Source: a virus (lineage: Duplodnaviria; Caudoviricetes). Taken from it: DNA of 61,696 nt. This document shows, one piece after another, positions 1 through 61,696 of the stretch. The notes below the pieces were generated by a model. It was not told the DNA's origin, did no database searches, and saw only the letters and a list, made by a program, of their open reading frames with translations. Location of the stretch: the IMG/VR virus record IMGVR_UViG_3300035703_000096, positions 1 to 61,696 of that record, one strand, 5' to 3'. The position numbers and the translations under genes are program-made. Position 1 is the stretch's first letter. Each line of letters starts with the position of its first letter.

Positions 1-35
1 TACGCTTTTGACTTGATAATGAATAAATGCCCTAA
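1..35. repeat. Terminal overlap of circular assembly (identical to 61662-61696)
   Basis: tacgcttttgacttgataatgaataaatgccctaa occurs at both ends. Confidence 0.97.
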
Positions 36-260
36 GCTTTCACGAATTTTTGCGTCCACATCCTCAATAGTCTGCTCAATTACCTTCCGCATTGCCTCAT
101 TACTGAGTTCAACCTCACGCTTGGTCTTTAGCCATTTGTCCTTGGCGCTGTTAAGCTTGCCCCAATCTACCAACCCGCCACTATTGGACGAGGTTGGTTT
201 GTTCATCTTCTCGAACTCATTCACCAATGAGTCGATGATTCTTTGCTGATTCTCTGTCAT
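1..260 (-). CDS. Hypothetical early protein, 5' part (continues across the junction to 61661..61412; 169 aa total)
   Basis: ATG at 260 (MTENQQRIIDSLVNEF...). 260+250 nt = 170 codons, ending in TGA at 61412-61414, which overlaps the next ATG. Confidence 0.8.
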   Translation of the reverse strand, partial: MTENQQRIIDSLVNEFEKMNKPTSSNSGGLVDWGKLNSAKDKWLKTKREVELSNEAMRKVIEQTIEDVDAKIRESLGHLFIIKSKA

Positions 261-264
261 ATTG

Positions 265-1092
265 TTATTTATTAAGTTGAAGTGTCTTCGAAGACACTGC
301 TCGTTTCATTTCCTTGAACGTGATGCGGTGACATCCTATCTCCACCTCAGATTTGGTAATTCCAAGTACTCGATAGTCCATCAGACTATCCCCCACTACA
401 ACCTTGCCCGCCTTGAGCAGTTCATAGAACTTGAGCCCGATGGAATGTGGTATCTCCACACCTTGAGAAGTGATGAATCGATTGGTCTCCACACGGATAT
501 AATCGTATGCATTACGGATTGACATCCTGTGTTTTTTACCGGAACGGAACAGCTTGAGCTCACGCTTGTGTTCCTTCTCTAAGCGCTCAGCCTCAGCCTT
601 TGCCGCATTTGCAATCGCCTCCTTTGCGTCAGCAGTTGACGTGACCAATAGCTTGGTCTTGATATGGTCGGGCACGTCAATCTTGAAGTGCTCACAATAC
701 GTATCAATCTGAGATCCAAAATGAGCAAGCGTATGCAGATGTGCTTCAGGCTTTCGACACGTAGTCAAAGCTTTGAGTATCCTGTCAATACGCTCATCCC
801 ACCACCTAAAATTGTCATTGTGCGTGCCACGCGGGTAAGCGCAGTATATCTTCCGCTTGTGCGACAAGGCTTGCGCTGAATAGTTCAAGTGCTTGGCCGT
901 GGTATTGCTGTAGGTCCGTGTTGTGAATAGGACAGTGTCCGCGTTCACAAATTTGGCAATGCAAAAGTGCGAGCCGTAACTGAATAACTCAGTGCCGTAG
1001 AAGTAGAACGAACCATTGGTTGTTCTTCCTTCGTATTGATTCTGAAGCGCAAATGCGTGCGCTAACTCAGAGTTGTTAAATACTTTTTTCAT
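265..1092 (-). CDS. Hypothetical early protein (275 aa)
   Basis: Long ORF in a tightly packed minus-strand operon. Confidence 0.85.
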   Translation of the reverse strand: MKKVFNNSELAHAFALQNQYEGRTTNGSFYFYGTELFSYGSHFCIAKFVNADTVLFTTRTYSNTTAKHLNYSAQALSHKRKIYCAYPRGTHNDNFRWWDERIDRILKALTTCRKPEAHLHTLAHFGSQIDTYCEHFKIDVPDHIKTKLLVTSTADAKEAIANAAKAEAERLEKEHKRELKLFRSGKKHRMSIRNAYDYIRVETNRFITSQGVEIPHSIGLKFYELLKAGKVVVGDSLMDYRVLGITKSEVEIGCHRITFKEMKRAVSSKTLQLNK

Positions 1093-1280
1093 AGTTTTGA
1101 TTTTTTAAGGAAATGATTGTACACCTCGGGGATGTGTTTTTTGTAGTAAGGTTGTTCACTTTTACACCACGCTTTCAATTCATCTTTTGAACTGAATCTT
1201 TGATACGGAAATGTTATTTCCAATTCATCAATGAAGTTTTGGGCTGTCCAACCTTCCCAAATGTGCCTGTCGTTTGCCAT
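1089..1280 (-). CDS. Hypothetical protein
   Basis: ORF MANDRHIWEGW...; its stop overlaps the next start. An alternative GTG start at 1313 lies inside the palindrome. Confidence 0.75.
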   Translation of the reverse strand: MANDRHIWEGWTAQNFIDELEITFPYQRFSSKDELKAWCKSEQPYYKKHIPEVYNHFLKKSKL

Positions 1281-1320
1281 ATTATTTTGTTTTATGAGTG
1301 TCTTCAAAGACACTCGGTTA

Positions 1321-1734
1321 TTATTTTTTACTCTCTAAAATTGCCTCACCATTACTGAACGTACCTACCTTGAGGTACTCGTCATAGAATTGGCTAATCT
1401 TTCCCCAATTCTCATCGATCCACTTCTCCACCTTCTCAATATCTTCACCTTCCACCTCATCAGTGTTCACACGAATAGACAATGAGCACACTCCGCAATA
1501 CTCAGACAGCCCTATCTCAGTGCCGTATCCGGACAAGATGATGGACGTTTCACGGCCGTCCCATTTCTGCTCATTGCCAAACTCCGGCAGTTCAGCCTTG
1601 ATGTTTTCACGTATGTCGTCCACGACAAACATGTGGTCTTCGTATTCGAATTCGCCCTCTTCAGTTTCCCATTTAGGCCAATCAAAGTAGGCAATTCTGC
1701 GTGCCCCGCGCAAGTAATCTACACTGCGTCCCAT
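1321..1734 (-). CDS. Hypothetical acidic protein
   Basis: 137-aa ORF in operon. Confidence 0.8.
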   Translation of the reverse strand: MGRSVDYLRGARRIAYFDWPKWETEEGEFEYEDHMFVVDDIRENIKAELPEFGNEQKWDGRETSIILSGYGTEIGLSEYCGVCSLSIRVNTDEVEGEDIEKVEKWIDENWGKISQFYDEYLKVGTFSNGEAILESKK

Positions 1735-1736
1735 AG

Positions 1737-1973
1737 TTATTTGGTTTTAGATGATTGTTTTATTTCAAAAATTTTATCTTCGATTATATCAAAGATGCGC
1801 TCAACTATGTAAGGATGAGTGAGCGCCTGCTTGAGTGTTTTTTGCGCTGTATCATCATCGCACTCATGCCTATCTTGCACGTCATTGATGTGCCAAAGAT
1901 TGTCCACAAAATACCCTGCCTGTTTTAACACCAATTTTGCATTGGCGATGGCGATTTCTCTTGATTGTTCCAT
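1737..1973 (-). CDS. Hypothetical protein
   Basis: 78-aa ORF, 2 nt from its neighbours. Confidence 0.75.
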   Translation of the reverse strand: MEQSREIAIANAKLVLKQAGYFVDNLWHINDVQDRHECDDDTAQKTLKQALTHPYIVERIFDIIEDKIFEIKQSSKTK

Positions 1974-1975
1974 TT

Positions 1976-2164
1976 CTATTTGGTTTTAGTAGTGTCTTCA
2001 AAGACACTCGGTGATACATAAATTATCTCTCCTTCAATTGCGTCAATCTTCAACTCAAAAGGACGTTCATCCTCCGACATATTGAACACCACAATTTTGG
2101 GCTCCGCATTTTGGCAAGCCGTGAGCATCCCGCACACGACTGCAATAAGAATTGTTCTTACCAT
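1976..2164 (-). CDS. Small putative lipoprotein
   Basis: Hydrophobic N-terminus with lipobox-like LTAC. Confidence 0.65.
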   Translation of the reverse strand: MVRTILIAVVCGMLTACQNAEPKIVVFNMSEDERPFELKIDAIEGEIIYVSPSVFEDTTKTK

Positions 2165-2301
2165 TGGTTATGTTTTAAGTAGCATTTACTTGGTTTAGCA
2201 TTGGCACTGCGCTTGTGATGCGCCTTGTAATTGTAGCCACGTTGAGTAGCGCAAGCCGTGAACAATAACGCCACGACAAAAAGTAGAATCAGCTTTCTCA
2301 T
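2158..2301 (-). CDS. Small putative lipoprotein (47 aa, not in ORF track)
   Basis: MRKLILLFVVALLFTACATQRGY...; lipobox FTAC; overlaps both neighbours. Confidence 0.65.
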   Translation of the reverse strand: MRKLILLFVVALLFTACATQRGYNYKAHHKRSANAKPSKCYLKHNQW

Positions 2302-2483
2302 TTTCTTCCGTTTTTAGTGTCTTCAAAGACACAAATTAGTGATGCAATTGTTAGCAGTGATGAGAAGAACCCAACAAAGTTGGCAAAGTTCTGTTCCTGC
2401 TGAGTTGTGGAAAAGATTCCAATTACCAAGCACAGGGCTTGGAAAGTCACGCCCATTGTGAGCGCCATTAAACTTACTTTCAT
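2298..2483 (-). CDS. Small membrane protein (2 TM)
   Basis: Two hydrophobic stretches; first gene after the leftward promoters. Confidence 0.65.
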   Translation of the reverse strand: MKVSLMALTMGVTFQALCLVIGIFSTTQQEQNFANFVGFFSSLLTIASLICVFEDTKNGRK

Positions 2484-2582
2484 ATTATTTATTTTTAGTT
2501 GGTTTCAAAACATTAGTGTCTTCAAAGACACTCAGTAACATTGTGCTGATGTGAATTGAACGCTGTATCGACATCAACAGTG

Positions 2583-2614
2583 CAAATATACGGCATAACT
2601 TCCACATACACAAG
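2583..2614 (-). promoter_or_regulatory. Bacteroidota sigma70-type leftward early promoter
   Basis: TATATTTG (-7 element) at 2590-2583 with TTG (-33) 20 nt upstream. Confidence 0.75.
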
Positions 2615-2754
2615 CTTTTAGCTATCTAATTAGTTTCAGTTGAAAACTCCGCGCCGTGTACATTCACCGCTTTCCGTTTAGTGTCTTCAAAGACACTTTC
2701 ACTTTGTCGCGCGCCGTTCACAATGATTTGAACGATGTATCGACATCAGTGGAA

Positions 2755-2786
2755 CAAATATACTACTTTTATTTCACTCCCGCAAG
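2755..2786 (-). promoter_or_regulatory. Second, duplicated leftward early promoter
   Basis: TATATTTG at 2762-2755, TTG 20 nt upstream; flanks homologous to the 2583 promoter. Confidence 0.75.
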
Positions 2787-3159
2787 CAAATGGCTTGCTA
2801 ATTAGTTCCCAATTGGTACAGCCGCGCGCCGTGTCCGTGTTCCGTGTGCAATATTCCACACGTGTAAGCGCCATTGTCCACACGTGTAAGCGCGTGCCGT
2901 GTACATTCACCGCGTGCCGTGTTTAGTATTGGAGCGGGGCAATTTCAGCGGGGCAAAGTGTCGTTAAAGACACTATGTAAGCGGGGCAATTTACGCGGGG
3001 CAATATTGCCAGGGATATGGCTTGAAATAAGCCGTTTTAAGCCGCTTTTAGGGCTTAAGATATACCTACATATCAAAGAAGGTTCAAAAGTCGTTTATAG
3101 GCCGTCTAATTGCGTCTAATTAGGGGCGCGCTTTGTTGTGCACCGGTGAAAATATAGGG

Positions 3160-3190
3160 CAAAAAAATAGCCCCGCTTTCGCGGGGCTAT
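3160..3190 (-). terminator. Intrinsic terminator after 3212..3976
   Basis: atagccccgc-tttc-gcggggctat hairpin with an A-run on the left (U-tract on - strand). Confidence 0.8.
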
Positions 3191-3211
3191 CTTTGGCGCG
3201 GGGCGCGGGGT

Positions 3212-3976
3212 TTATATCACGTCTTCAAAGGTCACGTCTTCAAAGGTCAAACCATCGGCAACGGCCTTCAAAATTTCAGCTTTGCGGGGCTTTGGCGCTT
3301 TGGCCGTTGACGGCTTGGGCGCTACTTTGTTTTTTGCTTTGGCTTTGGTCACCTTTGGCGCTTTGGGGCTTAAGCCCGCACCCGCTACGGCTTGCGCAAG
3401 ATAATCAAGCGCCGCGGCGATTGCGTCGGGGCTTGCTTTTGTTATCAATTCGCCGTTATCGTTTATGCGAAGCGCGACCGCTTCAAGACCATCTACTTTG
3501 AACGCCAAAGTTACGACGGCTTGCGCTTTGGCTTGCACTTCTTTGGCGCTTGCTTCGCCCGCTTCGCCATCTTCGCCCGCTTCGCTTTGCGTCTCTAACT
3601 TCGCTTCGCTTGCATACTTCAATAGCGCTTCAATAGATAGGGGCGCGCTCAAATCTTTGGCCTTTAAGGCCTCAGTTTGCTTGCGAAATTCGCTTAACAC
3701 GTCCGCGGGTACATTTGCGGCCTTTACCAATTTGTAGTAAAACGATTTTTGGAAACCGTACACGTCCAATATAAACGCGTCCATGCCAAGCCCCGAAGAT
3801 TTTAGAAGCGCTTGGCCCTCAGCGTCTTTTATCCATTGGTGCGCCTTGCCTATTAGCTCAGCAAGATGGAGCGAATTTTCAAAGCGCTTTACATCGCTTG
3901 ATTGGATAGCGTTTTTAATCGTTTGCACCTTTACAATGTTTAAGGCGCTTTTTTGTTGGTTTGTCATGTTTACCAT
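3212..3976 (-). CDS. Putative DNA-binding protein (DUF3102/HTH-like N-domain, Lys/Ala/Pro-rich tail)
   Basis: LAELIGKAH...DAFILDVYGFQKSFYYKLVKAA resembles the DUF3102-type pattern; H1-like PKAPKVTKAKAK tail; has its own promoter and terminator. Confidence 0.6.
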   Translation of the reverse strand: MVNMTNQQKSALNIVKVQTIKNAIQSSDVKRFENSLHLAELIGKAHQWIKDAEGQALLKSSGLGMDAFILDVYGFQKSFYYKLVKAANVPADVLSEFRKQTEALKAKDLSAPLSIEALLKYASEAKLETQSEAGEDGEAGEASAKEVQAKAQAVVTLAFKVDGLEAVALRINDNGELITKASPDAIAAALDYLAQAVAGAGLSPKAPKVTKAKAKNKVAPKPSTAKAPKPRKAEILKAVADGLTFEDVTFEDVI

Positions 3977-4042
3977 GATGTTAAGATATTATTTTGTTTG
4001 CAATACCTAAAACAGCTTCGTGCTGTTCCTTCGTTGCGTTTG

Positions 4043-4075
4043 CAATATTACGTTCAATTTTAGTTTAATTCCAAA
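4043..4075 (-). promoter_or_regulatory. Putative promoter of 3212..3976
   Basis: TAATATTG (-7 variant) at 4050-4043 with TTTG 21 nt upstream. Confidence 0.55.
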
Positions 4076-4218
4076 TTTATTTTCGAGAATCTCACTTTTG
4101 CCAATGTTTATTGGGGTTACAGAAGGTTCATATAACGTCGATAAATTTAGTTTTTTGGGCTTTGAGACGGGTTTAATAGCGGGGCTTATTGTGTCTTCAA
4201 AGACACTTTTACCCCTAC

Positions 4219-4268
4219 TTTTGTTGTCATAAAGTACAATATTTTTGTTGTCATAAAGTACAATATTT
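4219..4268 (+). repeat. Tandem ~25-bp direct repeat (ttttgttgtcataaagtacaatat x2)
   Basis: Read directly. Confidence 0.9.
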
Positions 4269-4591
4269 GCGGGGCTGAAACGCTGGCTTTTGTGTGATCA
4301 TTGGCGCGGATTAAATTTGTTTCACGGCTTGTTTCACGGGCACGCGATGACAGGACGCAAGGACGAACGAACGAACGAACGGACGCGGGGCAAATATGCG
4401 GGGCAATGGTGCACGATGTCGGGGCGCGGTGCGGGGCTATGGTGCGGGGCTTTGCCCTATGGCAAAAGGTCAAAAAATCGGCGCGGGGCTTTGGAAACGT
4501 ACCCCCACCCCCTTGAAAAAAAGTCACTTTCGGCGCGGGCCCGGCTTGCGTGAGGCGGTATATAACCCCAACACTACTACCATCTAATTCG

Positions 4592-4599
4592 TATATTTG
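4592..4599 (+). promoter_or_regulatory. Rightward promoter -7 element TATATTTG
   Basis: Bacteroidota consensus; ATG 4 nt downstream. Confidence 0.65.
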
Positions 4600-4603
4600 C
4601 CTC

Positions 4604-4816
4604 ATGATATACAAAACCATAAAAAGCTCTTGCATGGACGGGTTACCTGTTCGTGATGGGCGCCTAATGAACGATCGTCCTGATTCGGTCATGGGTATTA
4701 CTGCTGCCGCTATTGCTCGTAAGGAGATGAAGCGGGAGAGAAAGATTCAGATGTACTCTGAGGCTTTTGAGCGTGGTGAGATGATGGCTGACATGAAGAA
4801 AACCTTTATGTTATGA
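4604..4816 (+). CDS. Hypothetical protein
   Basis: ORF MIYKTIKSS... immediately after promoter. Confidence 0.65.
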   Translation: MIYKTIKSSCMDGLPVRDGRLMNDRPDSVMGITAAAIARKEMKRERKIQMYSEAFERGEMMADMKKTFML

Positions 4817-4980
4817 GCAAGGACCAATTGCTTGGCGTCATCCGTCACACCCTAACCTTTCTTGGAGGTATCGCTATGGCGAAAGGGATCATTGATGAGG
4901 GATCGGCATCTGAAATTGTAGGTGGTCTTATGTCACTTGCCGGTGTTGTTTGGTCTTTTCTTGACAAAGAGAAGATTTGA
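4813..4980 (+). CDS. Small 2-TM holin-like protein (Pam3-gp28-like), 55 aa
   Basis: MSKDQLLGVIRHTLTFLGG...GVVWSFLDK pattern; ATGA overlap. Confidence 0.6.
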   Translation: MSKDQLLGVIRHTLTFLGGIAMAKGIIDEGSASEIVGGLMSLAGVVWSFLDKEKI

Positions 4981-4993
4981 ATTGAACCATCTT

Positions 4994-5025
4994 AAAAGGG
5001 GGATTTAGCGATCCCTCTTTTTTTA
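4994..5025 (+). terminator. Intrinsic terminator
   Basis: aaaagggggat-ttagcg-atccctcttttttt. Confidence 0.75.
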
Positions 5026-5248
5026 TGTACTTTTCCGACATTGAAATGTTTCTAATTATGTAACTTAACTTATTGATTATTAATTTACTGTCGATTATGT
5101 CAATTTAAAAAGTAAAATGTATTAATAAATAATAAGAAAGAAAGGGGGATATATATATAAATAAGGGGGGGCCTTCTCTCGACATTTGACACAGCAATTT
5201 ATCAATTAAACATTTATTAGACACTCAATAAACACTCGTATTTTTTTC

Positions 5249-5279
5249 TTGCTTCAACATCAAATATTCATTACATTTG
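5249..5279 (+). promoter_or_regulatory. groEL promoter
   Basis: TTG-N20-TACATTTG. Confidence 0.7.
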
Positions 5280-5297
5280 CCTAAATATTTTAATCAA

Positions 5298-6914
5298 ATG
5301 ATACCAAATCAACAATCTTACTCGCCAAAAGACTTATTCTTTGGTGACACAGGTCGGCGTAAACTCGTCACCGGCGTTCAAAAAATGGCACGAGCTGTCA
5401 AATCAACCTTAGGTCCCGGTGGTAACACTGTGGTCTTAGAGTCATTAAACCACACACACGGCCTGACGGTCACTAAGGATGGTGTAACAGTGGCTAAGTC
5501 CATTGAGCTACTTGATCCGGTGGAGAACCTTGCGGTTCGAATGATGAAGGAAGCGGCGGACAGGACTGCTACCGCAGCAGGAGACGGTACTACTACGGCG
5601 ATTGTGTTGACTGAGGCTTTGGTTATGTCAGGTCTTGAGTACATTACTGACGGTGTCAACCGCACTGAGGTGCTGAGACACTTGGTGGACATGACAGGTA
5701 GTGTGGTGGACAACCTTAAGAAGCGTTCAAAGAAGCTGACAAGTTCAATGCTTCTTGACGTGGCTACCATATCAGCCAATAATGACCGGGCGGTTGGGTC
5801 AATCATCTCAAACGTCTACAAGTCTGTTGGCAAAAACGGCATTGTCACTGTTGAGCGGTCTCAAACTGCTGACACGTATTCTGAGACAACACTTGGTCTT
5901 AAGTTTGACAGAGGGTATTTGTCACCACTGTTCATCAATGACCAAAAAAAGGACGAGTGTGTGTATGAGGACGTGATGGTCATGGTGGCTGACATTGAGA
6001 TAAGCAATATCTTGCAGATTGAGAACGTGCTGAAGCCAATCATTAGTGAGGGGAAGAAGCTACTCATCATCTCTCCATGTGGAGTGAATGTTGTAAATAC
6101 CCTTGCGGCCAATGTGATGAAGGGTAACTTAAAGATTTGTGCGGTGCAGCCACCCAATTTCGGATACAAGCAGCATGAGCTGATGCAAGACATTGCCATT
6201 AGCGTGGGTGCAACTTACTTCAGCGAGAAGACAGGTGATGACCTGAGCCTAATTAACTACAGTGACCTTGGACATGCGAAGAAAATCATCGTGTCAAGCG
6301 ACAGTACCATCATCATCAAGTCTGACGAGCGGTCAAACAAAGAGGCGATCGCTGAGAGAGTTGAGCAGTTGTGGGCGTCACATGCCTCAGCTACCAAGAA
6401 GGGTGACAAAGACCATATCTTGGAGCGTATTGCCTCGCTTACAGGTGGCATTGGTGTGATCTACGTGGGTGGTAATACTGACCTTGAGCAGAAAGAGCTG
6501 TATGACCGTGTGGATGACGCGGTGTGTGCCGTTCGTTCAGCGCTTGAGGAGGGGATTTTACCCGGAGCAGGTAGAGCACTTGACGAAGAAGCTGACAAAT
6601 TGGTGTCTGAGCCGGGTAATGAGGCTCAGCATATTGCTGTGAAAATGTTAAAGGACGCGCTTCAGGCTCCAATGTCACAGATACTTCAGAATGCGGGTAT
6701 GTGCGTGACCAATGTGTACAATGGGCGTGAGGCTTCCGGTGAGGGATTGAACTTAAAGACCGGACAGAAGGGTGACCTGATTGAGATGGGTGTGATTGAC
6801 CCGCTGAAGGTGACGAGAAGTGCGCTTGAGAACGCTGTGAGCGTAGCATCAACCATCATGAGCACAAATGCTGTGATCACAATGGCGAGAAGTTATGAGA
6901 CAGCAAGCGAGTAA
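5298..6914 (+). CDS. groEL: Chaperonin GroEL
   Basis: TLGPGG, VTKDGVTVAK, AGDGTTTA, FDRGYLSP, GVIDPLKVTRSALENA motifs. Confidence 0.97.
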   Translation: MIPNQQSYSPKDLFFGDTGRRKLVTGVQKMARAVKSTLGPGGNTVVLESLNHTHGLTVTKDGVTVAKSIELLDPVENLAVRMMKEAADRTATAAGDGTTTAIVLTEALVMSGLEYITDGVNRTEVLRHLVDMTGSVVDNLKKRSKKLTSSMLLDVATISANNDRAVGSIISNVYKSVGKNGIVTVERSQTADTYSETTLGLKFDRGYLSPLFINDQKKDECVYEDVMVMVADIEISNILQIENVLKPIISEGKKLLIISPCGVNVVNTLAANVMKGNLKICAVQPPNFGYKQHELMQDIAISVGATYFSEKTGDDLSLINYSDLGHAKKIIVSSDSTIIIKSDERSNKEAIAERVEQLWASHASATKKGDKDHILERIASLTGGIGVIYVGGNTDLEQKELYDRVDDAVCAVRSALEEGILPGAGRALDEEADKLVSEPGNEAQHIAVKMLKDALQAPMSQILQNAGMCVTNVYNGREASGEGLNLKTGQKGDLIEMGVIDPLKVTRSALENAVSVASTIMSTNAVITMARSYETASE

Positions 6915-6915
6915 C

Positions 6916-7308
6916 ATGGTCATCGTAAAAGTATTGGCTGCCATATTCCTGATCGGAGTGGCAGTCATACTTTTTCAGCAGACATATTTTGAGGACAGAC
7001 TCGCTAAGGCCACACGCGAGAACAAAGTGTTGGCAATGTCAAATTTAAAAAACAACAAAATGATCGATAAAATAATTGAGCAGTTTCCTGATGAAGAGAT
7101 ATTAATTGCTGACGGGTTTGACGAGGCCATTATCGGGATCGATACTGTGTCAATGCGACTAATCTATTCAGTGACCAAATGCATTTCAATCCTGTGCCTT
7201 GACGATGAGATGGAGATTGACGATGCCATTGAGCACTTTGAGTACAACGTAAGAGGAAGCTATGTGGGTGAGAAGACACCCATATGGTGTGATGAACTAA
7301 ACTTTTAA
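6916..7308 (+). CDS. Hypothetical protein (N-terminal TM plus ADGFDEAIIG domain)
   Basis: ORF between groEL and groES; may also start internally at 7060. Confidence 0.7.
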   Translation: MVIVKVLAAIFLIGVAVILFQQTYFEDRLAKATRENKVLAMSNLKNNKMIDKIIEQFPDEEILIADGFDEAIIGIDTVSMRLIYSVTKCISILCLDDEMEIDDAIEHFEYNVRGSYVGEKTPIWCDELNF

Positions 7309-7311
7309 GAT

Positions 7312-7569
7312 ATGAAACCAATAGGTAAATACATTATTGCTGTCATCACCGAGGGTGAGACAAAGACTGACTCGGGTTTGATACTATCAGGCAAGGACAT
7401 GGACCAATTCAGATACCGCCGTGCAGTGGTGGTTGAGTCCGGCACTGACGTAGCCCACATTAAAAAGGGTGACAAGATTTATTTCGACAAGGTGCAGAGC
7501 TTTACGATGATCATCAAAGACACGCAGTACACTATTCTTCGGGAGTCTGATGTCGTTGTTGTCGAATAG
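7312..7569 (+). CDS. groES: Co-chaperonin GroES
   Basis: MKPIG, KTDSGLIL mobile loop, IKKGDKIYF, ILRESDV. Confidence 0.9.
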   Translation: MKPIGKYIIAVITEGETKTDSGLILSGKDMDQFRYRRAVVVESGTDVAHIKKGDKIYFDKVQSFTMIIKDTQYTILRESDVVVVE

Positions 7570-7981
7570 TCTCGTTCATCTGCTTGATCATGTTGCGATA
7601 GACCTTATCGCTGTACTTGACATTCTTCTTGAACATTGGGTTGAATGACAAGCTTGTAGGGATCTCTTCTCCATTCAGTTTTCTGTACATGGAGGAGAGC
7701 ATCCTTTTACATTTTAGGCTTAGTGTGTAAATCACCTTCACTCTTCCCGGGGCTGACTCCCTGAAAGTCTCGATCCATCCTTCCCGGATCATCTTCCACA
7801 ATCTGTACTTATCCCATGGTAGCAGTTCATTGAACTCCTCAAATTTTGACGTGTCAAAATACCCTTCTGACTTGAGGAACAGTAGCATATCAAGTTCAGC
7901 ATGGGTGAGCTTATACTTGGCGCAGGTGTAATATCGGATGACTCTCCAATATTTTAGATAATCGTTTGAGTTATTTTCCAT
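7532..7981 (-). CDS. Hypothetical protein, possible winged-helix regulator
   Basis: 149-aa ORF, KYKLTHAELDMLLFL...GWIE...IYTLS (MarR-like pattern); divergent from the 7996 promoter. Confidence 0.6.
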   Translation of the reverse strand: MENNSNDYLKYWRVIRYYTCAKYKLTHAELDMLLFLKSEGYFDTSKFEEFNELLPWDKYRLWKMIREGWIETFRESAPGRVKVIYTLSLKCKRMLSSMYRKLNGEEIPTSLSFNPMFKKNVKYSDKVYRNMIKQMNETIRQQRHQTPEE

Positions 7982-7995
7982 TTAAAAAATTTGAT

Positions 7996-8003
7996 TACAT
8001 TTG
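7996..8003 (+). promoter_or_regulatory. Promoter -7 element TACATTTG
   Basis: Consensus match upstream of 8029. Confidence 0.6.
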
Positions 8004-8028
8004 TACAAAAGTAAAAAATAAAAAAGTT

Positions 8029-8343
8029 ATGGCTAAAATGAATTATGACGCGATCAACTTCAAGAACAAAGACGTTGACAAGTTTTCTACCAAGTTTGGT
8101 AATGGTGAACCTATGACTCAAGCTCAAAAAGATTCTACAATGCAAAGTAGAGGTTACACGCCTGCAGGTGACGGTACTTATCTTACTCCAAAAAGTAAAA
8201 AAGAGATATCTGCAAATAAGCAAGCCGCTCGTCAATCAGCTCCTTCTAAAGGTATTAAATCGGATACTTCTGCAGGAATGAAAGTAAGAAACGCTGCTGA
8301 AGAAGCTTTGAAACCAAAGCCAAACTTACCAAAGATTAAGTAA
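8029..8343 (+). CDS. Hypothetical basic protein
   Basis: Lys-rich ORF. Confidence 0.7.
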   Translation: MAKMNYDAINFKNKDVDKFSTKFGNGEPMTQAQKDSTMQSRGYTPAGDGTYLTPKSKKEISANKQAARQSAPSKGIKSDTSAGMKVRNAAEEALKPKPNLPKIK

Positions 8344-8355
8344 TATTTAAAAGCA

Positions 8356-8583
8356 ATGGCTAAAAAACAAATTAACACCGAAGAAGTTTCCGCAGAGGAA
8401 ATTCTACCTTTGAGCGTACAGGAGAAAATTACTCCTGAAGAGCAGGCACATGCTGAGGCTACAATGGAAGAGAATGTAAAGAGATGGAATGACGGTCTTG
8501 CTTCAAGAGGATACCGTTCACCCGGTAACTTACCAACTCCTTTGGTTGAAGAAACTCCTGTAGCTGAAGCAGATGGCGAATAA
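8356..8583 (+). CDS. Hypothetical acidic protein
   Basis: ORF in operon. Confidence 0.7.
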   Translation: MAKKQINTEEVSAEEILPLSVQEKITPEEQAHAEATMEENVKRWNDGLASRGYRSPGNLPTPLVEETPVAEADGE

Positions 8584-8863
8584 GCAAAACATGAAGTGTA
8601 ATAAGCCTGTTGCTTCTGACCGTCCCGGCAAGAAGAACATGGTTAAGGCATGCTCCGGTGGGGAAGAAAAGCTTCTCCACTTTGGAGCTAAAGGTTATGG
8701 CAACAACTACTCAGCTGCTGCCCGCAAAAGTTTCAAGGCAAGACACAGCTGTGACACTGCCAATGACAAATTAACGCCACGCTATTGGGCGTGCAAGTAT
8801 TTGTGGAAAGGTCCCGGTGGGGCAACCACATCCAATCCTTCAAATCGTAAGGGTAAGTATTAA
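8573..8863 (+). CDS. Small basic phage protein (HFG...RKSFKARHSC...RYWAC)
   Basis: Motif pattern common in aquatic phages; function unknown. Confidence 0.75.
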   Translation: MANKQNMKCNKPVASDRPGKKNMVKACSGGEEKLLHFGAKGYGNNYSAAARKSFKARHSCDTANDKLTPRYWACKYLWKGPGGATTSNPSNRKGKY

Positions 8864-9045
8864 TGGAAGAGAAAGTGTTTGAGCATATTTTAGATTATGG
8901 AGTCCTTGGTGCATTATGCATTGCAATGGGATTTATCCTCTACAAGTATTGGCAACAAGATAGAAAAGAAAAGCAAAGGTTAATTGAGAGATTGGAAGAG
9001 TGCAATGATAAGATAAAAGACTTTGCTGATAACGATAGAAATTAA
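8863..9045 (+). CDS. Small membrane protein (1 TM plus coiled coil)
   Basis: YGVLGALCIAMGFILY TM; BhlA-like architecture. Confidence 0.6.
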   Translation: MEEKVFEHILDYGVLGALCIAMGFILYKYWQQDRKEKQRLIERLEECNDKIKDFADNDRN

Positions 9046-9047
9046 TT

Positions 9048-9383
9048 ATGAAAGACGCCTGCTACAAAAAGGTAAAAGCACAGTATGATGTTTTTCCATC
9101 TGCAAGAGCTTCACAAGCTATTGCTAAATGCAGGAAGGCTTCGGGTAATGTCAAAAAATCTGAAGATGGCACATCTCTCAAGCGTTGGGAGAAAGAGAAA
9201 TGGGTAGATACCCGAACAGGTAAAGCCTGTGGCGCCGGTGGTAAGAATGAATACTGCAGGCCAAGTAAGCGAGTGTCTTCAAAGACACCGGTAACAAAAT
9301 CAGAAATGTCCCCATCCAAGTTAGCAGCTAAGAAAGCTGAGAAGTCAAGAGTAGGTATGGGTAATCGAATATCAAAAGTGTAG
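9048..9383 (+). CDS. Small basic protein (DUF5872-like)
   Basis: SLKRWEKEKWVD...CRPSKRVSSKTP. Confidence 0.7.
   Translation: MKDACYKKVKAQYDVFPSARASQAIAKCRKASGNVKKSEDGTSLKRWEKEKWVDTRTGKACGAGGKNEYCRPSKRVSSKTPVTKSEMSPSKLAAKKAEKSRVGMGNRISKV
9273..9288. repeat. GTGTCTTCAAAGACAC palindrome (intragenic)
   Basis: Exact copy. Confidence 0.95.
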
Positions 9384-9385
9384 TC

Positions 9386-9643
9386 ATGCAACAGAGATAT
9401 ACGGGAAGAAATCAATTGATTGATCGACTCGCATCTCAAGTTGGCAGTAGACAGATGGCTGTTGATATATTAATCAAGAGAGGTCATTTAGAAAAAGATG
9501 GGAATACTCTAACTCCTGCAGGAATGGTAAGAAATTCAATGACTGCAGAGGAGAGAGCTAAGGATCGTGCATCTAAAAAGACAGGCATACCTGCTGAGGA
9601 TTTTGATTACAATCCAAGAACAAATAGAGCTTTTAAAAAGTAA
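9386..9643 (+). CDS. Hypothetical protein
   Basis: 85-aa ORF in operon. Confidence 0.7.
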   Translation: MQQRYTGRNQLIDRLASQVGSRQMAVDILIKRGHLEKDGNTLTPAGMVRNSMTAEERAKDRASKKTGIPAEDFDYNPRTNRAFKK

Positions 9644-9667
9644 CCAAAAAATTTATATCTTTGCCCT

Positions 9668-9823
9668 ATGAGTAAGTTTAGTGAACTTAGCAATAAGATC
9701 CAAAAGAAACAAGGGATCAGCAAGAAATCTGCAGATGCAATCACCGCTACTATTGGCCGTGAGAAGTATGGCAAAAAGAAGTTTCAACAAATGGCAGTAG
9801 CCGGTAAAAATAAAAAGAAATGA
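9668..9823 (+). CDS. Small basic protein (51 aa, not in ORF track)
   Basis: MSKFSELSNKIQKK...; ATG 4 nt after TATCTTTG (9656-9663). Confidence 0.7.
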   Translation: MSKFSELSNKIQKKQGISKKSADAITATIGREKYGKKKFQQMAVAGKNKKK

Positions 9824-9984
9824 AATCAGAAAACGCAAAATTAGTTTCCTTGATCAGTAAGAACTCAGGAACAAAAAGCAGATTGCTAAACATCCCTCAA
9901 GCTAATATCAAGGGATATTCATGCGGATGTGGCTCAATGTTGAACATTGGTCCTAAGATGAACTCATTAATCAGCAAGCGATGA
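9820..9984 (+). CDS. Small hypothetical protein (54 aa)
   Basis: ATGA overlaps at both ends. Confidence 0.55.
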   Translation: MKSENAKLVSLISKNSGTKSRLLNIPQANIKGYSCGCGSMLNIGPKMNSLISKR

Positions 9985-10160
9985 GAATAACTTACCATCC
10001 TGAACTGAAAAGCAAAGGTCTTGGTGATACGATTGAAAAGATCACCACGGCAACGGGTATTAAAACAATCGTTAATAAAATCTCTGAAGCAACAGGGACT
10101 GATTGCGGTTGCGAAGCGAGAAAAAACAAACTGAACGAATTAGTTCCATATAACAAATAG
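9981..10160 (+). CDS. Small phage protein (GLGDTIEKIT...DCGC), 59 aa
   Basis: Motif pattern I recall from Bacteroidota phages; ATGA overlap. Confidence 0.7.
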   Translation: MRITYHPELKSKGLGDTIEKITTATGIKTIVNKISEATGTDCGCEARKNKLNELVPYNK

Positions 10161-10162
10161 TC

Positions 10163-10630
10163 ATGGGTGTATTCACAACAGTGTATTCAAGAGCTCTACA
10201 AATTGTTAAGAATAGCAATACTAATATTCCATTTCCTAATGTTGTGTTAGAAGGTACGTCAACCTTTTCTTCAGAGGATAGACTCATTGATAGTAATGCT
10301 TATTTTATAAAATCGGGAATACAAGTTGGAGATATTGTTTTCTCTCCTGATGCAGCATCATATGCTTATGTAGTTGGTATTCAAAATCAAAATACATTAT
10401 TGTTGTCTCATGATATAATGTCATCGGGATATAATTATAAAATATATCAAGGAGTTAATCAAGGTTGTTATATTTATCTCCCACCTTCTGATGCCGGAAG
10501 TTATATTGAAGTTGTAACATTAGGTGGAGATAATATTCAAATTTTTGATCCCGCTCCCGGTGTTATGCCTATTCAGGTCGTGGCTGTAACAGGAAATACA
10601 AATATTGGAAAGTTAGTAGCCCTTTGGTAA
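10163..10630 (+). CDS. Putative virion protein, paralog 1 of 3
   Basis: Shares SRAL..NIPFPN..GIQVGD..YQGVNQGCY..ALW with the next two genes. Confidence 0.8.
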   Translation: MGVFTTVYSRALQIVKNSNTNIPFPNVVLEGTSTFSSEDRLIDSNAYFIKSGIQVGDIVFSPDAASYAYVVGIQNQNTLLLSHDIMSSGYNYKIYQGVNQGCYIYLPPSDAGSYIEVVTLGGDNIQIFDPAPGVMPIQVVAVTGNTNIGKLVALW

Positions 10631-10646
10631 TAATAAAATTTAAGCA

Positions 10647-11111
10647 ATGCAACTTACATTCTCAAGAGCCCTTCGTATTTATCCTACAGACAATTGCAAT
10701 ATTCCATTTCCTAATAGAATATTTAGTAATTCTGCATATTCTGTTGGATCAAATTCAATATTTGATCCCGGGCTAAATTTCATTGAATTAGGAATACAGA
10801 TAGGTGATACTATTTTTAATGCTGATTACAATACGTATTCAATTATTACATCAGTAGAAGAAAACTATTTGTATTTTGCAGATAATATTTTTTTCGGATC
10901 CGGTGAAACATATGATATTTATCAAGGTGTAAATCAAGGTTGTTATGTAATACCAACCGCGGATAATTCCGGTGTGCTTAATCTTAGTGTAATAACAGTC
11001 GGTGGAGATAATGTGATGTTTTTCGGATTAACTCCCGGGATTCCATTACCTGTTAAAATATTAAGGGTAGATACTAATTCATCAGTTGGAGATATAATAG
11101 CTTTTTGGTAA
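10647..11111 (+). CDS. Putative virion protein, paralog 2 of 3
   Basis: As above. Confidence 0.8.
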   Translation: MQLTFSRALRIYPTDNCNIPFPNRIFSNSAYSVGSNSIFDPGLNFIELGIQIGDTIFNADYNTYSIITSVEENYLYFADNIFFGSGETYDIYQGVNQGCYVIPTADNSGVLNLSVITVGGDNVMFFGLTPGIPLPVKILRVDTNSSVGDIIAFW

Positions 11112-11127
11112 TAGTAAAATTTAAAAA

Positions 11128-11589
11128 ATGGAACTTACATTCTCAAGAGCTTTAAAAATATCTCCAAACGATCAATCTAATATACCATTTCCAAATGTTA
11201 TATTGAGTGATTTTGTATCGGGAACTACAGGAACTGCAATATATGATTCAAGTAAAAATTTCATTGAATTAGGAGTACAGGTTGGAGATACTATTATGCA
11301 ATCTGATTCCGGTGAGTATGCACAAATCACCATTGTTCAAGAGCAATATTTGTATTTTAATAATTATATTTTTGGTGGTACAGGAGAGCCGTATAAAATT
11401 TTTCAAGGTACAAATCAAGGTTGTTATATTATACCTTCTAATGACGGTAATAAACTTAATCTTGAAATTGTAACAGCAGCAGGTGATTTAGCATATTTTG
11501 AACAGGTAACTCCCGGTGTATTATTTCCTGTTAAACTTTTAAGAGTTACACCAAATTCAGGCGTTACAAATATAATAGCTCTTTGGTAA
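11128..11589 (+). CDS. Putative virion protein, paralog 3 of 3
   Basis: As above. Confidence 0.8.
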   Translation: MELTFSRALKISPNDQSNIPFPNVILSDFVSGTTGTAIYDSSKNFIELGVQVGDTIMQSDSGEYAQITIVQEQYLYFNNYIFGGTGEPYKIFQGTNQGCYIIPSNDGNKLNLEIVTAAGDLAYFEQVTPGVLFPVKLLRVTPNSGVTNIIALW

Positions 11590-11590
11590 G

Positions 11591-11782
11591 ATGAAACATT
11601 TAGAAAGCGTTCAAGATTCAGTAGCAGCAGCTGCAGCATCCACTTCAGTTGTTGGTGCAGTAGCTTCTAAAGCTACCGAGTTTCAACCCATAATATCAGC
11701 GCTGTCAGGATTGATAGCAATTGTTACAGGAGTATTTGCAATTTGGTACTATATCAAGAAAATAAACAAGATCGATGGCTAA
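11591..11782 (+). CDS. Small membrane protein (holin-like)
   Basis: C-terminal TM followed by basic residues; lysis context. Confidence 0.55.
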   Translation: MKHLESVQDSVAAAAASTSVVGAVASKATEFQPIISALSGLIAIVTGVFAIWYYIKKINKIDG

Positions 11783-11909
11783 GGTTCAGATAGCGAATAA
11801 GATTGAGAAATCAAAAGTCAAAAGAAGTGGTGTGCATGCTAAGACAAAGCATAGCAACTCTAAGACAAGTAAGAACTACTCTAAAAAATACAAGGGTCAA
11901 GGACGATGA
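11775..11909 (+). CDS. Small basic protein (44 aa, ...KKYKGQGR)
   Basis: Overlaps both neighbours; strongly Lys-rich. Confidence 0.6.
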
Positions 11910-12373
11910 TGACAACAGCTCAAATAATTAAAAAGTACGGGCAACCATCTGTTACCGGTGAAAAATATTTGGTCACCATAAACCTTCCATATCCAATGCG
12001 TCTTGCTTGGGATACTGACTCTCAAGTTACAAAGCTTAGATGCCACGCATTGGTAGCTGATAAATTCTCAGCCGTGTTTAAGGATATTCTTGAGCATTAT
12101 GGATACGAGAAGATTGTTGAGCTCGGGATTGATCTGTACGGTGGTTGCTTTAATTACCGCAAGATGAGGAACGGGAATGAATGGTCAAAGCACGCTTGGG
12201 CTATTGCTATTGACTTGGACCCGGCAAGAAATACTCTTAAAGAAACAAAACGCACTGCTCGGTTTGCAAAGCCTGAGTATAAGCCAATGATTGATATTTT
12301 CTACAAACACGGATTCATATCTTTGGGAGTAGAGAAGGATTATGATTGGATGCATTTTGAAATCAAAGAGTAA
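11906..12373 (+). CDS. Endolysin, peptidase M15 family
   Basis: GGCFNYR...[13 protein letters not shown]...DWMHFE zinc motifs. Confidence 0.88.
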
Positions 12374-12846
12374 TGGATAAGAAACCACGTAAGAAATTCA
12401 GGGATACCAAAGTCGGACAGTTCCTGAAAGAAAAGTCACCAAAGATATTAGACGTTGTAGGAGATATCCTTCCTGACAGCGGGGCTCTTGGAATAGCTAA
12501 GAACCTAATCAATATGGCTGAAGATCTTACTCAAGAAGAGAAGGACAATCTTATTGTTGAGATCAACGAGATGATCGAATCAGCAAGGATTGAACTTGAA
12601 GATAGGAGTTCTGCACGCAATCGTGAGATTGAGATTGCCAAGCTTCATAATAAAGATTTCATGTTTATAGCCACCGGATTGGTTGGTTTGTTAGCGTTTG
12701 CTTTTATTGTTTATGCCATAGCTTTCTTGAATATTCCCGAGGCAAACAAAGAAGTTTGGATCCATTTGATAGGTATTACTGAGGGTGTTGTCCTTTCTAT
12801 TTTCGGATACTATTTTGGTAGCTCGATCAAAAGAAATAATCAATAA
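12373..12846 (+). CDS. Putative holin / membrane lysis protein
   Basis: Two C-terminal TMs ending YYFGSS; adjacent to endolysin. Confidence 0.65.
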   Translation: MDKKPRKKFRDTKVGQFLKEKSPKILDVVGDILPDSGALGIAKNLINMAEDLTQEEKDNLIVEINEMIESARIELEDRSSARNREIEIAKLHNKDFMFIATGLVGLLAFAFIVYAIAFLNIPEANKEVWIHLIGITEGVVLSIFGYYFGSSIKRNNQ

Positions 12847-12883
12847 GATTTTTCTGTTATCTTTGTCGAAATAATTTAATCAA

Positions 12884-13120
12884 ATGGAAGCTACAATTGT
12901 AACCCAAGAAGAGTTGAAGAAGATTCAACAAATGAGTTCTGAATTTAATCAAGCGAAGATTGCGCTTGGCGATATTGAATTGCAGAAGCAATCTATTTTA
13001 AAAAGCATTGACGCTATGCGATTAGAGTTTTCTTACAACGAGAAGAAGCTAATTGAGAAGTATGGAGAAGATGCTGTTATCAATATTCAAACAGGTCAAA
13101 TAACCAAAAAAGAAAACTAA
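12884..13120 (+). CDS. Hypothetical coiled-coil protein
   Basis: ORF after promoter TATCTTTG (12858). Confidence 0.75.
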   Translation: MEATIVTQEELKKIQQMSSEFNQAKIALGDIELQKQSILKSIDAMRLEFSYNEKKLIEKYGEDAVINIQTGQITKKEN

Positions 13121-13121
13121 A

Positions 13122-13463
13122 ATGACGCCGGGAAAATTTATCGGAATGCTATTCCAATCAAGAGACATGATGCATATTGCTCATCTCCAAACAACATCAT
13201 TTGCTGAGCACAAAGCATTGAACGGATATTATGATGGAATCCTTGAATTAACCGATACATTTAGCGAGGTTTATTTTGGCCGTAATAAGCGTGTCGAGAT
13301 TATCATCCCTGAGTCAAAGAACATGGAGTCAATTGCTCATCTTAAAGAGATGCAAAGCATGCTTGATGCTGAGCGTAACAACTATGCTTCTGAGCTTCAG
13401 AACATCATAGACGAGATGCTTAGTTTAGTAAACAAAACCCTTTATCTTTTAACCTTGTCATAA
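13122..13463 (+). CDS. Ferritin/Dps-like four-helix protein (DUF5856-like)
   Basis: HIAHLQTTSFAEHKAL..YY....D.F.E...G; LQNIIDE...KTLYLLTL. Confidence 0.75.
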   Translation: MTPGKFIGMLFQSRDMMHIAHLQTTSFAEHKALNGYYDGILELTDTFSEVYFGRNKRVEIIIPESKNMESIAHLKEMQSMLDAERNNYASELQNIIDEMLSLVNKTLYLLTLS

Positions 13464-14044
13464 TGGCTAAGATTAGTACATATCCTCAGGTAGCTCCTCC
13501 CGCTTTGTCTGACATGCTTATTGGGACAGACTCTCAAGATAATAGCGCTACAAAGAATTTCACAGTAGGTGATATATTAGGGCTTGTTGACTTCTCAACA
13601 CTTTATTGCCTTGGAAAATTTGGTAGTACGGATCTTCAAAGTACGGGTGCAGTATTAGATCCAACACCTGTTAATTTTCCAAACGAAATTATTATAGGTA
13701 AAGGAGTGGAGCGTGTTTCTCCTAATGCTGTATCCGTAGATGCTCCGGGTGTTTTTATGATCACTTTAACTGCAAGAGTTGTGCACGGATCCGGCGGTGG
13801 TGATGCTGTTGTTAATTTTTGGACGCAAAAAAACTCAGTTGATATCCCTCTTTCTCGTCAAACATTTACCATTCCTAATAGTCATACTCAGGGAATAGTA
13901 TACAATTTTTTAATAGAGATGAATGCTAATGATTTTATTAGCGTTTATTGGGATACAACTAATATAAATGCAACACTTTCAGGATCAACAGGAAATCCTA
14001 CTGCTCCATCAGTTCTTTTAAATGTCTACAAAGTTGGGGTGTAA
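13463..14044 (+). CDS. Putative structural protein (fibre-like N-terminus, C1q/beta-sandwich-like C-terminus)
   Basis: MAKISTYP..D.LIGTD..ATKNF N-terminus; beta-rich C-domain. Confidence 0.6.
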   Translation: MAKISTYPQVAPPALSDMLIGTDSQDNSATKNFTVGDILGLVDFSTLYCLGKFGSTDLQSTGAVLDPTPVNFPNEIIIGKGVERVSPNAVSVDAPGVFMITLTARVVHGSGGGDAVVNFWTQKNSVDIPLSRQTFTIPNSHTQGIVYNFLIEMNANDFISVYWDTTNINATLSGSTGNPTAPSVLLNVYKVGV

Positions 14045-14277
14045 TGAATGTAGATATTCGTAAAATATCAATCGGCCCTGATTACAAAGGTGGTGCAATG
14101 CATTACATCGTTGGTCAGAAAGTATTGGGTAATAATTTCGATATTTACTGCATTAAGAAAAATACCGGCACAAACTCGATAGAGATTTACGTTTGTAATC
14201 AGAAAAAAGAGGTAATGCTTTGGAAAGAGTTTAGTCACACGATACCAATTTCAATTGAATTTAATATAGATTTCTAA
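14044..14277 (+). CDS. Hypothetical protein
   Basis: IRKISIGPDYK..AMHY.VGQ ORF. Confidence 0.75.
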   Translation: MNVDIRKISIGPDYKGGAMHYIVGQKVLGNNFDIYCIKKNTGTNSIEIYVCNQKKEVMLWKEFSHTIPISIEFNIDF

Positions 14278-14837
14278 TGAAATCACCATTCTACTTTATA
14301 ACAAAACCATGTGGAAGTAGATATAACAATACAAAATCAATATCAGGTGTAGACATCATTGTCAATACATCTGAGGAGGACCATAAGTTCTCTAATCGAT
14401 TTGCTAAAGTTATTGAAACTCCACTCGGATATACCGGAGACATAAAGCCCGGTGACACACTTGTTGTTCATCACAATGTGTTCAAGTTTTACAATGACAT
14501 GAAGGGAAATAGAAAGAGCGGAAGAAGCTTCTTCAAAGAAGACATCTTCGTGGTTGAGAACGATCAGTTCTTCATGTATGGAAATGATACCGGATGGCAT
14601 GCTCATGACAGGTACTGTTTTGTAAAACCAATCCCTGTGATTGAATCTGAGATTAAGAAACCCTTATCAGAGGAGCCATTGACAGGAATCATGATGTACC
14701 CCAATGCTTATCTTAAGTCAAAAGGAATCAATGAAGGTGATGTTGTGATATTCTCACCTGAAAGTGAATATGAATTTACGATCGATGATCAAAAGCTTTA
14801 CAGAATATTTGATCATCAGATAACTGTTAAGCTATGA
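14277..14837 (+). CDS. Tandem GroES-like protein
   Basis: Two GroES-like units (IKPGDTLVV; FVKP...INEGDVVIF...YEF.ID..KLYRI). Confidence 0.55.
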   Translation: MKSPFYFITKPCGSRYNNTKSISGVDIIVNTSEEDHKFSNRFAKVIETPLGYTGDIKPGDTLVVHHNVFKFYNDMKGNRKSGRSFFKEDIFVVENDQFFMYGNDTGWHAHDRYCFVKPIPVIESEIKKPLSEEPLTGIMMYPNAYLKSKGINEGDVVIFSPESEYEFTIDDQKLYRIFDHQITVKL

Positions 14838-15307
14838 ACATACTGATACTTGATGACATATTGAAAGATCCTAAGGCTTATGTTGATCAAGCGCTCAGGT
14901 CTCCATTTATAGATTTTAAGGATGGGGATAAGTTATTCAAAAATATTCAACCAAGATCAAATGATGAGTTTGAGAAGGAAGTTTTAAAACTATTCCCAAA
15001 TCATTTTGTCAAGTTTAATTTCATTCGTAAGTCACCATACAATCAAATAGAACCTAACTTCATTCATCGCGATCATATGATGGGTGACTTGACGATTATC
15101 CTTTATCTAAATGAGGAGAAGCCTCTTGAGGATGGCACTACTCTTTATGATGAGCAGGGAATAACAGCATGTATTATCAGATCTAAGTTTAACCGTATGG
15201 TTGCGTTTGATTCATTCACACTACATTCAAGAAGTATCTATGAAAACTTTGGAGAGGGTGATGGATCAAGATTGATTCAAGTTATTTTTTTAGAAGAGAA
15301 CCCATGA
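14834..15307 (+). CDS. 2OG-Fe(II) oxygenase
   Basis: IHRD, ILYLN, DGT, FNRMVAFD...HS, RLIQVIF (HxD...H...R). Confidence 0.8.
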   Translation: MNILILDDILKDPKAYVDQALRSPFIDFKDGDKLFKNIQPRSNDEFEKEVLKLFPNHFVKFNFIRKSPYNQIEPNFIHRDHMMGDLTIILYLNEEKPLEDGTTLYDEQGITACIIRSKFNRMVAFDSFTLHSRSIYENFGEGDGSRLIQVIFLEENP

Positions 15308-15606
15308 AAAATGATGTAAAGAAAACAAAGCTCCGCATCATTGATGCCGGATACAAAGCTGTTCAGCATTTGATTGAAGTTGCTGAAGAAAAGATTGTTC
15401 AGAAGAATGTAGATAGCGAAGGTGACGTATCTGAGTTGGCTGCTGATAGATTGAAAAATGCAGCAGCTGCCAAAAGAATTGCTATCTTCGATGCATTCGA
15501 GATATTGAATAAAATAGAATTGGAGAGAGAGTCTCTCGAAATAGAAGACAATGGCCAAAGCAAAGTTGAATCTAAGCAAGGATTTGCAGAGCGCAGATCA
15601 AGGTAA
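15304..15606 (+). CDS. Putative terminase small subunit
   Basis: Helical 100-aa protein directly upstream of the large terminase; positional inference. Confidence 0.5.
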   Translation: MKNDVKKTKLRIIDAGYKAVQHLIEVAEEKIVQKNVDSEGDVSELAADRLKNAAAAKRIAIFDAFEILNKIELERESLEIEDNGQSKVESKQGFAERRSR

Positions 15607-17830
15607 CCTTTACAGGGTACTGAAAGATCACGTCTCTGAAATTGTCATAGGCAGGAAGAACGCTGCAAAAACTTGGAGCTATGGATACCATGAAGACTAT
15701 GATCTTATTGTGATATCTAAGTCCGGGACCATTGGAGAAATCATCAACATATCCGGATTGAACATTGCTCTTCCTCCGGCGCCAAAAGATTGTTACCGAA
15801 GACATAATAAAACTGAAGAGCAGTATTGGGAGAGAGTCGAGATCCCTTCAGCACTATCTAAGATACAGACCATATTCCAATGGAATGAGATGCCTGCTGA
15901 CTTTAAGGGTAGATGGGTTGAGTATATCGAGAATCAATTTGATTATAGGGACGAAGGATTTTGGTTCATGAACAATGGTGAGCCTACTTACATTACCGGA
16001 GCCCATTGGATGTATCTGCAGTGGTCAAGTATTGACGTAGGTTATCCCGACTTCAGGGAAGCTAATAGGATCTATTGGATATTTTGGGAAGCATGCAAAG
16101 CTGATCCGCGTTGTTTCGGTATGACCTATTTAAAGATTCGCCGTTCAGGTTTCTCTTTCATGTCCGCGTCTGAGTGTATCAATATTGGTACATTGGCCCG
16201 GGATTCGCGAATAGGTATACTATCTAAAACAGGGGGTGATGCTAAGAAAATGTTTACCGATAAGGTTGTTCCGATTAATAATCGCCTTCCTTTTTTCTTC
16301 AAACCTATTATGGATGGAATGGATAAGCCGAAAACTGAATTGGCGTATCGCGTTCCCGCTTCAAAGATTACGAAGAAGAACATGTCTGACTTTACTCAAG
16401 AAGTAATCAAAGGTCTTGACACAACAATCGATTGGAAGAATACTGAAGACAACTCTTATGATGGTGAGAAGTTAAAGCTCTTGGTTCATGATGAGAGTGG
16501 AAAGTGGATAAAGCCCAACAACATTAAAGAGAATTGGCGCGTAACTAAAACATGTCTTCGATTGGGTAGTAAGATCATCGGCAAGTGTATGATGGGATCA
16601 ACATCGAATGCACTTAACAAGGGTGGTCAAAACTTCAAAGATCTTTATGAGGATTCTGACTGCTCAGTGAGAAACGCTAACGGTCAAACTAAGTCCGGAC
16701 TCTACTCTTTATTCATCCCAATGGAATGGAACATGGAAGGGTTCATAGACATCTATGGTAAGCCTGTATTTAGAAAGCCCGCTGAGCCCGTTTTGGGAGT
16801 CGATATGACATGGATAACTAATGGAGCTATAGATTATTGGGAAGCTGAGGTTGAGTCGCTTAAAAACGATCCTGATGCGTTAAACGAATTCTATCGTCAG
16901 TTCCCTCGTACAGAGTCTCATGCGTTCAGGGATGAGAGCAAGCAGGCTCTATTCAACCTGACCAAGATCTATCAGCAGATTGACTACAATGATTCGATGA
17001 TTGAGGATCACTACCTGACGAGAGGTTCGTTCCATTGGAAGGATGGGATCCAAGATAGTGAGGTTGTATTTTCTCCTGATAAAAGGGGAAGGTTCCTTGT
17101 TAGTTGGGTCCCTAAAAAAGGTTTGAATAATCACGTGATCATCAAGAACGGTATTAAATATCCGGGCAATGAGCATATCGGATCATTTGGTTGTGACTCT
17201 TACGATATCTCAGCTGTTGTAGATGGGAGAGGATCTAATGGTGCTCTTCATGGACTTACTAAGTTTCACATGGATGAGGCTCCGGTGAATGAGTTCTTTC
17301 TGCAGTATGTGGCAAGACCTCAGACTGCTGAGATATTCTTTGAGGAAGTTCTAATGGCATGTGTGTTTTATGGCATGCCGATATTGGCTGAGAATAATAA
17401 ACCTCGATTGCTGTATCATTTCAAGAATAGAGGATACAGAGGATTCTGCATGAACAGACCGGACAAGACTTACAATAAATTGTCAGTTACAGAGCGTGAA
17501 CTTGGAGGAATACCCAACTCTTCTGAGGATGTAAAGCAGTCACATGCTGCTGCTATTCAATCTTACATTGAGCGTTTTGTTGGATTGGATCAGACAGGGA
17601 CATATAGGCCACAGGATGAAATGGGTAGTATGTTATTCACAAGAACACTTGAGGATTGGGCTAAGTTTGATATCAATAACAGGACGAGATATGACGCGTC
17701 TATAAGTTCAGGATTGGCCATTATGGCTAATCAGAAACATCTTTATGTACCTGAGAAAAAAGAAAAGAAAATAAGTATTAACTTCGCAAGGTATAAAAAC
17801 AATGGAACAATAAGCCAATTGATTCAATGA
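15551..17830 (+). CDS. terL: Terminase large subunit
   Basis: KIRRSGFS Walker A-like, LVHDESGK Walker B, MGSTSN, nuclease GCDSYD, LAENNK. Confidence 0.9.
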   Translation: MAKAKLNLSKDLQSADQGNLYRVLKDHVSEIVIGRKNAAKTWSYGYHEDYDLIVISKSGTIGEIINISGLNIALPPAPKDCYRRHNKTEEQYWERVEIPSALSKIQTIFQWNEMPADFKGRWVEYIENQFDYRDEGFWFMNNGEPTYITGAHWMYLQWSSIDVGYPDFREANRIYWIFWEACKADPRCFGMTYLKIRRSGFSFMSASECINIGTLARDSRIGILSKTGGDAKKMFTDKVVPINNRLPFFFKPIMDGMDKPKTELAYRVPASKITKKNMSDFTQEVIKGLDTTIDWKNTEDNSYDGEKLKLLVHDESGKWIKPNNIKENWRVTKTCLRLGSKIIGKCMMGSTSNALNKGGQNFKDLYEDSDCSVRNANGQTKSGLYSLFIPMEWNMEGFIDIYGKPVFRKPAEPVLGVDMTWITNGAIDYWEAEVESLKNDPDALNEFYRQFPRTESHAFRDESKQALFNLTKIYQQIDYNDSMIEDHYLTRGSFHWKDGIQDSEVVFSPDKRGRFLVSWVPKKGLNNHVIIKNGIKYPGNEHIGSFGCDSYDISAVVDGRGSNGALHGLTKFHMDEAPVNEFFLQYVARPQTAEIFFEEVLMACVFYGMPILAENNKPRLLYHFKNRGYRGFCMNRPDKTYNKLSVTERELGGIPNSSEDVKQSHAAAIQSYIERFVGLDQTGTYRPQDEMGSMLFTRTLEDWAKFDINNRTRYDASISSGLAIMANQKHLYVPEKKEKKISINFARYKNNGTISQLIQ

Positions 17831-20262
17831 AAGATGTAATAGTAAACGTATTGTCAACGAGTTTTCCAAGTCAGTTCGCAACTGACGCAGAGAAAGCGTC
17901 TGAAGATTTTGGATTGCAAGTAGGTCAAGCCATACAGTATGAGTGGTTCAGAAAAGATAATAGTACCTGCCGGTTCTACTCTCAATGGAGAGATTTCCAT
18001 AACCTGAGACTTTACGCACGTGGCGAGCAGTCTGTTGCTAAATACAAGAATGAGATCTCTGTAAACGGAGATTTATCTTATCTTAATTTAGATTGGACCC
18101 CGGTCCCTGTTATCCCTAAGTTTGTTGATATCGTGGTAAACGGAATGTCGGACAGGTTGTTCAAAGTAAAAGCTTACGCTCAGGATGCTTTGTCAATGTC
18201 AAACAGGAACGCTTACCAAGAAATGGTTGAAGGTCAGGCTGCCGCGAAAGAAGGATTGGAATTGATTCAGCAGAAGACAGGCGTGAATCCATTCATGATG
18301 GATCCTGAGGAACTTCCTGAAAATGACGAAGAGCTTTCTTTGCACATGCAATTAAAGTACAAGCCGGCCATTGAGATTGCAGAAGAGGAGGCTATCAATA
18401 CAATACTTGATGACAACCACTATCAGGATATCAGAAAGAGACTTGATTATGACGCGACTGTACTCGGTATCTCAATTGCTAAGCATGAGTTCCTTCCGGG
18501 CGCCGGAGTAAAAATTTCTTATGTTGATCCGGCAAACGTAGTTTATAGTTACACTGAGGATCCATTCTTCCAAGATTGTTTTTATTGGGGAGAAATCAAG
18601 ACGCTTCCAATCACGGAGCTTTATAAAATTGACCAATCTCTTACAAGAGAAGATCTTGAGAAGATATCAAAATATAGTCAGAGTTGGTATGACTACTACA
18701 ATGTAGCTCAGTTCTATCAGAATAGTTTGTTCGCTAAAGATTCATGTACCCTTCTTTATTTCAACTATAAGACAACCAAGAAGATTGTCTATAAAAAGAA
18801 GATGCTTGACAATGGCGGTATACGTGTGATAGAGAAAGACGATACGTTCAATCCTCCTTCTGACATGATGGAGGAAGGTAACTTCGAGAAGATCGAGAAG
18901 GTTATTGACGTATGGTATGAAGGGATTATGGTTATGGGTACTAACATTCTTTTGAAATGGGAGTTGGCCCACAACATGGTTCGCCCTAAGTCAGCTTCTC
19001 AACATGCATTACCAATGTATGTGGCCTGTGCTCCAAGAATGTACAAAGGCGTTATTGAGTCTTTGGTTAAGAGAATGATTCCATTCACTGATCTTATTCA
19101 AATCACCCACTTAAAGCTTCAACAAGTTATTGCTCGCGTAGTACCTGACGGTATCTTTATTGATGCTGATGGACTCAATGAGGTTGATCTTGGAACAGGA
19201 GCGGCCTACAATCCGGAGGATGCTTTGAGGTTGTATTTCCAAACGGGCAGTGTGATCGGAAGAAGCTACACCCAAGATGGTGACTTCAACAATGCCCGGG
19301 TCCCTATTACTCAGTTGACATCTAACTCCGGAGCTTCTAAGACTCAGATGTTGATCGCTAATTATAACCATTACATGGATATGATTAGAACGGTAACAGG
19401 ATTGAACGAGGCTCGTGATGGATCTACTCCTGATCCCAATTCATTGGTGGGATTACAGAAGCTTGCAGCGCTTAATTCAAACACAGCTACTCGACATATC
19501 CTTGAAGGTGGCTTGTTTATTTACAGATCAATCGCTGAGGCTTTAACGTACAGGATTGCTGATATTTTGGAGTACTCTGATTTCAAAGAAGAGTTTATCA
19601 ATCAGATAGGAAGATACAATGTAGCCACTCTGCAGAACATATCTGACTTGTACATTTATGACTTTGGTATTTTCATCGAGGTGTCACCTGATGAAGAGCA
19701 GAAGTCTCAGCTTGAGGCCAATATCCAAATGGCATTGTCAAGAGGTAACATTGATATTGAGGATGCAATTGATATTCGTGAGATACGCAACATTAAGCTT
19801 GCCAATCAATTGCTTAAGATGAAGAGAATAAAGAAGGAGCAAAGGGAAGAGAAGATGGCTATGCAAAAGCAAGCTATTGTTTCTGAGCAGCAACTCAAGT
19901 CTCAACAGTTAGCCGGTCAAGTTGCTATGCAGAAGATTGAGATAGAGACCAATTCTAAAGTTAAGATCAAGCAAGCAGAAGTTGCTTTCGATATTGAGAG
20001 AATGAAACAAGAGGCTATGCTTAAAGCTCAGCTTATGGCTGAGGAGTTTAAGTATAATCAACAGCTTGCTCAGATTCAGTCAGGTGTATTGAGTCAGAGA
20101 GAGATGAAGAAGGAGGAGGCTAAAGATAAGCGTGTAAGTATTCAAAATACTCAGCAGTCTAAGCTGATTGAGCAAAGAAAGAATAACTTACCTTCGATCA
20201 ATTTTGAATCAAATGAGGACAGTTTAGATGGGTTTGAATTCTCTGAATTTGAACCTCGCTAA
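17827..20262 (+). CDS. Portal protein
   Basis: 811 aa following terL; PVIPKFVDIVVNG; C-terminal coiled-coil barrel. Confidence 0.85.
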   Translation: MKDVIVNVLSTSFPSQFATDAEKASEDFGLQVGQAIQYEWFRKDNSTCRFYSQWRDFHNLRLYARGEQSVAKYKNEISVNGDLSYLNLDWTPVPVIPKFVDIVVNGMSDRLFKVKAYAQDALSMSNRNAYQEMVEGQAAAKEGLELIQQKTGVNPFMMDPEELPENDEELSLHMQLKYKPAIEIAEEEAINTILDDNHYQDIRKRLDYDATVLGISIAKHEFLPGAGVKISYVDPANVVYSYTEDPFFQDCFYWGEIKTLPITELYKIDQSLTREDLEKISKYSQSWYDYYNVAQFYQNSLFAKDSCTLLYFNYKTTKKIVYKKKMLDNGGIRVIEKDDTFNPPSDMMEEGNFEKIEKVIDVWYEGIMVMGTNILLKWELAHNMVRPKSASQHALPMYVACAPRMYKGVIESLVKRMIPFTDLIQITHLKLQQVIARVVPDGIFIDADGLNEVDLGTGAAYNPEDALRLYFQTGSVIGRSYTQDGDFNNARVPITQLTSNSGASKTQMLIANYNHYMDMIRTVTGLNEARDGSTPDPNSLVGLQKLAALNSNTATRHILEGGLFIYRSIAEALTYRIADILEYSDFKEEFINQIGRYNVATLQNISDLYIYDFGIFIEVSPDEEQKSQLEANIQMALSRGNIDIEDAIDIREIRNIKLANQLLKMKRIKKEQREEKMAMQKQAIVSEQQLKSQQLAGQVAMQKIEIETNSKVKIKQAEVAFDIERMKQEAMLKAQLMAEEFKYNQQLAQIQSGVLSQREMKKEEAKDKRVSIQNTQQSKLIEQRKNNLPSINFESNEDSLDGFEFSEFEPR

Positions 20263-20311
20263 ATAATATCAAATTTTTGTTTAAATTTGCATCAAATCAA
20301 ATCTAAATACA

Positions 20312-21430
20312 ATGGAATTTAAATCAGTAAGATTAGTTGAAGGTGAAGAGACAAAGGGCGCTCCTGAGAAAGAGGCAGCGATTCTTGCTAACCATGAGGC
20401 TGAACAAGCAGCAGCGGCTCAGGCAGCAGCAGAAGCGCAAGCAGCAGCGGCAGAAGCAGTAGAAGGCGGTGGATCGCAAGATGACGAAGGAGGGTTACCT
20501 GAGTTAAAAGAAGAAGACGTTCTTTCATATATTGGAAAAAGATACAATAAGCAGATCAATTCATTTGATGAGTTGATGGCTGAGCGTAATCAGGCTGAAG
20601 AAATGCCTGAGGATGTGGCCGCTTATATGAAGTATCGCAAAGAAACAGGACGTGGTTTCGAAGACTTCTTGAAATTAAAAGAAGATGTAGACTCCATGAA
20701 TCCTGATAATCTTTTGAGAAGTTATTTGAAGTCAACCCAAGAAGGGCTTGATGATGATGACATCAGCGTTTTAATGTCGGACTATCAGTATGATGAAGAT
20801 CTTGATGATGAGTCTACCATTAAAAAAGTAAAGATTGCAAAAAAGAAAATTGTAGCAGAAGCAAAGAAGTTCTTCAATGACCAAAAGGAGAAGTACAAAA
20901 TGCCACTTGAGTCAAGATCGGCAGGTATCTCTGAAGAGGAAAAGGAAGAGTTCAATGCTTATAAACAATATATACAGCAAGCGAAGACGGTCGAAGAGGA
21001 GTCGAAGCGTAAACGTCAATGGTTTGACCAAAAGACGGACGAAGTTTTTAGCAAGGAGTTCAAAGGTTTTGAGTTCGATGTTAATGACAGGAAAATTACA
21101 TTCTCTCCGGGCGATGCAACTGAGTTGAAGAAAAGCCAATCAACTCCACAGAACTTTATTCAGAAGTTTTTGGATGAGAGCGGAATGATCAAAGACGCAG
21201 TTGGATACCACAAAGCCTTATCAATTGCAATGAATCCTGACAAGTTCGCAAAGTTCTTCTATGAGCAAGGATTAGCGGCAGCTACTGATGATGTTACTCG
21301 CAAGATAAAGAACATAAACATGTCTGAGCGAAGAGCGCCTGAGGCGGCAGTTAAGGATGGTTTTCAGGTTAAAGCATTGAATCCTGACTCCGGAAGGGGA
21401 TTAAAAATTCAAAGCGCAAAAAGAGTATAA
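20312..21430 (+). CDS. Capsid scaffolding protein
   Basis: Acidic and helical; lies between portal and capsid. Confidence 0.7.
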   Translation: MEFKSVRLVEGEETKGAPEKEAAILANHEAEQAAAAQAAAEAQAAAAEAVEGGGSQDDEGGLPELKEEDVLSYIGKRYNKQINSFDELMAERNQAEEMPEDVAAYMKYRKETGRGFEDFLKLKEDVDSMNPDNLLRSYLKSTQEGLDDDDISVLMSDYQYDEDLDDESTIKKVKIAKKKIVAEAKKFFNDQKEKYKMPLESRSAGISEEEKEEFNAYKQYIQQAKTVEEESKRKRQWFDQKTDEVFSKEFKGFEFDVNDRKITFSPGDATELKKSQSTPQNFIQKFLDESGMIKDAVGYHKALSIAMNPDKFAKFFYEQGLAAATDDVTRKIKNINMSERRAPEAAVKDGFQVKALNPDSGRGLKIQSAKRV

Positions 21431-21449
21431 ACTAAAAAATTAAAAAAAA

Positions 21450-22898
21450 ATGGCAATTTTATCAAGCCCCGGTTTCGGGTTGCAACCTGCCGCAGAGCGC
21501 GTAGCGTTAGAAACCAATTACATCACAACCTTTGATTTCTTGGATCAGTATCTTCCTGATACTTACGAGAAAGAATTTGAGCGTTATGGTAATCGTACAG
21601 TATCATCATTCTTGAGAATGGTTGGTGCTGAGATGCCTTCAATCTCTGACCAAATCAAATGGGCAGAACAAGGCCGTCTTCACATTAAGTATACAAACTG
21701 TACTACCACTGCTGTTGCTGCTGCTAACACAGCTACCTTCACTGTAAATACAACTAATGGAGATATTGCTTCAGTTGGTATTCGTGTTGGACAAACTGTA
21801 TTTATTCAGCAAAATACAACAGGCGCAAGTAATAAAGCAGTTGTAACCGGAGTTACTCAAACAGGTAGCGCTACAGTCGCAGGTACTTTCACCGTAGCTT
21901 ATTATGACGCAGGAGGTCAATCTGTTACGGGAGTGGGAGCTACATTTACTGTATTCATTTATGGTTCTGAGTTCAAGAAAGGAACTATAGGAATGGATGG
22001 CTCTTTGGAAGCTGAAGATTCAATCTTCTCTAACAACCCAATTATCCTTAAGGATAAGTACGCTGTTAACGGATCTGACATGGCTCAAATCGGTTGGGTT
22101 GAAGTGACTACTGAGAATGGCGCTACCGGATACCTTTGGTATTTGAAGTCTGAACACGAGACTCGTCTTCGTTTTGAAGATTATGTTGAGACTGCCATGA
22201 TCGAGGCTGTACCTATGGCAAACACAACCAATGCTTCAAGCACAGGTTTGAAAGGATCTGAGGGTGTTTTCTATGTAGTTGGTAGTCGTGGTAATGTTTT
22301 TGCAGGTGGATACCCAACTGTATTAGCTGACTTCGACAATATTGTTGGCCGTTTAGATAAGCAAGGCGCTATCGAAGAGAACGTCATCTTTGTTAACCGT
22401 GACTTCAGTTTCGGTATCGACAACATGTTGGCTACATTGAACGGATATTCTTCTTCAGGCGCTGCAAATGCTGCTTCTTATGGTTTGTTTGACAATGATG
22501 TTGAGATGGCTTTGAATCTTGGATTCAGCGGTTTCCGCAGAGGTTATGACTTCTACAAGTCTGATTGGAAATACTTGAACGATCCAACCATGCGCGGTGG
22601 TTTAGTTGGTGGTATTGCTTCTCCAACAGTAGGAAGTGCAATTACAGGTTTGTTGGTTCCTGCCGGTTCAACAACTGTATACGATCAAGTGATGGGTAAG
22701 AACGCTAAGCGTCCTTTCTTGCACGTTCGTTACCGTGCCTCAGAAACTGAGAATCGCCGATTCAAAACTTGGATTACAGGTTCTGCAGGTGGTGCACAAA
22801 CAAGCGACTTGGATGCTATGGAGGTTAACTTCTTGTCTGAGCGTTGCGTATGTACCTTGGGTGCTAACAACTTCGTATTGTTCCGTTACGGATCTTAA
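21450..22898 (+). CDS. Major capsid protein
   Basis: 482 aa after the scaffold, followed by a strong terminator; WAEQGRLH motif. Confidence 0.85.
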   Translation: MAILSSPGFGLQPAAERVALETNYITTFDFLDQYLPDTYEKEFERYGNRTVSSFLRMVGAEMPSISDQIKWAEQGRLHIKYTNCTTTAVAAANTATFTVNTTNGDIASVGIRVGQTVFIQQNTTGASNKAVVTGVTQTGSATVAGTFTVAYYDAGGQSVTGVGATFTVFIYGSEFKKGTIGMDGSLEAEDSIFSNNPIILKDKYAVNGSDMAQIGWVEVTTENGATGYLWYLKSEHETRLRFEDYVETAMIEAVPMANTTNASSTGLKGSEGVFYVVGSRGNVFAGGYPTVLADFDNIVGRLDKQGAIEENVIFVNRDFSFGIDNMLATLNGYSSSGAANAASYGLFDNDVEMALNLGFSGFRRGYDFYKSDWKYLNDPTMRGGLVGGIASPTVGSAITGLLVPAGSTTVYDQVMGKNAKRPFLHVRYRASETENRRFKTWITGSAGGAQTSDLDAMEVNFLSERCVCTLGANNFVLFRYGS

Positions 22899-22906
22899 TC
22901 TTAATA

Positions 22907-22941
22907 AAAGGAGGTGTCCACTATGGACACTTCCTTTTTTA
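22907..22941 (+). terminator. Intrinsic terminator after capsid gene
   Basis: aaaaggaggtgtcca-cta-tggacacttcctttttt. Confidence 0.85.
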
Positions 22942-22967
22942 TCTTTTAATTCAAATCCAATAAAATC

Positions 22968-23714
22968 ATGGCAAAAGAAAAAGTCATTAAAGACAAAACC
23001 TACCGTTTATTAAACGGATCCCCGCTAACATATGTGTTGGCATCTCGTAACCACCCGAAGTTCCCTCTCATGTGGTTTGATGAGAAAAAAAATCAAAACA
23101 GAATTTTACGTTACGCTATAAATCAAAAGTCTCCTTTTGAGGATGAGCAGGACAATAATCCAATTTTGGAACCTATTGTTTTTGAAGATGGAATGTTATA
23201 TGTTTCAAAAACCAATCCTGTACTTCAGGAGTTTTTATATTATCATCCACAAAACGGAATTACATTCGCTGAGTTAGATAAAGAAAAAGAAGCGTATGAA
23301 GATGTCGAGTATTTGAATCTTGAAGTAGACGCATTGGTAGAGGCAAGAAGCCTTGATATTAGTCAAATGGAAATGTTGACTCGTGTTATCTTCGGTAAAG
23401 ATCCATCTACATTATCTACCGCTGAAATGAAGCGTGACATCTTGGTATTTGCAAGACGTGATCCACGTACATTTATGGACATTGTAAAAGATCCTGAACT
23501 TAAATTCCAAGCTAAGGTTAGAATGTTCTTTGATAATGGATTGTTAGTTGTGAAGAATGACAAAGATATTTACTTCAATACCCCAACATCGAAAAAGAAA
23601 ATGTGTTCAATTGCTTTCGGTAGCGATGCATTTGATATGGCAATATCATACTTGCAGAGTGACGAAGGAATTGATGCATTGAAAATGTTAGAGACTCTCC
23701 TCTCTGAGGATTGA
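22968..23714 (+). CDS. Hypothetical (putative virion) protein
   Basis: 248-aa ORF after the capsid gene. Confidence 0.8.
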   Translation: MAKEKVIKDKTYRLLNGSPLTYVLASRNHPKFPLMWFDEKKNQNRILRYAINQKSPFEDEQDNNPILEPIVFEDGMLYVSKTNPVLQEFLYYHPQNGITFAELDKEKEAYEDVEYLNLEVDALVEARSLDISQMEMLTRVIFGKDPSTLSTAEMKRDILVFARRDPRTFMDIVKDPELKFQAKVRMFFDNGLLVVKNDKDIYFNTPTSKKKMCSIAFGSDAFDMAISYLQSDEGIDALKMLETLLSED

Positions 23715-23737
23715 TTTGATGATTGATTAAAAAAGGT

Positions 23738-23765
23738 AGGGGCTCAATTAGCCCCTATTTTTTTT
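23738..23765 (+). terminator. Intrinsic terminator
   Basis: taggggct-caatt-agcccctatttttttt. Confidence 0.8.
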
Positions 23766-23789
23766 GACTATATTTGTAAAAAATAACCC

Positions 23790-24767
23790 ATGATTAATTC
23801 AGTTAGAAATACCGTGTTGTCCGTATTAAATAAGAACAACTACGGCTACATTTCACCATCTGATTTTAACCTGTATGCAAAGCAGGCTCAGATGGAAATA
23901 TTCGAGGAGTATTTTAGTAATTACAATAAGTTGATAAGCGCTCAAAATGCACGTGCAGTAGGTTCTGACTACGCTGATTTAACCAAGGCTGTTGAAGAGG
24001 TGATGGAGACTTTTCTTGTATCTAAATTTTTACATCCTAAAACAATATTTAATCCGGCTTTATTAACACAAGATCCTTACAATGCTTACTTTCCCCCATC
24101 ATTAACAACAACAGGTGATGAGGCGTTTATGATAAATAGTATTATCACAACAAAGAAAATAATGCAAGGTGTTAATGATATTTTAGTGCCATTTATGATG
24201 AGGGATTCAACGGCATTTTTTCCCTACATTGTTTTCCCCGGTTATGTTATTTTGAATTTAACAACCAAGCAGACAGGAATTGTAACAGGAATTGTTAGTA
24301 ATGGTGTTTATATAGATCAAGATATATTTATAAATACGGGAGAAGGATATGCTATTTATAATCCGGCTGATTACGCTATACTTGAAAAAGTTAGTGAAGG
24401 TAAAATAGCGTCATTAAATTCATCCAATTTAACTAAGCCTAATTTAATTTATCCGGTTTACACGATGACTGAACTATCAGTAAATGTTTATCCGGATACA
24501 ATAAAAGGATATGGAGCTTTGAATGCAACATACTTTAGATATCCAAAGGATCCCAAATGGACATACATTTCTTTGTTAGGAGGAGAGCCAAGCTTTGATC
24601 AGTCTCAACCTGACTATCAAGATTTTGAATTGCCTGCAGAGGATGAGTACAAATTGGCTATGAAGATTCTTCAGTACTGCGGAATATCAATCAGAGAAAT
24701 TCAAGTGGCTCAGTTTGCAATCGCTCAAGAACAGCATGAGCAACCATCATTTAGTCAACAACAATAA
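23790..24767 (+). CDS. Head-tail adaptor / tail ring protein
   Basis: LNKNNYGYISP..FN..A..AQ; YFRYPKDPKW; crAss-like ring-protein pattern. Confidence 0.65.
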   Translation: MINSVRNTVLSVLNKNNYGYISPSDFNLYAKQAQMEIFEEYFSNYNKLISAQNARAVGSDYADLTKAVEEVMETFLVSKFLHPKTIFNPALLTQDPYNAYFPPSLTTTGDEAFMINSIITTKKIMQGVNDILVPFMMRDSTAFFPYIVFPGYVILNLTTKQTGIVTGIVSNGVYIDQDIFINTGEGYAIYNPADYAILEKVSEGKIASLNSSNLTKPNLIYPVYTMTELSVNVYPDTIKGYGALNATYFRYPKDPKWTYISLLGGEPSFDQSQPDYQDFELPAEDEYKLAMKILQYCGISIREIQVAQFAIAQEQHEQPSFSQQQ

Positions 24768-24769
24768 TT

Positions 24770-25693
24770 ATGGCGTACATATCACAATACGAATACTACG
24801 ATAATAACGGTAACAATCCTCAGGATGCTAATTGGGGATCGTATCAGTACGTCAGCTTGTTTGACATTGTCAACAACTTCATGTTAATGTATGCCGGTAA
24901 TCGTTCATTGATCAATAACGAGGAACGCTATAAAGTTTTGTTCCATGCTAAGAGAGCAATACAAGAGTTGAACTATGACGCATTCAAAGAGATTAAGGTG
25001 TTAGAGCTTAGTGTTGCTGATTCACTTAGATTTGTTTTACCATCTGACTTTGTCAATTGGGTTAGGATCTCAATGTACAAAGATGGTGTACTTAGACCGC
25101 TCACTGAGAATATTCAGATCATGTCATCCAATGCTTATCTGCAAGACAACTCGGGTAATATTTTATTTGATGAGAATGGTAATATCCTTCAACCCCAAAC
25201 ATCAATACTTGACTATGACAGATTGAACAAGCTTGAGAAGAGTTTGTATTTGAATAGAGAGAGTGTTTATAACAATCATTGGGGATGGTGCTTGGATGGT
25301 AATTGGTATTTCCAATATTCTATTGGCGCTGCGTATGGATTAAATACTGAGACGGCTAATAAAAATCCAACTTTTAATATTGATAAGAAAGCCGGTGTAA
25401 TTAACTTTGACTCGTTGATGATGGGGGAGCTTTGCATTCTTGAATACATCTCAGATGGAATGGAGAATGGAGATGACTCATTGATCAGTGTCAACAAACT
25501 TTTTGAGCAGTATATTTACGCTGCAATCAAGTATGAGATACTGAATTCAAAGCTTGGTGTGCAGGAGTATGTTGTGGCAAGAGCGAGAAAAGAGCGTTCA
25601 GCTTTGTTGAGAAACGCTAAGATTAGAATAAGCAACATACACCCCGGTAGATTGCTCATGAACCTAAGAGGAATGGATAAGATGATTAAGTAA
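24770..25693 (+). CDS. Tail ring / adaptor protein
   Basis: LPSDFVNWVRIS; ILEYISDG; structural context. Confidence 0.65.
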   Translation: MAYISQYEYYDNNGNNPQDANWGSYQYVSLFDIVNNFMLMYAGNRSLINNEERYKVLFHAKRAIQELNYDAFKEIKVLELSVADSLRFVLPSDFVNWVRISMYKDGVLRPLTENIQIMSSNAYLQDNSGNILFDENGNILQPQTSILDYDRLNKLEKSLYLNRESVYNNHWGWCLDGNWYFQYSIGAAYGLNTETANKNPTFNIDKKAGVINFDSLMMGELCILEYISDGMENGDDSLISVNKLFEQYIYAAIKYEILNSKLGVQEYVVARARKERSALLRNAKIRISNIHPGRLLMNLRGMDKMIK

Positions 25694-25694
25694 C

Positions 25695-28600
25695 ATGGCG
25701 AATATTTCAAGAAACTTTACAGCAGGTAAGATGAACAAAGTCGTTGATGAACGGCTTGTTCCCAATGGTGAGTACATAGACGCCATGAATGTCCGAATGG
25801 GATCGACTGAGCAGTCTGAAATTGGCGTCATTGAAAACACTAAAGGTAATCTTGCTTTGACATCTCTTACTTACATTGACGGTACTCCATTGAGCGCTCA
25901 GGCAAGATGTATTGGAGCCTATGCTGATGGAGCGAATGAGACGCTGTATTGGTTTGTTCATGATCCAAACTTTACAGGTCACGGTCCGGTTGGCAGACTT
26001 GATCTTATTGTATCATACAATGTTCTAACCACGATCTTGACCTATCATGTTGTTTCTATAAATGACGGAGCTAATCTTCAAACATCTTTGAATTTTAACC
26101 CGAGTTATTTAATAACAGGAGTTAATAAAGTTGACAATCTTATATTCTTCACTGATGATTATAATCAGCCGAGATTCATAAATGTTTTAAGAACGTATCC
26201 AATTCCAATAAACGATATTGATGCGGGTAGTCAAGCTGCTGCAGATATATTAAAAGAGTCTTTGCTTGTTATTAAAAGACCTCCAACTGAATCTCCAACT
26301 ATTCAATTGATAAAGCAAGGAGATGAGAATAACTACTTAGAGACAAGGTTTATTTCTTTTGCATACAGATACAGATATATTGATGGTGAGTACTCAGCTA
26401 CATCGCAGTGGTCTGATATTGCATTTGAGCCCGGAGCTTTTGATTTTAGTTACAATAGCCTTACAGGTGAAGGTATGCAGAATGCTTATAATGCAGCTAT
26501 CATATCTTATAACACAGGCAGTTCTCTTGTTGTTGGTATAGATTTGCTATTTAAGCAAGCTGAGAACAATGTGATAAAAGTTATTGAGAAGTTGGATAAA
26601 GCCCTCTTGGGATTACCTGATAATTCAATTCAAACTTTTTCATTTTCAAATAGTAAAATATTTACCGTCCTTTCTGAAGGTGAGATATTAAGACTTTACG
26701 ATAATGTTCCAAGATTAGCTAAAGCTCAAACAATAATGGGTAATCGATTGATGTATGGGAACTATGTCGATGGTTATGATCTTGTTACAAAATTTGGGGG
26801 GCCTACAAGATTAGAGTATCAAACTAATCTTATTTCAGACCCAATAGAGGATGATGTTTTTGATTCAACTAAAGTATTTTTTGAAAGTGGTAATTACACT
26901 TTTGGTGGAGGAGGAACTTTTGCTGATGCTGTTTTGTGTATAGATTTTTCAGATTTTGATTTGTCTCAGGAGGGTTTGCTAAATATAAGTTTTACTTTAG
27001 ACCATGGATCTTTTTATGGGGACACTCCATTTCCTACAGAAATAACAGAGGGATTAACTTTTTCATTCTCATTCAATATAATATCAGGATATACATCTGC
27101 ATATCAGATGGCTTCAAGTCCTGAATTTCAACAAGCTGTTGGTACAGCATTAGATATATTACCTATATTTTCTCCTATTGTTGGAGATGAAACATCTTGT
27201 GATGGAATAACATGGACAGATCAATTTAATTGCTCTATTCCTGATCTGCTTACAACTCCAAATGGGCCCGGTTCGGTAGGTAAATATCAAAGTGGTATTA
27301 GTGCTGATTTAGAACCAATAGCTATATTAACAGATCCTTCGTCAAGTATTGTTAAATTTCAGTTTCCTGCTATTAGATATGTGGATGACCCTATGAGCGT
27401 TGCTCCTGCTCAAAGTGTTTATGAAGTTTTCTCTTGCGTAATAGCAGGTGTTTCATTTAGATCATCTAAGACAATAAGAAGTCTACATAGTAATCGCGGA
27501 TATGAGATTGGTATTGTATACATGGATGAGTTTGGTAGATCAAGCACTGCGTTAGTTAGCCCTTATAATACCGAGCATGTCCCATGCTCTGCTTCAGGTA
27601 AGCAAAACCATATTAAGGTAACTATACCTGTTACACAAGCTGCGCCATGGTGGGCTAAAAGATATAAGTTTGTTTGTAAAGCTTCTGAGCACAATTACGA
27701 AGTTATTTATTCATCTCTTTATTTTACAACTGAAGAGGGTAATGTTGCTTATTTCCTGCTTGAAGGAGAAAATACAAAAAAAGTTGAGGTAGGTGATAGG
27801 TACATTGTTAAAAGAGATAAGACAGGCCCTCTTGATTCTTGCGTTTACGCGACAGTACTTGAGAAGCAGCTTCAGCAAGCTAATTTTGTCGCAGCTCAAA
27901 ATGGGTTTGAAGCACCTGAGGGTGTTTATATGAAGATAAAACCTGAAGGGTTTAATACAACATTAGATGAGAACTCTTTTATAGCTGCAGGTGATTACAC
28001 TGATGTTAGACCAAGAGGATCAGGACAGGCTAATTTCCCTTGGATTACATATCCAATGAACATATACGATGGTACAAGTTGGGTTGATTACGATGTGCCT
28101 GCCGGTAGTCAAATAACTATTTCATTACAAATTGAAAGACAGGACACTATTGGCGGTTCTAATTGTGAACTTTTTAAATATAATTTAGCAATTACATTAA
28201 CCTCAACAGCAAACTACAATAACATGTATGATTGGTGGGTAGGTGATAGTGTTGAGAATTATTTACCTCAAGGATTTGACAGTCAAACTTCTGCCGCTTG
28301 TCAAAACATAGAATTTATACCCGGTGAATTTAACACAGTTGCATCTATAAATGGATTACCTCCTGAATTTTGTAAAGCTTATTTAGGATTTGTAAGAAAC
28401 ATACCCGACAATCGTTTATATTTATTAGTAAGAGGACCCTATCCATGTTCAGGTGGTATTGCAGGAGGTCGATCAGGCATTAAAGCTAACATTAAAGTTG
28501 TAAGATCATCAGGATTAGTTATATTTGAAACACTCCCATCTGAAACAATACCTGATATATTTTACGAAAATAATCTATCATTCCCAATTGACGCAACAGG

Positions 28601-31406
28601 AAATCACTTATCTAATGGAGCTCCCGGAGATGTTAGTCAAAATATAGGAAGTGGTGTAGCTGCTGAAATTGAGACCGGATTCTTTAATTGTTTCTCTTTT
28701 GGAAACGGTGCTGAAAGTTATAAGATAAGAGACTCTATTATTGGAAGAGCGTTTAACTTAGGTGAAAGAGTTACATTGGTGTCAGCTCAAAACTATAAAG
28801 AGGCTGATAGATTTGCTGATATAACATACAGTGGTGTGTTTAATCAGGAAACAAATGTAAATAAATTAAATGAGTTCAATTTAGGCTTATTCAACTATAA
28901 GAATTTAGAAACTTCATTTGGTGATATTCATGTTTTGGATGGAAGAGAAACAGATGTTCTTGTTCTCCAAGAGGATAAAGTATCTTACGTTCTTTCAGGT
29001 AAAAACTTATTGTCAGATGCAAGCGCCGGTAACCTTATCACTTCAGTTCCTGAGGTATTAGGAACTCAAATAGCAAGAACAGAAAATTATGGTATCACGT
29101 CTAATCCTGAGAGTTATGTTCATTGGGGATATGATAGATATTTTACTGACGCTAAGAGAGGAGTTGTATTGCAGTTGAAAGGTAATGCTTACTCAAATGA
29201 GCAATTGAATGTGGTCTCTGAAATGGGAATGAGAACTTGGTTTAGAGATCAATTTATCAACTCATTCAACACTCAGAAGATTGGAGGATACGATCCATAC
29301 ATGAATGAGTATGTATTGACCATGAATGATATTGAGCTGCCCGGAAATCCTCAATGTATAGAGTGCGGAAAGACCCAATCGTTTAATCTATTCAATAGTA
29401 CTGAAGAATTAAAATCTATCAATTTTTGTGTTGATGTATCTACATTAATTGGAGATGTTGAAATATCATGGATTGTAAATTCAATAGATGAAGGTGTTAC
29501 GTTTGAAGTGATAGCTCTTTATAATGGTGACGAAACTTCATCAGGATCCATATCCGAATCGGGTAGTATTCAATTCGGTAAGGACTCAATAATAGAGGAC
29601 ACCACTAATATTACAGTTTATTATTCAGGTGATGTCTCTCTATCTCTTCGAGTTAATTGTCCACTATCTATTGAGTTAAGCATAGTTGAAGTTGTTGTTA
29701 CAAGCTTATCTGATGCTAATGATACTATTCACACTCAATTTAGATATATAGACGGGCCATTTATAGGTCCATTACAGAGTAGTCAGGTTACTTTTGCTTC
29801 GGGTAATAATCCTATTGTATCTCGTTATAGTATGATGACAGGTAATGTTGGAGCAGGATTATTTCCAACTGATGGAAGTACTGTTTATCTGCAGACCAAT
29901 AAAATACTACCTGATAATTATCAATTTCTTTTATTTGAAAACTCATTCAGATATTTAAGATCTAATGTTTTATACGAAAATAATCCTACTGATATATCTA
30001 ATCTTCTTTCAGATTCTGTATATGTGCCGCCAACATTGGTTAACTCAAATTTATTCAGTGGTGATTTCATAATGCCCCCATCTGTTGGTGGTGAGTATCT
30101 TTACTTGATTTGGGATCTTAGAAATAAGAAGTCAAATTTCTTATGTTACACTCCATCACCCGCTGTAACAGCTGATTTAAAGGAAATGTGTTGTGATTGC
30201 GCTGCATGTAGTGCTGAAGAATATCCATGTTCTACTTTTACGCTTAATAATATATCAGCTTCGAATACAGCTACTGTTCATTTTGCTTCTGACTGCGTGG
30301 ACAATGTTCCATTTACTGTTGAGTTAGATCCCGGAGAGGAAACTCAAGTGTGTGCTCAAAGCACAGGTTTTGTATTTGAGGTAAGGTCAGGTGATGTTAC
30401 TGTTGAATTAACTGATTGTACTCAATGCACGCCTTGTTATGCTACATGTGAGACGTGGACTGTTTACAAATTAAAAGGCCCCGGAGCTCCAACTCAAACC
30501 GTGGGGGTAGTTTGGATAGATTGCGACACTCAAGAGGCTACTTTCGGATCTGTTGAAAATGGGTATTTATATCAATTCTGTCAACCGGTTGGAAGTCCTC
30601 CTCCTGCTCTATTTGGCGATGACATTACAGGTTACAGAATTGAAAAGCAAAGTAATTGTGGATGTTGCGCTGTGAATACAACTTGTACAACTTGGAATGT
30701 TCTTAATAATGACACGCCTACTCCGGGAGAGTTTGACACGTTTACATACTATGATTGTAATAATCAATTACAAACAATGTCATTAAGAGGTGGTGAATCC
30801 GTAAATATATGCGTTACATATGATTCGAATTTTAGAACTACCCCTATTTTGAGCAATAAGTGGTCAGTATCATTAGTCAACCCATGCAATTGTTCAGCTT
30901 TCCAATGCTATGAACTTCCTATTTTGTACGGAAAGACAGAGGTAGATGCTCAAGTAGTTACACCTTCCGGTAATGTTTCGGAAGCAATAGTTGACTCACC
31001 CGTAGTATTCCAATTGTCAGATTGGGGTAATAATGGCGGCACTAATTACCCATTGAGAATTTCTAATTCTGATCTTTCAGGAACTAAAGCTGATGGCCTT
31101 GTGACCGGTCAAACTTATAAAATAGAAATTACGTTTAGCGAGGCTATACCTAACTCAACCAATGCTGTTAAAGTTACTTTTGGCAGATATAATGGAGCTT
31201 ACAATACAGGGCCAACTACTTATATTGGATCTATTAGCGGAAACGTAACAACACCTCAAGTGTTGAACATGGTATGGAATCCTTTGAATTTAGCTGATGA
31301 TCCTTCCGGTATATGGATGGCGATATATTACGCAAATCCGGCATACTCAGGAAATAATGGAACTGTTACTGTTAGAATATTTAAAGGTGATTGTTCTGCA
31401 ACATAA
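25695..31406 (+). CDS. Tail nozzle/muzzle (stabilization) protein with Cys-rich C-terminal extension
   Basis: F..GKMNK..DERLVPNGEY.DAMN N-terminus; FFTDDYNQPR; GNRLMYGNY; YFTDAKRG.V. Confidence 0.75.
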   Translation: MANISRNFTAGKMNKVVDERLVPNGEYIDAMNVRMGSTEQSEIGVIENTKGNLALTSLTYIDGTPLSAQARCIGAYADGANETLYWFVHDPNFTGHGPVGRLDLIVSYNVLTTILTYHVVSINDGANLQTSLNFNPSYLITGVNKVDNLIFFTDDYNQPRFINVLRTYPIPINDIDAGSQAAADILKESLLVIKRPPTESPTIQLIKQGDENNYLETRFISFAYRYRYIDGEYSATSQWSDIAFEPGAFDFSYNSLTGEGMQNAYNAAIISYNTGSSLVVGIDLLFKQAENNVIKVIEKLDKALLGLPDNSIQTFSFSNSKIFTVLSEGEILRLYDNVPRLAKAQTIMGNRLMYGNYVDGYDLVTKFGGPTRLEYQTNLISDPIEDDVFDSTKVFFESGNYTFGGGGTFADAVLCIDFSDFDLSQEGLLNISFTLDHGSFYGDTPFPTEITEGLTFSFSFNIISGYTSAYQMASSPEFQQAVGTALDILPIFSPIVGDETSCDGITWTDQFNCSIPDLLTTPNGPGSVGKYQSGISADLEPIAILTDPSSSIVKFQFPAIRYVDDPMSVAPAQSVYEVFSCVIAGVSFRSSKTIRSLHSNRGYEIGIVYMDEFGRSSTALVSPYNTEHVPCSASGKQNHIKVTIPVTQAAPWWAKRYKFVCKASEHNYEVIYSSLYFTTEEGNVAYFLLEGENTKKVEVGDRYIVKRDKTGPLDSCVYATVLEKQLQQANFVAAQNGFEAPEGVYMKIKPEGFNTTLDENSFIAAGDYTDVRPRGSGQANFPWITYPMNIYDGTSWVDYDVPAGSQITISLQIERQDTIGGSNCELFKYNLAITLTSTANYNNMYDWWVGDSVENYLPQGFDSQTSAACQNIEFIPGEFNTVASINGLPPEFCKAYLGFVRNIPDNRLYLLVRGPYPCSGGIAGGRSGIKANIKVVRSSGLVIFETLPSETIPDIFYENNLSFPIDATGNHLSNGAPGDVSQNIGSGVAAEIETGFFNCFSFGNGAESYKIRDSIIGRAFNLGERVTLVSAQNYKEADRFADITYSGVFNQETNVNKLNEFNLGLFNYKNLETSFGDIHVLDGRETDVLVLQEDKVSYVLSGKNLLSDASAGNLITSVPEVLGTQIARTENYGITSNPESYVHWGYDRYFTDAKRGVVLQLKGNAYSNEQLNVVSEMGMRTWFRDQFINSFNTQKIGGYDPYMNEYVLTMNDIELPGNPQCIECGKTQSFNLFNSTEELKSINFCVDVSTLIGDVEISWIVNSIDEGVTFEVIALYNGDETSSGSISESGSIQFGKDSIIEDTTNITVYYSGDVSLSLRVNCPLSIELSIVEVVVTSLSDANDTIHTQFRYIDGPFIGPLQSSQVTFASGNNPIVSRYSMMTGNVGAGLFPTDGSTVYLQTNKILPDNYQFLLFENSFRYLRSNVLYENNPTDISNLLSDSVYVPPTLVNSNLFSGDFIMPPSVGGEYLYLIWDLRNKKSNFLCYTPSPAVTADLKEMCCDCAACSAEEYPCSTFTLNNISASNTATVHFASDCVDNVPFTVELDPGEETQVCAQSTGFVFEVRSGDVTVELTDCTQCTPCYATCETWTVYKLKGPGAPTQTVGVVWIDCDTQEATFGSVENGYLYQFCQPVGSPPPALFGDDITGYRIEKQSNCGCCAVNTTCTTWNVLNNDTPTPGEFDTFTYYDCNNQLQTMSLRGGESVNICVTYDSNFRTTPILSNKWSVSLVNPCNCSAFQCYELPILYGKTEVDAQVVTPSGNVSEAIVDSPVVFQLSDWGNNGGTNYPLRISNSDLSGTKADGLVTGQTYKIEITFSEAIPNSTNAVKVTFGRYNGAYNTGPTTYIGSISGNVTTPQVLNMVWNPLNLADDPSGIWMAIYYANPAYSGNNGTVTVRIFKGDCSAT

Positions 31407-31420
31407 TAAAAAAAAATAGA

Positions 31421-32398
31421 ATGCCTACTTTCGCTGACCCATACTTTTTAGACGGGACCACATTATCGGACTCGACAGCAGTATTTCAAAACTCAGGGCT
31501 AACAATATTAGCTCCTGATGGTTATTACTCTGACGGTGTCATTATTAGACAGCAAGTCAATGGATTATTCCTGCCACAATTCTCATGCCCTGCATGTGGA
31601 CTTGCTTGTGGATCATATCTCCCAACATCAGGTAGCCGTGGGTATTATACCATGCAGATTGATACAGGTACATTACCAACTGCTGTTGGTGCTATCACTA
31701 TTAAATATGCAGCAGGACAACGGCCTGATGGAATGTATGTTGAGTATGATGGCGTTATATACAATGAATTGAGCTCTCCTTATTACGGCTATTTAGCAGC
31801 GCCTCCGGGTCAGTTGACATTTATAGGTCAATCAAGTTTTAATGGCGTACCCGGTTGCGACCTTGTTGGAGCGTCTCCACATACACTTAATGAGTATGCA
31901 TTTAATGGAACATCTTTTGTGCCAACAGGAGGTACTCAAGTAGTAACGGTAACTCCTGCTCAACTTCAGTTAACTCCTACATCTCCTGACAATGGGCCTA
32001 CTTGGACTCCGGCTCAACCAAAAGAGTGGTCTGTAATTGTAATACCTAAGACATCTCCTACTCCGGCGGTCATGACATTAACATCAGTAGCCGCTTGTCA
32101 GAATACAGCATTTTTACTTGACATATCATGCCCTGCTAAAATCAAAGGTATAAACGCATCTGCTCGTTATGAAACTCTTACAGGGATATGTCAGGCTCCA
32201 TTAACAAGCAAGTTATATCCTATCCGAGTCACCGGTGTATCACCTTATTTAGGATTATATGATTGGATATTCTTGGATGAATACGGAGAGAACAAGGCTG
32301 CTGATGGTTATTACAGAACAAATAACTTAACAGGGACTAATGATACCATACAGGTGCAAAACGGTACTGTAATCGCCATAACAAACGAATGCCCATAA
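31421..32398 (+). CDS. Putative tail/virion protein
   Basis: APDGYYSDG / ADGYY repeats; Cys- and Pro-rich. Confidence 0.7.
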   Translation: MPTFADPYFLDGTTLSDSTAVFQNSGLTILAPDGYYSDGVIIRQQVNGLFLPQFSCPACGLACGSYLPTSGSRGYYTMQIDTGTLPTAVGAITIKYAAGQRPDGMYVEYDGVIYNELSSPYYGYLAAPPGQLTFIGQSSFNGVPGCDLVGASPHTLNEYAFNGTSFVPTGGTQVVTVTPAQLQLTPTSPDNGPTWTPAQPKEWSVIVIPKTSPTPAVMTLTSVAACQNTAFLLDISCPAKIKGINASARYETLTGICQAPLTSKLYPIRVTGVSPYLGLYDWIFLDEYGENKAADGYYRTNNLTGTNDTIQVQNGTVIAITNECP

Positions 32399-32399
32399 G

Positions 32400-33236
32400 A
32401 TGAATTACACACTGACATATAGCCAAGCCGCTGAGGGATGGCCTTCATTCTACTCATTCTATCCTGATTGGATCATCGGAATGAATAATTACTTGTATAC
32501 CTTTAAAGGTGGTGATCTCTACAGGCATAATGTAAATGAAAATAGGAATAACTTTTATGTGGATTGGTGGGTTAAGTACGCTAATGATCCTGCATTAGCC
32601 TTCTCTCCTACCACAGTGAAAAGTGTGTTCAATGATGTTCCACTTGAGAATAAACTTTTCAAGACTATTAATTTAGAGGGTGACAACGCATGGGATGTTG
32701 TTCTTACAACTGACATCCAAACGTCAGGGTTTATTACATCAACTTGGTTTGAGAAGAAGGAGCAGTCTTATTATGCCTTTATCAGAAACTCAGGTGAGGT
32801 CCCTGCAGATCTATCTGAGTACGCGCTTAGAAGTCTGAATGGTATCGGAAGGAGTCTTTATTATACACCAATTTCCGGTGGATACGAGGTTGAGTTCTCT
32901 GTTAATCCACTCATCAATACCGGTGACATTTTAAGTATTGGAGATTACTTATACTTTGCGTTGCCGCCAAACTATGACACCCCCTTATTGGCCGGTCAGG
33001 TTACTGACATTGTAAGGAATTACCCTATGGGTATTAATCGAATTGTGATTGACTCAACCATTCCGGGGTGTGTTCCGTTGTCAGTATCTGATGCCTACTT
33101 CTTGTACATAAAGAACTCAATTGCTGAGTCCCATGGTGTACTTGGACACTACTGTGTATTTGACATTTCAAACTCAATGTCATATAAAATTGAGTTGTTT
33201 AATGTAGAATCAGAGGTGATGAAAAGTTTCCCATAA
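32400..33236 (+). CDS. Tail protein (resembles the C-terminal part of nozzle proteins)
   Basis: TLTYS...GWPSFYSF.P; KLFKTINLEG; IELFNV.SE..KS. Confidence 0.65.
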   Translation: MNYTLTYSQAAEGWPSFYSFYPDWIIGMNNYLYTFKGGDLYRHNVNENRNNFYVDWWVKYANDPALAFSPTTVKSVFNDVPLENKLFKTINLEGDNAWDVVLTTDIQTSGFITSTWFEKKEQSYYAFIRNSGEVPADLSEYALRSLNGIGRSLYYTPISGGYEVEFSVNPLINTGDILSIGDYLYFALPPNYDTPLLAGQVTDIVRNYPMGINRIVIDSTIPGCVPLSVSDAYFLYIKNSIAESHGVLGHYCVFDISNSMSYKIELFNVESEVMKSFP

Positions 33237-33257
33237 TTTTTATACCTTTGTGGGTGT

Positions 33258-33671
33258 ATGGAATCAATCAATATACGCCATTTGAATGACACTGACTACG
33301 ATGATATTCTCGTAGGATGGTGGAAGCAGTGGGGGTGGGAAGCTCCAAGTAAGGACTTCTTACCGAGAGACGGATCGGGCGGTGCGATTGTATTTGATGG
33401 TAACGAACCAATCTGTGCAGGGTTTTTGTATATCACAAACTCAAAAGCATCTTGGATTGATTGGATTATCTCAAGCAAGACATACACTGATAGGGAGAAG
33501 AGGAAGTATGCTATCAACTTATTGATCGATCAATTGACGAATCTTAGTAAAGACTTAGGCAATAAGTATGCATACGCCCTTATCAAGCATTCAAATCTAA
33601 TTAAAACCTATGAAGAACTCGGATATATAAAGGGTGATTCATATCAAAGTGAAATGATTAAAATTCTATAA
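33258..33671 (+). CDS. GNAT-fold acetyltransferase-like protein
   Basis: IRHL...DY..LVGWW; PICAGFLY.TNS; YEELGY. Confidence 0.55.
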   Translation: MESINIRHLNDTDYDDILVGWWKQWGWEAPSKDFLPRDGSGGAIVFDGNEPICAGFLYITNSKASWIDWIISSKTYTDREKRKYAINLLIDQLTNLSKDLGNKYAYALIKHSNLIKTYEELGYIKGDSYQSEMIKIL

Positions 33672-33672
33672 C

Positions 33673-34497
33673 ATGGCAATAGCAACATCAACAGCATTAG
33701 CGATAGGTGGTATTGCGGTATCAGCCGCAAGTGCAGGTATGTCCTTTAAGCAGGCAAATGACCAAAAGAAACTACAAAAACAAGCGCAAGCAGACGCTGA
33801 GAAGGCGATGAGTAGCGCTCGAGCCATGATTGATCAAGCTGAGCAAAGGCTTGATACTAATTATTATGACAAATTAGCTGTTAATAAAGAGCCTTATGAA
33901 GCGGCTCGAGAGCAATTTACCTCAACAGCAGGTCAACTTGTAGAGGCCGGTCGCGAATCAGAAAGAGGTGTTGGCTTAGCGGGTAGAGCTTTGATGCAGC
34001 AGAACTTAGCGCAAGAAGGTGTAAGATCTGAGATGTCAAAAGAGATGCAAAATATTGATATGCTGAGAGCTAATGAAGAGGCTCGTCTTCGCGATATGAA
34101 GGTAGACTTAGATATGTCAAGGGCAAATTTAGACTTGGGTGAGGCTCAGGGTGCTCAACTTGCGGCAAGAGATGCTCAAGAGGCAAGGGCAGCTGCTATA
34201 AGTCAAGGTATGCAGAGTGTGACAAGCGCAGTACAGCAAGGTATTCAGGCAGCTCCATTGTATGGTCAAGACTTGGGTGCTCAGAAATCTGCGATTCAGA
34301 AATCAATTGGTGACAAATCACTTGGTGATTTTGCTATGCAAGATTACAATGGACAACCTATAGGTCTTATTGATTTTAATAGCATGAGTAATCGTGATTT
34401 CAGGAATTTCAAAAATTCATTAAGCCCTGAACAGAGTCAAAAATTATTTCAAAGTCAAGCTTATATAGATAATTACAACTACTTCAACCCTTATTAA
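33673..34497 (+). CDS. Putative internal virion / ejection protein
   Basis: Hydrophobic Ala/Gly N-terminus, Gln/Ala helical body. Confidence 0.6.
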   Translation: MAIATSTALAIGGIAVSAASAGMSFKQANDQKKLQKQAQADAEKAMSSARAMIDQAEQRLDTNYYDKLAVNKEPYEAAREQFTSTAGQLVEAGRESERGVGLAGRALMQQNLAQEGVRSEMSKEMQNIDMLRANEEARLRDMKVDLDMSRANLDLGEAQGAQLAARDAQEARAAAISQGMQSVTSAVQQGIQAAPLYGQDLGAQKSAIQKSIGDKSLGDFAMQDYNGQPIGLIDFNSMSNRDFRNFKNSLSPEQSQKLFQSQAYIDNYNYFNPY

Positions 34498-34504
34498 TAA
34501 ATAG

Positions 34505-36262
34505 ATGGCAACATATTACAAGTACGCAGAGAGAGAAGCCGACAGTCAAATAAATTGGGCTGAGATTGGCAAGAGCATGTCTGACATGCTCGCGGAACAG
34601 AACCGGATCCGTGAAGAGAAGAAGGCTGCTATTGATAAGGCATCGCAAGAGTATGGCGAGAAGCTTTCAAACCCACCTCAGGGTGAGTTTAAGGCAATGA
34701 ACCAATGGACTCTTGAGTACGCTGATGATTATCAGAAGTATCGTTTGATGCAGGATAAGCTACTCAAGTCAGGTCAATTGAAGATGAAGGACTACATGGT
34801 CATGAGACAGAACTCTCTTGATGGTACTAATCAGTTGTTCAATCTATCGACTCAATACCAACAGGTGTATAAGGAGAAGATGGATAGAAGCAAGAACCAA
34901 GAGAACCAAGATCTTGAACTATTCCTTATGCAGCAAGCTGAGGGCCTTGCCAACTTTATGGACCACAAAGCTTACATCAATCCAACTGACGGTACTGTAA
35001 GTATCGCTAAGATGGTTATGGGAGAAGATGGTGTAAAGAGAATGAGCGATAACCCAAATGAATTCATTTCAGTTGCCGCTCTTGGTAATTCAATCAAGGA
35101 CAACTACGATAGATTCAAATCAACTGAAGCCGTAACGGCATATGTTGATGGATTAGGAGAGCGTATCACTACCTTATTGGATATTAAAAACAAATATCAA
35201 AGAGGTTCTGTTATTGAGATACTTGATCCGATGCAAAATGAAGATCTTCCCCCTGATGTTAGAGGTATTGCAAGGGGGTTTGAGCAGGCTGAAACAGAAA
35301 TGTTAAGTAGCTTCCTCACGGTTCCAACCAATGTCACATCAATCCTTACTGAGGATGTAAACATGGCTCCAAACGGTAAGGAGTATACATACACTTGGAG
35401 TGAAGAAGAAGCGAGCGCGAAAGAAAATTCTAACTTGATCCTATTAAAAAACAACAACGCCGGACGTCCTGAACCTCAATTGACAGAAGAGCAAAAGGCT
35501 GTGGCTTTAGATCACTTAAGGGTAAAGGCCCGTTTGATGTATGATAGAAAAGAAACAGTTAGTGTAGTTGGAGCGAGTGAGACTCCAAGACCAACTCAAG
35601 CTGAGGTAGAGGCGCAGAATGCTAAGATAACAAAGCAGAGTATGCTTCAGGATTGGCAGTTGATTAGGAATGGTACTCCTGAACAAAAGAAGGCAGCGTT
35701 AGATGCTATCTTAGGATACCCAAGCATGGTAGCAAAGGGTCTTAAAAATATTAGAATCGAAGGTGATAAGGTCATATTTGATTATGCTGATCCAAACATG
35801 TATAGAGAAGTTAATATTAGTGATGATGCTAATGCTTTCTTCAGAGCGGGTCGAGAAGTATTTGGGGAAACAACTGAGGCTGAGTTGGCTAAGTATGCTA
35901 AAGGAACTAAGGTAAAAGCCTCCGATGGTTTAGAATCTAAGAGAGGTGAAGTGTATGGTGATTTTTCTACAAACCTAAGGTCAGAAATGAACAGAGATCA
36001 GTATTTTGTAATGGAAGATAAACCGAATGAAACTGCTGCACACTTAAATGCTATGTATGGTAATTTAGGCATTAAGGTAGTAGGAAACCCTGATGGTGAA
36101 ACTATAACTATATCGGATACAAGTGATCGAAATGCTGTTGAATTTGATATTAGTAATTTTGACAGTGTTAGAGATATTAAAAATCACATAATTAATATAG
36201 CTGATAAAGCGAAGATGCAAAAGAAATACCAATCTAAGGGGGTTGGATCTAAATATGACTAA
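34505..36262 (+). CDS. Putative internal virion / ejection protein
   Basis: 585-aa helical protein before the giant protein. Confidence 0.6.
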   Translation: MATYYKYAEREADSQINWAEIGKSMSDMLAEQNRIREEKKAAIDKASQEYGEKLSNPPQGEFKAMNQWTLEYADDYQKYRLMQDKLLKSGQLKMKDYMVMRQNSLDGTNQLFNLSTQYQQVYKEKMDRSKNQENQDLELFLMQQAEGLANFMDHKAYINPTDGTVSIAKMVMGEDGVKRMSDNPNEFISVAALGNSIKDNYDRFKSTEAVTAYVDGLGERITTLLDIKNKYQRGSVIEILDPMQNEDLPPDVRGIARGFEQAETEMLSSFLTVPTNVTSILTEDVNMAPNGKEYTYTWSEEEASAKENSNLILLKNNNAGRPEPQLTEEQKAVALDHLRVKARLMYDRKETVSVVGASETPRPTQAEVEAQNAKITKQSMLQDWQLIRNGTPEQKKAALDAILGYPSMVAKGLKNIRIEGDKVIFDYADPNMYREVNISDDANAFFRAGREVFGETTEAELAKYAKGTKVKASDGLESKRGEVYGDFSTNLRSEMNRDQYFVMEDKPNETAAHLNAMYGNLGIKVVGNPDGETITISDTSDRNAVEFDISNFDSVRDIKNHIINIADKAKMQKKYQSKGVGSKYD

Positions 36263-36297
36263 TAAGATTGTGTACAAATAAATTGTATATTTGAAAC

Positions 36298-39200
36298 ATG
36301 AATGAGGAAGCAATCAGAGACGCTTATAATTTATTTGTAAGCACAGGATACACCAAGTCTTACGAAGATTTCAAACAATTAATAAATTCAAACCCTGAAG
36401 CATTGAACGATGCTTATGGATTGTTTGTAAATACAGGTTATAAAAAAGACATCAACTCTTTTAAAACACTGATGGGCGTTGCAGGTGGAGCACCTGCCCA
36501 ACCACAAGCTGAATTAAAAAAAAAAGATCAGTTCGGTACTACGGTATCACCATCGGCCGTTTCTTCTTCGGCTTCGCAGTCTCCAAGTAGTGCGGCGCCG
36601 GCTCCTGCTCCCGAGCCTGTTCAACAACCTCAACAGCTTGAGGAGAAGGATTACTTTACCGGTGCATTCGGTGATGTACTAAGAGGATTTGATGAGATTG
36701 TCCCATTAGGTATTGGTGACTTTGTTGATGATATGGCACGTAGCGTTGCCGCAGGATATGGTCAAGCTCAATTGGCTGATGAGGCCGGGGTGTTAGCGCT
36801 TAGCGGATCTAAGGCTACACCTGAAGAGATTCAAAAATTCATTGAGGCTAATAAGAATGCTCAGCAATTAGGTCAATCAAAAGAAGCACAGGAATTTAAT
36901 AAGATTTACAACGAAGAAGGCGGTGGTTTTTGGGGAGTTGTAAAAGGATTAGCGTTGAATCCAAGCTATGTACCTGAGATTATGACGAGTTCATTGGTTA
37001 GCTTAGCCACTAACTCAGACGCTTTAATGTCGGGAGCCGCGGCTATTGGTACAGGTGCTACATATGGAGCGGCAACAGGCGCTGCAGCGGGTGGTGTTGG
37101 TGCGGCCCCGGGCGCTGTTGCAGGAGCAGCAGCCGCCATACCATATGCATTCGGTTTAGCAAATGGTGTAGTTGAAGCAGGATCATACTTTGCTGAAGAG
37201 CTACAAAATCAACTTCAAGGAAAGGAGATGACCAAGGAGAATGTAAAAGCTATCCTTGAGAATCCTGAGAAGTTACAAGAGTTAAGGAATGGCGCCATCA
37301 CAAGAGGTCTTGTTATAGGAGCTGCTGATGCTCTTACCGGTAAACTTGCAAGTAAAGTTGGGGCTAATATCTTAAGTAAGTCAGCCGCTAAATCAGCCAC
37401 AGGTGCAGCGACTAAGGCTGCTACTACAGGTGCAGTTGCTGCCGGTTCAGCCATTGAGGCAGCCGGAGGATCTGCCGGTGAGGTTGCAGCAAGAGCTGCC
37501 ACAGGTCAGGAGATGGATACAGCTGAGATTCTTTTAGAAGGTATTGCCGAGCTGCCCGGTGGTGTAAGGTCTACTATTCAAGCAAGACTTGCAAAGCCTG
37601 AGTATAAAGTCAACGGGGCTAAGGTTAGTGCAGAAGAGGTTGATAAGTTGATCGCGACCATGACTCCTGCTCAATTGCAGAAGACCAAGATTGATATTAA
37701 GAATGACTACGAAGGAAGACAGTTTAAGATACAGGACAAGATTGTAACAGATGCAATTAAGACTGAGGTAAAACAAGCTAATCCTGACTTGAATAATGCA
37801 AGTGTAAATGCTATTACTCAATTAGAGAAAGAGCTTAGAGCATTAGAGAATAATAAAACTCAAGTTGGAAAGGATAAGGTTACTGAGATTAAGTCAAAGA
37901 TAAAAGACATCCAAGAGAACCAATTACCTGAAGAAGTTGAGGTGGTTAATGTGCCGGCTGCTGAAAAGCCAACTGAAAAAATCAAAGATAAAAAGTCTTT
38001 GACTGAGGTGTTGGACAATATTGATGATGATACAAATGGTGAGGTTGCTTTTCTTGATGAGAATGATGTTCCTCTTAATGTTAGAGCGAATAGTAATCTT
38101 GTTGCTGACGCGTATTTTTCAGCATTAGAAGCTGAGAGTAAGGGAGAGAGCTTAACTCAATCTCAACAAAGCGCTAAGTTAGTTGTGGATCAAATATTTG
38201 GAGCTCAAGCAAATCGTGTTGCCGATACTTCATGGGCCAATGACTTAGATGATAATACTGAGTATGAATTAAACTTCCAATCTCAGGATCAGATACCAAC
38301 TCTTTTCAGAGATGAGGCAGTGCAAAATGAAGATGGAACATTCACCATAAAAAGAACAGGGGTTGATGTTAAGAATCAACTCAAGATGGACACTGTCAAT
38401 TCTTTTAATGATAATCAAATGTACACGTTTGATTTTAATTCTATGGAAGAAGTTCCTGATGAGTACAGAGGTAATGTCAGAGAGATCCCCGCGATAGAAG
38501 GAACTACTCAGCGTAGACTGTTGGGTATTATACCAATTGGTAAAGAGAAGAAGCAGGTATTCAAGGATAAGGTGTACCGAGTATCAATCAGTGGTGTTGA
38601 TGCTAAGAAGTTGAATTTACAACCACAGAGAGCAGCCAATAAAGCTCAGGTATTTAGGAATACAGCCAAGTCATTGGCGTCAATATTCCCTGATGTGAAG
38701 ATCGTATCTGTTGCCAATGAAAATGAGATGAAGGATTACGCTCTTCAGAATTTCAATCAAGATGTTGCTGATACAATAACAGGAGCCGAGGGTGGTGTGC
38801 TTATTAATGACGCATCAGGTAAGCCAATTGCTATCTTAATCAACGAAGAGACAGCTGTTGCAACCACAATGCCTCATGAGGCGTGGCACGCTATATTGGT
38901 TAAAGCATTTGGTGAGAACCCTGCTTTGTTTGAAGAGTTTAAGAATGGTATTGAGAAGGCCCTTAGAGATAATGGCATGACTCAAATCATAGATGCTCTT
39001 GACAACTTCTCAAATCAAGAGGAGTACATCAACTCAAACATGCAGGCTGAGGAGTGGCTTGTTGAGCTCGGTGGTTTACTTACGTCTTCCGGTATTACCT
39101 ATGACAATCTAACTCCTAAGGCAAAGAGCTTACTCACTCAGATCAAGGCTGTGTTCAATGCTATTGCTGTAAAGATCACCGGTCAGCCAATGTTCTTGGA

Positions 39201-42200
39201 GGACGCTACTCCTGAGGACATGCTTGACTTCATGGTCACCATATCAGATAGAATGGCGAGAGGTATGAGTCTCAATGAGTTCTTCAGAGACACCGCACCT
39301 TCAGGTCCCGCCGGACCCGGAGTGTCTTCAAAGACACAAAGAGTACCTTCTAAGCAGAAGTTAATCGAGCAGGCTCGATTAAAAACAAATTACTTCCTAC
39401 CTAATATGATGGGAGGAGTTAATGTTTTGACACCTGAGAATTATGCGGCAATGCTTCAGGAGTTTATAGACACAGGGGTCATTGAGAATGTAGACAGCTA
39501 TTCAACAAGAGAGTTAACTGAGTCACAATTTCCTTTAGAAGAATCAAACGGTGTCAATCCAATGGGACTTCGTGACGCTGACGCAGCTAAGTTTGAATTG
39601 GAAGGGGTGAAGGAATCAATGGCTAAAGTTCCGGCTAAAGTTAAGAAGCAAGTTCCCGCCTATCATGGAAGCCCTTATGATTTTGATAAGTTTGCTACTG
39701 AAAAAATTGGAACAGGAGAAGGTGCTCAAGCTTATGGTTGGGGATTATATTTTACAGACTTGAAAGATATTGCTGAAAATTATGCAAATCAGTTAAGTGA
39801 ACCAACTATTTATATTGATGGAAAGGAATTCTTATATGAAGGTGAGAATAAAAAAAATCCTATATGGGCATTGGGTGCAGAATTACTTAGAGTTCGATCT
39901 AAAAATGATTTGTTAGAAGAAGCTTCTATTCAAGTTTTTAGAAAAGATATAACTCAATCTCAGTATGAAGCGATTGTAAATTTTGCAAAAACATTTGACT
40001 CTTTAGAACAAAGAAAGAATAGAAATTTATATAATGTTACTCTTCACGAAGGTAAAACTCCTGATCAATATACTTGGCTTGAGTGGGATAAACCTATGTC
40101 TGATAGAGCATTGGAATTGTTTCAAAAATTTAATAAAGAGCAAGGTATAAAACTTAGTGAATCAACAGCTCCTGTTGCTGAAGAAGATAGGATTACTGTT
40201 GGGCAAATGTATAAATTCATTTCTAATAAAATAGGTCAAAAAGAAGCTTCACTATTTCTTCTAAAAAATGGAATTGACGGTATAAAATATCCTGCCGAAT
40301 ATACTTCTCGTGGAGCTACATCAGAAACAGCAAGAGGATTTAACTATGTGGTTTTTGATGAGAATGCTGTAACGATTAAGAACAAGGTAAGATTCCAACG
40401 CCCCGGTGACAGTGCAACCCTTGCTGAGGTAAAGAAGATTGCCTTGAGGTATAACATGAATGACAGAGGGTTCATCCCCAAGACTGCGAGTGAGGTTGTT
40501 CTTGCGCGTGAGCTTGCACCATATGGATACGGAGCCAAGAGATCGAAGATTACTCCTGAAGGTTATGGTGGTACTGTATACATGACAAACGCAGCAGGTA
40601 AGTTCTTTAATCCATTCACTGTTAAGAAGCACCGCATCAGCTTATCAGGCGGGAAACTTAATCCAAATGTCAATACCATTGAAGGGTATGACCGCATGAT
40701 GGATCAGGTTCAAACCATCATTGACAAATCAGAGAGAAGAGGTGTAGCCAAGGATAAGATCATGGAGAACGTGATGGAGTACGTTACTAAATCTAAGGTC
40801 TATGAAAGAGCCAATGACTCACAGCGTGAGCAGTTGGTTCGTAATGTTGAGACTGAATTTGGTAAGGCGCAAAAGTCTTCACCATCAGTTGGTAAGATCC
40901 TCGGTACTTTGAAGGATATCAAAAAGATTACCCTGACTGAAAAGGAATTGCTTAAGCAGCACTTCAGAGACTTGGCTAAGGGTGCTCGTGATGCGAAGCG
41001 TGCGTTCATGCAAGCAAGTGATGACTTGTCATTGGCTGTGTCAGAGTTGGCTAAGTCCGGTAAGATATCACCAAAGCAATTGTCTGATGTGATCCGTAAG
41101 TTCAGCAAGGTGAACATGCTCAATGAGGATTCAACCAATGCCTTTGTTGATTACATGACCAAAGTATTTGAGGATGCTGACTACGCTCAGAAGATCGCCG
41201 GTATCAGAACCAAGATTACAAAGGCGAGAGGTAATCTCAAATCAAAGATTGGTGTTGCTGATGCTATTGCTAATCCAATGAGAAAGCTATTGGCTGTCAA
41301 CCCAACATTGATCCCTGATGACGTGTTTGATAAGTACATCAACATCGTAAACATGTTTTCGGCAAATCAAGCTGTTCTTCCGTTAAAGGATATTAGCGAC
41401 ATATCTCAGGACATCAATGACATCTTCCAATCCTTGGATGAGCAGTTGTCAAAGAGTGAGGAGTTGGCCATTCGATTCGATGACTTTGCAGATAAGGTTG
41501 TGAATGAGGAGAACGGTAAGATACAATACGCTGACACCGTTAACAAGATGGAGAAGGATGGTATCGTTACAGCTGAGGAAGCTGAGCTCATGAAGAAGTA
41601 TAAGTCAGTTATCTTCCCAACAGAAAAGAAAGAAGGCAAGACCCCTGCTGAGATTCAAGCTGAGAACAATACACTCATCAAAGCCATTACTGATGCCAAG
41701 ATGAACTTGGATCGTCTTACGCTTAAGGATGAGAGAGAGTTGGCTGACAACATCAGACGATTGCTTAAGCCTGAGCTATTGAAGCAATTGACAACTGCTC
41801 AGCTTACCAATCTAATCAAGTTGATAGACAATATCAACAATGGTTTCATGCCTCACTATGGTATGTTGGCATTCGAGAGATTGAATGCTATCAAGAATTC
41901 CACTCCTGTAGGTGAGGCTACTTTAACTGCAAAGCCATTACCTGTCACTCAGGTTTACAATAACCTTAAGAGTAAGTTTACTAAGAAGGGTGGTATCTTG
42001 GAGATGGTTCGATCAGGAGGATTCTTCTTTATTGATCAGGTCTTTGGCAACTTCAAGACTAAGCCAATCTTCAATGCTTTGTTTGAAAAAATATCTGAGG
42101 CTCAATCAGCATTTACATCTGCACTTGGTCAAGTGAATAAGAAGTTAGACGCAGCACATGATGCTGTTGCAAAATCATTTGCTTACGATGCGAACAAAAC

Positions 42201-44574
42201 ATTAGAGTCTTCATTTAGAATGATGGCTTATATGATTCAGCTTGAGTACGATAGCAACCCCGGCAACAAGCAAGTGAATCCTGCATCTGCATACATCAAG
42301 GAAACTATCAAAGCTATCAAGCGAGGCAAGACTAAGTATGGTGACGCTGAGATTGAGATGCTTCAAAGAATCCTTGATAAGGATGGTAACGTAGATAAGG
42401 ATGCGCTTTACAATTCATTCAATAATGCCGAGAAGAACGCCATCAAAACCATCAGAGAAATCAATGATGGTTTAACTGAGAAGGCCGTGTATACTGCAGC
42501 TGTAATCAGAGGTCAGAGAATTGATGCGCTTAACAACTATGTTCACTTACCTGTAATGTCTGAGTACAACCCTGATGAATCAGCGGTAGCTACTCAGGTT
42601 GCTAATAATTATAATAATAACCTAAACCCATCTACGAAGGGTAAGAACTTAATTGAAAGAACAGCAGGTGCAAAGGCAATTAACTTTGACGTATTCGCAT
42701 CCGCACAGAGAGGGGCTAAATTTACACTTTTAGACTATCACATGACTACTCCGATCAGAACGGCGAGAAAGACGCTTAATGAGGTCGAGAATCGATATGG
42801 TGATGATTTCACAAAACAACAGCGTGATATATTCAATGCCATCAGAGATGGTTTCGAAGAGGTAGTGTCAGATGTATTGACCAATAATTTTGTTGCCACA
42901 TCAACAGCTGATGAGGTTGTGAACTTTATTTCAAAGCAAGGATATAGAGTTGTTCTTGGTAGTGCCTTCAGGTTTGTTGCTGAATTGAAATCTAACCTTG
43001 CATTTGTTACGTTTGCCGGAAGAAAAGCTTTTGCTGAAGGAGTGAAATACTTCCCTATTATATCATCTCCTGATGCTGTGAGCATTATGGATAACGTGAG
43101 AAGTAAGCAGACAACTCGATTGTATCATGGTGATACATTGAGCGGAAGGTTTATTGATCAATCTGTCCTTAGCCAAACGAGCGGTGTTAAATCAACAACA
43201 GCTAAAGGTGTGATTGCTAATAAAGCAAATCAAATCTACAACATGTCTCTTAAGAAATATAAGAACTCAGTTGAGTTGATTGCTGATACACTTATATCTA
43301 CGCCTGATAGAGTTATCATGAGACCGGTTTGGTTTGGTCAGTTCGCTACTGAGTTTAAGAAGCAGACAGGTAAAGATGTTGACTTCAAGAAGATCGCTGA
43401 TAACAATGAGGCTTACATGAGGGAAAACAAGGATGCTATTGAGGCTGCTAAGTTACGCGCCGATGAGATGTCTGTACTTGCAGGCGCTACTGACAATCCA
43501 TTTATGGGTATGGTTAAGGGTAGCACTAAGCCAAATCAAAGCGTGCTTCTTAGAGCTTTCAATAACTTCAACACTTACATGACACGATTCGCTATGTATG
43601 AGTACACCACTGCGCGACAGGGTATCTATGCAGCTATGGGCAAAGGGTCGATCACAAGAAAAGAAGGAATAGGATTGCTTGCTGCGGTTACAGCTCGTAT
43701 GACAGTGTACACATTGCTTACAAACATGTTTGCCGGAGGATTGGCAGGGCTTCTTGGTGATGAGGAGGAAGAAGATGAGAAGACATTGATGCAGAAGCTT
43801 GGTCAATCATTTGCTTCAACAGGCTCATCATTATTACTTGGAAGAAACTTTGGTAATGCTACCAAGATGCTTGTCAACTACGGTGTTGAGGAAGTGAATG
43901 AAGAGTTCTTAGACTTCCTAAGAAATGGTGACTATGATCCATACAAGGATGCCATATCATTCTCTGCTATACCGAAAGAAAAGAAAGCAGGTGAAACAAA
44001 CATAGCTGACTTTATTGGTAACATGTCAGGATCATTCTCACCTGCTATGAAGACAACCAATCTTATCATCAAGAAAGCTTTTGCTAAAGAGAAGAAAGAA
44101 CCTGAGGCTATCAAGAGAAGTGAAGAGGAGAATATGATTCGAATCCCGCTTGAGGTGTTGGGTAACATGGGAATGGTTCCACTTTACAAAGACGTACGTA
44201 GAGAGGTGATGAATGAATTGTACAAGGACCTTCGCAATGCTGACAAGAAAGCTGAGGACAAGAAGCAAGCTGAGAAGGAGATGCTCCATGGCTATGAGAA
44301 TAAAGAGGATATGAAGCGCTATGATCCTGAGTTGTATGATGAAGTGTTTGGTAAAGACTCACCCGGTTATGACGCTGAGCAGGCCAAGAAGAAACTAAAG
44401 CATGAGGCTGACTCAATTGAGAGAAGAATGAAGGATGAGTTCTATGAATACGTCCCTAAGAAAAAGAAGGGTGGCTTTGGATCAGGAAGTAGTTTTGGAT
44501 CAGAGTCAAAGAAGAAGGGTGGCTTTGGATCAGGCAGTGGCTTCGGGTCAAAGAGTGGATTTGGTGGTAAATAA
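36298..44574 (+). CDS. Large polyvalent virion/ejection protein (zincin metallopeptidase plus ART-like module)
   Basis: HEAWH..E motif near 38870; AYHGSPYDFDKF...GEGAQAYGWGLYFT...DGIKY...NYVVFD (ART-PolyVal-like) at about 39658-40380. Confidence 0.8.
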   Translation: MNEEAIRDAYNLFVSTGYTKSYEDFKQLINSNPEALNDAYGLFVNTGYKKDINSFKTLMGVAGGAPAQPQAELKKKDQFGTTVSPSAVSSSASQSPSSAAPAPAPEPVQQPQQLEEKDYFTGAFGDVLRGFDEIVPLGIGDFVDDMARSVAAGYGQAQLADEAGVLALSGSKATPEEIQKFIEANKNAQQLGQSKEAQEFNKIYNEEGGGFWGVVKGLALNPSYVPEIMTSSLVSLATNSDALMSGAAAIGTGATYGAATGAAAGGVGAAPGAVAGAAAAIPYAFGLANGVVEAGSYFAEELQNQLQGKEMTKENVKAILENPEKLQELRNGAITRGLVIGAADALTGKLASKVGANILSKSAAKSATGAATKAATTGAVAAGSAIEAAGGSAGEVAARAATGQEMDTAEILLEGIAELPGGVRSTIQARLAKPEYKVNGAKVSAEEVDKLIATMTPAQLQKTKIDIKNDYEGRQFKIQDKIVTDAIKTEVKQANPDLNNASVNAITQLEKELRALENNKTQVGKDKVTEIKSKIKDIQENQLPEEVEVVNVPAAEKPTEKIKDKKSLTEVLDNIDDDTNGEVAFLDENDVPLNVRANSNLVADAYFSALEAESKGESLTQSQQSAKLVVDQIFGAQANRVADTSWANDLDDNTEYELNFQSQDQIPTLFRDEAVQNEDGTFTIKRTGVDVKNQLKMDTVNSFNDNQMYTFDFNSMEEVPDEYRGNVREIPAIEGTTQRRLLGIIPIGKEKKQVFKDKVYRVSISGVDAKKLNLQPQRAANKAQVFRNTAKSLASIFPDVKIVSVANENEMKDYALQNFNQDVADTITGAEGGVLINDASGKPIAILINEETAVATTMPHEAWHAILVKAFGENPALFEEFKNGIEKALRDNGMTQIIDALDNFSNQEEYINSNMQAEEWLVELGGLLTSSGITYDNLTPKAKSLLTQIKAVFNAIAVKITGQPMFLEDATPEDMLDFMVTISDRMARGMSLNEFFRDTAPSGPAGPGVSSKTQRVPSKQKLIEQARLKTNYFLPNMMGGVNVLTPENYAAMLQEFIDTGVIENVDSYSTRELTESQFPLEESNGVNPMGLRDADAAKFELEGVKESMAKVPAKVKKQVPAYHGSPYDFDKFATEKIGTGEGAQAYGWGLYFTDLKDIAENYANQLSEPTIYIDGKEFLYEGENKKNPIWALGAELLRVRSKNDLLEEASIQVFRKDITQSQYEAIVNFAKTFDSLEQRKNRNLYNVTLHEGKTPDQYTWLEWDKPMSDRALELFQKFNKEQGIKLSESTAPVAEEDRITVGQMYKFISNKIGQKEASLFLLKNGIDGIKYPAEYTSRGATSETARGFNYVVFDENAVTIKNKVRFQRPGDSATLAEVKKIALRYNMNDRGFIPKTASEVVLARELAPYGYGAKRSKITPEGYGGTVYMTNAAGKFFNPFTVKKHRISLSGGKLNPNVNTIEGYDRMMDQVQTIIDKSERRGVAKDKIMENVMEYVTKSKVYERANDSQREQLVRNVETEFGKAQKSSPSVGKILGTLKDIKKITLTEKELLKQHFRDLAKGARDAKRAFMQASDDLSLAVSELAKSGKISPKQLSDVIRKFSKVNMLNEDSTNAFVDYMTKVFEDADYAQKIAGIRTKITKARGNLKSKIGVADAIANPMRKLLAVNPTLIPDDVFDKYINIVNMFSANQAVLPLKDISDISQDINDIFQSLDEQLSKSEELAIRFDDFADKVVNEENGKIQYADTVNKMEKDGIVTAEEAELMKKYKSVIFPTEKKEGKTPAEIQAENNTLIKAITDAKMNLDRLTLKDERELADNIRRLLKPELLKQLTTAQLTNLIKLIDNINNGFMPHYGMLAFERLNAIKNSTPVGEATLTAKPLPVTQVYNNLKSKFTKKGGILEMVRSGGFFFIDQVFGNFKTKPIFNALFEKISEAQSAFTSALGQVNKKLDAAHDAVAKSFAYDANKTLESSFRMMAYMIQLEYDSNPGNKQVNPASAYIKETIKAIKRGKTKYGDAEIEMLQRILDKDGNVDKDALYNSFNNAEKNAIKTIREINDGLTEKAVYTAAVIRGQRIDALNNYVHLPVMSEYNPDESAVATQVANNYNNNLNPSTKGKNLIERTAGAKAINFDVFASAQRGAKFTLLDYHMTTPIRTARKTLNEVENRYGDDFTKQQRDIFNAIRDGFEEVVSDVLTNNFVATSTADEVVNFISKQGYRVVLGSAFRFVAELKSNLAFVTFAGRKAFAEGVKYFPIISSPDAVSIMDNVRSKQTTRLYHGDTLSGRFIDQSVLSQTSGVKSTTAKGVIANKANQIYNMSLKKYKNSVELIADTLISTPDRVIMRPVWFGQFATEFKKQTGKDVDFKKIADNNEAYMRENKDAIEAAKLRADEMSVLAGATDNPFMGMVKGSTKPNQSVLLRAFNNFNTYMTRFAMYEYTTARQGIYAAMGKGSITRKEGIGLLAAVTARMTVYTLLTNMFAGGLAGLLGDEEEEDEKTLMQKLGQSFASTGSSLLLGRNFGNATKMLVNYGVEEVNEEFLDFLRNGDYDPYKDAISFSAIPKEKKAGETNIADFIGNMSGSFSPAMKTTNLIIKKAFAKEKKEPEAIKRSEEENMIRIPLEVLGNMGMVPLYKDVRREVMNELYKDLRNADKKAEDKKQAEKEMLHGYENKEDMKRYDPELYDEVFGKDSPGYDAEQAKKKLKHEADSIERRMKDEFYEYVPKKKKGGFGSGSSFGSESKKKGGFGSGSGFGSKSGFGGK
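39322..39337. repeat. GTGTCTTCAAAGACAC palindrome (intragenic)
   Basis: Exact copy. Confidence 0.95.
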
Positions 44575-44602
44575 AATGTGCGGCTTAGTGCCGCACATAT
44601 TT
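44575..44602. terminator. Hairpin at the convergence of the two arms (probable bidirectional terminator)
   Basis: atgtgcggc-ttagt-gccgcacat. Confidence 0.7.
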
Positions 44603-44947
44603 GAATCCTTTTTGTTTCTCATACACCGCCATTAGATCATCTGACAAGAACATAATCTGACCGGTTATGTTTCTTGGTTTGCCGTAGATTATTCCGTCAT
44701 CACAATACCAAATGATGACGGAAGTGATTCTCTTGTCAAGAAGCTTTGAGATCTTGGTGACCGGGATAGATAATGGATAAGCATTCCTCACGTTCCTTGG
44801 ATGGATGACAACCTCCGCATAGGCTATGAGCTTATTGCTATCGTCAAATATTTTAAAGTCAACATCAAGCGGATCAAGCTTTTGGTATGATCCACCGAAT
44901 GTATTTACAAAAGTTGATATTGCTTTCTTTTCCTTTTCAGAAATCAT
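44585..44947 (-). CDS. Hypothetical protein, possible PD-(D/E)XK fold
   Basis: DVDFKI...IAYAEV pattern. Confidence 0.55.
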   Translation of the reverse strand: MISEKEKKAISTFVNTFGGSYQKLDPLDVDFKIFDDSNKLIAYAEVVIHPRNVRNAYPLSIPVTKISKLLDKRITSVIIWYCDDGIIYGKPRNITGQIMFLSDDLMAVYEKQKGFKYVRH

Positions 44948-45125
44948 CTTCTTCCATTGATTTTAAAATGCATCTCATCTCCATGATGATGAACTTAACA
45001 TCTTTTTCAACGCTTGAGAATTCTCTATCTACAAGCTTCTCATATATGTCAGTTATCACTGAGTTGTAGCTGTGCATCCTGCGAGCTAATCGCTCTGCCC
45101 TTTCGTTTTCTTTGAGCTTATCCAT
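44937..45125 (-). CDS. Hypothetical protein
   Basis: ORF in operon. Confidence 0.65.
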   Translation of the reverse strand: MDKLKENERAERLARRMHSYNSVITDIYEKLVDREFSSVEKDVKFIIMEMRCILKSMEEDDF

Positions 45126-45141
45126 AATCTAATTGGTGTCT

Positions 45142-45648
45142 TCATCTTAGTCCGTTTAGCAGGGTTCTTATTTTTGATTCAACCAATTCGATCTCGTCAT
45201 CAACAACCCTATCGTTTATCAATTTGATTATAGATTTAATTCTGTTGTACTTACTCAGTTTTGAATTTGATTTATTCAGCTGCAAAACAAGTTCAGCAAC
45301 TTGGCCTTCTAAATCTTTTATCCTCTGAACATAAGCCTTTTCAGGTATATCCTGATCAATTTCATCAGGAGAAACAAGCATCATGTTTTTACACTTTGCA
45401 TACTTCTCAAGAAAAACTGTGTCATATGCAAAGATATAATCAATATTCCTAAGGTAATGTATGATGGTTGCGTGATCCTTTTCTAAAGTTTTACCTATCT
45501 TTTCAAAGGAGTAACCTCTCTCTCTCATTATCTTGGAGTAGGCTCTTCTTGCGTCTACATGTGACCGTCTTCTTGTCTCAACATTTATATTCACCATGAA
45601 TACAGAGTTGACTATAGACTTTATGTGTTTGATTTCTTCATTCTCCAT
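45142..45648 (-). CDS. DnaA domain IV-like HTH protein
   Basis: TRRR.HVDAR...SFEKIG..L.KDHATIIH. Confidence 0.75.
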   Translation of the reverse strand: MENEEIKHIKSIVNSVFMVNINVETRRRSHVDARRAYSKIMRERGYSFEKIGKTLEKDHATIIHYLRNIDYIFAYDTVFLEKYAKCKNMMLVSPDEIDQDIPEKAYVQRIKDLEGQVAELVLQLNKSNSKLSKYNRIKSIIKLINDRVVDDEIELVESKIRTLLNGLR

Positions 45649-45883
45649 ATGATACTTTTACATTTAATTTATGATTCTCGAGTTCTTTTATCCTGTACTT
45701 CTGCAGCTCAGATAACCTACCTCCCGGACGTTTGACTTCTACAAACAAAACATCACTGTCTTTTGGTATCGCGATCAGGTCAGGGATACCATTCTTATTG
45801 GTCCTAACCAACTTGATGACGTAGTAACCATCAGCCTCAAGCTGTTTGATAATCTTCGATTGTATCTGCTGCTCAGTAGCCAT
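45638..45883 (-). CDS. VRR-NUC nuclease
   Basis: EQQIQ, GIPDL, FVEVKRPGGRLSELQ. Confidence 0.88.
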   Translation of the reverse strand: MATEQQIQSKIIKQLEADGYYVIKLVRTNKNGIPDLIAIPKDSDVLFVEVKRPGGRLSELQKYRIKELENHKLNVKVSYGE

Positions 45884-46194
45884 TAGTTCATGTGTATTAG
45901 CTCTTGCTCTTCAAGCATTTCTCTTATTGAATTGTCAACCTCAATAGTCTCCTTGATTAGTTCAATCAGATTAAGCATGTCATCTTCTTTAATCATGAAT
46001 CTTTTACCAAGGAAGTAGGTAAATGGAGCGCATGAATCATCGAGAGATATCTCAAGTAACTGCACGGCTAACTGCTTCTGAGGAAGAACAACCCTTGCTG
46101 CGATGATGTTGTACTTACTACCTCTCTTGATCCACTTGTGAGGTGGTATCGTTGACGGTTTATTCTTATCGTCTATACAAATGCATTCAATCAT
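45883..46194 (-). CDS. Hypothetical protein
   Basis: ORF in operon. Confidence 0.7.
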   Translation of the reverse strand: MIECICIDDKNKPSTIPPHKWIKRGSKYNIIAARVVLPQKQLAVQLLEISLDDSCAPFTYFLGKRFMIKEDDMLNLIELIKETIEVDNSIREMLEEQELIHMN

Positions 46195-46278
46195 TTTCTT
46201 TATCGAATAGGTTAAACTCTATTAGGTGAATGATGTAGCCGATAATAGTACCGACTACATACGCACCTAAGATAATCA

Positions 46279-46662
46279 TTATTGCTTGGTCCATATAATT
46301 TTATTCAGGTTGGGTCTGAAATAATTTGGCCCCTTCATTACCTTACCATCCTCTCTGTAAAGAGGCATGCCATTAGGTCCAAGCTTACTCATGTTTGACT
46401 CATGCACCTCGTCAAACATTTGCTCCAATCTATCAGCAACGCCAAGGTCAATTGCGTATCCAATGAGCAGGTACATCTGATCGATGATGGCATCACATCT
46501 CTCAGTGAGATTGTTTGCCTCAATCATTTCCTGAAACTCTTCAGATATTAACTTGTTATGCAACGCGTGATTGACATGTCTCATGCCTTGTGTTGACTCA
46601 CTACCTATTGGTAGGTTAAAGCGGGACCTGAACTCCCTGACTTGTTCTACTTGTTTGTTCAT
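46279..46662 (-). CDS. MazG-like NTP pyrophosphohydrolase
   Basis: LISEEFQE, DAIID, EVHESNMSK, REDGKVMKGPNY. Confidence 0.85.
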   Translation of the reverse strand: MNKQVEQVREFRSRFNLPIGSESTQGMRHVNHALHNKLISEEFQEMIEANNLTERCDAIIDQMYLLIGYAIDLGVADRLEQMFDEVHESNMSKLGPNGMPLYREDGKVMKGPNYFRPNLNKIIWTKQ

Positions 46663-46889
46663 CTTAATACGTGTTTTAAAATTTCCAATTTGTTTTTGAA
46701 TATGGTTTGCTGAAATTTACCGGAGTCATAATTGAATTGCCAAGCGCATCCATCTTTACTCCAATGCTTGTAGTTGCAAACTCTGCATGACTTAACCCTT
46801 CCTTTATCGTTAGGTCGGGAATACTTCATCTTGTTTTTTGAGAACATAAATAGCGGGTAGTTTATGTTGCAGTAGAAACACTTCTTCAT
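46659..46889 (-). CDS. Small Cys-rich (Zn-finger-like) protein
   Basis: CxxC...CxxC. Confidence 0.6.
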   Translation of the reverse strand: MKKCFYCNINYPLFMFSKNKMKYSRPNDKGRVKSCRVCNYKHWSKDGCAWQFNYDSGKFQQTIFKNKLEILKHVLR

Positions 46890-47176
46890 TCTTCAGTAAA
46901 TAATTTAAGTTGGTTCTCATCTATCTTGTCCTGTAATTCATGCACGTCAGGAGCATGCTCTCTACCTTTGGCTCTCGCTATATCTCGGTGGGCCTCGAGT
47001 ATTATCTTCTTCATGTAGATCGCATGGTCTAATGACTCCTCATATGCGTGCTGCATCCACTGAAGTGTATCAAGCTTAGCCTTATCTACACTGACACCAT
47101 ACTTCTCAATGCCCATCTTCTCTCTTGCTCTAAGGTCAAACATGACCTGAGCATAAACTTGTTTTGGTCTACCCAT
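46886..47176 (-). CDS. Hypothetical protein (G..KYG...W..HA.EE.LD..IY, all-alpha NTP-PPase-like)
   Basis: Motif pattern common in phages. Confidence 0.65.
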   Translation of the reverse strand: MGRPKQVYAQVMFDLRAREKMGIEKYGVSVDKAKLDTLQWMQHAYEESLDHAIYMKKIILEAHRDIARAKGREHAPDVHELQDKIDENQLKLFTEE

Positions 47177-47187
47177 TTTCTAATTGT

Positions 47188-47853
47188 TTATTGATTTAAG
47201 TATTTCCCCACAAGTTCTACTTGACCTTGCGAGTTGGTTGTTGTTTTAAGTTCATAGTATTCATACCCTGCCTTTCCTTCTTTATGCTCTTGAATTGTAC
47301 CTGATTTTACTCTATACACATTTTCAAACTCAAAATGAGTAGGTCTTGATAATTGTTGTAGAGATTGGATAAAGGTTTGTTGAATTTGTTGTAATTTATC
47401 TTCGCTCATTTGTCCAAAGTGTCTTTGATTCCAACCATATTCAAAGGCTTGAATTATATCAAATTCTGTGTACTTGTACTTCTCCTTTGCTTTATTGTAG
47501 CCTTTAATAAATGCTTTTCTTTTTTTGAAACAATGAACATCTCTATTGTAATGCCAATCTGTTTTATCTTTTGGATTATGCGGAAACTCCCGATATTCTC
47601 TTTCTGATAACTCTTTAACATCATCTTGTTGACCCCAACTAAATGATGGAAGCAATGGCACTCCTTCAAGGATAGGTGCATCAGATAGTGGTAGGTGTGC
47701 TATGATTTTTTTTGCACCTTTAGGAAATAAGTAATGGTCATTGTTGATGCAGAATTGCTCATCAATATAATAGGCATAATAATCATTATCTACCATTTTA
47801 TCATCACTTAGGATAAGAGCATAGTCTTCTGTGTAAACTACTTCTTTTTTCAT
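47188..47853 (-). CDS. Hypothetical protein (AT-rich accessory block)
   Basis: 221-aa ORF. Confidence 0.75.
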   Translation of the reverse strand: MKKEVVYTEDYALILSDDKMVDNDYYAYYIDEQFCINNDHYLFPKGAKKIIAHLPLSDAPILEGVPLLPSFSWGQQDDVKELSEREYREFPHNPKDKTDWHYNRDVHCFKKRKAFIKGYNKAKEKYKYTEFDIIQAFEYGWNQRHFGQMSEDKLQQIQQTFIQSLQQLSRPTHFEFENVYRVKSGTIQEHKEGKAGYEYYELKTTTNSQGQVELVGKYLNQ

Positions 47854-47889
47854 AATTACTTTTCTTGTTCGTTATACCAATTTTTTATT

Positions 47890-48114
47890 TTAATTCCACT
47901 TAAATGGGTTAGTAGTATCTACCTCTTTCCAAAATCCAATTATACCAAACGCCACCATACCAACAAGTAGAACCACTAATAAAGTTAAATATGACAAAGG
48001 GTTGTATGGATTCAATCTTTTAGCATCATTGAACCCCCTACCTAATTTTATAATTCTGTTTTTGTTAGATACGATTTGTATTACTTTTAAATGAAAAAGA
48101 ATTTTTTTAATCAT
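47890..48114 (-). CDS. Small membrane protein
   Basis: One TM segment. Confidence 0.65.
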   Translation of the reverse strand: MIKKILFHLKVIQIVSNKNRIIKLGRGFNDAKRLNPYNPLSYLTLLVVLLVGMVAFGIIGFWKEVDTTNPFKWN

Positions 48115-48119
48115 TATTA

Positions 48120-48428
48120 TTATTTTGAGTTTTGTTCGTTATACCAATTTAAGAACTCCCATAATGCTTGTACTACTGCTTCTTTATCAACTCTACCAAC
48201 TCGTTGAATTAAATCATGCTTTCTTGAATCAGATGGGTTAATTACAGAATAAATTTTCTCAACCACTTCCATAATCCAATTCCAATCTAAATGGAATACG
48301 AGTTCTTTTAAAAACCAATCAATGTCACGGAACTCATAACTTGGTTCAGTCCATGTTTCTGTATCTAATTTTAAATTTAAGAATTCAGCACACATCTTGT
48401 TGTACTCTTCTTTGTTAAATCCTTTCAT
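48120..48428 (-). CDS. Hypothetical protein (FH.DWNWIMEVVEKI)
   Basis: ORF in accessory block. Confidence 0.7.
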   Translation of the reverse strand: MKGFNKEEYNKMCAEFLNLKLDTETWTEPSYEFRDIDWFLKELVFHLDWNWIMEVVEKIYSVINPSDSRKHDLIQRVGRVDKEAVVQALWEFLNWYNEQNSK

Positions 48429-48808
48429 ACCAAATCATTTAAGTTAATTGTTTTGAGATAACCTTTCACGCAAATGCCTATTGATTTAGCGGCTTCTTTG
48501 GTAATAAAAGTAGCTGATGTGCTTATTAAACCATCATCCGTTCTATATAGATACACCCACGATCCTTCTCCTTCTTGATCATGCTGGAGTTGAAGATCAT
48601 ATCCACTATTCACTTCTCTATAGTGCAAACCATTCAAGTGCCACTTATTTGTTCTATTCTCCAATACGCCAACTAAAGATTCATTCTTTACATTTTCAAA
48701 CTTGGTAAGCTGAGTAATCTCATAACCATCTCGTGTTACAACCTTGTACTTGTCTCGGTTGTTTTTGTACTTTTCCCAATCAAATGGGATTGTTTTTGTC
48801 TGTTTCAT
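48425..48808 (-). CDS. Hypothetical protein
   Basis: PFD....KVVTRDG ORF. Confidence 0.7.
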   Translation of the reverse strand: MKQTKTIPFDWEKYKNNRDKYKVVTRDGYEITQLTKFENVKNESLVGVLENRTNKWHLNGLHYREVNSGYDLQLQHDQEGEGSWVYLYRTDDGLISTSATFITKEAAKSIGICVKGYLKTINLNDLV

Positions 48809-48810
48809 AG

Positions 48811-49203
48811 TTATTTAGTTTTAACAATTTCTATTAGCTTTTTCAAGCATGCTAACTCTGCTTCTTCGTAGGTATAAAATCCTTCTTTAAAATATCTTGT
48901 TTCTTCAACTCCAAAATCATTATTTATACAATAATAATAATAAATACCTCCATCATCTCTCCCTTGATATCTACATATACATGAATCAGATAATTTCTTA
49001 TCTCTAAACCATCTAAATGCTTGTTGATATAGTGGTGCAGAAACAATTTTATTATTGATTTTCCAAAATGAATTTGTGTTTTGAGATACTATGTTAGTAT
49101 AAGTTAAACTTTTATCTTCATGATAATATCCAAAACAAGGTTCATCGAATCCAAGTTGCTTTAACTCTAAAGCTTCGGTATAAGGTACAAATTCTTTTTC
49201 CAT
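48811..49203 (-). CDS. Hypothetical protein (EFVPY..ALELK.LGFDEPC...APLYQQAFRWFR)
   Basis: Motif pattern I recall from Bacteroidota phages. Confidence 0.75.
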   Translation of the reverse strand: MEKEFVPYTEALELKQLGFDEPCFGYYHEDKSLTYTNIVSQNTNSFWKINNKIVSAPLYQQAFRWFRDKKLSDSCICRYQGRDDGGIYYYYCINNDFGVEETRYFKEGFYTYEEAELACLKKLIEIVKTK

Positions 49204-49210
49204 AGTTATT

Positions 49211-49444
49211 TTAAAGTTTTTCTATTTCTTGTTTTACTTGTTCCCAATATGTAAACTGATTTTCTGCTGCTGTCAAATCAAATATAACTATTGAATTTAT
49301 TATCTCATCCACCGCTATCAATGCACATTGTTTTAAATCTTGATGCTTTTTGAAAGGTGCTTTGAATAATGAATCGTACTTACAATACAATTCTTCTGCT
49401 TTTTCTTTTGGTGTCATTTCATTACTTGTTTTAATACTTCCCAT
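49211..49444 (-). CDS. Hypothetical protein (TPKEKA.EL...CALIAVDEI)
   Basis: Motif pattern I recall from Bacteroidota phages. Confidence 0.7.
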   Translation of the reverse strand: MGSIKTSNEMTPKEKAEELYCKYDSLFKAPFKKHQDLKQCALIAVDEIINSIVIFDLTAAENQFTYWEQVKQEIEKL

Positions 49445-49450
49445 TTGCTT

Positions 49451-50968
49451 TTAAATTTTATTATCTAATAGTTTTTTAAAGTGATTAATTGTGTAATCTT
49501 TTTTCTTAGTAACTGTCTTATAAATATCTGATTCAATACCATCTTTCGCAAAGATCCAATACACATTGTTCTCAAGTCTGTCCTTGGTAGTCATCCTATC
49601 CTTGGCTTGCCAATAACTTGTAGCACTGAAGTCAATGTTATAGAACACCAAGTACTCAGCGTTTCGTAAACTTATACCCTCACGCCCTGATACAATTTGT
49701 AAAGCTATACTTTTATCAGTGTCATCGAAGACACTCAGTTCTGTTGTGATGTCATCACCGAAGACCTGCTTGATTGCTGATAGCTCCTCTTTAAACTTAT
49801 AGAAGATACCGATCTTGCATCCGGCAAAGTGTTCTTTAATGAACTCAGCCTTGCTTGTGTCAATCACCATTGAGTTACCACTCTCGAACTTGATTGTACC
49901 GGAACAGAGTTGATGGACCTTCATCATTAGTTTCACCGGTGTGTCTGCTAAGATAACCTCTTCCTTTCCCTCAATAACCAAATCCTTTTTAAGTTTTTCA
50001 ATCAGCTTGTAAGTAGATGGTTTCATCTTCACCTCAATCACCTCCTCTGTAGTAACAGCATTAAATCCTGCTGCCTGCTGAGTGTAGCTGATGGTGTATG
50101 GTTCCATTATACTCAATATGATATCATGACCTCTTGAGTAATCGTTGATCAACATACCATTTACTTTTTTCTGCTTTACATCAACATACCCTGCGGCAAA
50201 TTTGTAGAAATTTGTACAATGATAAAATGGATTTCTTGGTATACCATACACTTGGTGGTATACTTGAGAATAACTCTCCGGCGTTGGCGTTCCCGAAAGT
50301 AAGATAACCTTAGGCTTATACTTTTGGATTACTTCTTTCACTAACTGAGCTCTTGAGCTTGGCTTTGGAAACGCGCCCATACTATGGGCCTCATCGCAAA
50401 TAATCACATCCCATTTCTTATGATCCATCACGTGATGTAAACTCTCGTAGTTCACAACAGTTAGCTCAAAGAAAGGTGACATCATCTTGTAGTCATCTTC
50501 AATTGAACTCATTGCTTTCTTCTTGGTTATGAACAACACGTTGTTAATATCTAAACGAGCACAGATGCCAAGGCTTGTAAGCGTCTTACCGGTGCGAACC
50601 TCCATGGCAAGATAAAGGAATCCATGATCTTTCAGAATCTTGTAACCATCGTTTATGATTCTTGTCTGATAGTCACGGAACTGAACACCTCCACTGACTG
50701 ATACTTCTTTGACTTGTTTCATTTCTTCTGTGTTTGGATTAGAGTAATACTCATAGCTTCTGAGGATCCTGTCGATCACTTCCTTGTCAGTCTTGAACTT
50801 AGGAACCTTAACTTCAACAACCTTCTTACCTACCTTCTCTTTCTTTATGACAGTGGCAAGGACAACATCTCTGATTAAGGAGATGCTGTCTGCCATCATC
50901 TTGTTAGAGTAAAAGGGAGTTCTCGGTATGATATCTAACGCTTGATTTTCCTGTTGCATGAACTGCAT
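49451..50968 (-). CDS. SF2 (SNF2-like) helicase
   Basis: FRDYQ, MEVRTGKT, DEAH, LSGTP, GREGISL, QAKDR; start codon uncertain. Confidence 0.88.
   Translation of the reverse strand: MQFMQQENQALDIIPRTPFYSNKMMADSISLIRDVVLATVIKKEKVGKKVVEVKVPKFKTDKEVIDRILRSYEYYSNPNTEEMKQVKEVSVSGGVQFRDYQTRIINDGYKILKDHGFLYLAMEVRTGKTLTSLGICARLDINNVLFITKKKAMSSIEDDYKMMSPFFELTVVNYESLHHVMDHKKWDVIICDEAHSMGAFPKPSSRAQLVKEVIQKYKPKVILLSGTPTPESYSQVYHQVYGIPRNPFYHCTNFYKFAAGYVDVKQKKVNGMLINDYSRGHDIILSIMEPYTISYTQQAAGFNAVTTEEVIEVKMKPSTYKLIEKLKKDLVIEGKEEVILADTPVKLMMKVHQLCSGTIKFESGNSMVIDTSKAEFIKEHFAGCKIGIFYKFKEELSAIKQVFGDDITTELSVFDDTDKSIALQIVSGREGISLRNAEYLVFYNIDFSATSYWQAKDRMTTKDRLENNVYWIFAKDGIESDIYKTVTKKKDYTINHFKKLLDNKI
49719..49734. 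repeat. Palindrome variant GTGTCATCGAAGACAC (1 mismatch)
   Basis: Inside the helicase gene. Confidence 0.8.
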
Positions 50969-51270
50969 TTTGTTTTAGGTTCATATACTTTCACATCAGG
51001 ATACGGACACTCACATGCTTTCTCCTTATGTCTACCCGCCTTGTCAAATGTCCGGTCAATGAATGATGATAGCGTAGCGCACTTGTCGAACATCTCTATC
51101 TGCTCAAAGTATTTCAGGATAAACATTAGGTTGTCATACTGAAACTCATCGTCAAAGTCATGAGAGAATAACGGTACGTTTGAATCTAAGATGTCATCAA
51201 CCGTTGCGTTACCTACGATAACATTGAATGAGTTCACCATTGCAATGTGAATTTTTTGTTGCTCTGTCAT
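50935..51270 (-). CDS. Hypothetical protein
   Basis: MTEQQKIH...; C-terminal Cys pairs. Confidence 0.7.
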   Translation of the reverse strand: MTEQQKIHIAMVNSFNVIVGNATVDDILDSNVPLFSHDFDDEFQYDNLMFILKYFEQIEMFDKCATLSSFIDRTFDKAGRHKEKACECPYPDVKVYEPKTKCSSCNRKIKR

Positions 51271-53681
51271 ATTTTTAAAGTTGTTTGTAAATCTACTGAA
51301 GGTTTCTTCCTGATGATAATCCATCTACCCATCTGATCTCTCCCCTCCTCAGGCATGATACCTTCCTTGAACAAAGCGTAAGACACAAGCCACTTGTAGA
51401 ATCTTGTTCTGCTAATGGTCATCTTAGACTTTGGTCCATAGTCAGGGTACTCATCAATGAATGCGTAGTACAACTCATTCTTGTAAAGCCTCATGCCGCT
51501 CTCAAGATTAGCACTGCTGTCCTGTCCATGCACAAGACCACACCATTCAATGAACTCATGGCATGTCTCCGCAGACAGCTGACGAATCTTAAGGTTGACA
51601 AACTTAGACTTGACAAGACCGGTGCTCAAGTAATTCTTCAAGCAGCCAATCATGTAGTTGTCAAACTCACACCAATCGTCATCGTTCCAATCACCGAACA
51701 TCAACTTACCAAACTCATCAAGCGGAGTGAATGCTTTGTTGTAGTACTGATGCAGCTCAAGCTCCCACTTTCTCCGGGCGAATGAATTACCCGCACCCTT
51801 GATAGCATAGTTGGTGGTGATGGCAATCTTGGGTGACTTGCTGAATGGTATCTTGATGGCATCCTTGTTCTTCTTCTCAAGCGTCAATCCCTCAGTAACC
51901 ACTGAGAACAACCGCTCAAAGTCAAAGTGTTTCTTCACGTCATCGAAGCATAGGATCTGCGTATCTGCAGAGACCAATTGGTAAGCGAAGCTACGCTCAA
52001 ATGTGAATGACTTACCATCAATCACCACAAGCTTCTTCATCTGACTGAGTGCACTCATCAGCAAGCCCTTACCTGTACCACCCTCAGGGTTGTCACTAAT
52101 CACCTCGTCATTCAAGATGACAGCAGGGCAGAACGATAAGTTCTTGTAGCCATGCATCAAGAACCCGATGGTGCTCTCCATTGATTGCACACGCTCATCC
52201 TCACCGCCATTGATGTTGTTGATGAACTTCTTGAAGTCACATCGCTTGGTTACTGAGCATGGAGTAAAGACTCGGTCAATGACATGGTCTTTCCAAACGT
52301 AACCACCAAGGTCAAGGTAGTCGATTGATGTCACTCCCTTTGTTGTAATCTTCACAGCGCAGTTCTTGTAGTACAGATAGGCTGAGTCCTTTGAGTCAGC
52401 AATGAAGTAGATATCAATCGTTGACAGCATAGACAGGAACTCTTCCTTGAAGAACCGGGTGTTGTCAGCAAAGTAATTGTAAACCGTCACGTCATCAAGC
52501 TCAAGCAGATGAGACAAGACAAAGTCTTTAATCTCTTTCTCTGATGTATGATCGATCAGGTTGTTGGTAACCTTGACAAACACATAGTTCTTACTACCCT
52601 CCGGACAATACTTGTAGAAGCCATTGTCCTCCAAGAATTGCTTGAAGAGGATGTGGATAATCTTCACGATACCCTTGTCATTCTTTGACCAAAAGATCTG
52701 CTTTGAATTCTCTTCCTCAACCTTGTTCAGCACGGACTCAATAACCTCCGGCTCCAAATTAGAGTCCTGTAATTGGGAGCGAACCTCCTTTTTTGGCACA
52801 CCCCTCCTGAGCTTAGCTCTGATTTGGTTTACTCTCTCCTCATCCTCATAGTACTTGGTTCCAAAGTTTGCGGTGTTGCTGTAAGCGGAGTTGATTGTGG
52901 TTGCTATCTCTTTCAGCGTGAATGAATCGTCAGAGTATTGCTTGAGGATATACTCAGCAAGACTTCTGTTCACGCCAAAGTCATTCATCGCCATGGCTAA
53001 GATGTAGCAGTTCTGATTACGCTGTCCCTCTACCATGGGATACTTCTTTGTCCACCACTTAACGAGTATCTCCACAATCTTATTCTCGTCAGTGATTGGT
53101 ATCGTTGGAGCATCTCTCACTTTACTGACCTCAGTGTACTGAATCTCTTCGATGGTGTCCCATACTGATGAGTTGTCATTAACGTACAATAGCGGGTCAT
53201 AGGACTCATAACAAACTCTCGACAGGTTCTTACTCGTCTTATCGAAATAAATCGAATTAAAGTGCTTCTCTAAGCTGTTGAAGTAGTTGATATGGTTCTC
53301 CGGATCAGCGGGTATCTTAACCAATACTTTGAGACCGTTGCCTGATGGGCTGATGAACACGCTGAAGACATACTTGCTCTTGGTAAAGTTCTCTTTGTCC
53401 TGAAGCAGTTCCTTCTGCTTGGTGTAGCCATCGAAGTCCAAGCATATCAGACCGCTGTGCTCAACCATGGATGCGTCAGCTCTCTTGTTGAATGAACCAC
53501 TGAAGCAGATAGCCGGAAGCTCTTTCTTAATCTCATTACGCTCAGTCTTTCTCTTCTCGTCCCTGATCCTACGAACAATGTCCTTGGATGCTCCGCTCTT
53601 GATCCTCTCAAGGATCTTATGCACAGGACGAAAGAACGGAGTGTCTGTGTCCCGGATGTTTTTAAAAATTGTGACGTTCAT
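51267..53681 (-). CDS. Primase-helicase (BT4734-like/VirE-N primase, PriCT, P-loop helicase)
   Basis: K.LPAICFSG, ICLDFD, FISPSGNGLK, GQRN, EGGTGKGL, CFDD. Confidence 0.85.
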   Translation of the reverse strand: MNVTIFKNIRDTDTPFFRPVHKILERIKSGASKDIVRRIRDEKRKTERNEIKKELPAICFSGSFNKRADASMVEHSGLICLDFDGYTKQKELLQDKENFTKSKYVFSVFISPSGNGLKVLVKIPADPENHINYFNSLEKHFNSIYFDKTSKNLSRVCYESYDPLLYVNDNSSVWDTIEEIQYTEVSKVRDAPTIPITDENKIVEILVKWWTKKYPMVEGQRNQNCYILAMAMNDFGVNRSLAEYILKQYSDDSFTLKEIATTINSAYSNTANFGTKYYEDEERVNQIRAKLRRGVPKKEVRSQLQDSNLEPEVIESVLNKVEEENSKQIFWSKNDKGIVKIIHILFKQFLEDNGFYKYCPEGSKNYVFVKVTNNLIDHTSEKEIKDFVLSHLLELDDVTVYNYFADNTRFFKEEFLSMLSTIDIYFIADSKDSAYLYYKNCAVKITTKGVTSIDYLDLGGYVWKDHVIDRVFTPCSVTKRCDFKKFINNINGGEDERVQSMESTIGFLMHGYKNLSFCPAVILNDEVISDNPEGGTGKGLLMSALSQMKKLVVIDGKSFTFERSFAYQLVSADTQILCFDDVKKHFDFERLFSVVTEGLTLEKKNKDAIKIPFSKSPKIAITTNYAIKGAGNSFARRKWELELHQYYNKAFTPLDEFGKLMFGDWNDDDWCEFDNYMIGCLKNYLSTGLVKSKFVNLKIRQLSAETCHEFIEWCGLVHGQDSSANLESGMRLYKNELYYAFIDEYPDYGPKSKMTISRTRFYKWLVSYALFKEGIMPEEGRDQMGRWIIIRKKPSVDLQTTLKI

Positions 53682-53852
53682 ATGTCGAATTTGTGATAGA
53701 TTTTTTTATCTTAATCCCTTGGTATATCTATACTATGTCTTTTATGTCGATTTTATTTCTTAAATTAAAATAATAAAAAAAAGAAAGAATAAAGATATAT
53801 ATATAGAGAGTAACAGGGAAATTGTTTGACATTTTTGGTACTGATTAGAGCC

Positions 53853-53879
53853 AAAAAAAGGGGGAGGATATCCCCCTTT
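53853..53879 (-). terminator. Intrinsic terminator after the SSB-like gene
   Basis: aaaaaaaggggg-aggatat-cccccttt. Confidence 0.7.
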
Positions 53880-53894
53880 CATTGGCCTATTCAT

Positions 53895-54167
53895 TTAGAA
53901 TGGTACATCGTCATCCTCTGCGGGAGCCGCTTTCGCAGGGGCAGATGGCTTGCTACCACCCTTTGGTTCAAAGGTGTCAAGCTCCATGTAGTAGTTACCA
54001 CTACGTGCTTGCTTAACATCAAGATTGATCCAACCATTCTTGGCGTTTTGTTTCATGAACGCAACTGCGTCTTCAACTTTAATACTCACTCGACCGACAA
54101 CAAAGTCAGGAGCGTTTTCGTTTCTCTTGAAAGAGAAACCATCAGCAAAGATTTTTTCTTCTGCCAT
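53895..54167 (-). CDS. Putative single-stranded DNA-binding protein
   Basis: Small beta protein with acidic DDDVPF tail. Confidence 0.65.
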   Translation of the reverse strand: MAEEKIFADGFSFKRNENAPDFVVGRVSIKVEDAVAFMKQNAKNGWINLDVKQARSGNYYMELDTFEPKGGSKPSAPAKAAPAEDDDVPF

Positions 54168-54265
54168 TTTGATTTGTTTTTTTTGCCCTAATCTATTTGT
54201 TAACCAAGCGTCGAATCCTTAGGGCTGAACGCTTCACTTGGTGTTGTGTCTTTGAAGACACAATG

Positions 54266-54529
54266 TTATTCTACAACCACCCAATCTTCTGCTAAGATGT
54301 CTGTTTGAGATGCTAACCAAGGTACTCTATCAAACTCGTTTTTAGTTTCACCGAATTGTTTTGTAGAACCATTAGGACATTCCATATAAATGTATGGCCT
54401 GTTCATTTTAGAATTTTCGTCAGGAGTTTGCAGTAACACATACATTCCTTTTCCATTCCAACCTTGTCTTGCTACTCTCTTACCTTGCTTCAAGGACTCA
54501 ATAGCTTGTCCGAAATTTAGATTGTTCAT
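54266..54529 (-). CDS. DUF2829 / Tad2-like (Thoeris anti-defence) protein
   Basis: LNFGQAIESLKQGKRVARQGWNGKGMY...PWLASQTDILAEDW. Confidence 0.85.
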   Translation of the reverse strand: MNNLNFGQAIESLKQGKRVARQGWNGKGMYVLLQTPDENSKMNRPYIYMECPNGSTKQFGETKNEFDRVPWLASQTDILAEDWVVVE

Positions 54530-54774
54530 TTCTTTAACCCCTTGGCAATGCCCTTTACCGCATACATCTGCGCAGTTTCTAACTCTGTCATTGCAATGCT
54601 GAAGCAACGCTTTGCCTCACCATCCTCTGTGCTTTGCAACTCGTTGTTGCAGTAGTCAATAGCATCAGCCATCATACGTTTGAATGTTCCAATCTTATCA
54701 TCCGAAGATGGATTGAAATTGATATGACATCTCGACTCCCCGAGTGTCATCTTTTGTTGTGGATTATTTTCCAT
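54526..54774 (-). CDS. Acb2/Tad1-like helical-hairpin protein
   Basis: FNPS...K...RCFSIAMTELETAQMYAVKG. Confidence 0.7.
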   Translation of the reverse strand: MENNPQQKMTLGESRCHINFNPSSDDKIGTFKRMMADAIDYCNNELQSTEDGEAKRCFSIAMTELETAQMYAVKGIAKGLKK

Positions 54775-54818
54775 TTGATTTGATTTAAATATTTGTAGTC
54801 AGGCTTCTTTAAACTTTT

Positions 54819-55157
54819 TCATAACTCAAGGTTCTCTACTATGTGCTGAACAAGCAACGCATGCATTTCTACTGAATCAACCTCTTTGTACTCAAGAATG
54901 TCATACGCAGCTCCTACTATAACTCCCATAATTTGTGCTAATGGCGCACCATAATTAATCACAAGAAGGTTTTTTACTCCTTCATCAGTGTGCCATTGCC
55001 TGAACCCTACCGTCAAGTTTGATAACTCATTAGCTTCTTTAGGGACTTTACTGCTTTGAATAAAATGTTTAATATCCTCTGCTATTAGTTCAGCAGATTC
55101 ATTTTTGATAACTCTCAAGTCTTGCTGTAAGAGTTCTAATGTAATTGTTTTTTTCAT
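54819..55157 (-). CDS. Hypothetical protein
   Basis: 112-aa ORF. Confidence 0.7.
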   Translation of the reverse strand: MKKTITLELLQQDLRVIKNESAELIAEDIKHFIQSSKVPKEANELSNLTVGFRQWHTDEGVKNLLVINYGAPLAQIMGVIVGAAYDILEYKEVDSVEMHALLVQHIVENLEL

Positions 55158-55180
55158 ATGATTTGATTTAAAAGTTTGCA

Positions 55181-55710
55181 GTCAGGACAGGATTATTTTT
55201 TTAACCCTTGTCTATATCTTTTAACCATCATATTATTGATAGCTTTACATTCATCACATCTACACCCTCTCAAATAAGCACCTCTGCTTGGATGTTTTTT
55301 AAGTTTTTCAATATCAATTCCTCCCAAAAGTTTTATTCTTTCTTTATTAAAGGCATCTTTCCAATTATCTTTAGGAGTTCCTAAAAACAAATGGTTAGGA
55401 TTAACACATTTTCTATTATCACAAGTGTGACATACGTGCATTCCTTTGGGTATTGTTCCGTTGTGAAGTTCATAAGAAATTCTATGTGCATCTACAACTT
55501 TACCATTTAATTTAAAAGCACCATATCCTGTTTTACCTCTTAATCCTGCTGTCCATATCCAACAAGTTTCAGTCTTATCTACTTTGTCAAAAAATCTTTC
55601 CATACAATTATGTTTTGTAGTCACAAATGTACGAACCTTTTATTTAAAAAGCAAGAGATAAAGAGAATATTTCTATTCTCTCTACCTACTTACTCCGTCA
55701 GGACAGGATT
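55181..55710. mobile_element. HNH cassette bounded by 14-bp direct repeats (GTCAGGACAGGATT) matching the tRNA-like 3' end
   Basis: Repeats at 55181-55194 and 55697-55710. Confidence 0.6.
55193..55603 (-). CDS. HNH endonuclease
   Basis: [41 protein letters not shown]; own promoter TACATTTG at 55631-55624. Confidence 0.92.
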
Positions 55711-55892
55711 CAAACCTGTATGTTCAATGTGGCAGACTATCCTACCTGCGACCTGTACACTGAATTAAACAGTGACACATTGAACTCACTTAGCGTCTAC
55801 CAAAATTACTCATTGACCCCGTAATGGATTCGAACCACATTTAGTAATTTCCCACTTGAACGGGGTTGAAGTAATTATTCCGCCACCTGACT
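55697..55892 (-). ncRNA. tRNA(Leu)-like RNA with insertions and no canonical anticodon arm
   Basis: AGTCAGGTGGCGGAAT..TGGTAGACGC 5'/D-arm; ACAGGTTTGAATCCTGTCCTGAC T-arm/acceptor. Confidence 0.65.
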
Positions 55893-55894
55893 AT

Positions 55895-56035
55895 GTTGTG
55901 GCTATCTCGTCAGCCACCAACGCCCCTGCTTGAATTATAGGCATATGTTAACGTCCGTGTTGCTTAACCTAAGTCATTCAAGCTGTGTCTAAACCAACCC
56001 TGAGGCAAGGGTACAAGGGTAAATATAAGCAACAC
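55895..56035 (-). ncRNA. Structured intergenic RNA (candidate pseudoknot)
   Basis: GTGTTGCTTA/TAAGCAACAC and GCTTGAAT/ATTCAAGC interleaved stems plus two hairpins. Confidence 0.5.
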
Positions 56036-56040
56036 TACAA

Positions 56041-56778
56041 TCAATCTAAAATTTCGTCAATAAAATAATTGTCAATGTCATCAGTTGGATTCTCACCAAA
56101 GTATCTGTCGTATATCATAATAGCTCTCGCAACCTTAAGCTCACCACCTTTGATGAAGTTCTCAGTGGGTGTGAAGATACCGAGTTGCCCGCTTGTTTTG
56201 TCAATCACATAGAACACAAGTGGCTTACCAAATAAATACTGATAGATGTAAGCTTGGCTGTCATAGTTGTAAGCCTTGGCTGAGTACTTGAACTTATGGA
56301 TGTCAGAGGTTGTCTTAAGATCGATCAGCATATCATTGGTTACAATGTCAGCCTTACCTTTCCACATCTTGTCTTGTATCTTACCAATGGCAGGGACCTC
56401 ATACTGATTACCCTCTCTGTATATCTCATCAAAGAATGCGATATTGCTACGCATCTTTAGTGCAAGATTCTCTATCTCATCCATCTCTTTCTTGAGCAAA
56501 CAGAATGGAAGGTTGTGCTCCTCAACAAATGCTTTGTACTCCTTGGTTGTACGTGTACTTACATCAACGAACATTGTCTCCTTCGCTTTGTCCGGCTCGA
56601 TAAGTAACTGATGGAAGTACCTACCCTCAGCGAATGCTTTGTTATCTTCTCTCGACACACCATACTGAGCAGGGTTGCTCAGTAGGATGCCGATGTCTGA
56701 ATTGGATAGGAACTGCTTGCCAAACGTGCCGTAGTAGTCAGCGTCATTCGTTAGTTTCTGCAGTATCTCCTGACTCAT
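56041..56778 (-). CDS. PD-(D/E)XK exonuclease (RecE/ExoVIII, DUF3799-like)
   Basis: LSNSDI, G..FH..L.EP, KGKADI...DLKTT, YDSQAYIY. Confidence 0.85.
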   Translation of the reverse strand: MSQEILQKLTNDADYYGTFGKQFLSNSDIGILLSNPAQYGVSREDNKAFAEGRYFHQLLIEPDKAKETMFVDVSTRTTKEYKAFVEEHNLPFCLLKKEMDEIENLALKMRSNIAFFDEIYREGNQYEVPAIGKIQDKMWKGKADIVTNDMLIDLKTTSDIHKFKYSAKAYNYDSQAYIYQYLFGKPLVFYVIDKTSGQLGIFTPTENFIKGGELKVARAIMIYDRYFGENPTDDIDNYFIDEILD

Positions 56779-57403
56779 TTGCTGATTTGATTATGTTAGC
56801 AATCTCTTTCTTAATAGCCGGTGACATCTTGTACTTGCGTGTCAACTGCTTGCCTATCTTGTCAATACCAAGTGAGGCATTGGCTGAAACGTAGGCTACC
56901 ACCTTGTCCCAATTCTCTGAGTCTTTCTTGAGGTCAATCAAGGTATCAGCAGGCTTGGCATCGGGTGTCTTTGAAGACACAGGATGAGATGGTCTGTCGG
57001 TAGTAACCTCAGGCACATCCTCACCGGTCCACAAGCTAAGGCCAAGCCCATGCATGGCAATTGCCTTAGCAGTTGAACGCTGAATGGTTTTGTTGACATC
57101 AGTTGCTGTGACCTTGTCAATATGCACTGCATTGTTACGGAAATCCATAACCGGAAGGTAGTCAATGTGCTCGATGCCACCGACAGTGATACCCACTTTC
57201 ACCCAAGCAGTCTTGCCATCAGTGAAGTAGTTGTAACCGGTGTGGTCATGCTCATACACCTTACGTTGTGCATCAGGGTAAACAGCTTTGAGCATTGCCC
57301 AAGCATTGGCCCATGATAGATAGTCAAGGTTACCCTTGCGCTCGATTTTTTCCTTTACGCTGATCTCCGATAGCGTAGAGAAGATTGATTTTTTCTCTGA
57401 CAT
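56744..57403 (-). CDS. sak: Sak single-strand annealing protein (DUF1071)
   Basis: LDYLSWANAW, LPVMDFRN, NKTIQR...KAIAMHGLGL.LW.GED. Confidence 0.88.
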   Translation of the reverse strand: MSEKKSIFSTLSEISVKEKIERKGNLDYLSWANAWAMLKAVYPDAQRKVYEHDHTGYNYFTDGKTAWVKVGITVGGIEHIDYLPVMDFRNNAVHIDKVTATDVNKTIQRSTAKAIAMHGLGLSLWTGEDVPEVTTDRPSHPVSSKTPDAKPADTLIDLKKDSENWDKVVAYVSANASLGIDKIGKQLTRKYKMSPAIKKEIANIIKSANESGDTAETNE

Positions 57404-57427
57404 TTATTTGATTTGATTTGATTTGAT

Positions 57428-57727
57428 TTAGAATACAGAACGCTCGATATCTTTTACGATACTCACGTAGTCATTGTCACCTCTTATGCGGTCCTTCACT
57501 CTTTTAATCCCATGGATAATGGTTGAGTGACCGGTCTTGAATCCGGCTTCATTCATCCACTTCTCAATGTAAATGATTTTGATTTGACGCTTGTCACATA
57601 GAAAGTAAAGTAACTGACGCGCATCTACAATAGTGCGATGCTTAGTCTTTTTTATTAAGTCATCAGGCTCGATGTCGAACAGGTTGCATACCTTGCTGAC
57701 GTACTGATTGAATATGTCTTTTTTCAT
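57428..57727 (-). CDS. DnaA domain IV-like HTH protein
   Basis: IVDARQLLYFLC...HSTIIHG; promoter TATATTTG at 57753-57746. Confidence 0.75.
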   Translation of the reverse strand: MKKDIFNQYVSKVCNLFDIEPDDLIKKTKHRTIVDARQLLYFLCDKRQIKIIYIEKWMNEAGFKTGHSTIIHGIKRVKDRIRGDNDYVSIVKDIERSVF

Positions 57728-57764
57728 TTGATTAAATTATGAGCACAAATATAACACATTTAGT

Positions 57765-58070
57765 TTAAATGTCGTTCATATTGTTGAATTTATTTAGTTG
57801 ATTGATTAAATCCGTGAATGCAATTTCGTTTAGGTCAGTGAATGGCATGAGCCAATCCAAGCAGTATGATATTACCTCATCTTCAGTTGTGTTAGGCATT
57901 CTCCTTAGGTACACTCTACCTTCTGATAGGTTACTGATAGTATCATCATCGAACTCAGTTTCGATTTTGTTTTGATACATTTTGATCAGGTACATCGGTC
58001 CAATCTTCTCATAAGAACAGACACCACCATCTTCGGTCACTATTAGACCATCTTCTATTGCGTAATTCAT
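57765..58070 (-). CDS. Hypothetical protein
   Basis: ORF in operon. Confidence 0.7.
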   Translation of the reverse strand: MNYAIEDGLIVTEDGGVCSYEKIGPMYLIKMYQNKIETEFDDDTISNLSEGRVYLRRMPNTTEDEVISYCLDWLMPFTDLNEIAFTDLINQLNKFNNMNDI

Positions 58071-58079
58071 GGCGCAAAA

Positions 58080-58274
58080 TTACTTGTTTTTAATGATTGC
58101 TCGAATGATTTCTCTCTCCATGGTAATAGCCTTGTCATTCATGTAAATTTCTTTACCGATCTCATACACAGTAATAACTTTCTCTACGTTTTCTTTAGCG
58201 TCACTCTCGTATATGAAAGTGAAGTCAGTTGTGTCACGTATGTATGGTTCGATGATAATCTTAATGCTTTCCAT
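58080..58274 (-). CDS. Hypothetical protein
   Basis: ORF in operon. Confidence 0.6.
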   Translation of the reverse strand: MESIKIIIEPYIRDTTDFTFIYESDAKENVEKVITVYEIGKEIYMNDKAITMEREIIRAIIKNK

Positions 58275-58276
58275 GG

Positions 58277-58600
58277 TTACTTGAATTCATTGATTAGTAT
58301 TGTCATCTCCTCACTCTCCTTGTTGACCCAATCATTATCGACCCGGCCGAATAGGAATTGAGATTGCTTGCTCAGTTCTTTCTTTGCTATCGCCTCAGCA
58401 TTACTGCCGACTCGGGATAGGTTGACTACAATCATGCGCTTGGGAAAGTCATAGTCATTGGCCGGAGTATTGGCTGTGAATGACGTGATGTTGTCAGTGA
58501 TTTTGTAATTGCCAATCGCTGACGTGTGAAAAAGATTGAACACCTCAGGTGTACCATGTGTTAGTATCAAGAGGTAAGTGGCTGTGATTATTTTAATCAT
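58277..58600 (-). CDS. Hypothetical protein
   Basis: Likely ATG at 58600 (MIKIITATY); a palindrome lies just upstream. Confidence 0.6.
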   Translation of the reverse strand: MIKIITATYLLILTHGTPEVFNLFHTSAIGNYKITDNITSFTANTPANDYDFPKRMIVVNLSRVGSNAEAIAKKELSKQSQFLFGRVDNDWVNKESEEMTILINEFK

Positions 58601-58653
58601 ATTGATTTGGGTTTTAAGGAGGAGTGTCTTTGAAGACACTCCATCCTTGGTTA

Positions 58654-58836
58654 TTATTGATTGTTCTTTGCTCTTACGTCAAGCACTCTAAGGTACAGGT
58701 CAACATCAAAGCTGCCTCCCTTGTCTTTGCATTGGGTTAGAGATTGCTGTGTCCAAAACTTGATGGCCCTGCCCAAGTTAAATGGCTCTCGTGGTTCGTA
58801 TGGCTTTGTCATATTATCCAAAGATAACTTCTCCAT
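58654..58836 (-). CDS. Hypothetical protein
   Basis: ORF in operon. Confidence 0.55.
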   Translation of the reverse strand: MEKLSLDNMTKPYEPREPFNLGRAIKFWTQQSLTQCKDKGGSFDVDLYLRVLDVRAKNNQ

Positions 58837-59197
58837 AGAATACTTGTTGCAAGATTACCTCAGCAGTAATAGCATCGTCCTGCTCATTGATGGCATCCAT
58901 CAAGTGCCTGACGTCAGTGTCAGATACACGATTGTGTACGTCAGCCAATGTGATGACAGCCGGATCCTCTCCGCTCTCATTGTCAATGAGCGTCAGTGTA
59001 CCACCCTCTCGTAGCACCTGCACCCACACATCCTCAAGGCATGGTGATATGCCATCCTTCTCAAGGTTGTGCCTTGCTCTGTGGTATTGGTCATCATCAT
59101 GATCGATGGTTAGACCCATGTGTGATAGCCCATGGCCATTGCATAAAGCGTTCAAGAATATATTCTCAGACTCCTCGGGTGTTAAAATTATTTTCAT
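58814..59197 (-). CDS. Hypothetical protein (...DAITAEVILQQVFYGEVIFG)
   Basis: C-terminal pattern common in phage early proteins. Confidence 0.75.
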   Translation of the reverse strand: MKIILTPEESENIFLNALCNGHGLSHMGLTIDHDDDQYHRARHNLEKDGISPCLEDVWVQVLREGGTLTLIDNESGEDPAVITLADVHNRVSDTDVRHLMDAINEQDDAITAEVILQQVFYGEVIFG

Positions 59198-59421
59198 TTC
59201 TCTAATTGGTATTTTTTAGTTGAACTTACTTCTCTGTAAACAGGTAACTCGGATTTAAATAGTTTTTGGATTCGATATACATCCATCCATTGTACTGATT
59301 CCCATAGGCCACGTATGTTTTTGACATGAAGTCTCCACATATTTGGTCCACCGAAATCACCGGTATCCTTCTCGGCTTTTAGATTGTTCTCAACAATCTC
59401 GCAGTACTTAATTTTGCTCAT
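59194..59421 (-). CDS. Hypothetical protein
   Basis: Overlapping ORF in operon. Confidence 0.65.
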   Translation of the reverse strand: MSKIKYCEIVENNLKAEKDTGDFGGPNMWRLHVKNIRGLWESVQWMDVYRIQKLFKSELPVYREVSSTKKYQLEK

Positions 59422-59845
59422 CTTGCCTGTTGATTATCTCAGTTATTTCATCTTCAAAGTTATCCAAGTTGAAGGATCCGGAACGCATGAGGTCAGTCTC
59501 GTCAATATCTACACTTGCAGTCACTCGCACCTCATCCCCATAATCATTCGTGTCCATCGTAATGGCTTCACTGAAGTTATAGTTGTCTACGCAGTTACCA
59601 ACATATGTCTCAGCATAGTTGAGGGCAAGCCTGCCTATCTCTTTAATCTTTTCTTCAGACATCACGCTTCGCGTTGGAGTGTCTTCGATGACACTAAATG
59701 TCTCACGCAATTTGTTGGTGTAAGCACTGATGATTGCAGACACGTCTTGACGTGTGAAGATTGAACCGCACATTACACTTTGATTTTCTGTTAACGATGT
59801 CAGGAACTCCCTCTCTGCATCGTTGATGATGTTGATGTTTTTCAT
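59408..59845 (-). CDS. Hypothetical acidic protein
   Basis: 145-aa ORF. Confidence 0.7.
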   Translation of the reverse strand: MKNINIINDAEREFLTSLTENQSVMCGSIFTRQDVSAIISAYTNKLRETFSVIEDTPTRSVMSEEKIKEIGRLALNYAETYVGNCVDNYNFSEAITMDTNDYGDEVRVTASVDIDETDLMRSGSFNLDNFEDEITEIINRQDEQN

Positions 59846-59858
59846 CTTTATTTATTTG

Positions 59859-60083
59859 TTAGCGGTCATGCCTAACGACAAAACCCCTACGCTCATCTTC
59901 CTCTATTGCAGCTTGGCAGTAATTAAACTTTGTTCCATCCCATCCATGCCCTTCAATAATTACAGGCACTACTTCCCCTTTGTGTTCTTCACAAGAGCCT
60001 TCACAGGCACGAACCGCTAACACATTATTTGCGTCAGCAGGGCTGATGTGCGGTTGTTGAGTTTTTGTTTCTTTGTTTTGCAT
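59859..60083 (-). CDS. Hypothetical protein
   Basis: 74-aa ORF. Confidence 0.6.
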   Translation of the reverse strand: MQNKETKTQQPHISPADANNVLAVRACEGSCEEHKGEVVPVIIEGHGWDGTKFNYCQAAIEEDERRGFVVRHDR

Positions 60084-60108
60084 TTGTGATATATTTAAAG
60101 TTTAGTAA

Positions 60109-60822
60109 TTATAATTCCCTGCCGAACGCAAATAATCGTCCGTTAGTAATTACAAAACCTGTTCTGTCATGCTTAGCTTTACCCTTGGCCTTGAGCCCGA
60201 GGACAGTTCCCGGAAACAAGTCAAGCATTAAATCGTCACGCTCATCACCATCCACAACCGGATAGTTGTACCACGTGTCAGGTAGTTCGTCAAACACAGC
60301 AGCTACAATACCACCATTGCTCAGTACTTGAATCGCCTCATGCTCATTCTCCTCCGAGCGTGAGAAAGCAACCTTGTACATGTGACCGCTCTGCAGTATG
60401 AATGATCCGGCCCGAGGCAATACCTTGGTGTAGTCATAGAACACCACGTTCTTGGCAATCGTGTGTCTACTCACAAGCACATCCACAATCTTTGTGTCAG
60501 ATGTCCCATTCAAGCGGACAGCTAACTCATCGACACGCTTTGCCTTGCGATTGATTTCATCAGCGATGCTCTCATAAAACAAATCAGTCTCATTGAGAAA
60601 CATCTCAGTGCGTTTCATCCGTGCGGCCTGCACATTTGAGAAAGCGCCACGGCCTGCAGTGTACAAGCATGCTGCTAAGCAACCCGCCGATGCCTTAGGG
60701 CAAAGATTGCGCCCCTTGCTGTTCTGTGTTGATGGAGACATGTAAAGAATCAATGTCTCGCGATTGTTCTTGGCAGTCTTGCTATTGGTGCTGCCGTCAG
60801 ATAAAATCTGATATCTTTTCAT
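60109..60822 (-). CDS. GP88-family protein (Cys motif, radical-SAM-like)
   Basis: CPKASAGCLAACL, RLNGTSD, FYDYTK, VDGD..D. Confidence 0.75.
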   Translation of the reverse strand: MKRYQILSDGSTNSKTAKNNRETLILYMSPSTQNSKGRNLCPKASAGCLAACLYTAGRGAFSNVQAARMKRTEMFLNETDLFYESIADEINRKAKRVDELAVRLNGTSDTKIVDVLVSRHTIAKNVVFYDYTKVLPRAGSFILQSGHMYKVAFSRSEENEHEAIQVLSNGGIVAAVFDELPDTWYNYPVVDGDERDDLMLDLFPGTVLGLKAKGKAKHDRTGFVITNGRLFAFGREL

Positions 60823-61180
60823 GATGTATTAATTCGTTTTGTAGGTACACATTACACTCGTTGTTGGTCTCCGAGTAACTGACAATGTACCATTTATTGC
60901 CAATTAAAAATTCTTTGATGAAGTCAGTAGTGGGTTCATCCGCAATGCATATCATCACCCATGCATCATCAGTGAGTTGGACATGGAAGTATTGATAGTC
61001 GCGCTCATCGTCCCACTCAGTGTAGTAAGATTCACCGAGGTCAACCATGAGGTCCCATTCTTTCTCAGTGTAGTGTCTTCGAAGACACTCGTCACTGCAG
61101 TAGTAAAAGACGCCTGCGTCAATTACATACCCATCATTCATACCGCATCCGCAGATGCTACATTTTCTTGCGTAAAGCAT
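60797..61180 (-). CDS. Hypothetical Cys-rich protein
   Basis: RKCSICG.GM.DGY...YYCSDEC...YYTEW. Confidence 0.7.
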   Translation of the reverse strand: MLYARKCSICGCGMNDGYVIDAGVFYYCSDECLRRHYTEKEWDLMVDLGESYYTEWDDERDYQYFHVQLTDDAWVMICIADEPTTDFIKEFLIGNKWYIVSYSETNNECNVYLQNELIHHEKISDFI

Positions 61181-61415
61181 AGTTCAATAGTTTTAAGAAT
61201 TCATAAATCTCTTGTCCGTACAAGTCTTCAAGTTCGCGCTCAGTCAAATAGAACCGACTGACCTTCTCATCACCAAGGTACTGATGACTAATCATGTCAA
61301 TTAAGTTAGCGTACACCACCGCTTCGCCATCCTTGATGATGACATGGATATGGTGCTCTCCATCGGTGCGACATTCATACAGCTTGTCGGCACGCAAGTG
61401 TTCTTGGATTATCAT
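61158..61415 (-). CDS. Hypothetical protein
   Basis: ORF in operon. Confidence 0.65.
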   Translation of the reverse strand: MIIQEHLRADKLYECRTDGEHHIHVIIKDGEAVVYANLIDMISHQYLGDEKVSRFYLTERELEDLYGQEIYEFLKLLNYALRKKM

Positions 61416-61661
61416 ATGTATTTCATTATGGTTTTAGTTACACGCTCGTGTTGGAACAATTTCTCTATAGTGTCAGTTCTAATCTCACTATTAGGATTGC
61501 CTGCGTAAGTAGAAAATTCTATAGTTTCAAGAGTGTAAACAGAAAAGTTACCGCAATCGCTATATGTATAAGATTTCCTCACTCCTAAACTTATTGAGAA
61601 AGCTCTCTCTATACGGCTATGATGGTTAAATTCCCAATTATATCCATACTCAATTTTGTCA
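61412..61661 (-). CDS. 3' part of the junction-spanning ORF that begins at 260
   Basis: In frame across the circular junction. Confidence 0.75.
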
Positions 61662-61696
61662 TACGCTTTTGACTTGATAATGAATAAATGCCCTAA
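61662..61696. repeat. Terminal overlap (identical to 1-35)
   Basis: Exact 35-bp match. Confidence 0.97.

What the first reader, a model, noticed from the sequence alone, without database searches (positions are those of the whole stretch)
282..4206. Dispersed 16-bp palindrome GTGTCTTYRAAGACAC (at least 16 copies): candidate parS-like protein-loading system
Seen: 13 exact cores (282, 1298, 1992, 2317, 2516, 2681, 4191, 9273, 39322, 54246, 56965, 58624, 61073) and 3 one-mismatch cores (2958, 49719, 59679). Nine lie inside unrelated genes in all three frames (VSSKT, VFEDT/VFDDT/VIEDT, CLRRH), so selection acts on the DNA rather than the peptide. Most are not at promoters, which argues against simple operators. 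They are not CRISPR repeats (no regular spacers) or terminators (no U-tract). Known: 16-bp palindromes tolerated inside genes are typical of parS and Noc-type sites that nucleate a dimeric DNA-binding protein, but this sequence is not the bacterial parS consensus. Inference: a phage cis-element plus binding protein that coats, anchors or protects the genome.
Basis: partly seen in the sequence, partly recalled or inferred. Interest (0 to 1): 0.9.

Follow-up and report, generated by a model that had tools for sequence, protein, structure and literature searches.

The report
Phage palindrome sites with partner protein
A 16-base palindrome repeated across this water-borne phage genome, mostly at the joints between early genes, always travels with one uncharacterised phage protein whose relatives go with differently spelled palindromes, which points to a new protein-and-site control system rather than a chromosome-partition site.

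Summary
In detail: 13 exact and 3 one-mismatch copies, none expected by chance. The window is a complete 61.7-kb phage of a large family of aquatic Bacteroidota phages, with 427 primase relatives in IMG/VR.

The invariant part is GTGTC-N6-GACAC. Ten of 16 copies lie in non-coding DNA or in the last codons of a gene, and six lie 15-32 nt before a start codon of the leftward early module.

Relatives carry 10-19 copies each, or one of four other spellings of the same GT-N4-T-YR-A-N4-AC design, or none. Only one window gene tracks this: 3212-3976(-), 254 aa, no Pfam or PHROG family. It is in 15 of 15 palindrome-bearing records and 0 of 5 complete palindrome-free genomes.

Sites inside genes are kept by synonymous-codon choice, and even by amino-acid changes that follow each genome's spelling. 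The protein is predicted to be a symmetric homodimer. Its fold likeness to ParB/KorB DNA-binding domains is only weak.

My best reading is a dimeric early regulator with dispersed operators, like KorB or "stoperators". An RNA-hairpin role is not excluded: in relatives, hammerhead ribozymes, tRNAs or terminator T-runs follow the hairpin. The parS-like reading is only partly supported.

The parts
282..297 (.). Palindrome copy (centre CG), in the last codons of ORF 265-1092(-), 21 nt before ATG 260 of the next leftward ORF
1298..1313 (.). Palindrome copy, between ORF 1321-1734(-) and ATG 1280; 17 nt before that ATG
1992..2007 (.). Palindrome copy, in the 3' end of ORF 1976-2164(-), 18 nt before ATG 1973
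2317..2332 (.). Palindrome copy, in the 3' end of ORF 2298-2483(-), 15 nt before ATG 2301 of a 47-aa ORF (2158-2301) with a lipoprotein-like signal (my reading of the sequence)
2516..2531 (.). Palindrome copy in a leader: 32 nt before ATG 2483, and 51 nt after a TATATTTG box (2590-2583 on the - strand) that fits the Bacteroidota sigma-A -7 consensus TAnnTTTG
   Evidence: consensus from passages of PMC9723704
2681..2696 (.). Palindrome copy in non-coding DNA, 58 nt after a second TATATTTG box (2762-2755, - strand). It is part of a ~170-bp imperfect duplication of the 2516 unit.
   Evidence: D1, D4
2958..2973 (.). One-mismatch copy GTGTCGTTAAAGACAC, flanked on each side by two GCGGGGCAA repeats. 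Its left half matches the spelling used by MW202828.1.
   Evidence: D3
3212..3976 (-). Candidate partner protein ('p254', 254 aa). It has a helical N-domain (1-125), an acidic linker, a small beta-beta-beta-alpha C-domain (150-200) and a Lys/Ala/Pro-rich tail. It is the first gene of the leftward early module, beside the divergent junction.
   Evidence: no family; co-occurrence; models; dimer prediction
3160..3194 (-). G+C-rich hairpin plus T-run directly after the p254 stop codon: terminator-like
   Evidence: I8
4191..4206 (.). Palindrome copy in the divergent control region, 214 nt before ATG 3976 of p254. G001, G004 and G015 have a copy 227-290 nt before their p254 homolog.
9273..9288 (.). 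Intragenic copy in ORF 9048-9383(+) (Pfam DUF5872). It encodes VSSKT and is kept by codon choice in 5 of 5 GTGTC-type genomes that have the gene.
22910..22940 (+). Terminator-like hairpin after the capsid-like gene 21450-22898. Its apex is GTGTCCACTATGGACAC in the window; relatives have the canonical palindrome at this apex.
39322..39337 (.). Intragenic copy in the 2758-aa virion-protein ORF 36298-44574(+). G001-G004 also have one copy inside their giant ORF; I could not show that the positions are homologous.
49719..49734 (.). One-mismatch intragenic copy in helicase ORF 49451-50968(-), encoding SVFDDT. It is a conserved site whose peptide follows the genome's palindrome type.
54246..54261 (.). 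Intergenic copy, 4 nt after the stop of ORF 54266-54529(-) and 78 nt before ATG 54167 of a 90-aa SSB-like ORF (acidic DDDVPF end)
56965..56980 (.). Intragenic copy in the Sak-like annealing-protein ORF 56744-57403(-)
58624..58639 (.). Intercistronic copy, 23 nt before ATG 58600. Flanks add 3 base pairs to the stem.
59679..59694 (.). One-mismatch intragenic copy in ORF 59408-59845(-)
61073..61088 (.). Intragenic copy (centre CG) in ORF 60797-61180(-)

Best explanation
The palindromes are binding sites for the phage's own protein p254 (3212-3976, - strand). p254 is the first product of the leftward early module.

Mechanism:
- p254 binds as a symmetric dimer to the two half-sites GTGTC and GACAC. 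These are 11 bp apart centre to centre, across an A/T-rich spacer with a flexible pyrimidine-purine centre.
- Sites sit at nearly every joint between early genes, squeezed between a stop codon and the ~17-nt A-rich leader of the next gene.
- A handful of conserved sites lie elsewhere: in the helicase, the DUF5872 gene and the giant virion gene, and, in relatives, near the start of the terminase gene and at the apex of the capsid terminator.
- Once p254 accumulates, occupied sites act as operators or roadblocks that shut down or meter transcription through the early module. This resembles the dispersed operators of plasmid RK2 KorB and the 'stoperators' of mycobacteriophage repressors.

Shown here: the sites, their placement, nucleotide-level selection on them, lineage-specific spellings, and strict co-occurrence with the p254 family.

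Inferred: that p254 binds them, that it binds DNA rather than RNA, and that the effect is repression.
For: 1. Non-random element. 13 exact plus 3 one-mismatch copies against 0 expected. It is the most repeated 12- and 14-mer in G000-G004.
2. Family feature.
 - 113 of 120 viral contigs found by the motif alone match the window by blastn.
 - G001-G004 hold 13-18 copies with up to 1 mismatch; G005 holds 1.
 - In 596 Gb of prokaryote genomes the rows shown were single copies, except one 56-kb contig with 5 copies (cut at 120 rows).
3. Placement.
 - 10 of 16 window copies are non-coding or within the last codons of a gene, and six lie 15-32 nt before an ATG.
 - In MW202828.1, using the depositors' own CDS calls, 6 of 14 copies lie 16-23 nt before a CDS start, and 5 begin exactly 3 nt after the previous stop.
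4. Half-site architecture.
 - In relatives the inner TTYRAA varies asymmetrically, while GTGTC/GACAC stay fixed.
 - Only 10 one-mismatch variants of the outer arms were found in all sources searched.
5. Five spellings of one design (GT-N4-T-YR-A-N4-AC): GTGTCTT..AAGACAC; GTCTC..GAGAC (G006 with 10 copies, G007 with 12); GTACGGTTGACCGTAC (G008, 7 copies with up to 2 mismatches); GTGCACTCGAGTGCAC (G009, 4 copies); GTGTCGTTAACGACAC (MW202828.1, 14 copies).
6. Partner.
 - Of 90 window ORFs compared with 14 genomes, only 3212-3976 tracks palindrome presence.
 - With an HMM it is found in G001-G004, G006-G009 and G015, and not in G005 or G010-G013.
 - It is in 5 of 5 further palindrome-bearing records, G016-G020.
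 - It is in 0 of 5 records whose loci lack palindromes, G021-G025; only G025 is complete.
 - Among 80 primase loci, 18 hold the gene and all 18 have at least 2 palindromes. None of the 24 loci with 0 palindromes holds it.
7. Not just shared ancestry. On the primase tree the presence/absence label needs 3 changes, at least 2 of them forced by well-supported branches. G000 and G008 are sisters on that tree yet use different spellings.
8. Trans-acting. Sites far from the p254 gene follow the genome's spelling.
 - Helicase peptide: SVFEDT in 5 of 6 GTGTC-type genomes (SVFDDT in the window, a one-mismatch copy), SLFEET in G006, and DEFNxT or SQFENG in 7 of the 8 others. G005 is the exception.
 - Terminase: KCLQRH versus ESLQRD.
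 - DUF5872 peptide VSSKT uses identical motif-forming codons in 5 of 5 GTGTC genomes, but other codons in G012 and G013.
 - The capsid terminator apex is GTCTC-type in G006.
9. Dimer. The two-copy prediction scored 0.76 against a best control of 0.00. That mark was reached by 20 of 30 proteins solved as pairs of one chain and 1 of 23 solved as single chains. The runs agree in at least 98% of contacts and the partner pLDDT is at least 78. My own alignment was used, so these counts hold only roughly.
10. The gene is first in the early module next to the divergent junction in the window, MW202828.1, G004 and G001.
Against: - No binding was shown.
- p254 has no recognisable DNA-binding family: Pfam and PHROGs found nothing, Foldseek found nothing, and the Spo0J/KorB likeness (Z 5.0-5.5) does not stand above unrelated rows.
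- Co-occurrence is partly physical linkage, because most sites and the gene lie in the same mosaic early block.
- Flanks extend the stem on the sense strand with G.U pairs far more often than on the antisense strand: extensions of 4 bp or more in 60 of 207 contexts against 14 of 207, with about 13 expected from re-paired flanks. This is a signature of RNA hairpins, not of DNA sites.
- In relatives the hairpin is directly followed by hammerhead ribozymes, tRNA 5' ends or terminator T-runs. This fits an RNA role.
- G005 and G011, which lack p254, keep one relic copy each.
- No residue that explains the GTGTC/GTCTC switch was found; there were only 2 GTCTC proteins.
- Repression, as opposed to activation, is pure inference.
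Confidence: 0.45

Rival explanations
1. The functional form is the transcribed RNA hairpin. It sits right after a stop codon and ~17 nt before the next AUG. There it either marks mRNA 3' ends made by cleavage (hammerhead, RNase P, host RNases) and protects them, or it is a translational or termination operator bound by p254 as an RNA-binding protein.
For: - Sense-strand-specific stem extension with G.U pairs: 60 of 207 against 14 of 207 on the antisense strand.
- G004 cassettes run stop codon, 11-13-bp hairpin, type III hammerhead, A/C-rich leader, ATG.
- tRNA starts lie 2-4 nt after the hairpin in relatives.
- The palindrome forms the apex of the capsid-gene terminator in G001, G003, G004, G015 and G006.
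- Spacing to start codons is regular.
- Bacteroidota lack Shine-Dalgarno use and have short leaders, median 24 nt (passages of PMC9723704). Hammerheads flanking phage genes are read as mRNA processing (passages of PMC3088659).
Against: - The conserved part is the stem and the variable part is the loop, which is the reverse of most RNA-protein recognition.
- Positions 6/11 show C.A as often as U.G on the sense strand.
- Conserved copies inside translated ORFs lack stem extension.
- A copy lies upstream of the p254 gene in the divergent region in four genomes.
- The window itself has no hammerhead or tRNA.
- The wobble-asymmetry test on the outer arms was inconclusive: 4 against 2, with 4 neither.
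Confidence: 0.27
2. This is a parS/KorB-type loading system. p254 nucleates at the palindromes and spreads, slides or bridges, in order to partition, anchor, compact or protect the phage DNA.
For: - The 16-bp palindromes are tolerated and conserved inside genes.
- The best, though weak, structural matches of the helical domain are the Spo0J (ParB) and KorB DNA-binding domains: Z 5.5 with 90 residues aligned, and Z 5.0 with 85 residues aligned.
- The window's p254 has a basic Lys/Ala/Pro tail.
- KorB has dispersed palindromic operators and acts at a distance (abstract of PMC11790492).
Against: - No ParB N-terminal CTPase domain was found in p254 or in 39 homologs. None of 10 longer or divergent family members has any Pfam domain.
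- No ParA-like gene was found among the 40 window proteins scanned.
- Sites occupy successive gene joints, which suggests a per-gene role.
- The basic tail is absent from most homologs.
Confidence: 0.1
3. The palindrome is a phage-specific promoter, possibly extruded as a hairpin as in N4 early promoters (recalled). p254, or the giant virion protein, would be the specificity factor, so that each early gene, ribozyme or tRNA gets its own start a few bases downstream.
For: - The sequence is highly conserved in many copies just upstream of genes, hammerheads and tRNAs.
- No sigma-A -7 box lies between site and ATG.
- A 2758-aa virion protein of unknown function is present.
Against: - A symmetric site gives no direction.
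- The giant protein is present in palindrome-free genomes too and matches no solved polymerase by sequence.
- Some copies lie downstream of sigma-A-like -7 boxes, that is, inside leaders.
- Copies form terminator apexes.
Confidence: 0.08
4. The repeats are recombination joints with no trans factor. Identical short sequences flanking small early genes would promote cassette shuffling by the phage's Sak/exonuclease system, like the promoter-stem-loop cassettes of T4-type phages (recalled).
For: - Early modules are mosaic while the sites are constant: most early ORFs of the window have no homolog in relatives.
- The phage encodes a Sak-like annealing protein and an exonuclease.
Against: - 16 bp is short for recombination.
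- This does not explain the strict link to p254, the intragenic sites created at the cost of amino-acid changes, or the half-site/spacer pattern.
Confidence: 0.05

Closest known systems
KorB and its OB operators on plasmid RK2
   Same: About a dozen copies of a short palindrome are dispersed over one replicon. Some lie near promoters and some far from them. They are bound by one element-encoded dimeric regulator that controls many operons (abstract of PMC11790492; operator number and classes recalled). The KorB DNA-binding domain is among the best, though weak, structural matches.
   Different: p254 has no ParB-type CTPase domain and no detectable sequence relation to KorB. The sites sit at intercistronic joints of a phage early operon, and no partition partner was seen.
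Stoperators of Cluster A mycobacteriophages (L5 gp71-type repressors)
   Same: Many repressor sites are distributed over the phage genome, largely in short intergenic gaps, and stop elongating polymerase (abstract of PMC9283540).
   Different: Stoperators are asymmetric, orientation-dependent and bound by a monomer (title and abstract of PMC9283540). Here the site is a palindrome and the partner is predicted to be a symmetric dimer. No integrase or lysogeny module was found among the 40 window proteins scanned.
Hammerhead ribozymes flanking genes in phage genomes
   Same: In relatives (G004, G001, G006 and several loci), type III hammerheads sit between early genes in the gene orientation. Perreault et al. 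2011 describe such arrangements and read them as processing of long phage transcripts (passages of PMC3088659).
   Different: Each hammerhead here is preceded, 3-6 nt upstream, by the conserved palindrome hairpin. The window itself has the hairpins but no ribozyme.
Lambda N / boxB (nut) antitermination (recalled)
   Same: The first product of an early operon recognises a short hairpin-forming element in that operon.
   Different: Lambda has two nut sites, and recognition is of the RNA loop by a peptide. Here there are 13-19 sites with conserved stems and variable centres.

Membership tests
ParB/parS partition system | ParB N-terminal CTP-binding (ParB/Srx) domain | tested here: not met
   Pfam scans of p254 and of 40 family members gave no ParBc or any ParB-related family at E<=0.1. 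Ten longer or divergent members have no Pfam domain.
ParB/parS partition system | ParB/KorB-type helix-turn-helix DNA-binding domain | tested here: inconclusive
   VIA-align gave Spo0J 1vz0 at Z 5.5, rmsd 3.5, 90 residues, and KorB 1r71 at Z 5.0, rmsd 3.6, 85 residues. These are tied with unrelated helical proteins. Foldseek gave no match.
ParB/parS partition system | Partner ParA-type ATPase gene | tested here: inconclusive
   None was found among the 40 window proteins scanned with PHROGs and/or Pfam. About 50 small ORFs were not scanned.
ParB/parS partition system | 16-bp palindromic site, tolerated in genes | tested here: met
   The sequence differs from the bacterial parS consensus (consensus recalled).
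KorB-OB type global regulator | One element-encoded dimer with about a dozen dispersed palindromic operators | tested here: inconclusive
   Sites and co-occurrence are shown. The dimer is predicted only. Binding was not tested.
Stoperator / L5 gp71-type immunity | Asymmetric site with an orientation bias relative to transcription, bound by a monomer | tested here: not met
   The site is a palindrome, and its centre occurs in both orientations within one transcription direction. A dimer is predicted.
Stoperator / L5 gp71-type immunity | Many sites in short intergenic gaps across the genome | tested here: met
Intrinsic (Rho-independent) terminator | G+C-rich hairpin followed by a T-run | tested here: not met
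   None of the 16 window copies is followed by a T-run. Only the post-capsid site of relatives, and the window's variant at 22910-22940, have one.
Hammerhead ribozyme type III (Rfam RF00008), in relatives only | CUGAUGA...GAAA core with three stems | tested here: inconclusive
   Three hits in G004 of 41.1-42.9 bits, E 2e-7 to 6.6e-7 in a 2.6-kb search, below the gathering score of 48.5. There was none in the window at E<=5 in 1-5300 and 53500-61696, nor at gathering score in the whole window.
CRISPR array | Regularly spaced direct repeats | tested here: not met
   Spacing is irregular, from 165 nt to 30 kb.

The most novel reading that the evidence does not exclude
A programmable intercistronic control system of Shine-Dalgarno-less Bacteroidota phages. 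One small dimeric protein family, with no known fold family, reads a 16-nt palindrome both as duplex DNA and as the apex of RNA hairpins placed between cistrons. It has at least five co-evolved protein/site spellings. It works together with hammerhead ribozymes, tRNAs and terminators to set, gene by gene, where early transcripts end, are cut and are translated.
Probability: 0.2. Interest if true: 0.8.

Novelty: new variant of a known kind. Interest (0 to 1): 0.62.

Why it matters
Regulation in phages of Bacteroidota is almost unexplored, and their hosts use unusual promoters and no Shine-Dalgarno sites.

This finding gives a concrete, testable regulator-and-site pair:
- The protein family has 349 cluster representatives at E<=0.001 and no annotation.
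- It has natural specificity variants.
- The phage family is widespread in fresh and sea water.

It would:
- give a handle on early-gene timing in these phages;
- supply orthogonal protein/operator pairs for genetic tools in Bacteroidota;
- offer a case where selection on a DNA motif visibly overrides protein sequence in essential genes (terminase, helicase).

The tight pairing of the hairpin with hammerhead ribozymes in relatives also provides a natural system for asking what phage ribozymes are for.

Tried and rejected
- Expression data: no RNA holder was listed among 22 sequencing runs.
- Rfam: nothing in the window at gathering score. Only chance-level rows at E<=5 in the two early stretches.
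- ARAGORN: no tRNA in the window. It found none at the tRNA-like T-arm sequences that follow some palindromes in G004.
- N4-like idea (giant virion polymerase with hairpin promoters): the 2758-aa and 1903-aa proteins match no solved chain by sequence. PHROGs and Pfam give only 'unknown' and a sub-threshold ART-PolyVal hit.
- 90-aa ORF 53895-54167 looked motif-linked in the first 5 genomes. It is in nearly all relatives, including palindrome-free ones, and has an SSB-like acidic tail, so I dropped it.
- The DnaA-C HTH genes are present in both classes of genome, so I dropped them.
- p254 annotation:
 - Pfam, PHROGs, PDB sequences and Foldseek all gave nothing.
 - The ESM Atlas gave only unnamed viral clusters and a weak DUF3102 lead.
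 - Among deposited phage records, only uncultured MW202828.1 has a homolog.
- Specificity residue for GTGTC against GTCTC: one weak column only, and the test is underpowered.
- Wobble asymmetry of the outer arms: 4 sense, 2 antisense, 4 neither, so inconclusive.
- Frequency of upstream hairpins in palindrome-free against palindrome-bearing genomes: the ranges overlap and G+C content confounds the comparison.
- Host-genome origin: the genome-contig scan showed only single copies, as chance would give (my estimate), plus one phage-like contig in a Cytophagales bin. The scan was cut at 120 rows.
- Literature: the three motif spellings occur only in 2 unrelated papers. No paper holds 'Flavobacterium, phage, palindromic, intergenic, early genes' together. 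The 'elemo' phage search gave nothing relevant. Supplementary files were not consulted.

Full report
**What is there.**
- The pattern GTGTCTTYRAAGACAC occurs 13 times exactly and 3 times with one mismatch. Dinucleotide-preserving shuffles give 0.00 and 0.07 matches respectively. The next-best matches need 3 mismatches.
- The window is a whole virus record of 61,696 bp with a 35-bp terminal repeat, so its two ends join.
- Genes run leftward from about 44.6 kb through the end of the record to about 4.7 kb. This block holds a primase-helicase, a helicase, a Sak-like annealing protein, an exonuclease and many small ORFs.
- Genes run rightward from 4.8 to 44.6 kb. This block holds GroES/GroEL, large terminase, portal, capsid-like proteins and two giant virion proteins.
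- By large terminase, the nearest deposited phages are an uncultured podovirus from a spring (MW202828.1, 76% identity) and, below 60% identity, Flavobacterium, Cellulophaga, Tenacibaculum and Maribacter phages.

**Where the copies lie.**
- Ten of the 16 copies are in non-coding DNA or in the last few codons of a gene.
- Six lie 15-32 nt upstream of a start codon of a leftward gene: 282, 1298, 1992, 2317, 2516 and 58624.
- Two copies (2516, 2681) lie 51 and 58 nt downstream of TATATTTG boxes. These boxes fit the sigma-A -7 consensus TAnnTTTG of flavobacteria (passages of PMC9723704). Those two copies are therefore probably transcribed as leaders.
- The centre is CA, TG or CG, in either orientation relative to the genes. 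The element is thus functionally symmetric.

**The element belongs to a phage family.**
Of these, 113 match the window by blastn, typically at about 70% identity in structural genes.
- Whole records G001-G004 carry 13-18 copies with up to 1 mismatch. G005 carries 1.
- In a scan of 596 Gb of prokaryote genomes the rows shown were single copies. The exception was one 56-kb contig, binned with a Cytophagales MAG, that holds 5 copies and is probably a phage of this family.
- A host factor with many chromosomal sites is therefore unlikely.
- The primase finds 427 relatives in IMG/VR.

**Anatomy of the site.**
- In relatives the outer arms GTGTC and GACAC are nearly invariant. The inner six bases drift, and often break the symmetry: TTTGTA, TACAAA, TGTGAA, CTCAAA and others.
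- Only 10 one-mismatch variants of the outer arms turned up in all sources searched.
- This is the pattern of two 5-bp half-sites, 11 bp apart centre to centre, with an A/T-rich spacer.
- Other lineages use other spellings of the same design, GT-N4-T-YR-A-N4-AC:
 - GTCTC..GAGAC in G006 (10 copies, 2 of them hybrids) and G007 (12 copies);
 - GTACGGTTGACCGTAC in G008 (7 copies with up to 2 mismatches);
 - GTGCACTCGAGTGCAC in G009 (4 copies);
 - GTGTCGTTAACGACAC in MW202828.1 (14 copies).
- Complete genomes G005 and G010-G013 have none, or a single copy.
- In MW202828.1, judged by the depositors' own gene calls, 6 of 14 copies lie 16-23 nt before a CDS start. Five begin exactly 3 nt after the previous stop codon.
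- The joint is thus built as stop, site, ~17-nt A-rich leader, ATG.

**The partner.**
- I compared 90 window ORFs with the ORFs of 14 related genomes. Only 3212-3976(-) has a profile that follows the palindromes.
- With an iterated HMM it is found in all ten palindrome-bearing genomes, including the divergent G008 and G009 and a copy in G003 that a start-codon filter had hidden. It is found in none of G005 and G010-G013.
- Five more palindrome-bearing records all have it.
- Five records whose primase loci lack palindromes do not, though only one of those five is complete.
- Among 80 primase loci, the 18 that hold the gene all have palindromes. None of the 24 loci without palindromes holds it.
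- On a primase tree the presence/absence label needs three changes, at least two of them forced by well-supported branches. The window's sister, G008, uses a different spelling.
- Physical linkage explains part of this, since gene and most sites share the mosaic early block. It does not explain the distant sites, described next.

**Selection acts on the nucleotides, in trans.**
- In the DUF5872 gene the peptide VSSKT is shared by genomes with and without palindromes. All five GTGTC-type genomes use the same motif-forming codons. G012 and G013 use others, and G006 uses its own left half-site.
- In the helicase the peptide itself follows the spelling. It is SVFEDT in five of six GTGTC-type genomes and SVFDDT in the window, which has a one-mismatch copy there. 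It is SLFEET in G006. It is DEFNxT or SQFENG in seven of the eight others; G005 keeps a relic.
- In the terminase, KCLQRH becomes ESLQRD in G006. The window has lost this site.
- The terminator after the capsid gene exists in all 15 genomes. It carries the canonical palindrome at its apex in G001, G003, G004 and G015 and, further downstream and without a T-run, in G002. It carries the GTCTC form in G006, a variant in the window, and a one-mismatch relic in G011.

**What the partner looks like.**
- The family has 349 cluster representatives at E<=0.001, all about 200-320 aa or shorter among the best 150 listed. No member scanned has a Pfam or PHROG family or a name.
- AlphaFold2 gives a confident eight-helix N-domain (pLDDT 87.5 when folded alone), an acidic disordered linker and a small beta-beta-beta-alpha C-domain. 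An invariant Gly74 and Lys77 lie between two of the helices.
- Foldseek finds nothing.
- VIA-align puts the Spo0J (ParB) DNA-binding domain first (Z 5.5, rmsd 3.5, 90 residues) and the KorB DNA-binding domain sixth (Z 5.0, rmsd 3.6, 85 residues). Unrelated helical proteins score the same. This is a lead, not a classification.
- A two-copy complex prediction supports a symmetric homodimer, with a score of 0.76 against a best control of 0.00. That mark was reached by 20 of 30 proteins solved as pairs of one chain and 1 of 23 solved as single chains. The runs agree in at least 98% of contacts, and the pLDDT is at least 78. My own alignment was used.
- The gene is the first of the early module, at the divergent junction beside the GroES/EL block, in the window, MW202828.1, G004 and G001.

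**The RNA side.**
- In relatives the palindrome is the top of a longer hairpin whose flanks co-vary and pair only on the sense strand, with G.U pairs. Extensions of 4 bp or more occur in 60 of 207 contexts, against 14 of 207 on the antisense strand and about 13 expected.
- In G004 four successive joints read stop, 11-13-bp hairpin, hammerhead, A/C-rich leader, ATG. Rfam scores three of the hammerheads at 41-43 bits, with E about 1e-7 in that stretch, below the gathering score of 48.5. The fourth has a changed core.
- Similar hammerhead cores follow palindromes in G001, G006 and several loci. tRNA 5' ends follow others by 2-4 nt.
- Hammerheads flanking phage genes have been described and read as transcript processing (passages of PMC3088659).
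- The window has neither ribozyme nor tRNA.

**Weighing.**
- These points favour recognition of duplex DNA by a dimeric regulator: half-site conservation with a free spacer, conserved sites inside translated genes, a copy upstream of the partner's own gene in four genomes, and the predicted symmetric dimer.
- Successive gene joints are occupied, which favours control of expression over partition.
- The sense-strand stem extensions, and the company of ribozymes, tRNAs and T-runs, show that the transcribed hairpin also matters at many joints.
- The protein may read the RNA, or the two roles may be layered. I cannot separate these without binding or transcript data. No RNA run holds this phage.
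It is not supported in its specifics.

**Novelty.** Dispersed operators with one cognate regulator are known (KorB, stoperators; abstracts). New here are the protein family, the palindrome design with five natural spellings, its placement at intercistronic joints in phages of Shine-Dalgarno-less hosts, and its pairing with hammerheads. My searches found nothing in print on it.

Noticed in passing
L135 (G004:40001-60000) 9140-9194, 10235-10289, 10623-10677, and about 11340-11395: Type III hammerhead ribozymes sit between successive early genes of a relative, each 3-6 nt after the palindrome hairpin. The fourth has a changed core (CUGAUGAU...UGAAAC). Hammerhead-like cores also follow palindromes in G001 (13192), G006 (41818) and loci L107, L305, L314, L315 and L339.
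   Followed up: partly
window 2930-3005, 3170-3205, 4170-4190, 4380-4500: There are arrays of GCGGGGC(A/T) repeats on both sides of the p254 gene, four of them symmetric around the 2958 palindrome variant. This is a G+C-rich control region that also holds other repeats (CGCGCCGTGTACATTCACCGC x3, CCACACGTGTAAGC x2, and a 24-bp tandem TTTGTTGTCATAAAGTACAA x2 at 4216-4263). It may be an origin or a second operator set.
   Followed up: partly
window 3217-3246: The last codons of p254 (FEDVTFEDV) are encoded by a 15-nt tandem TCACGTCTTCAAAGG x2 that contains the inner 10 bases of the palindrome (GTCTTCAAAG).
   Followed up: no
G004:55128-55190 (L135 15128-15190); G006:40778-40840; G009:54585-54640: Some palindromes are followed after ~15-20 nt by a tRNA-like T-arm (GGTTCGAnTCC) and an acceptor-like 3' end, once ending in CCA. 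ARAGORN calls no tRNA in the G004 stretch; the G006 and G009 stretches were not scanned. These may be tRNA-like processing signals or decayed tRNAs.
   Followed up: partly
window-wide and relatives (e.g. L282, with 12 copies of AATCAAATCAA): The leader AAATCAAATCAAAT directly before ATG recurs in many family members, including palindrome-free ones. It is probably the family's translation-initiation region in hosts without Shine-Dalgarno use.
   Followed up: no
window 53895-54167 (-): A 90-aa ORF next to the primase gene ends in DDDVPF, like the acidic tip of bacterial SSB proteins. It is conserved in 13 of the 14 related genomes (absent from G005) but hits no Pfam or PHROG family.
   Followed up: partly
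window 36298-44574 (+) and 25695-31406 (+): There are two giant virion-type ORFs (2758 and 1903 aa). The first has a sub-threshold ADP-ribosyltransferase (ART-PolyVal) hit at residues 1121-1167 and no other assignable domain.
   Followed up: partly
loci L290, L342, L288, L264, L297 (relatives without the palindrome): These relatives have other repeated 11-13-mers in their early regions (e.g. AAATCATTAGG x7, AAATAAGATTATG x7). They may be alternative junction cassettes in lineages that lack p254.
   Followed up: no
window 5277-6914 and 7312-7569 (+): The phage encodes its own GroEL and GroES. Both are conserved in 13 of the 14 related genomes compared; the incomplete G002 lacks them.
   Followed up: no
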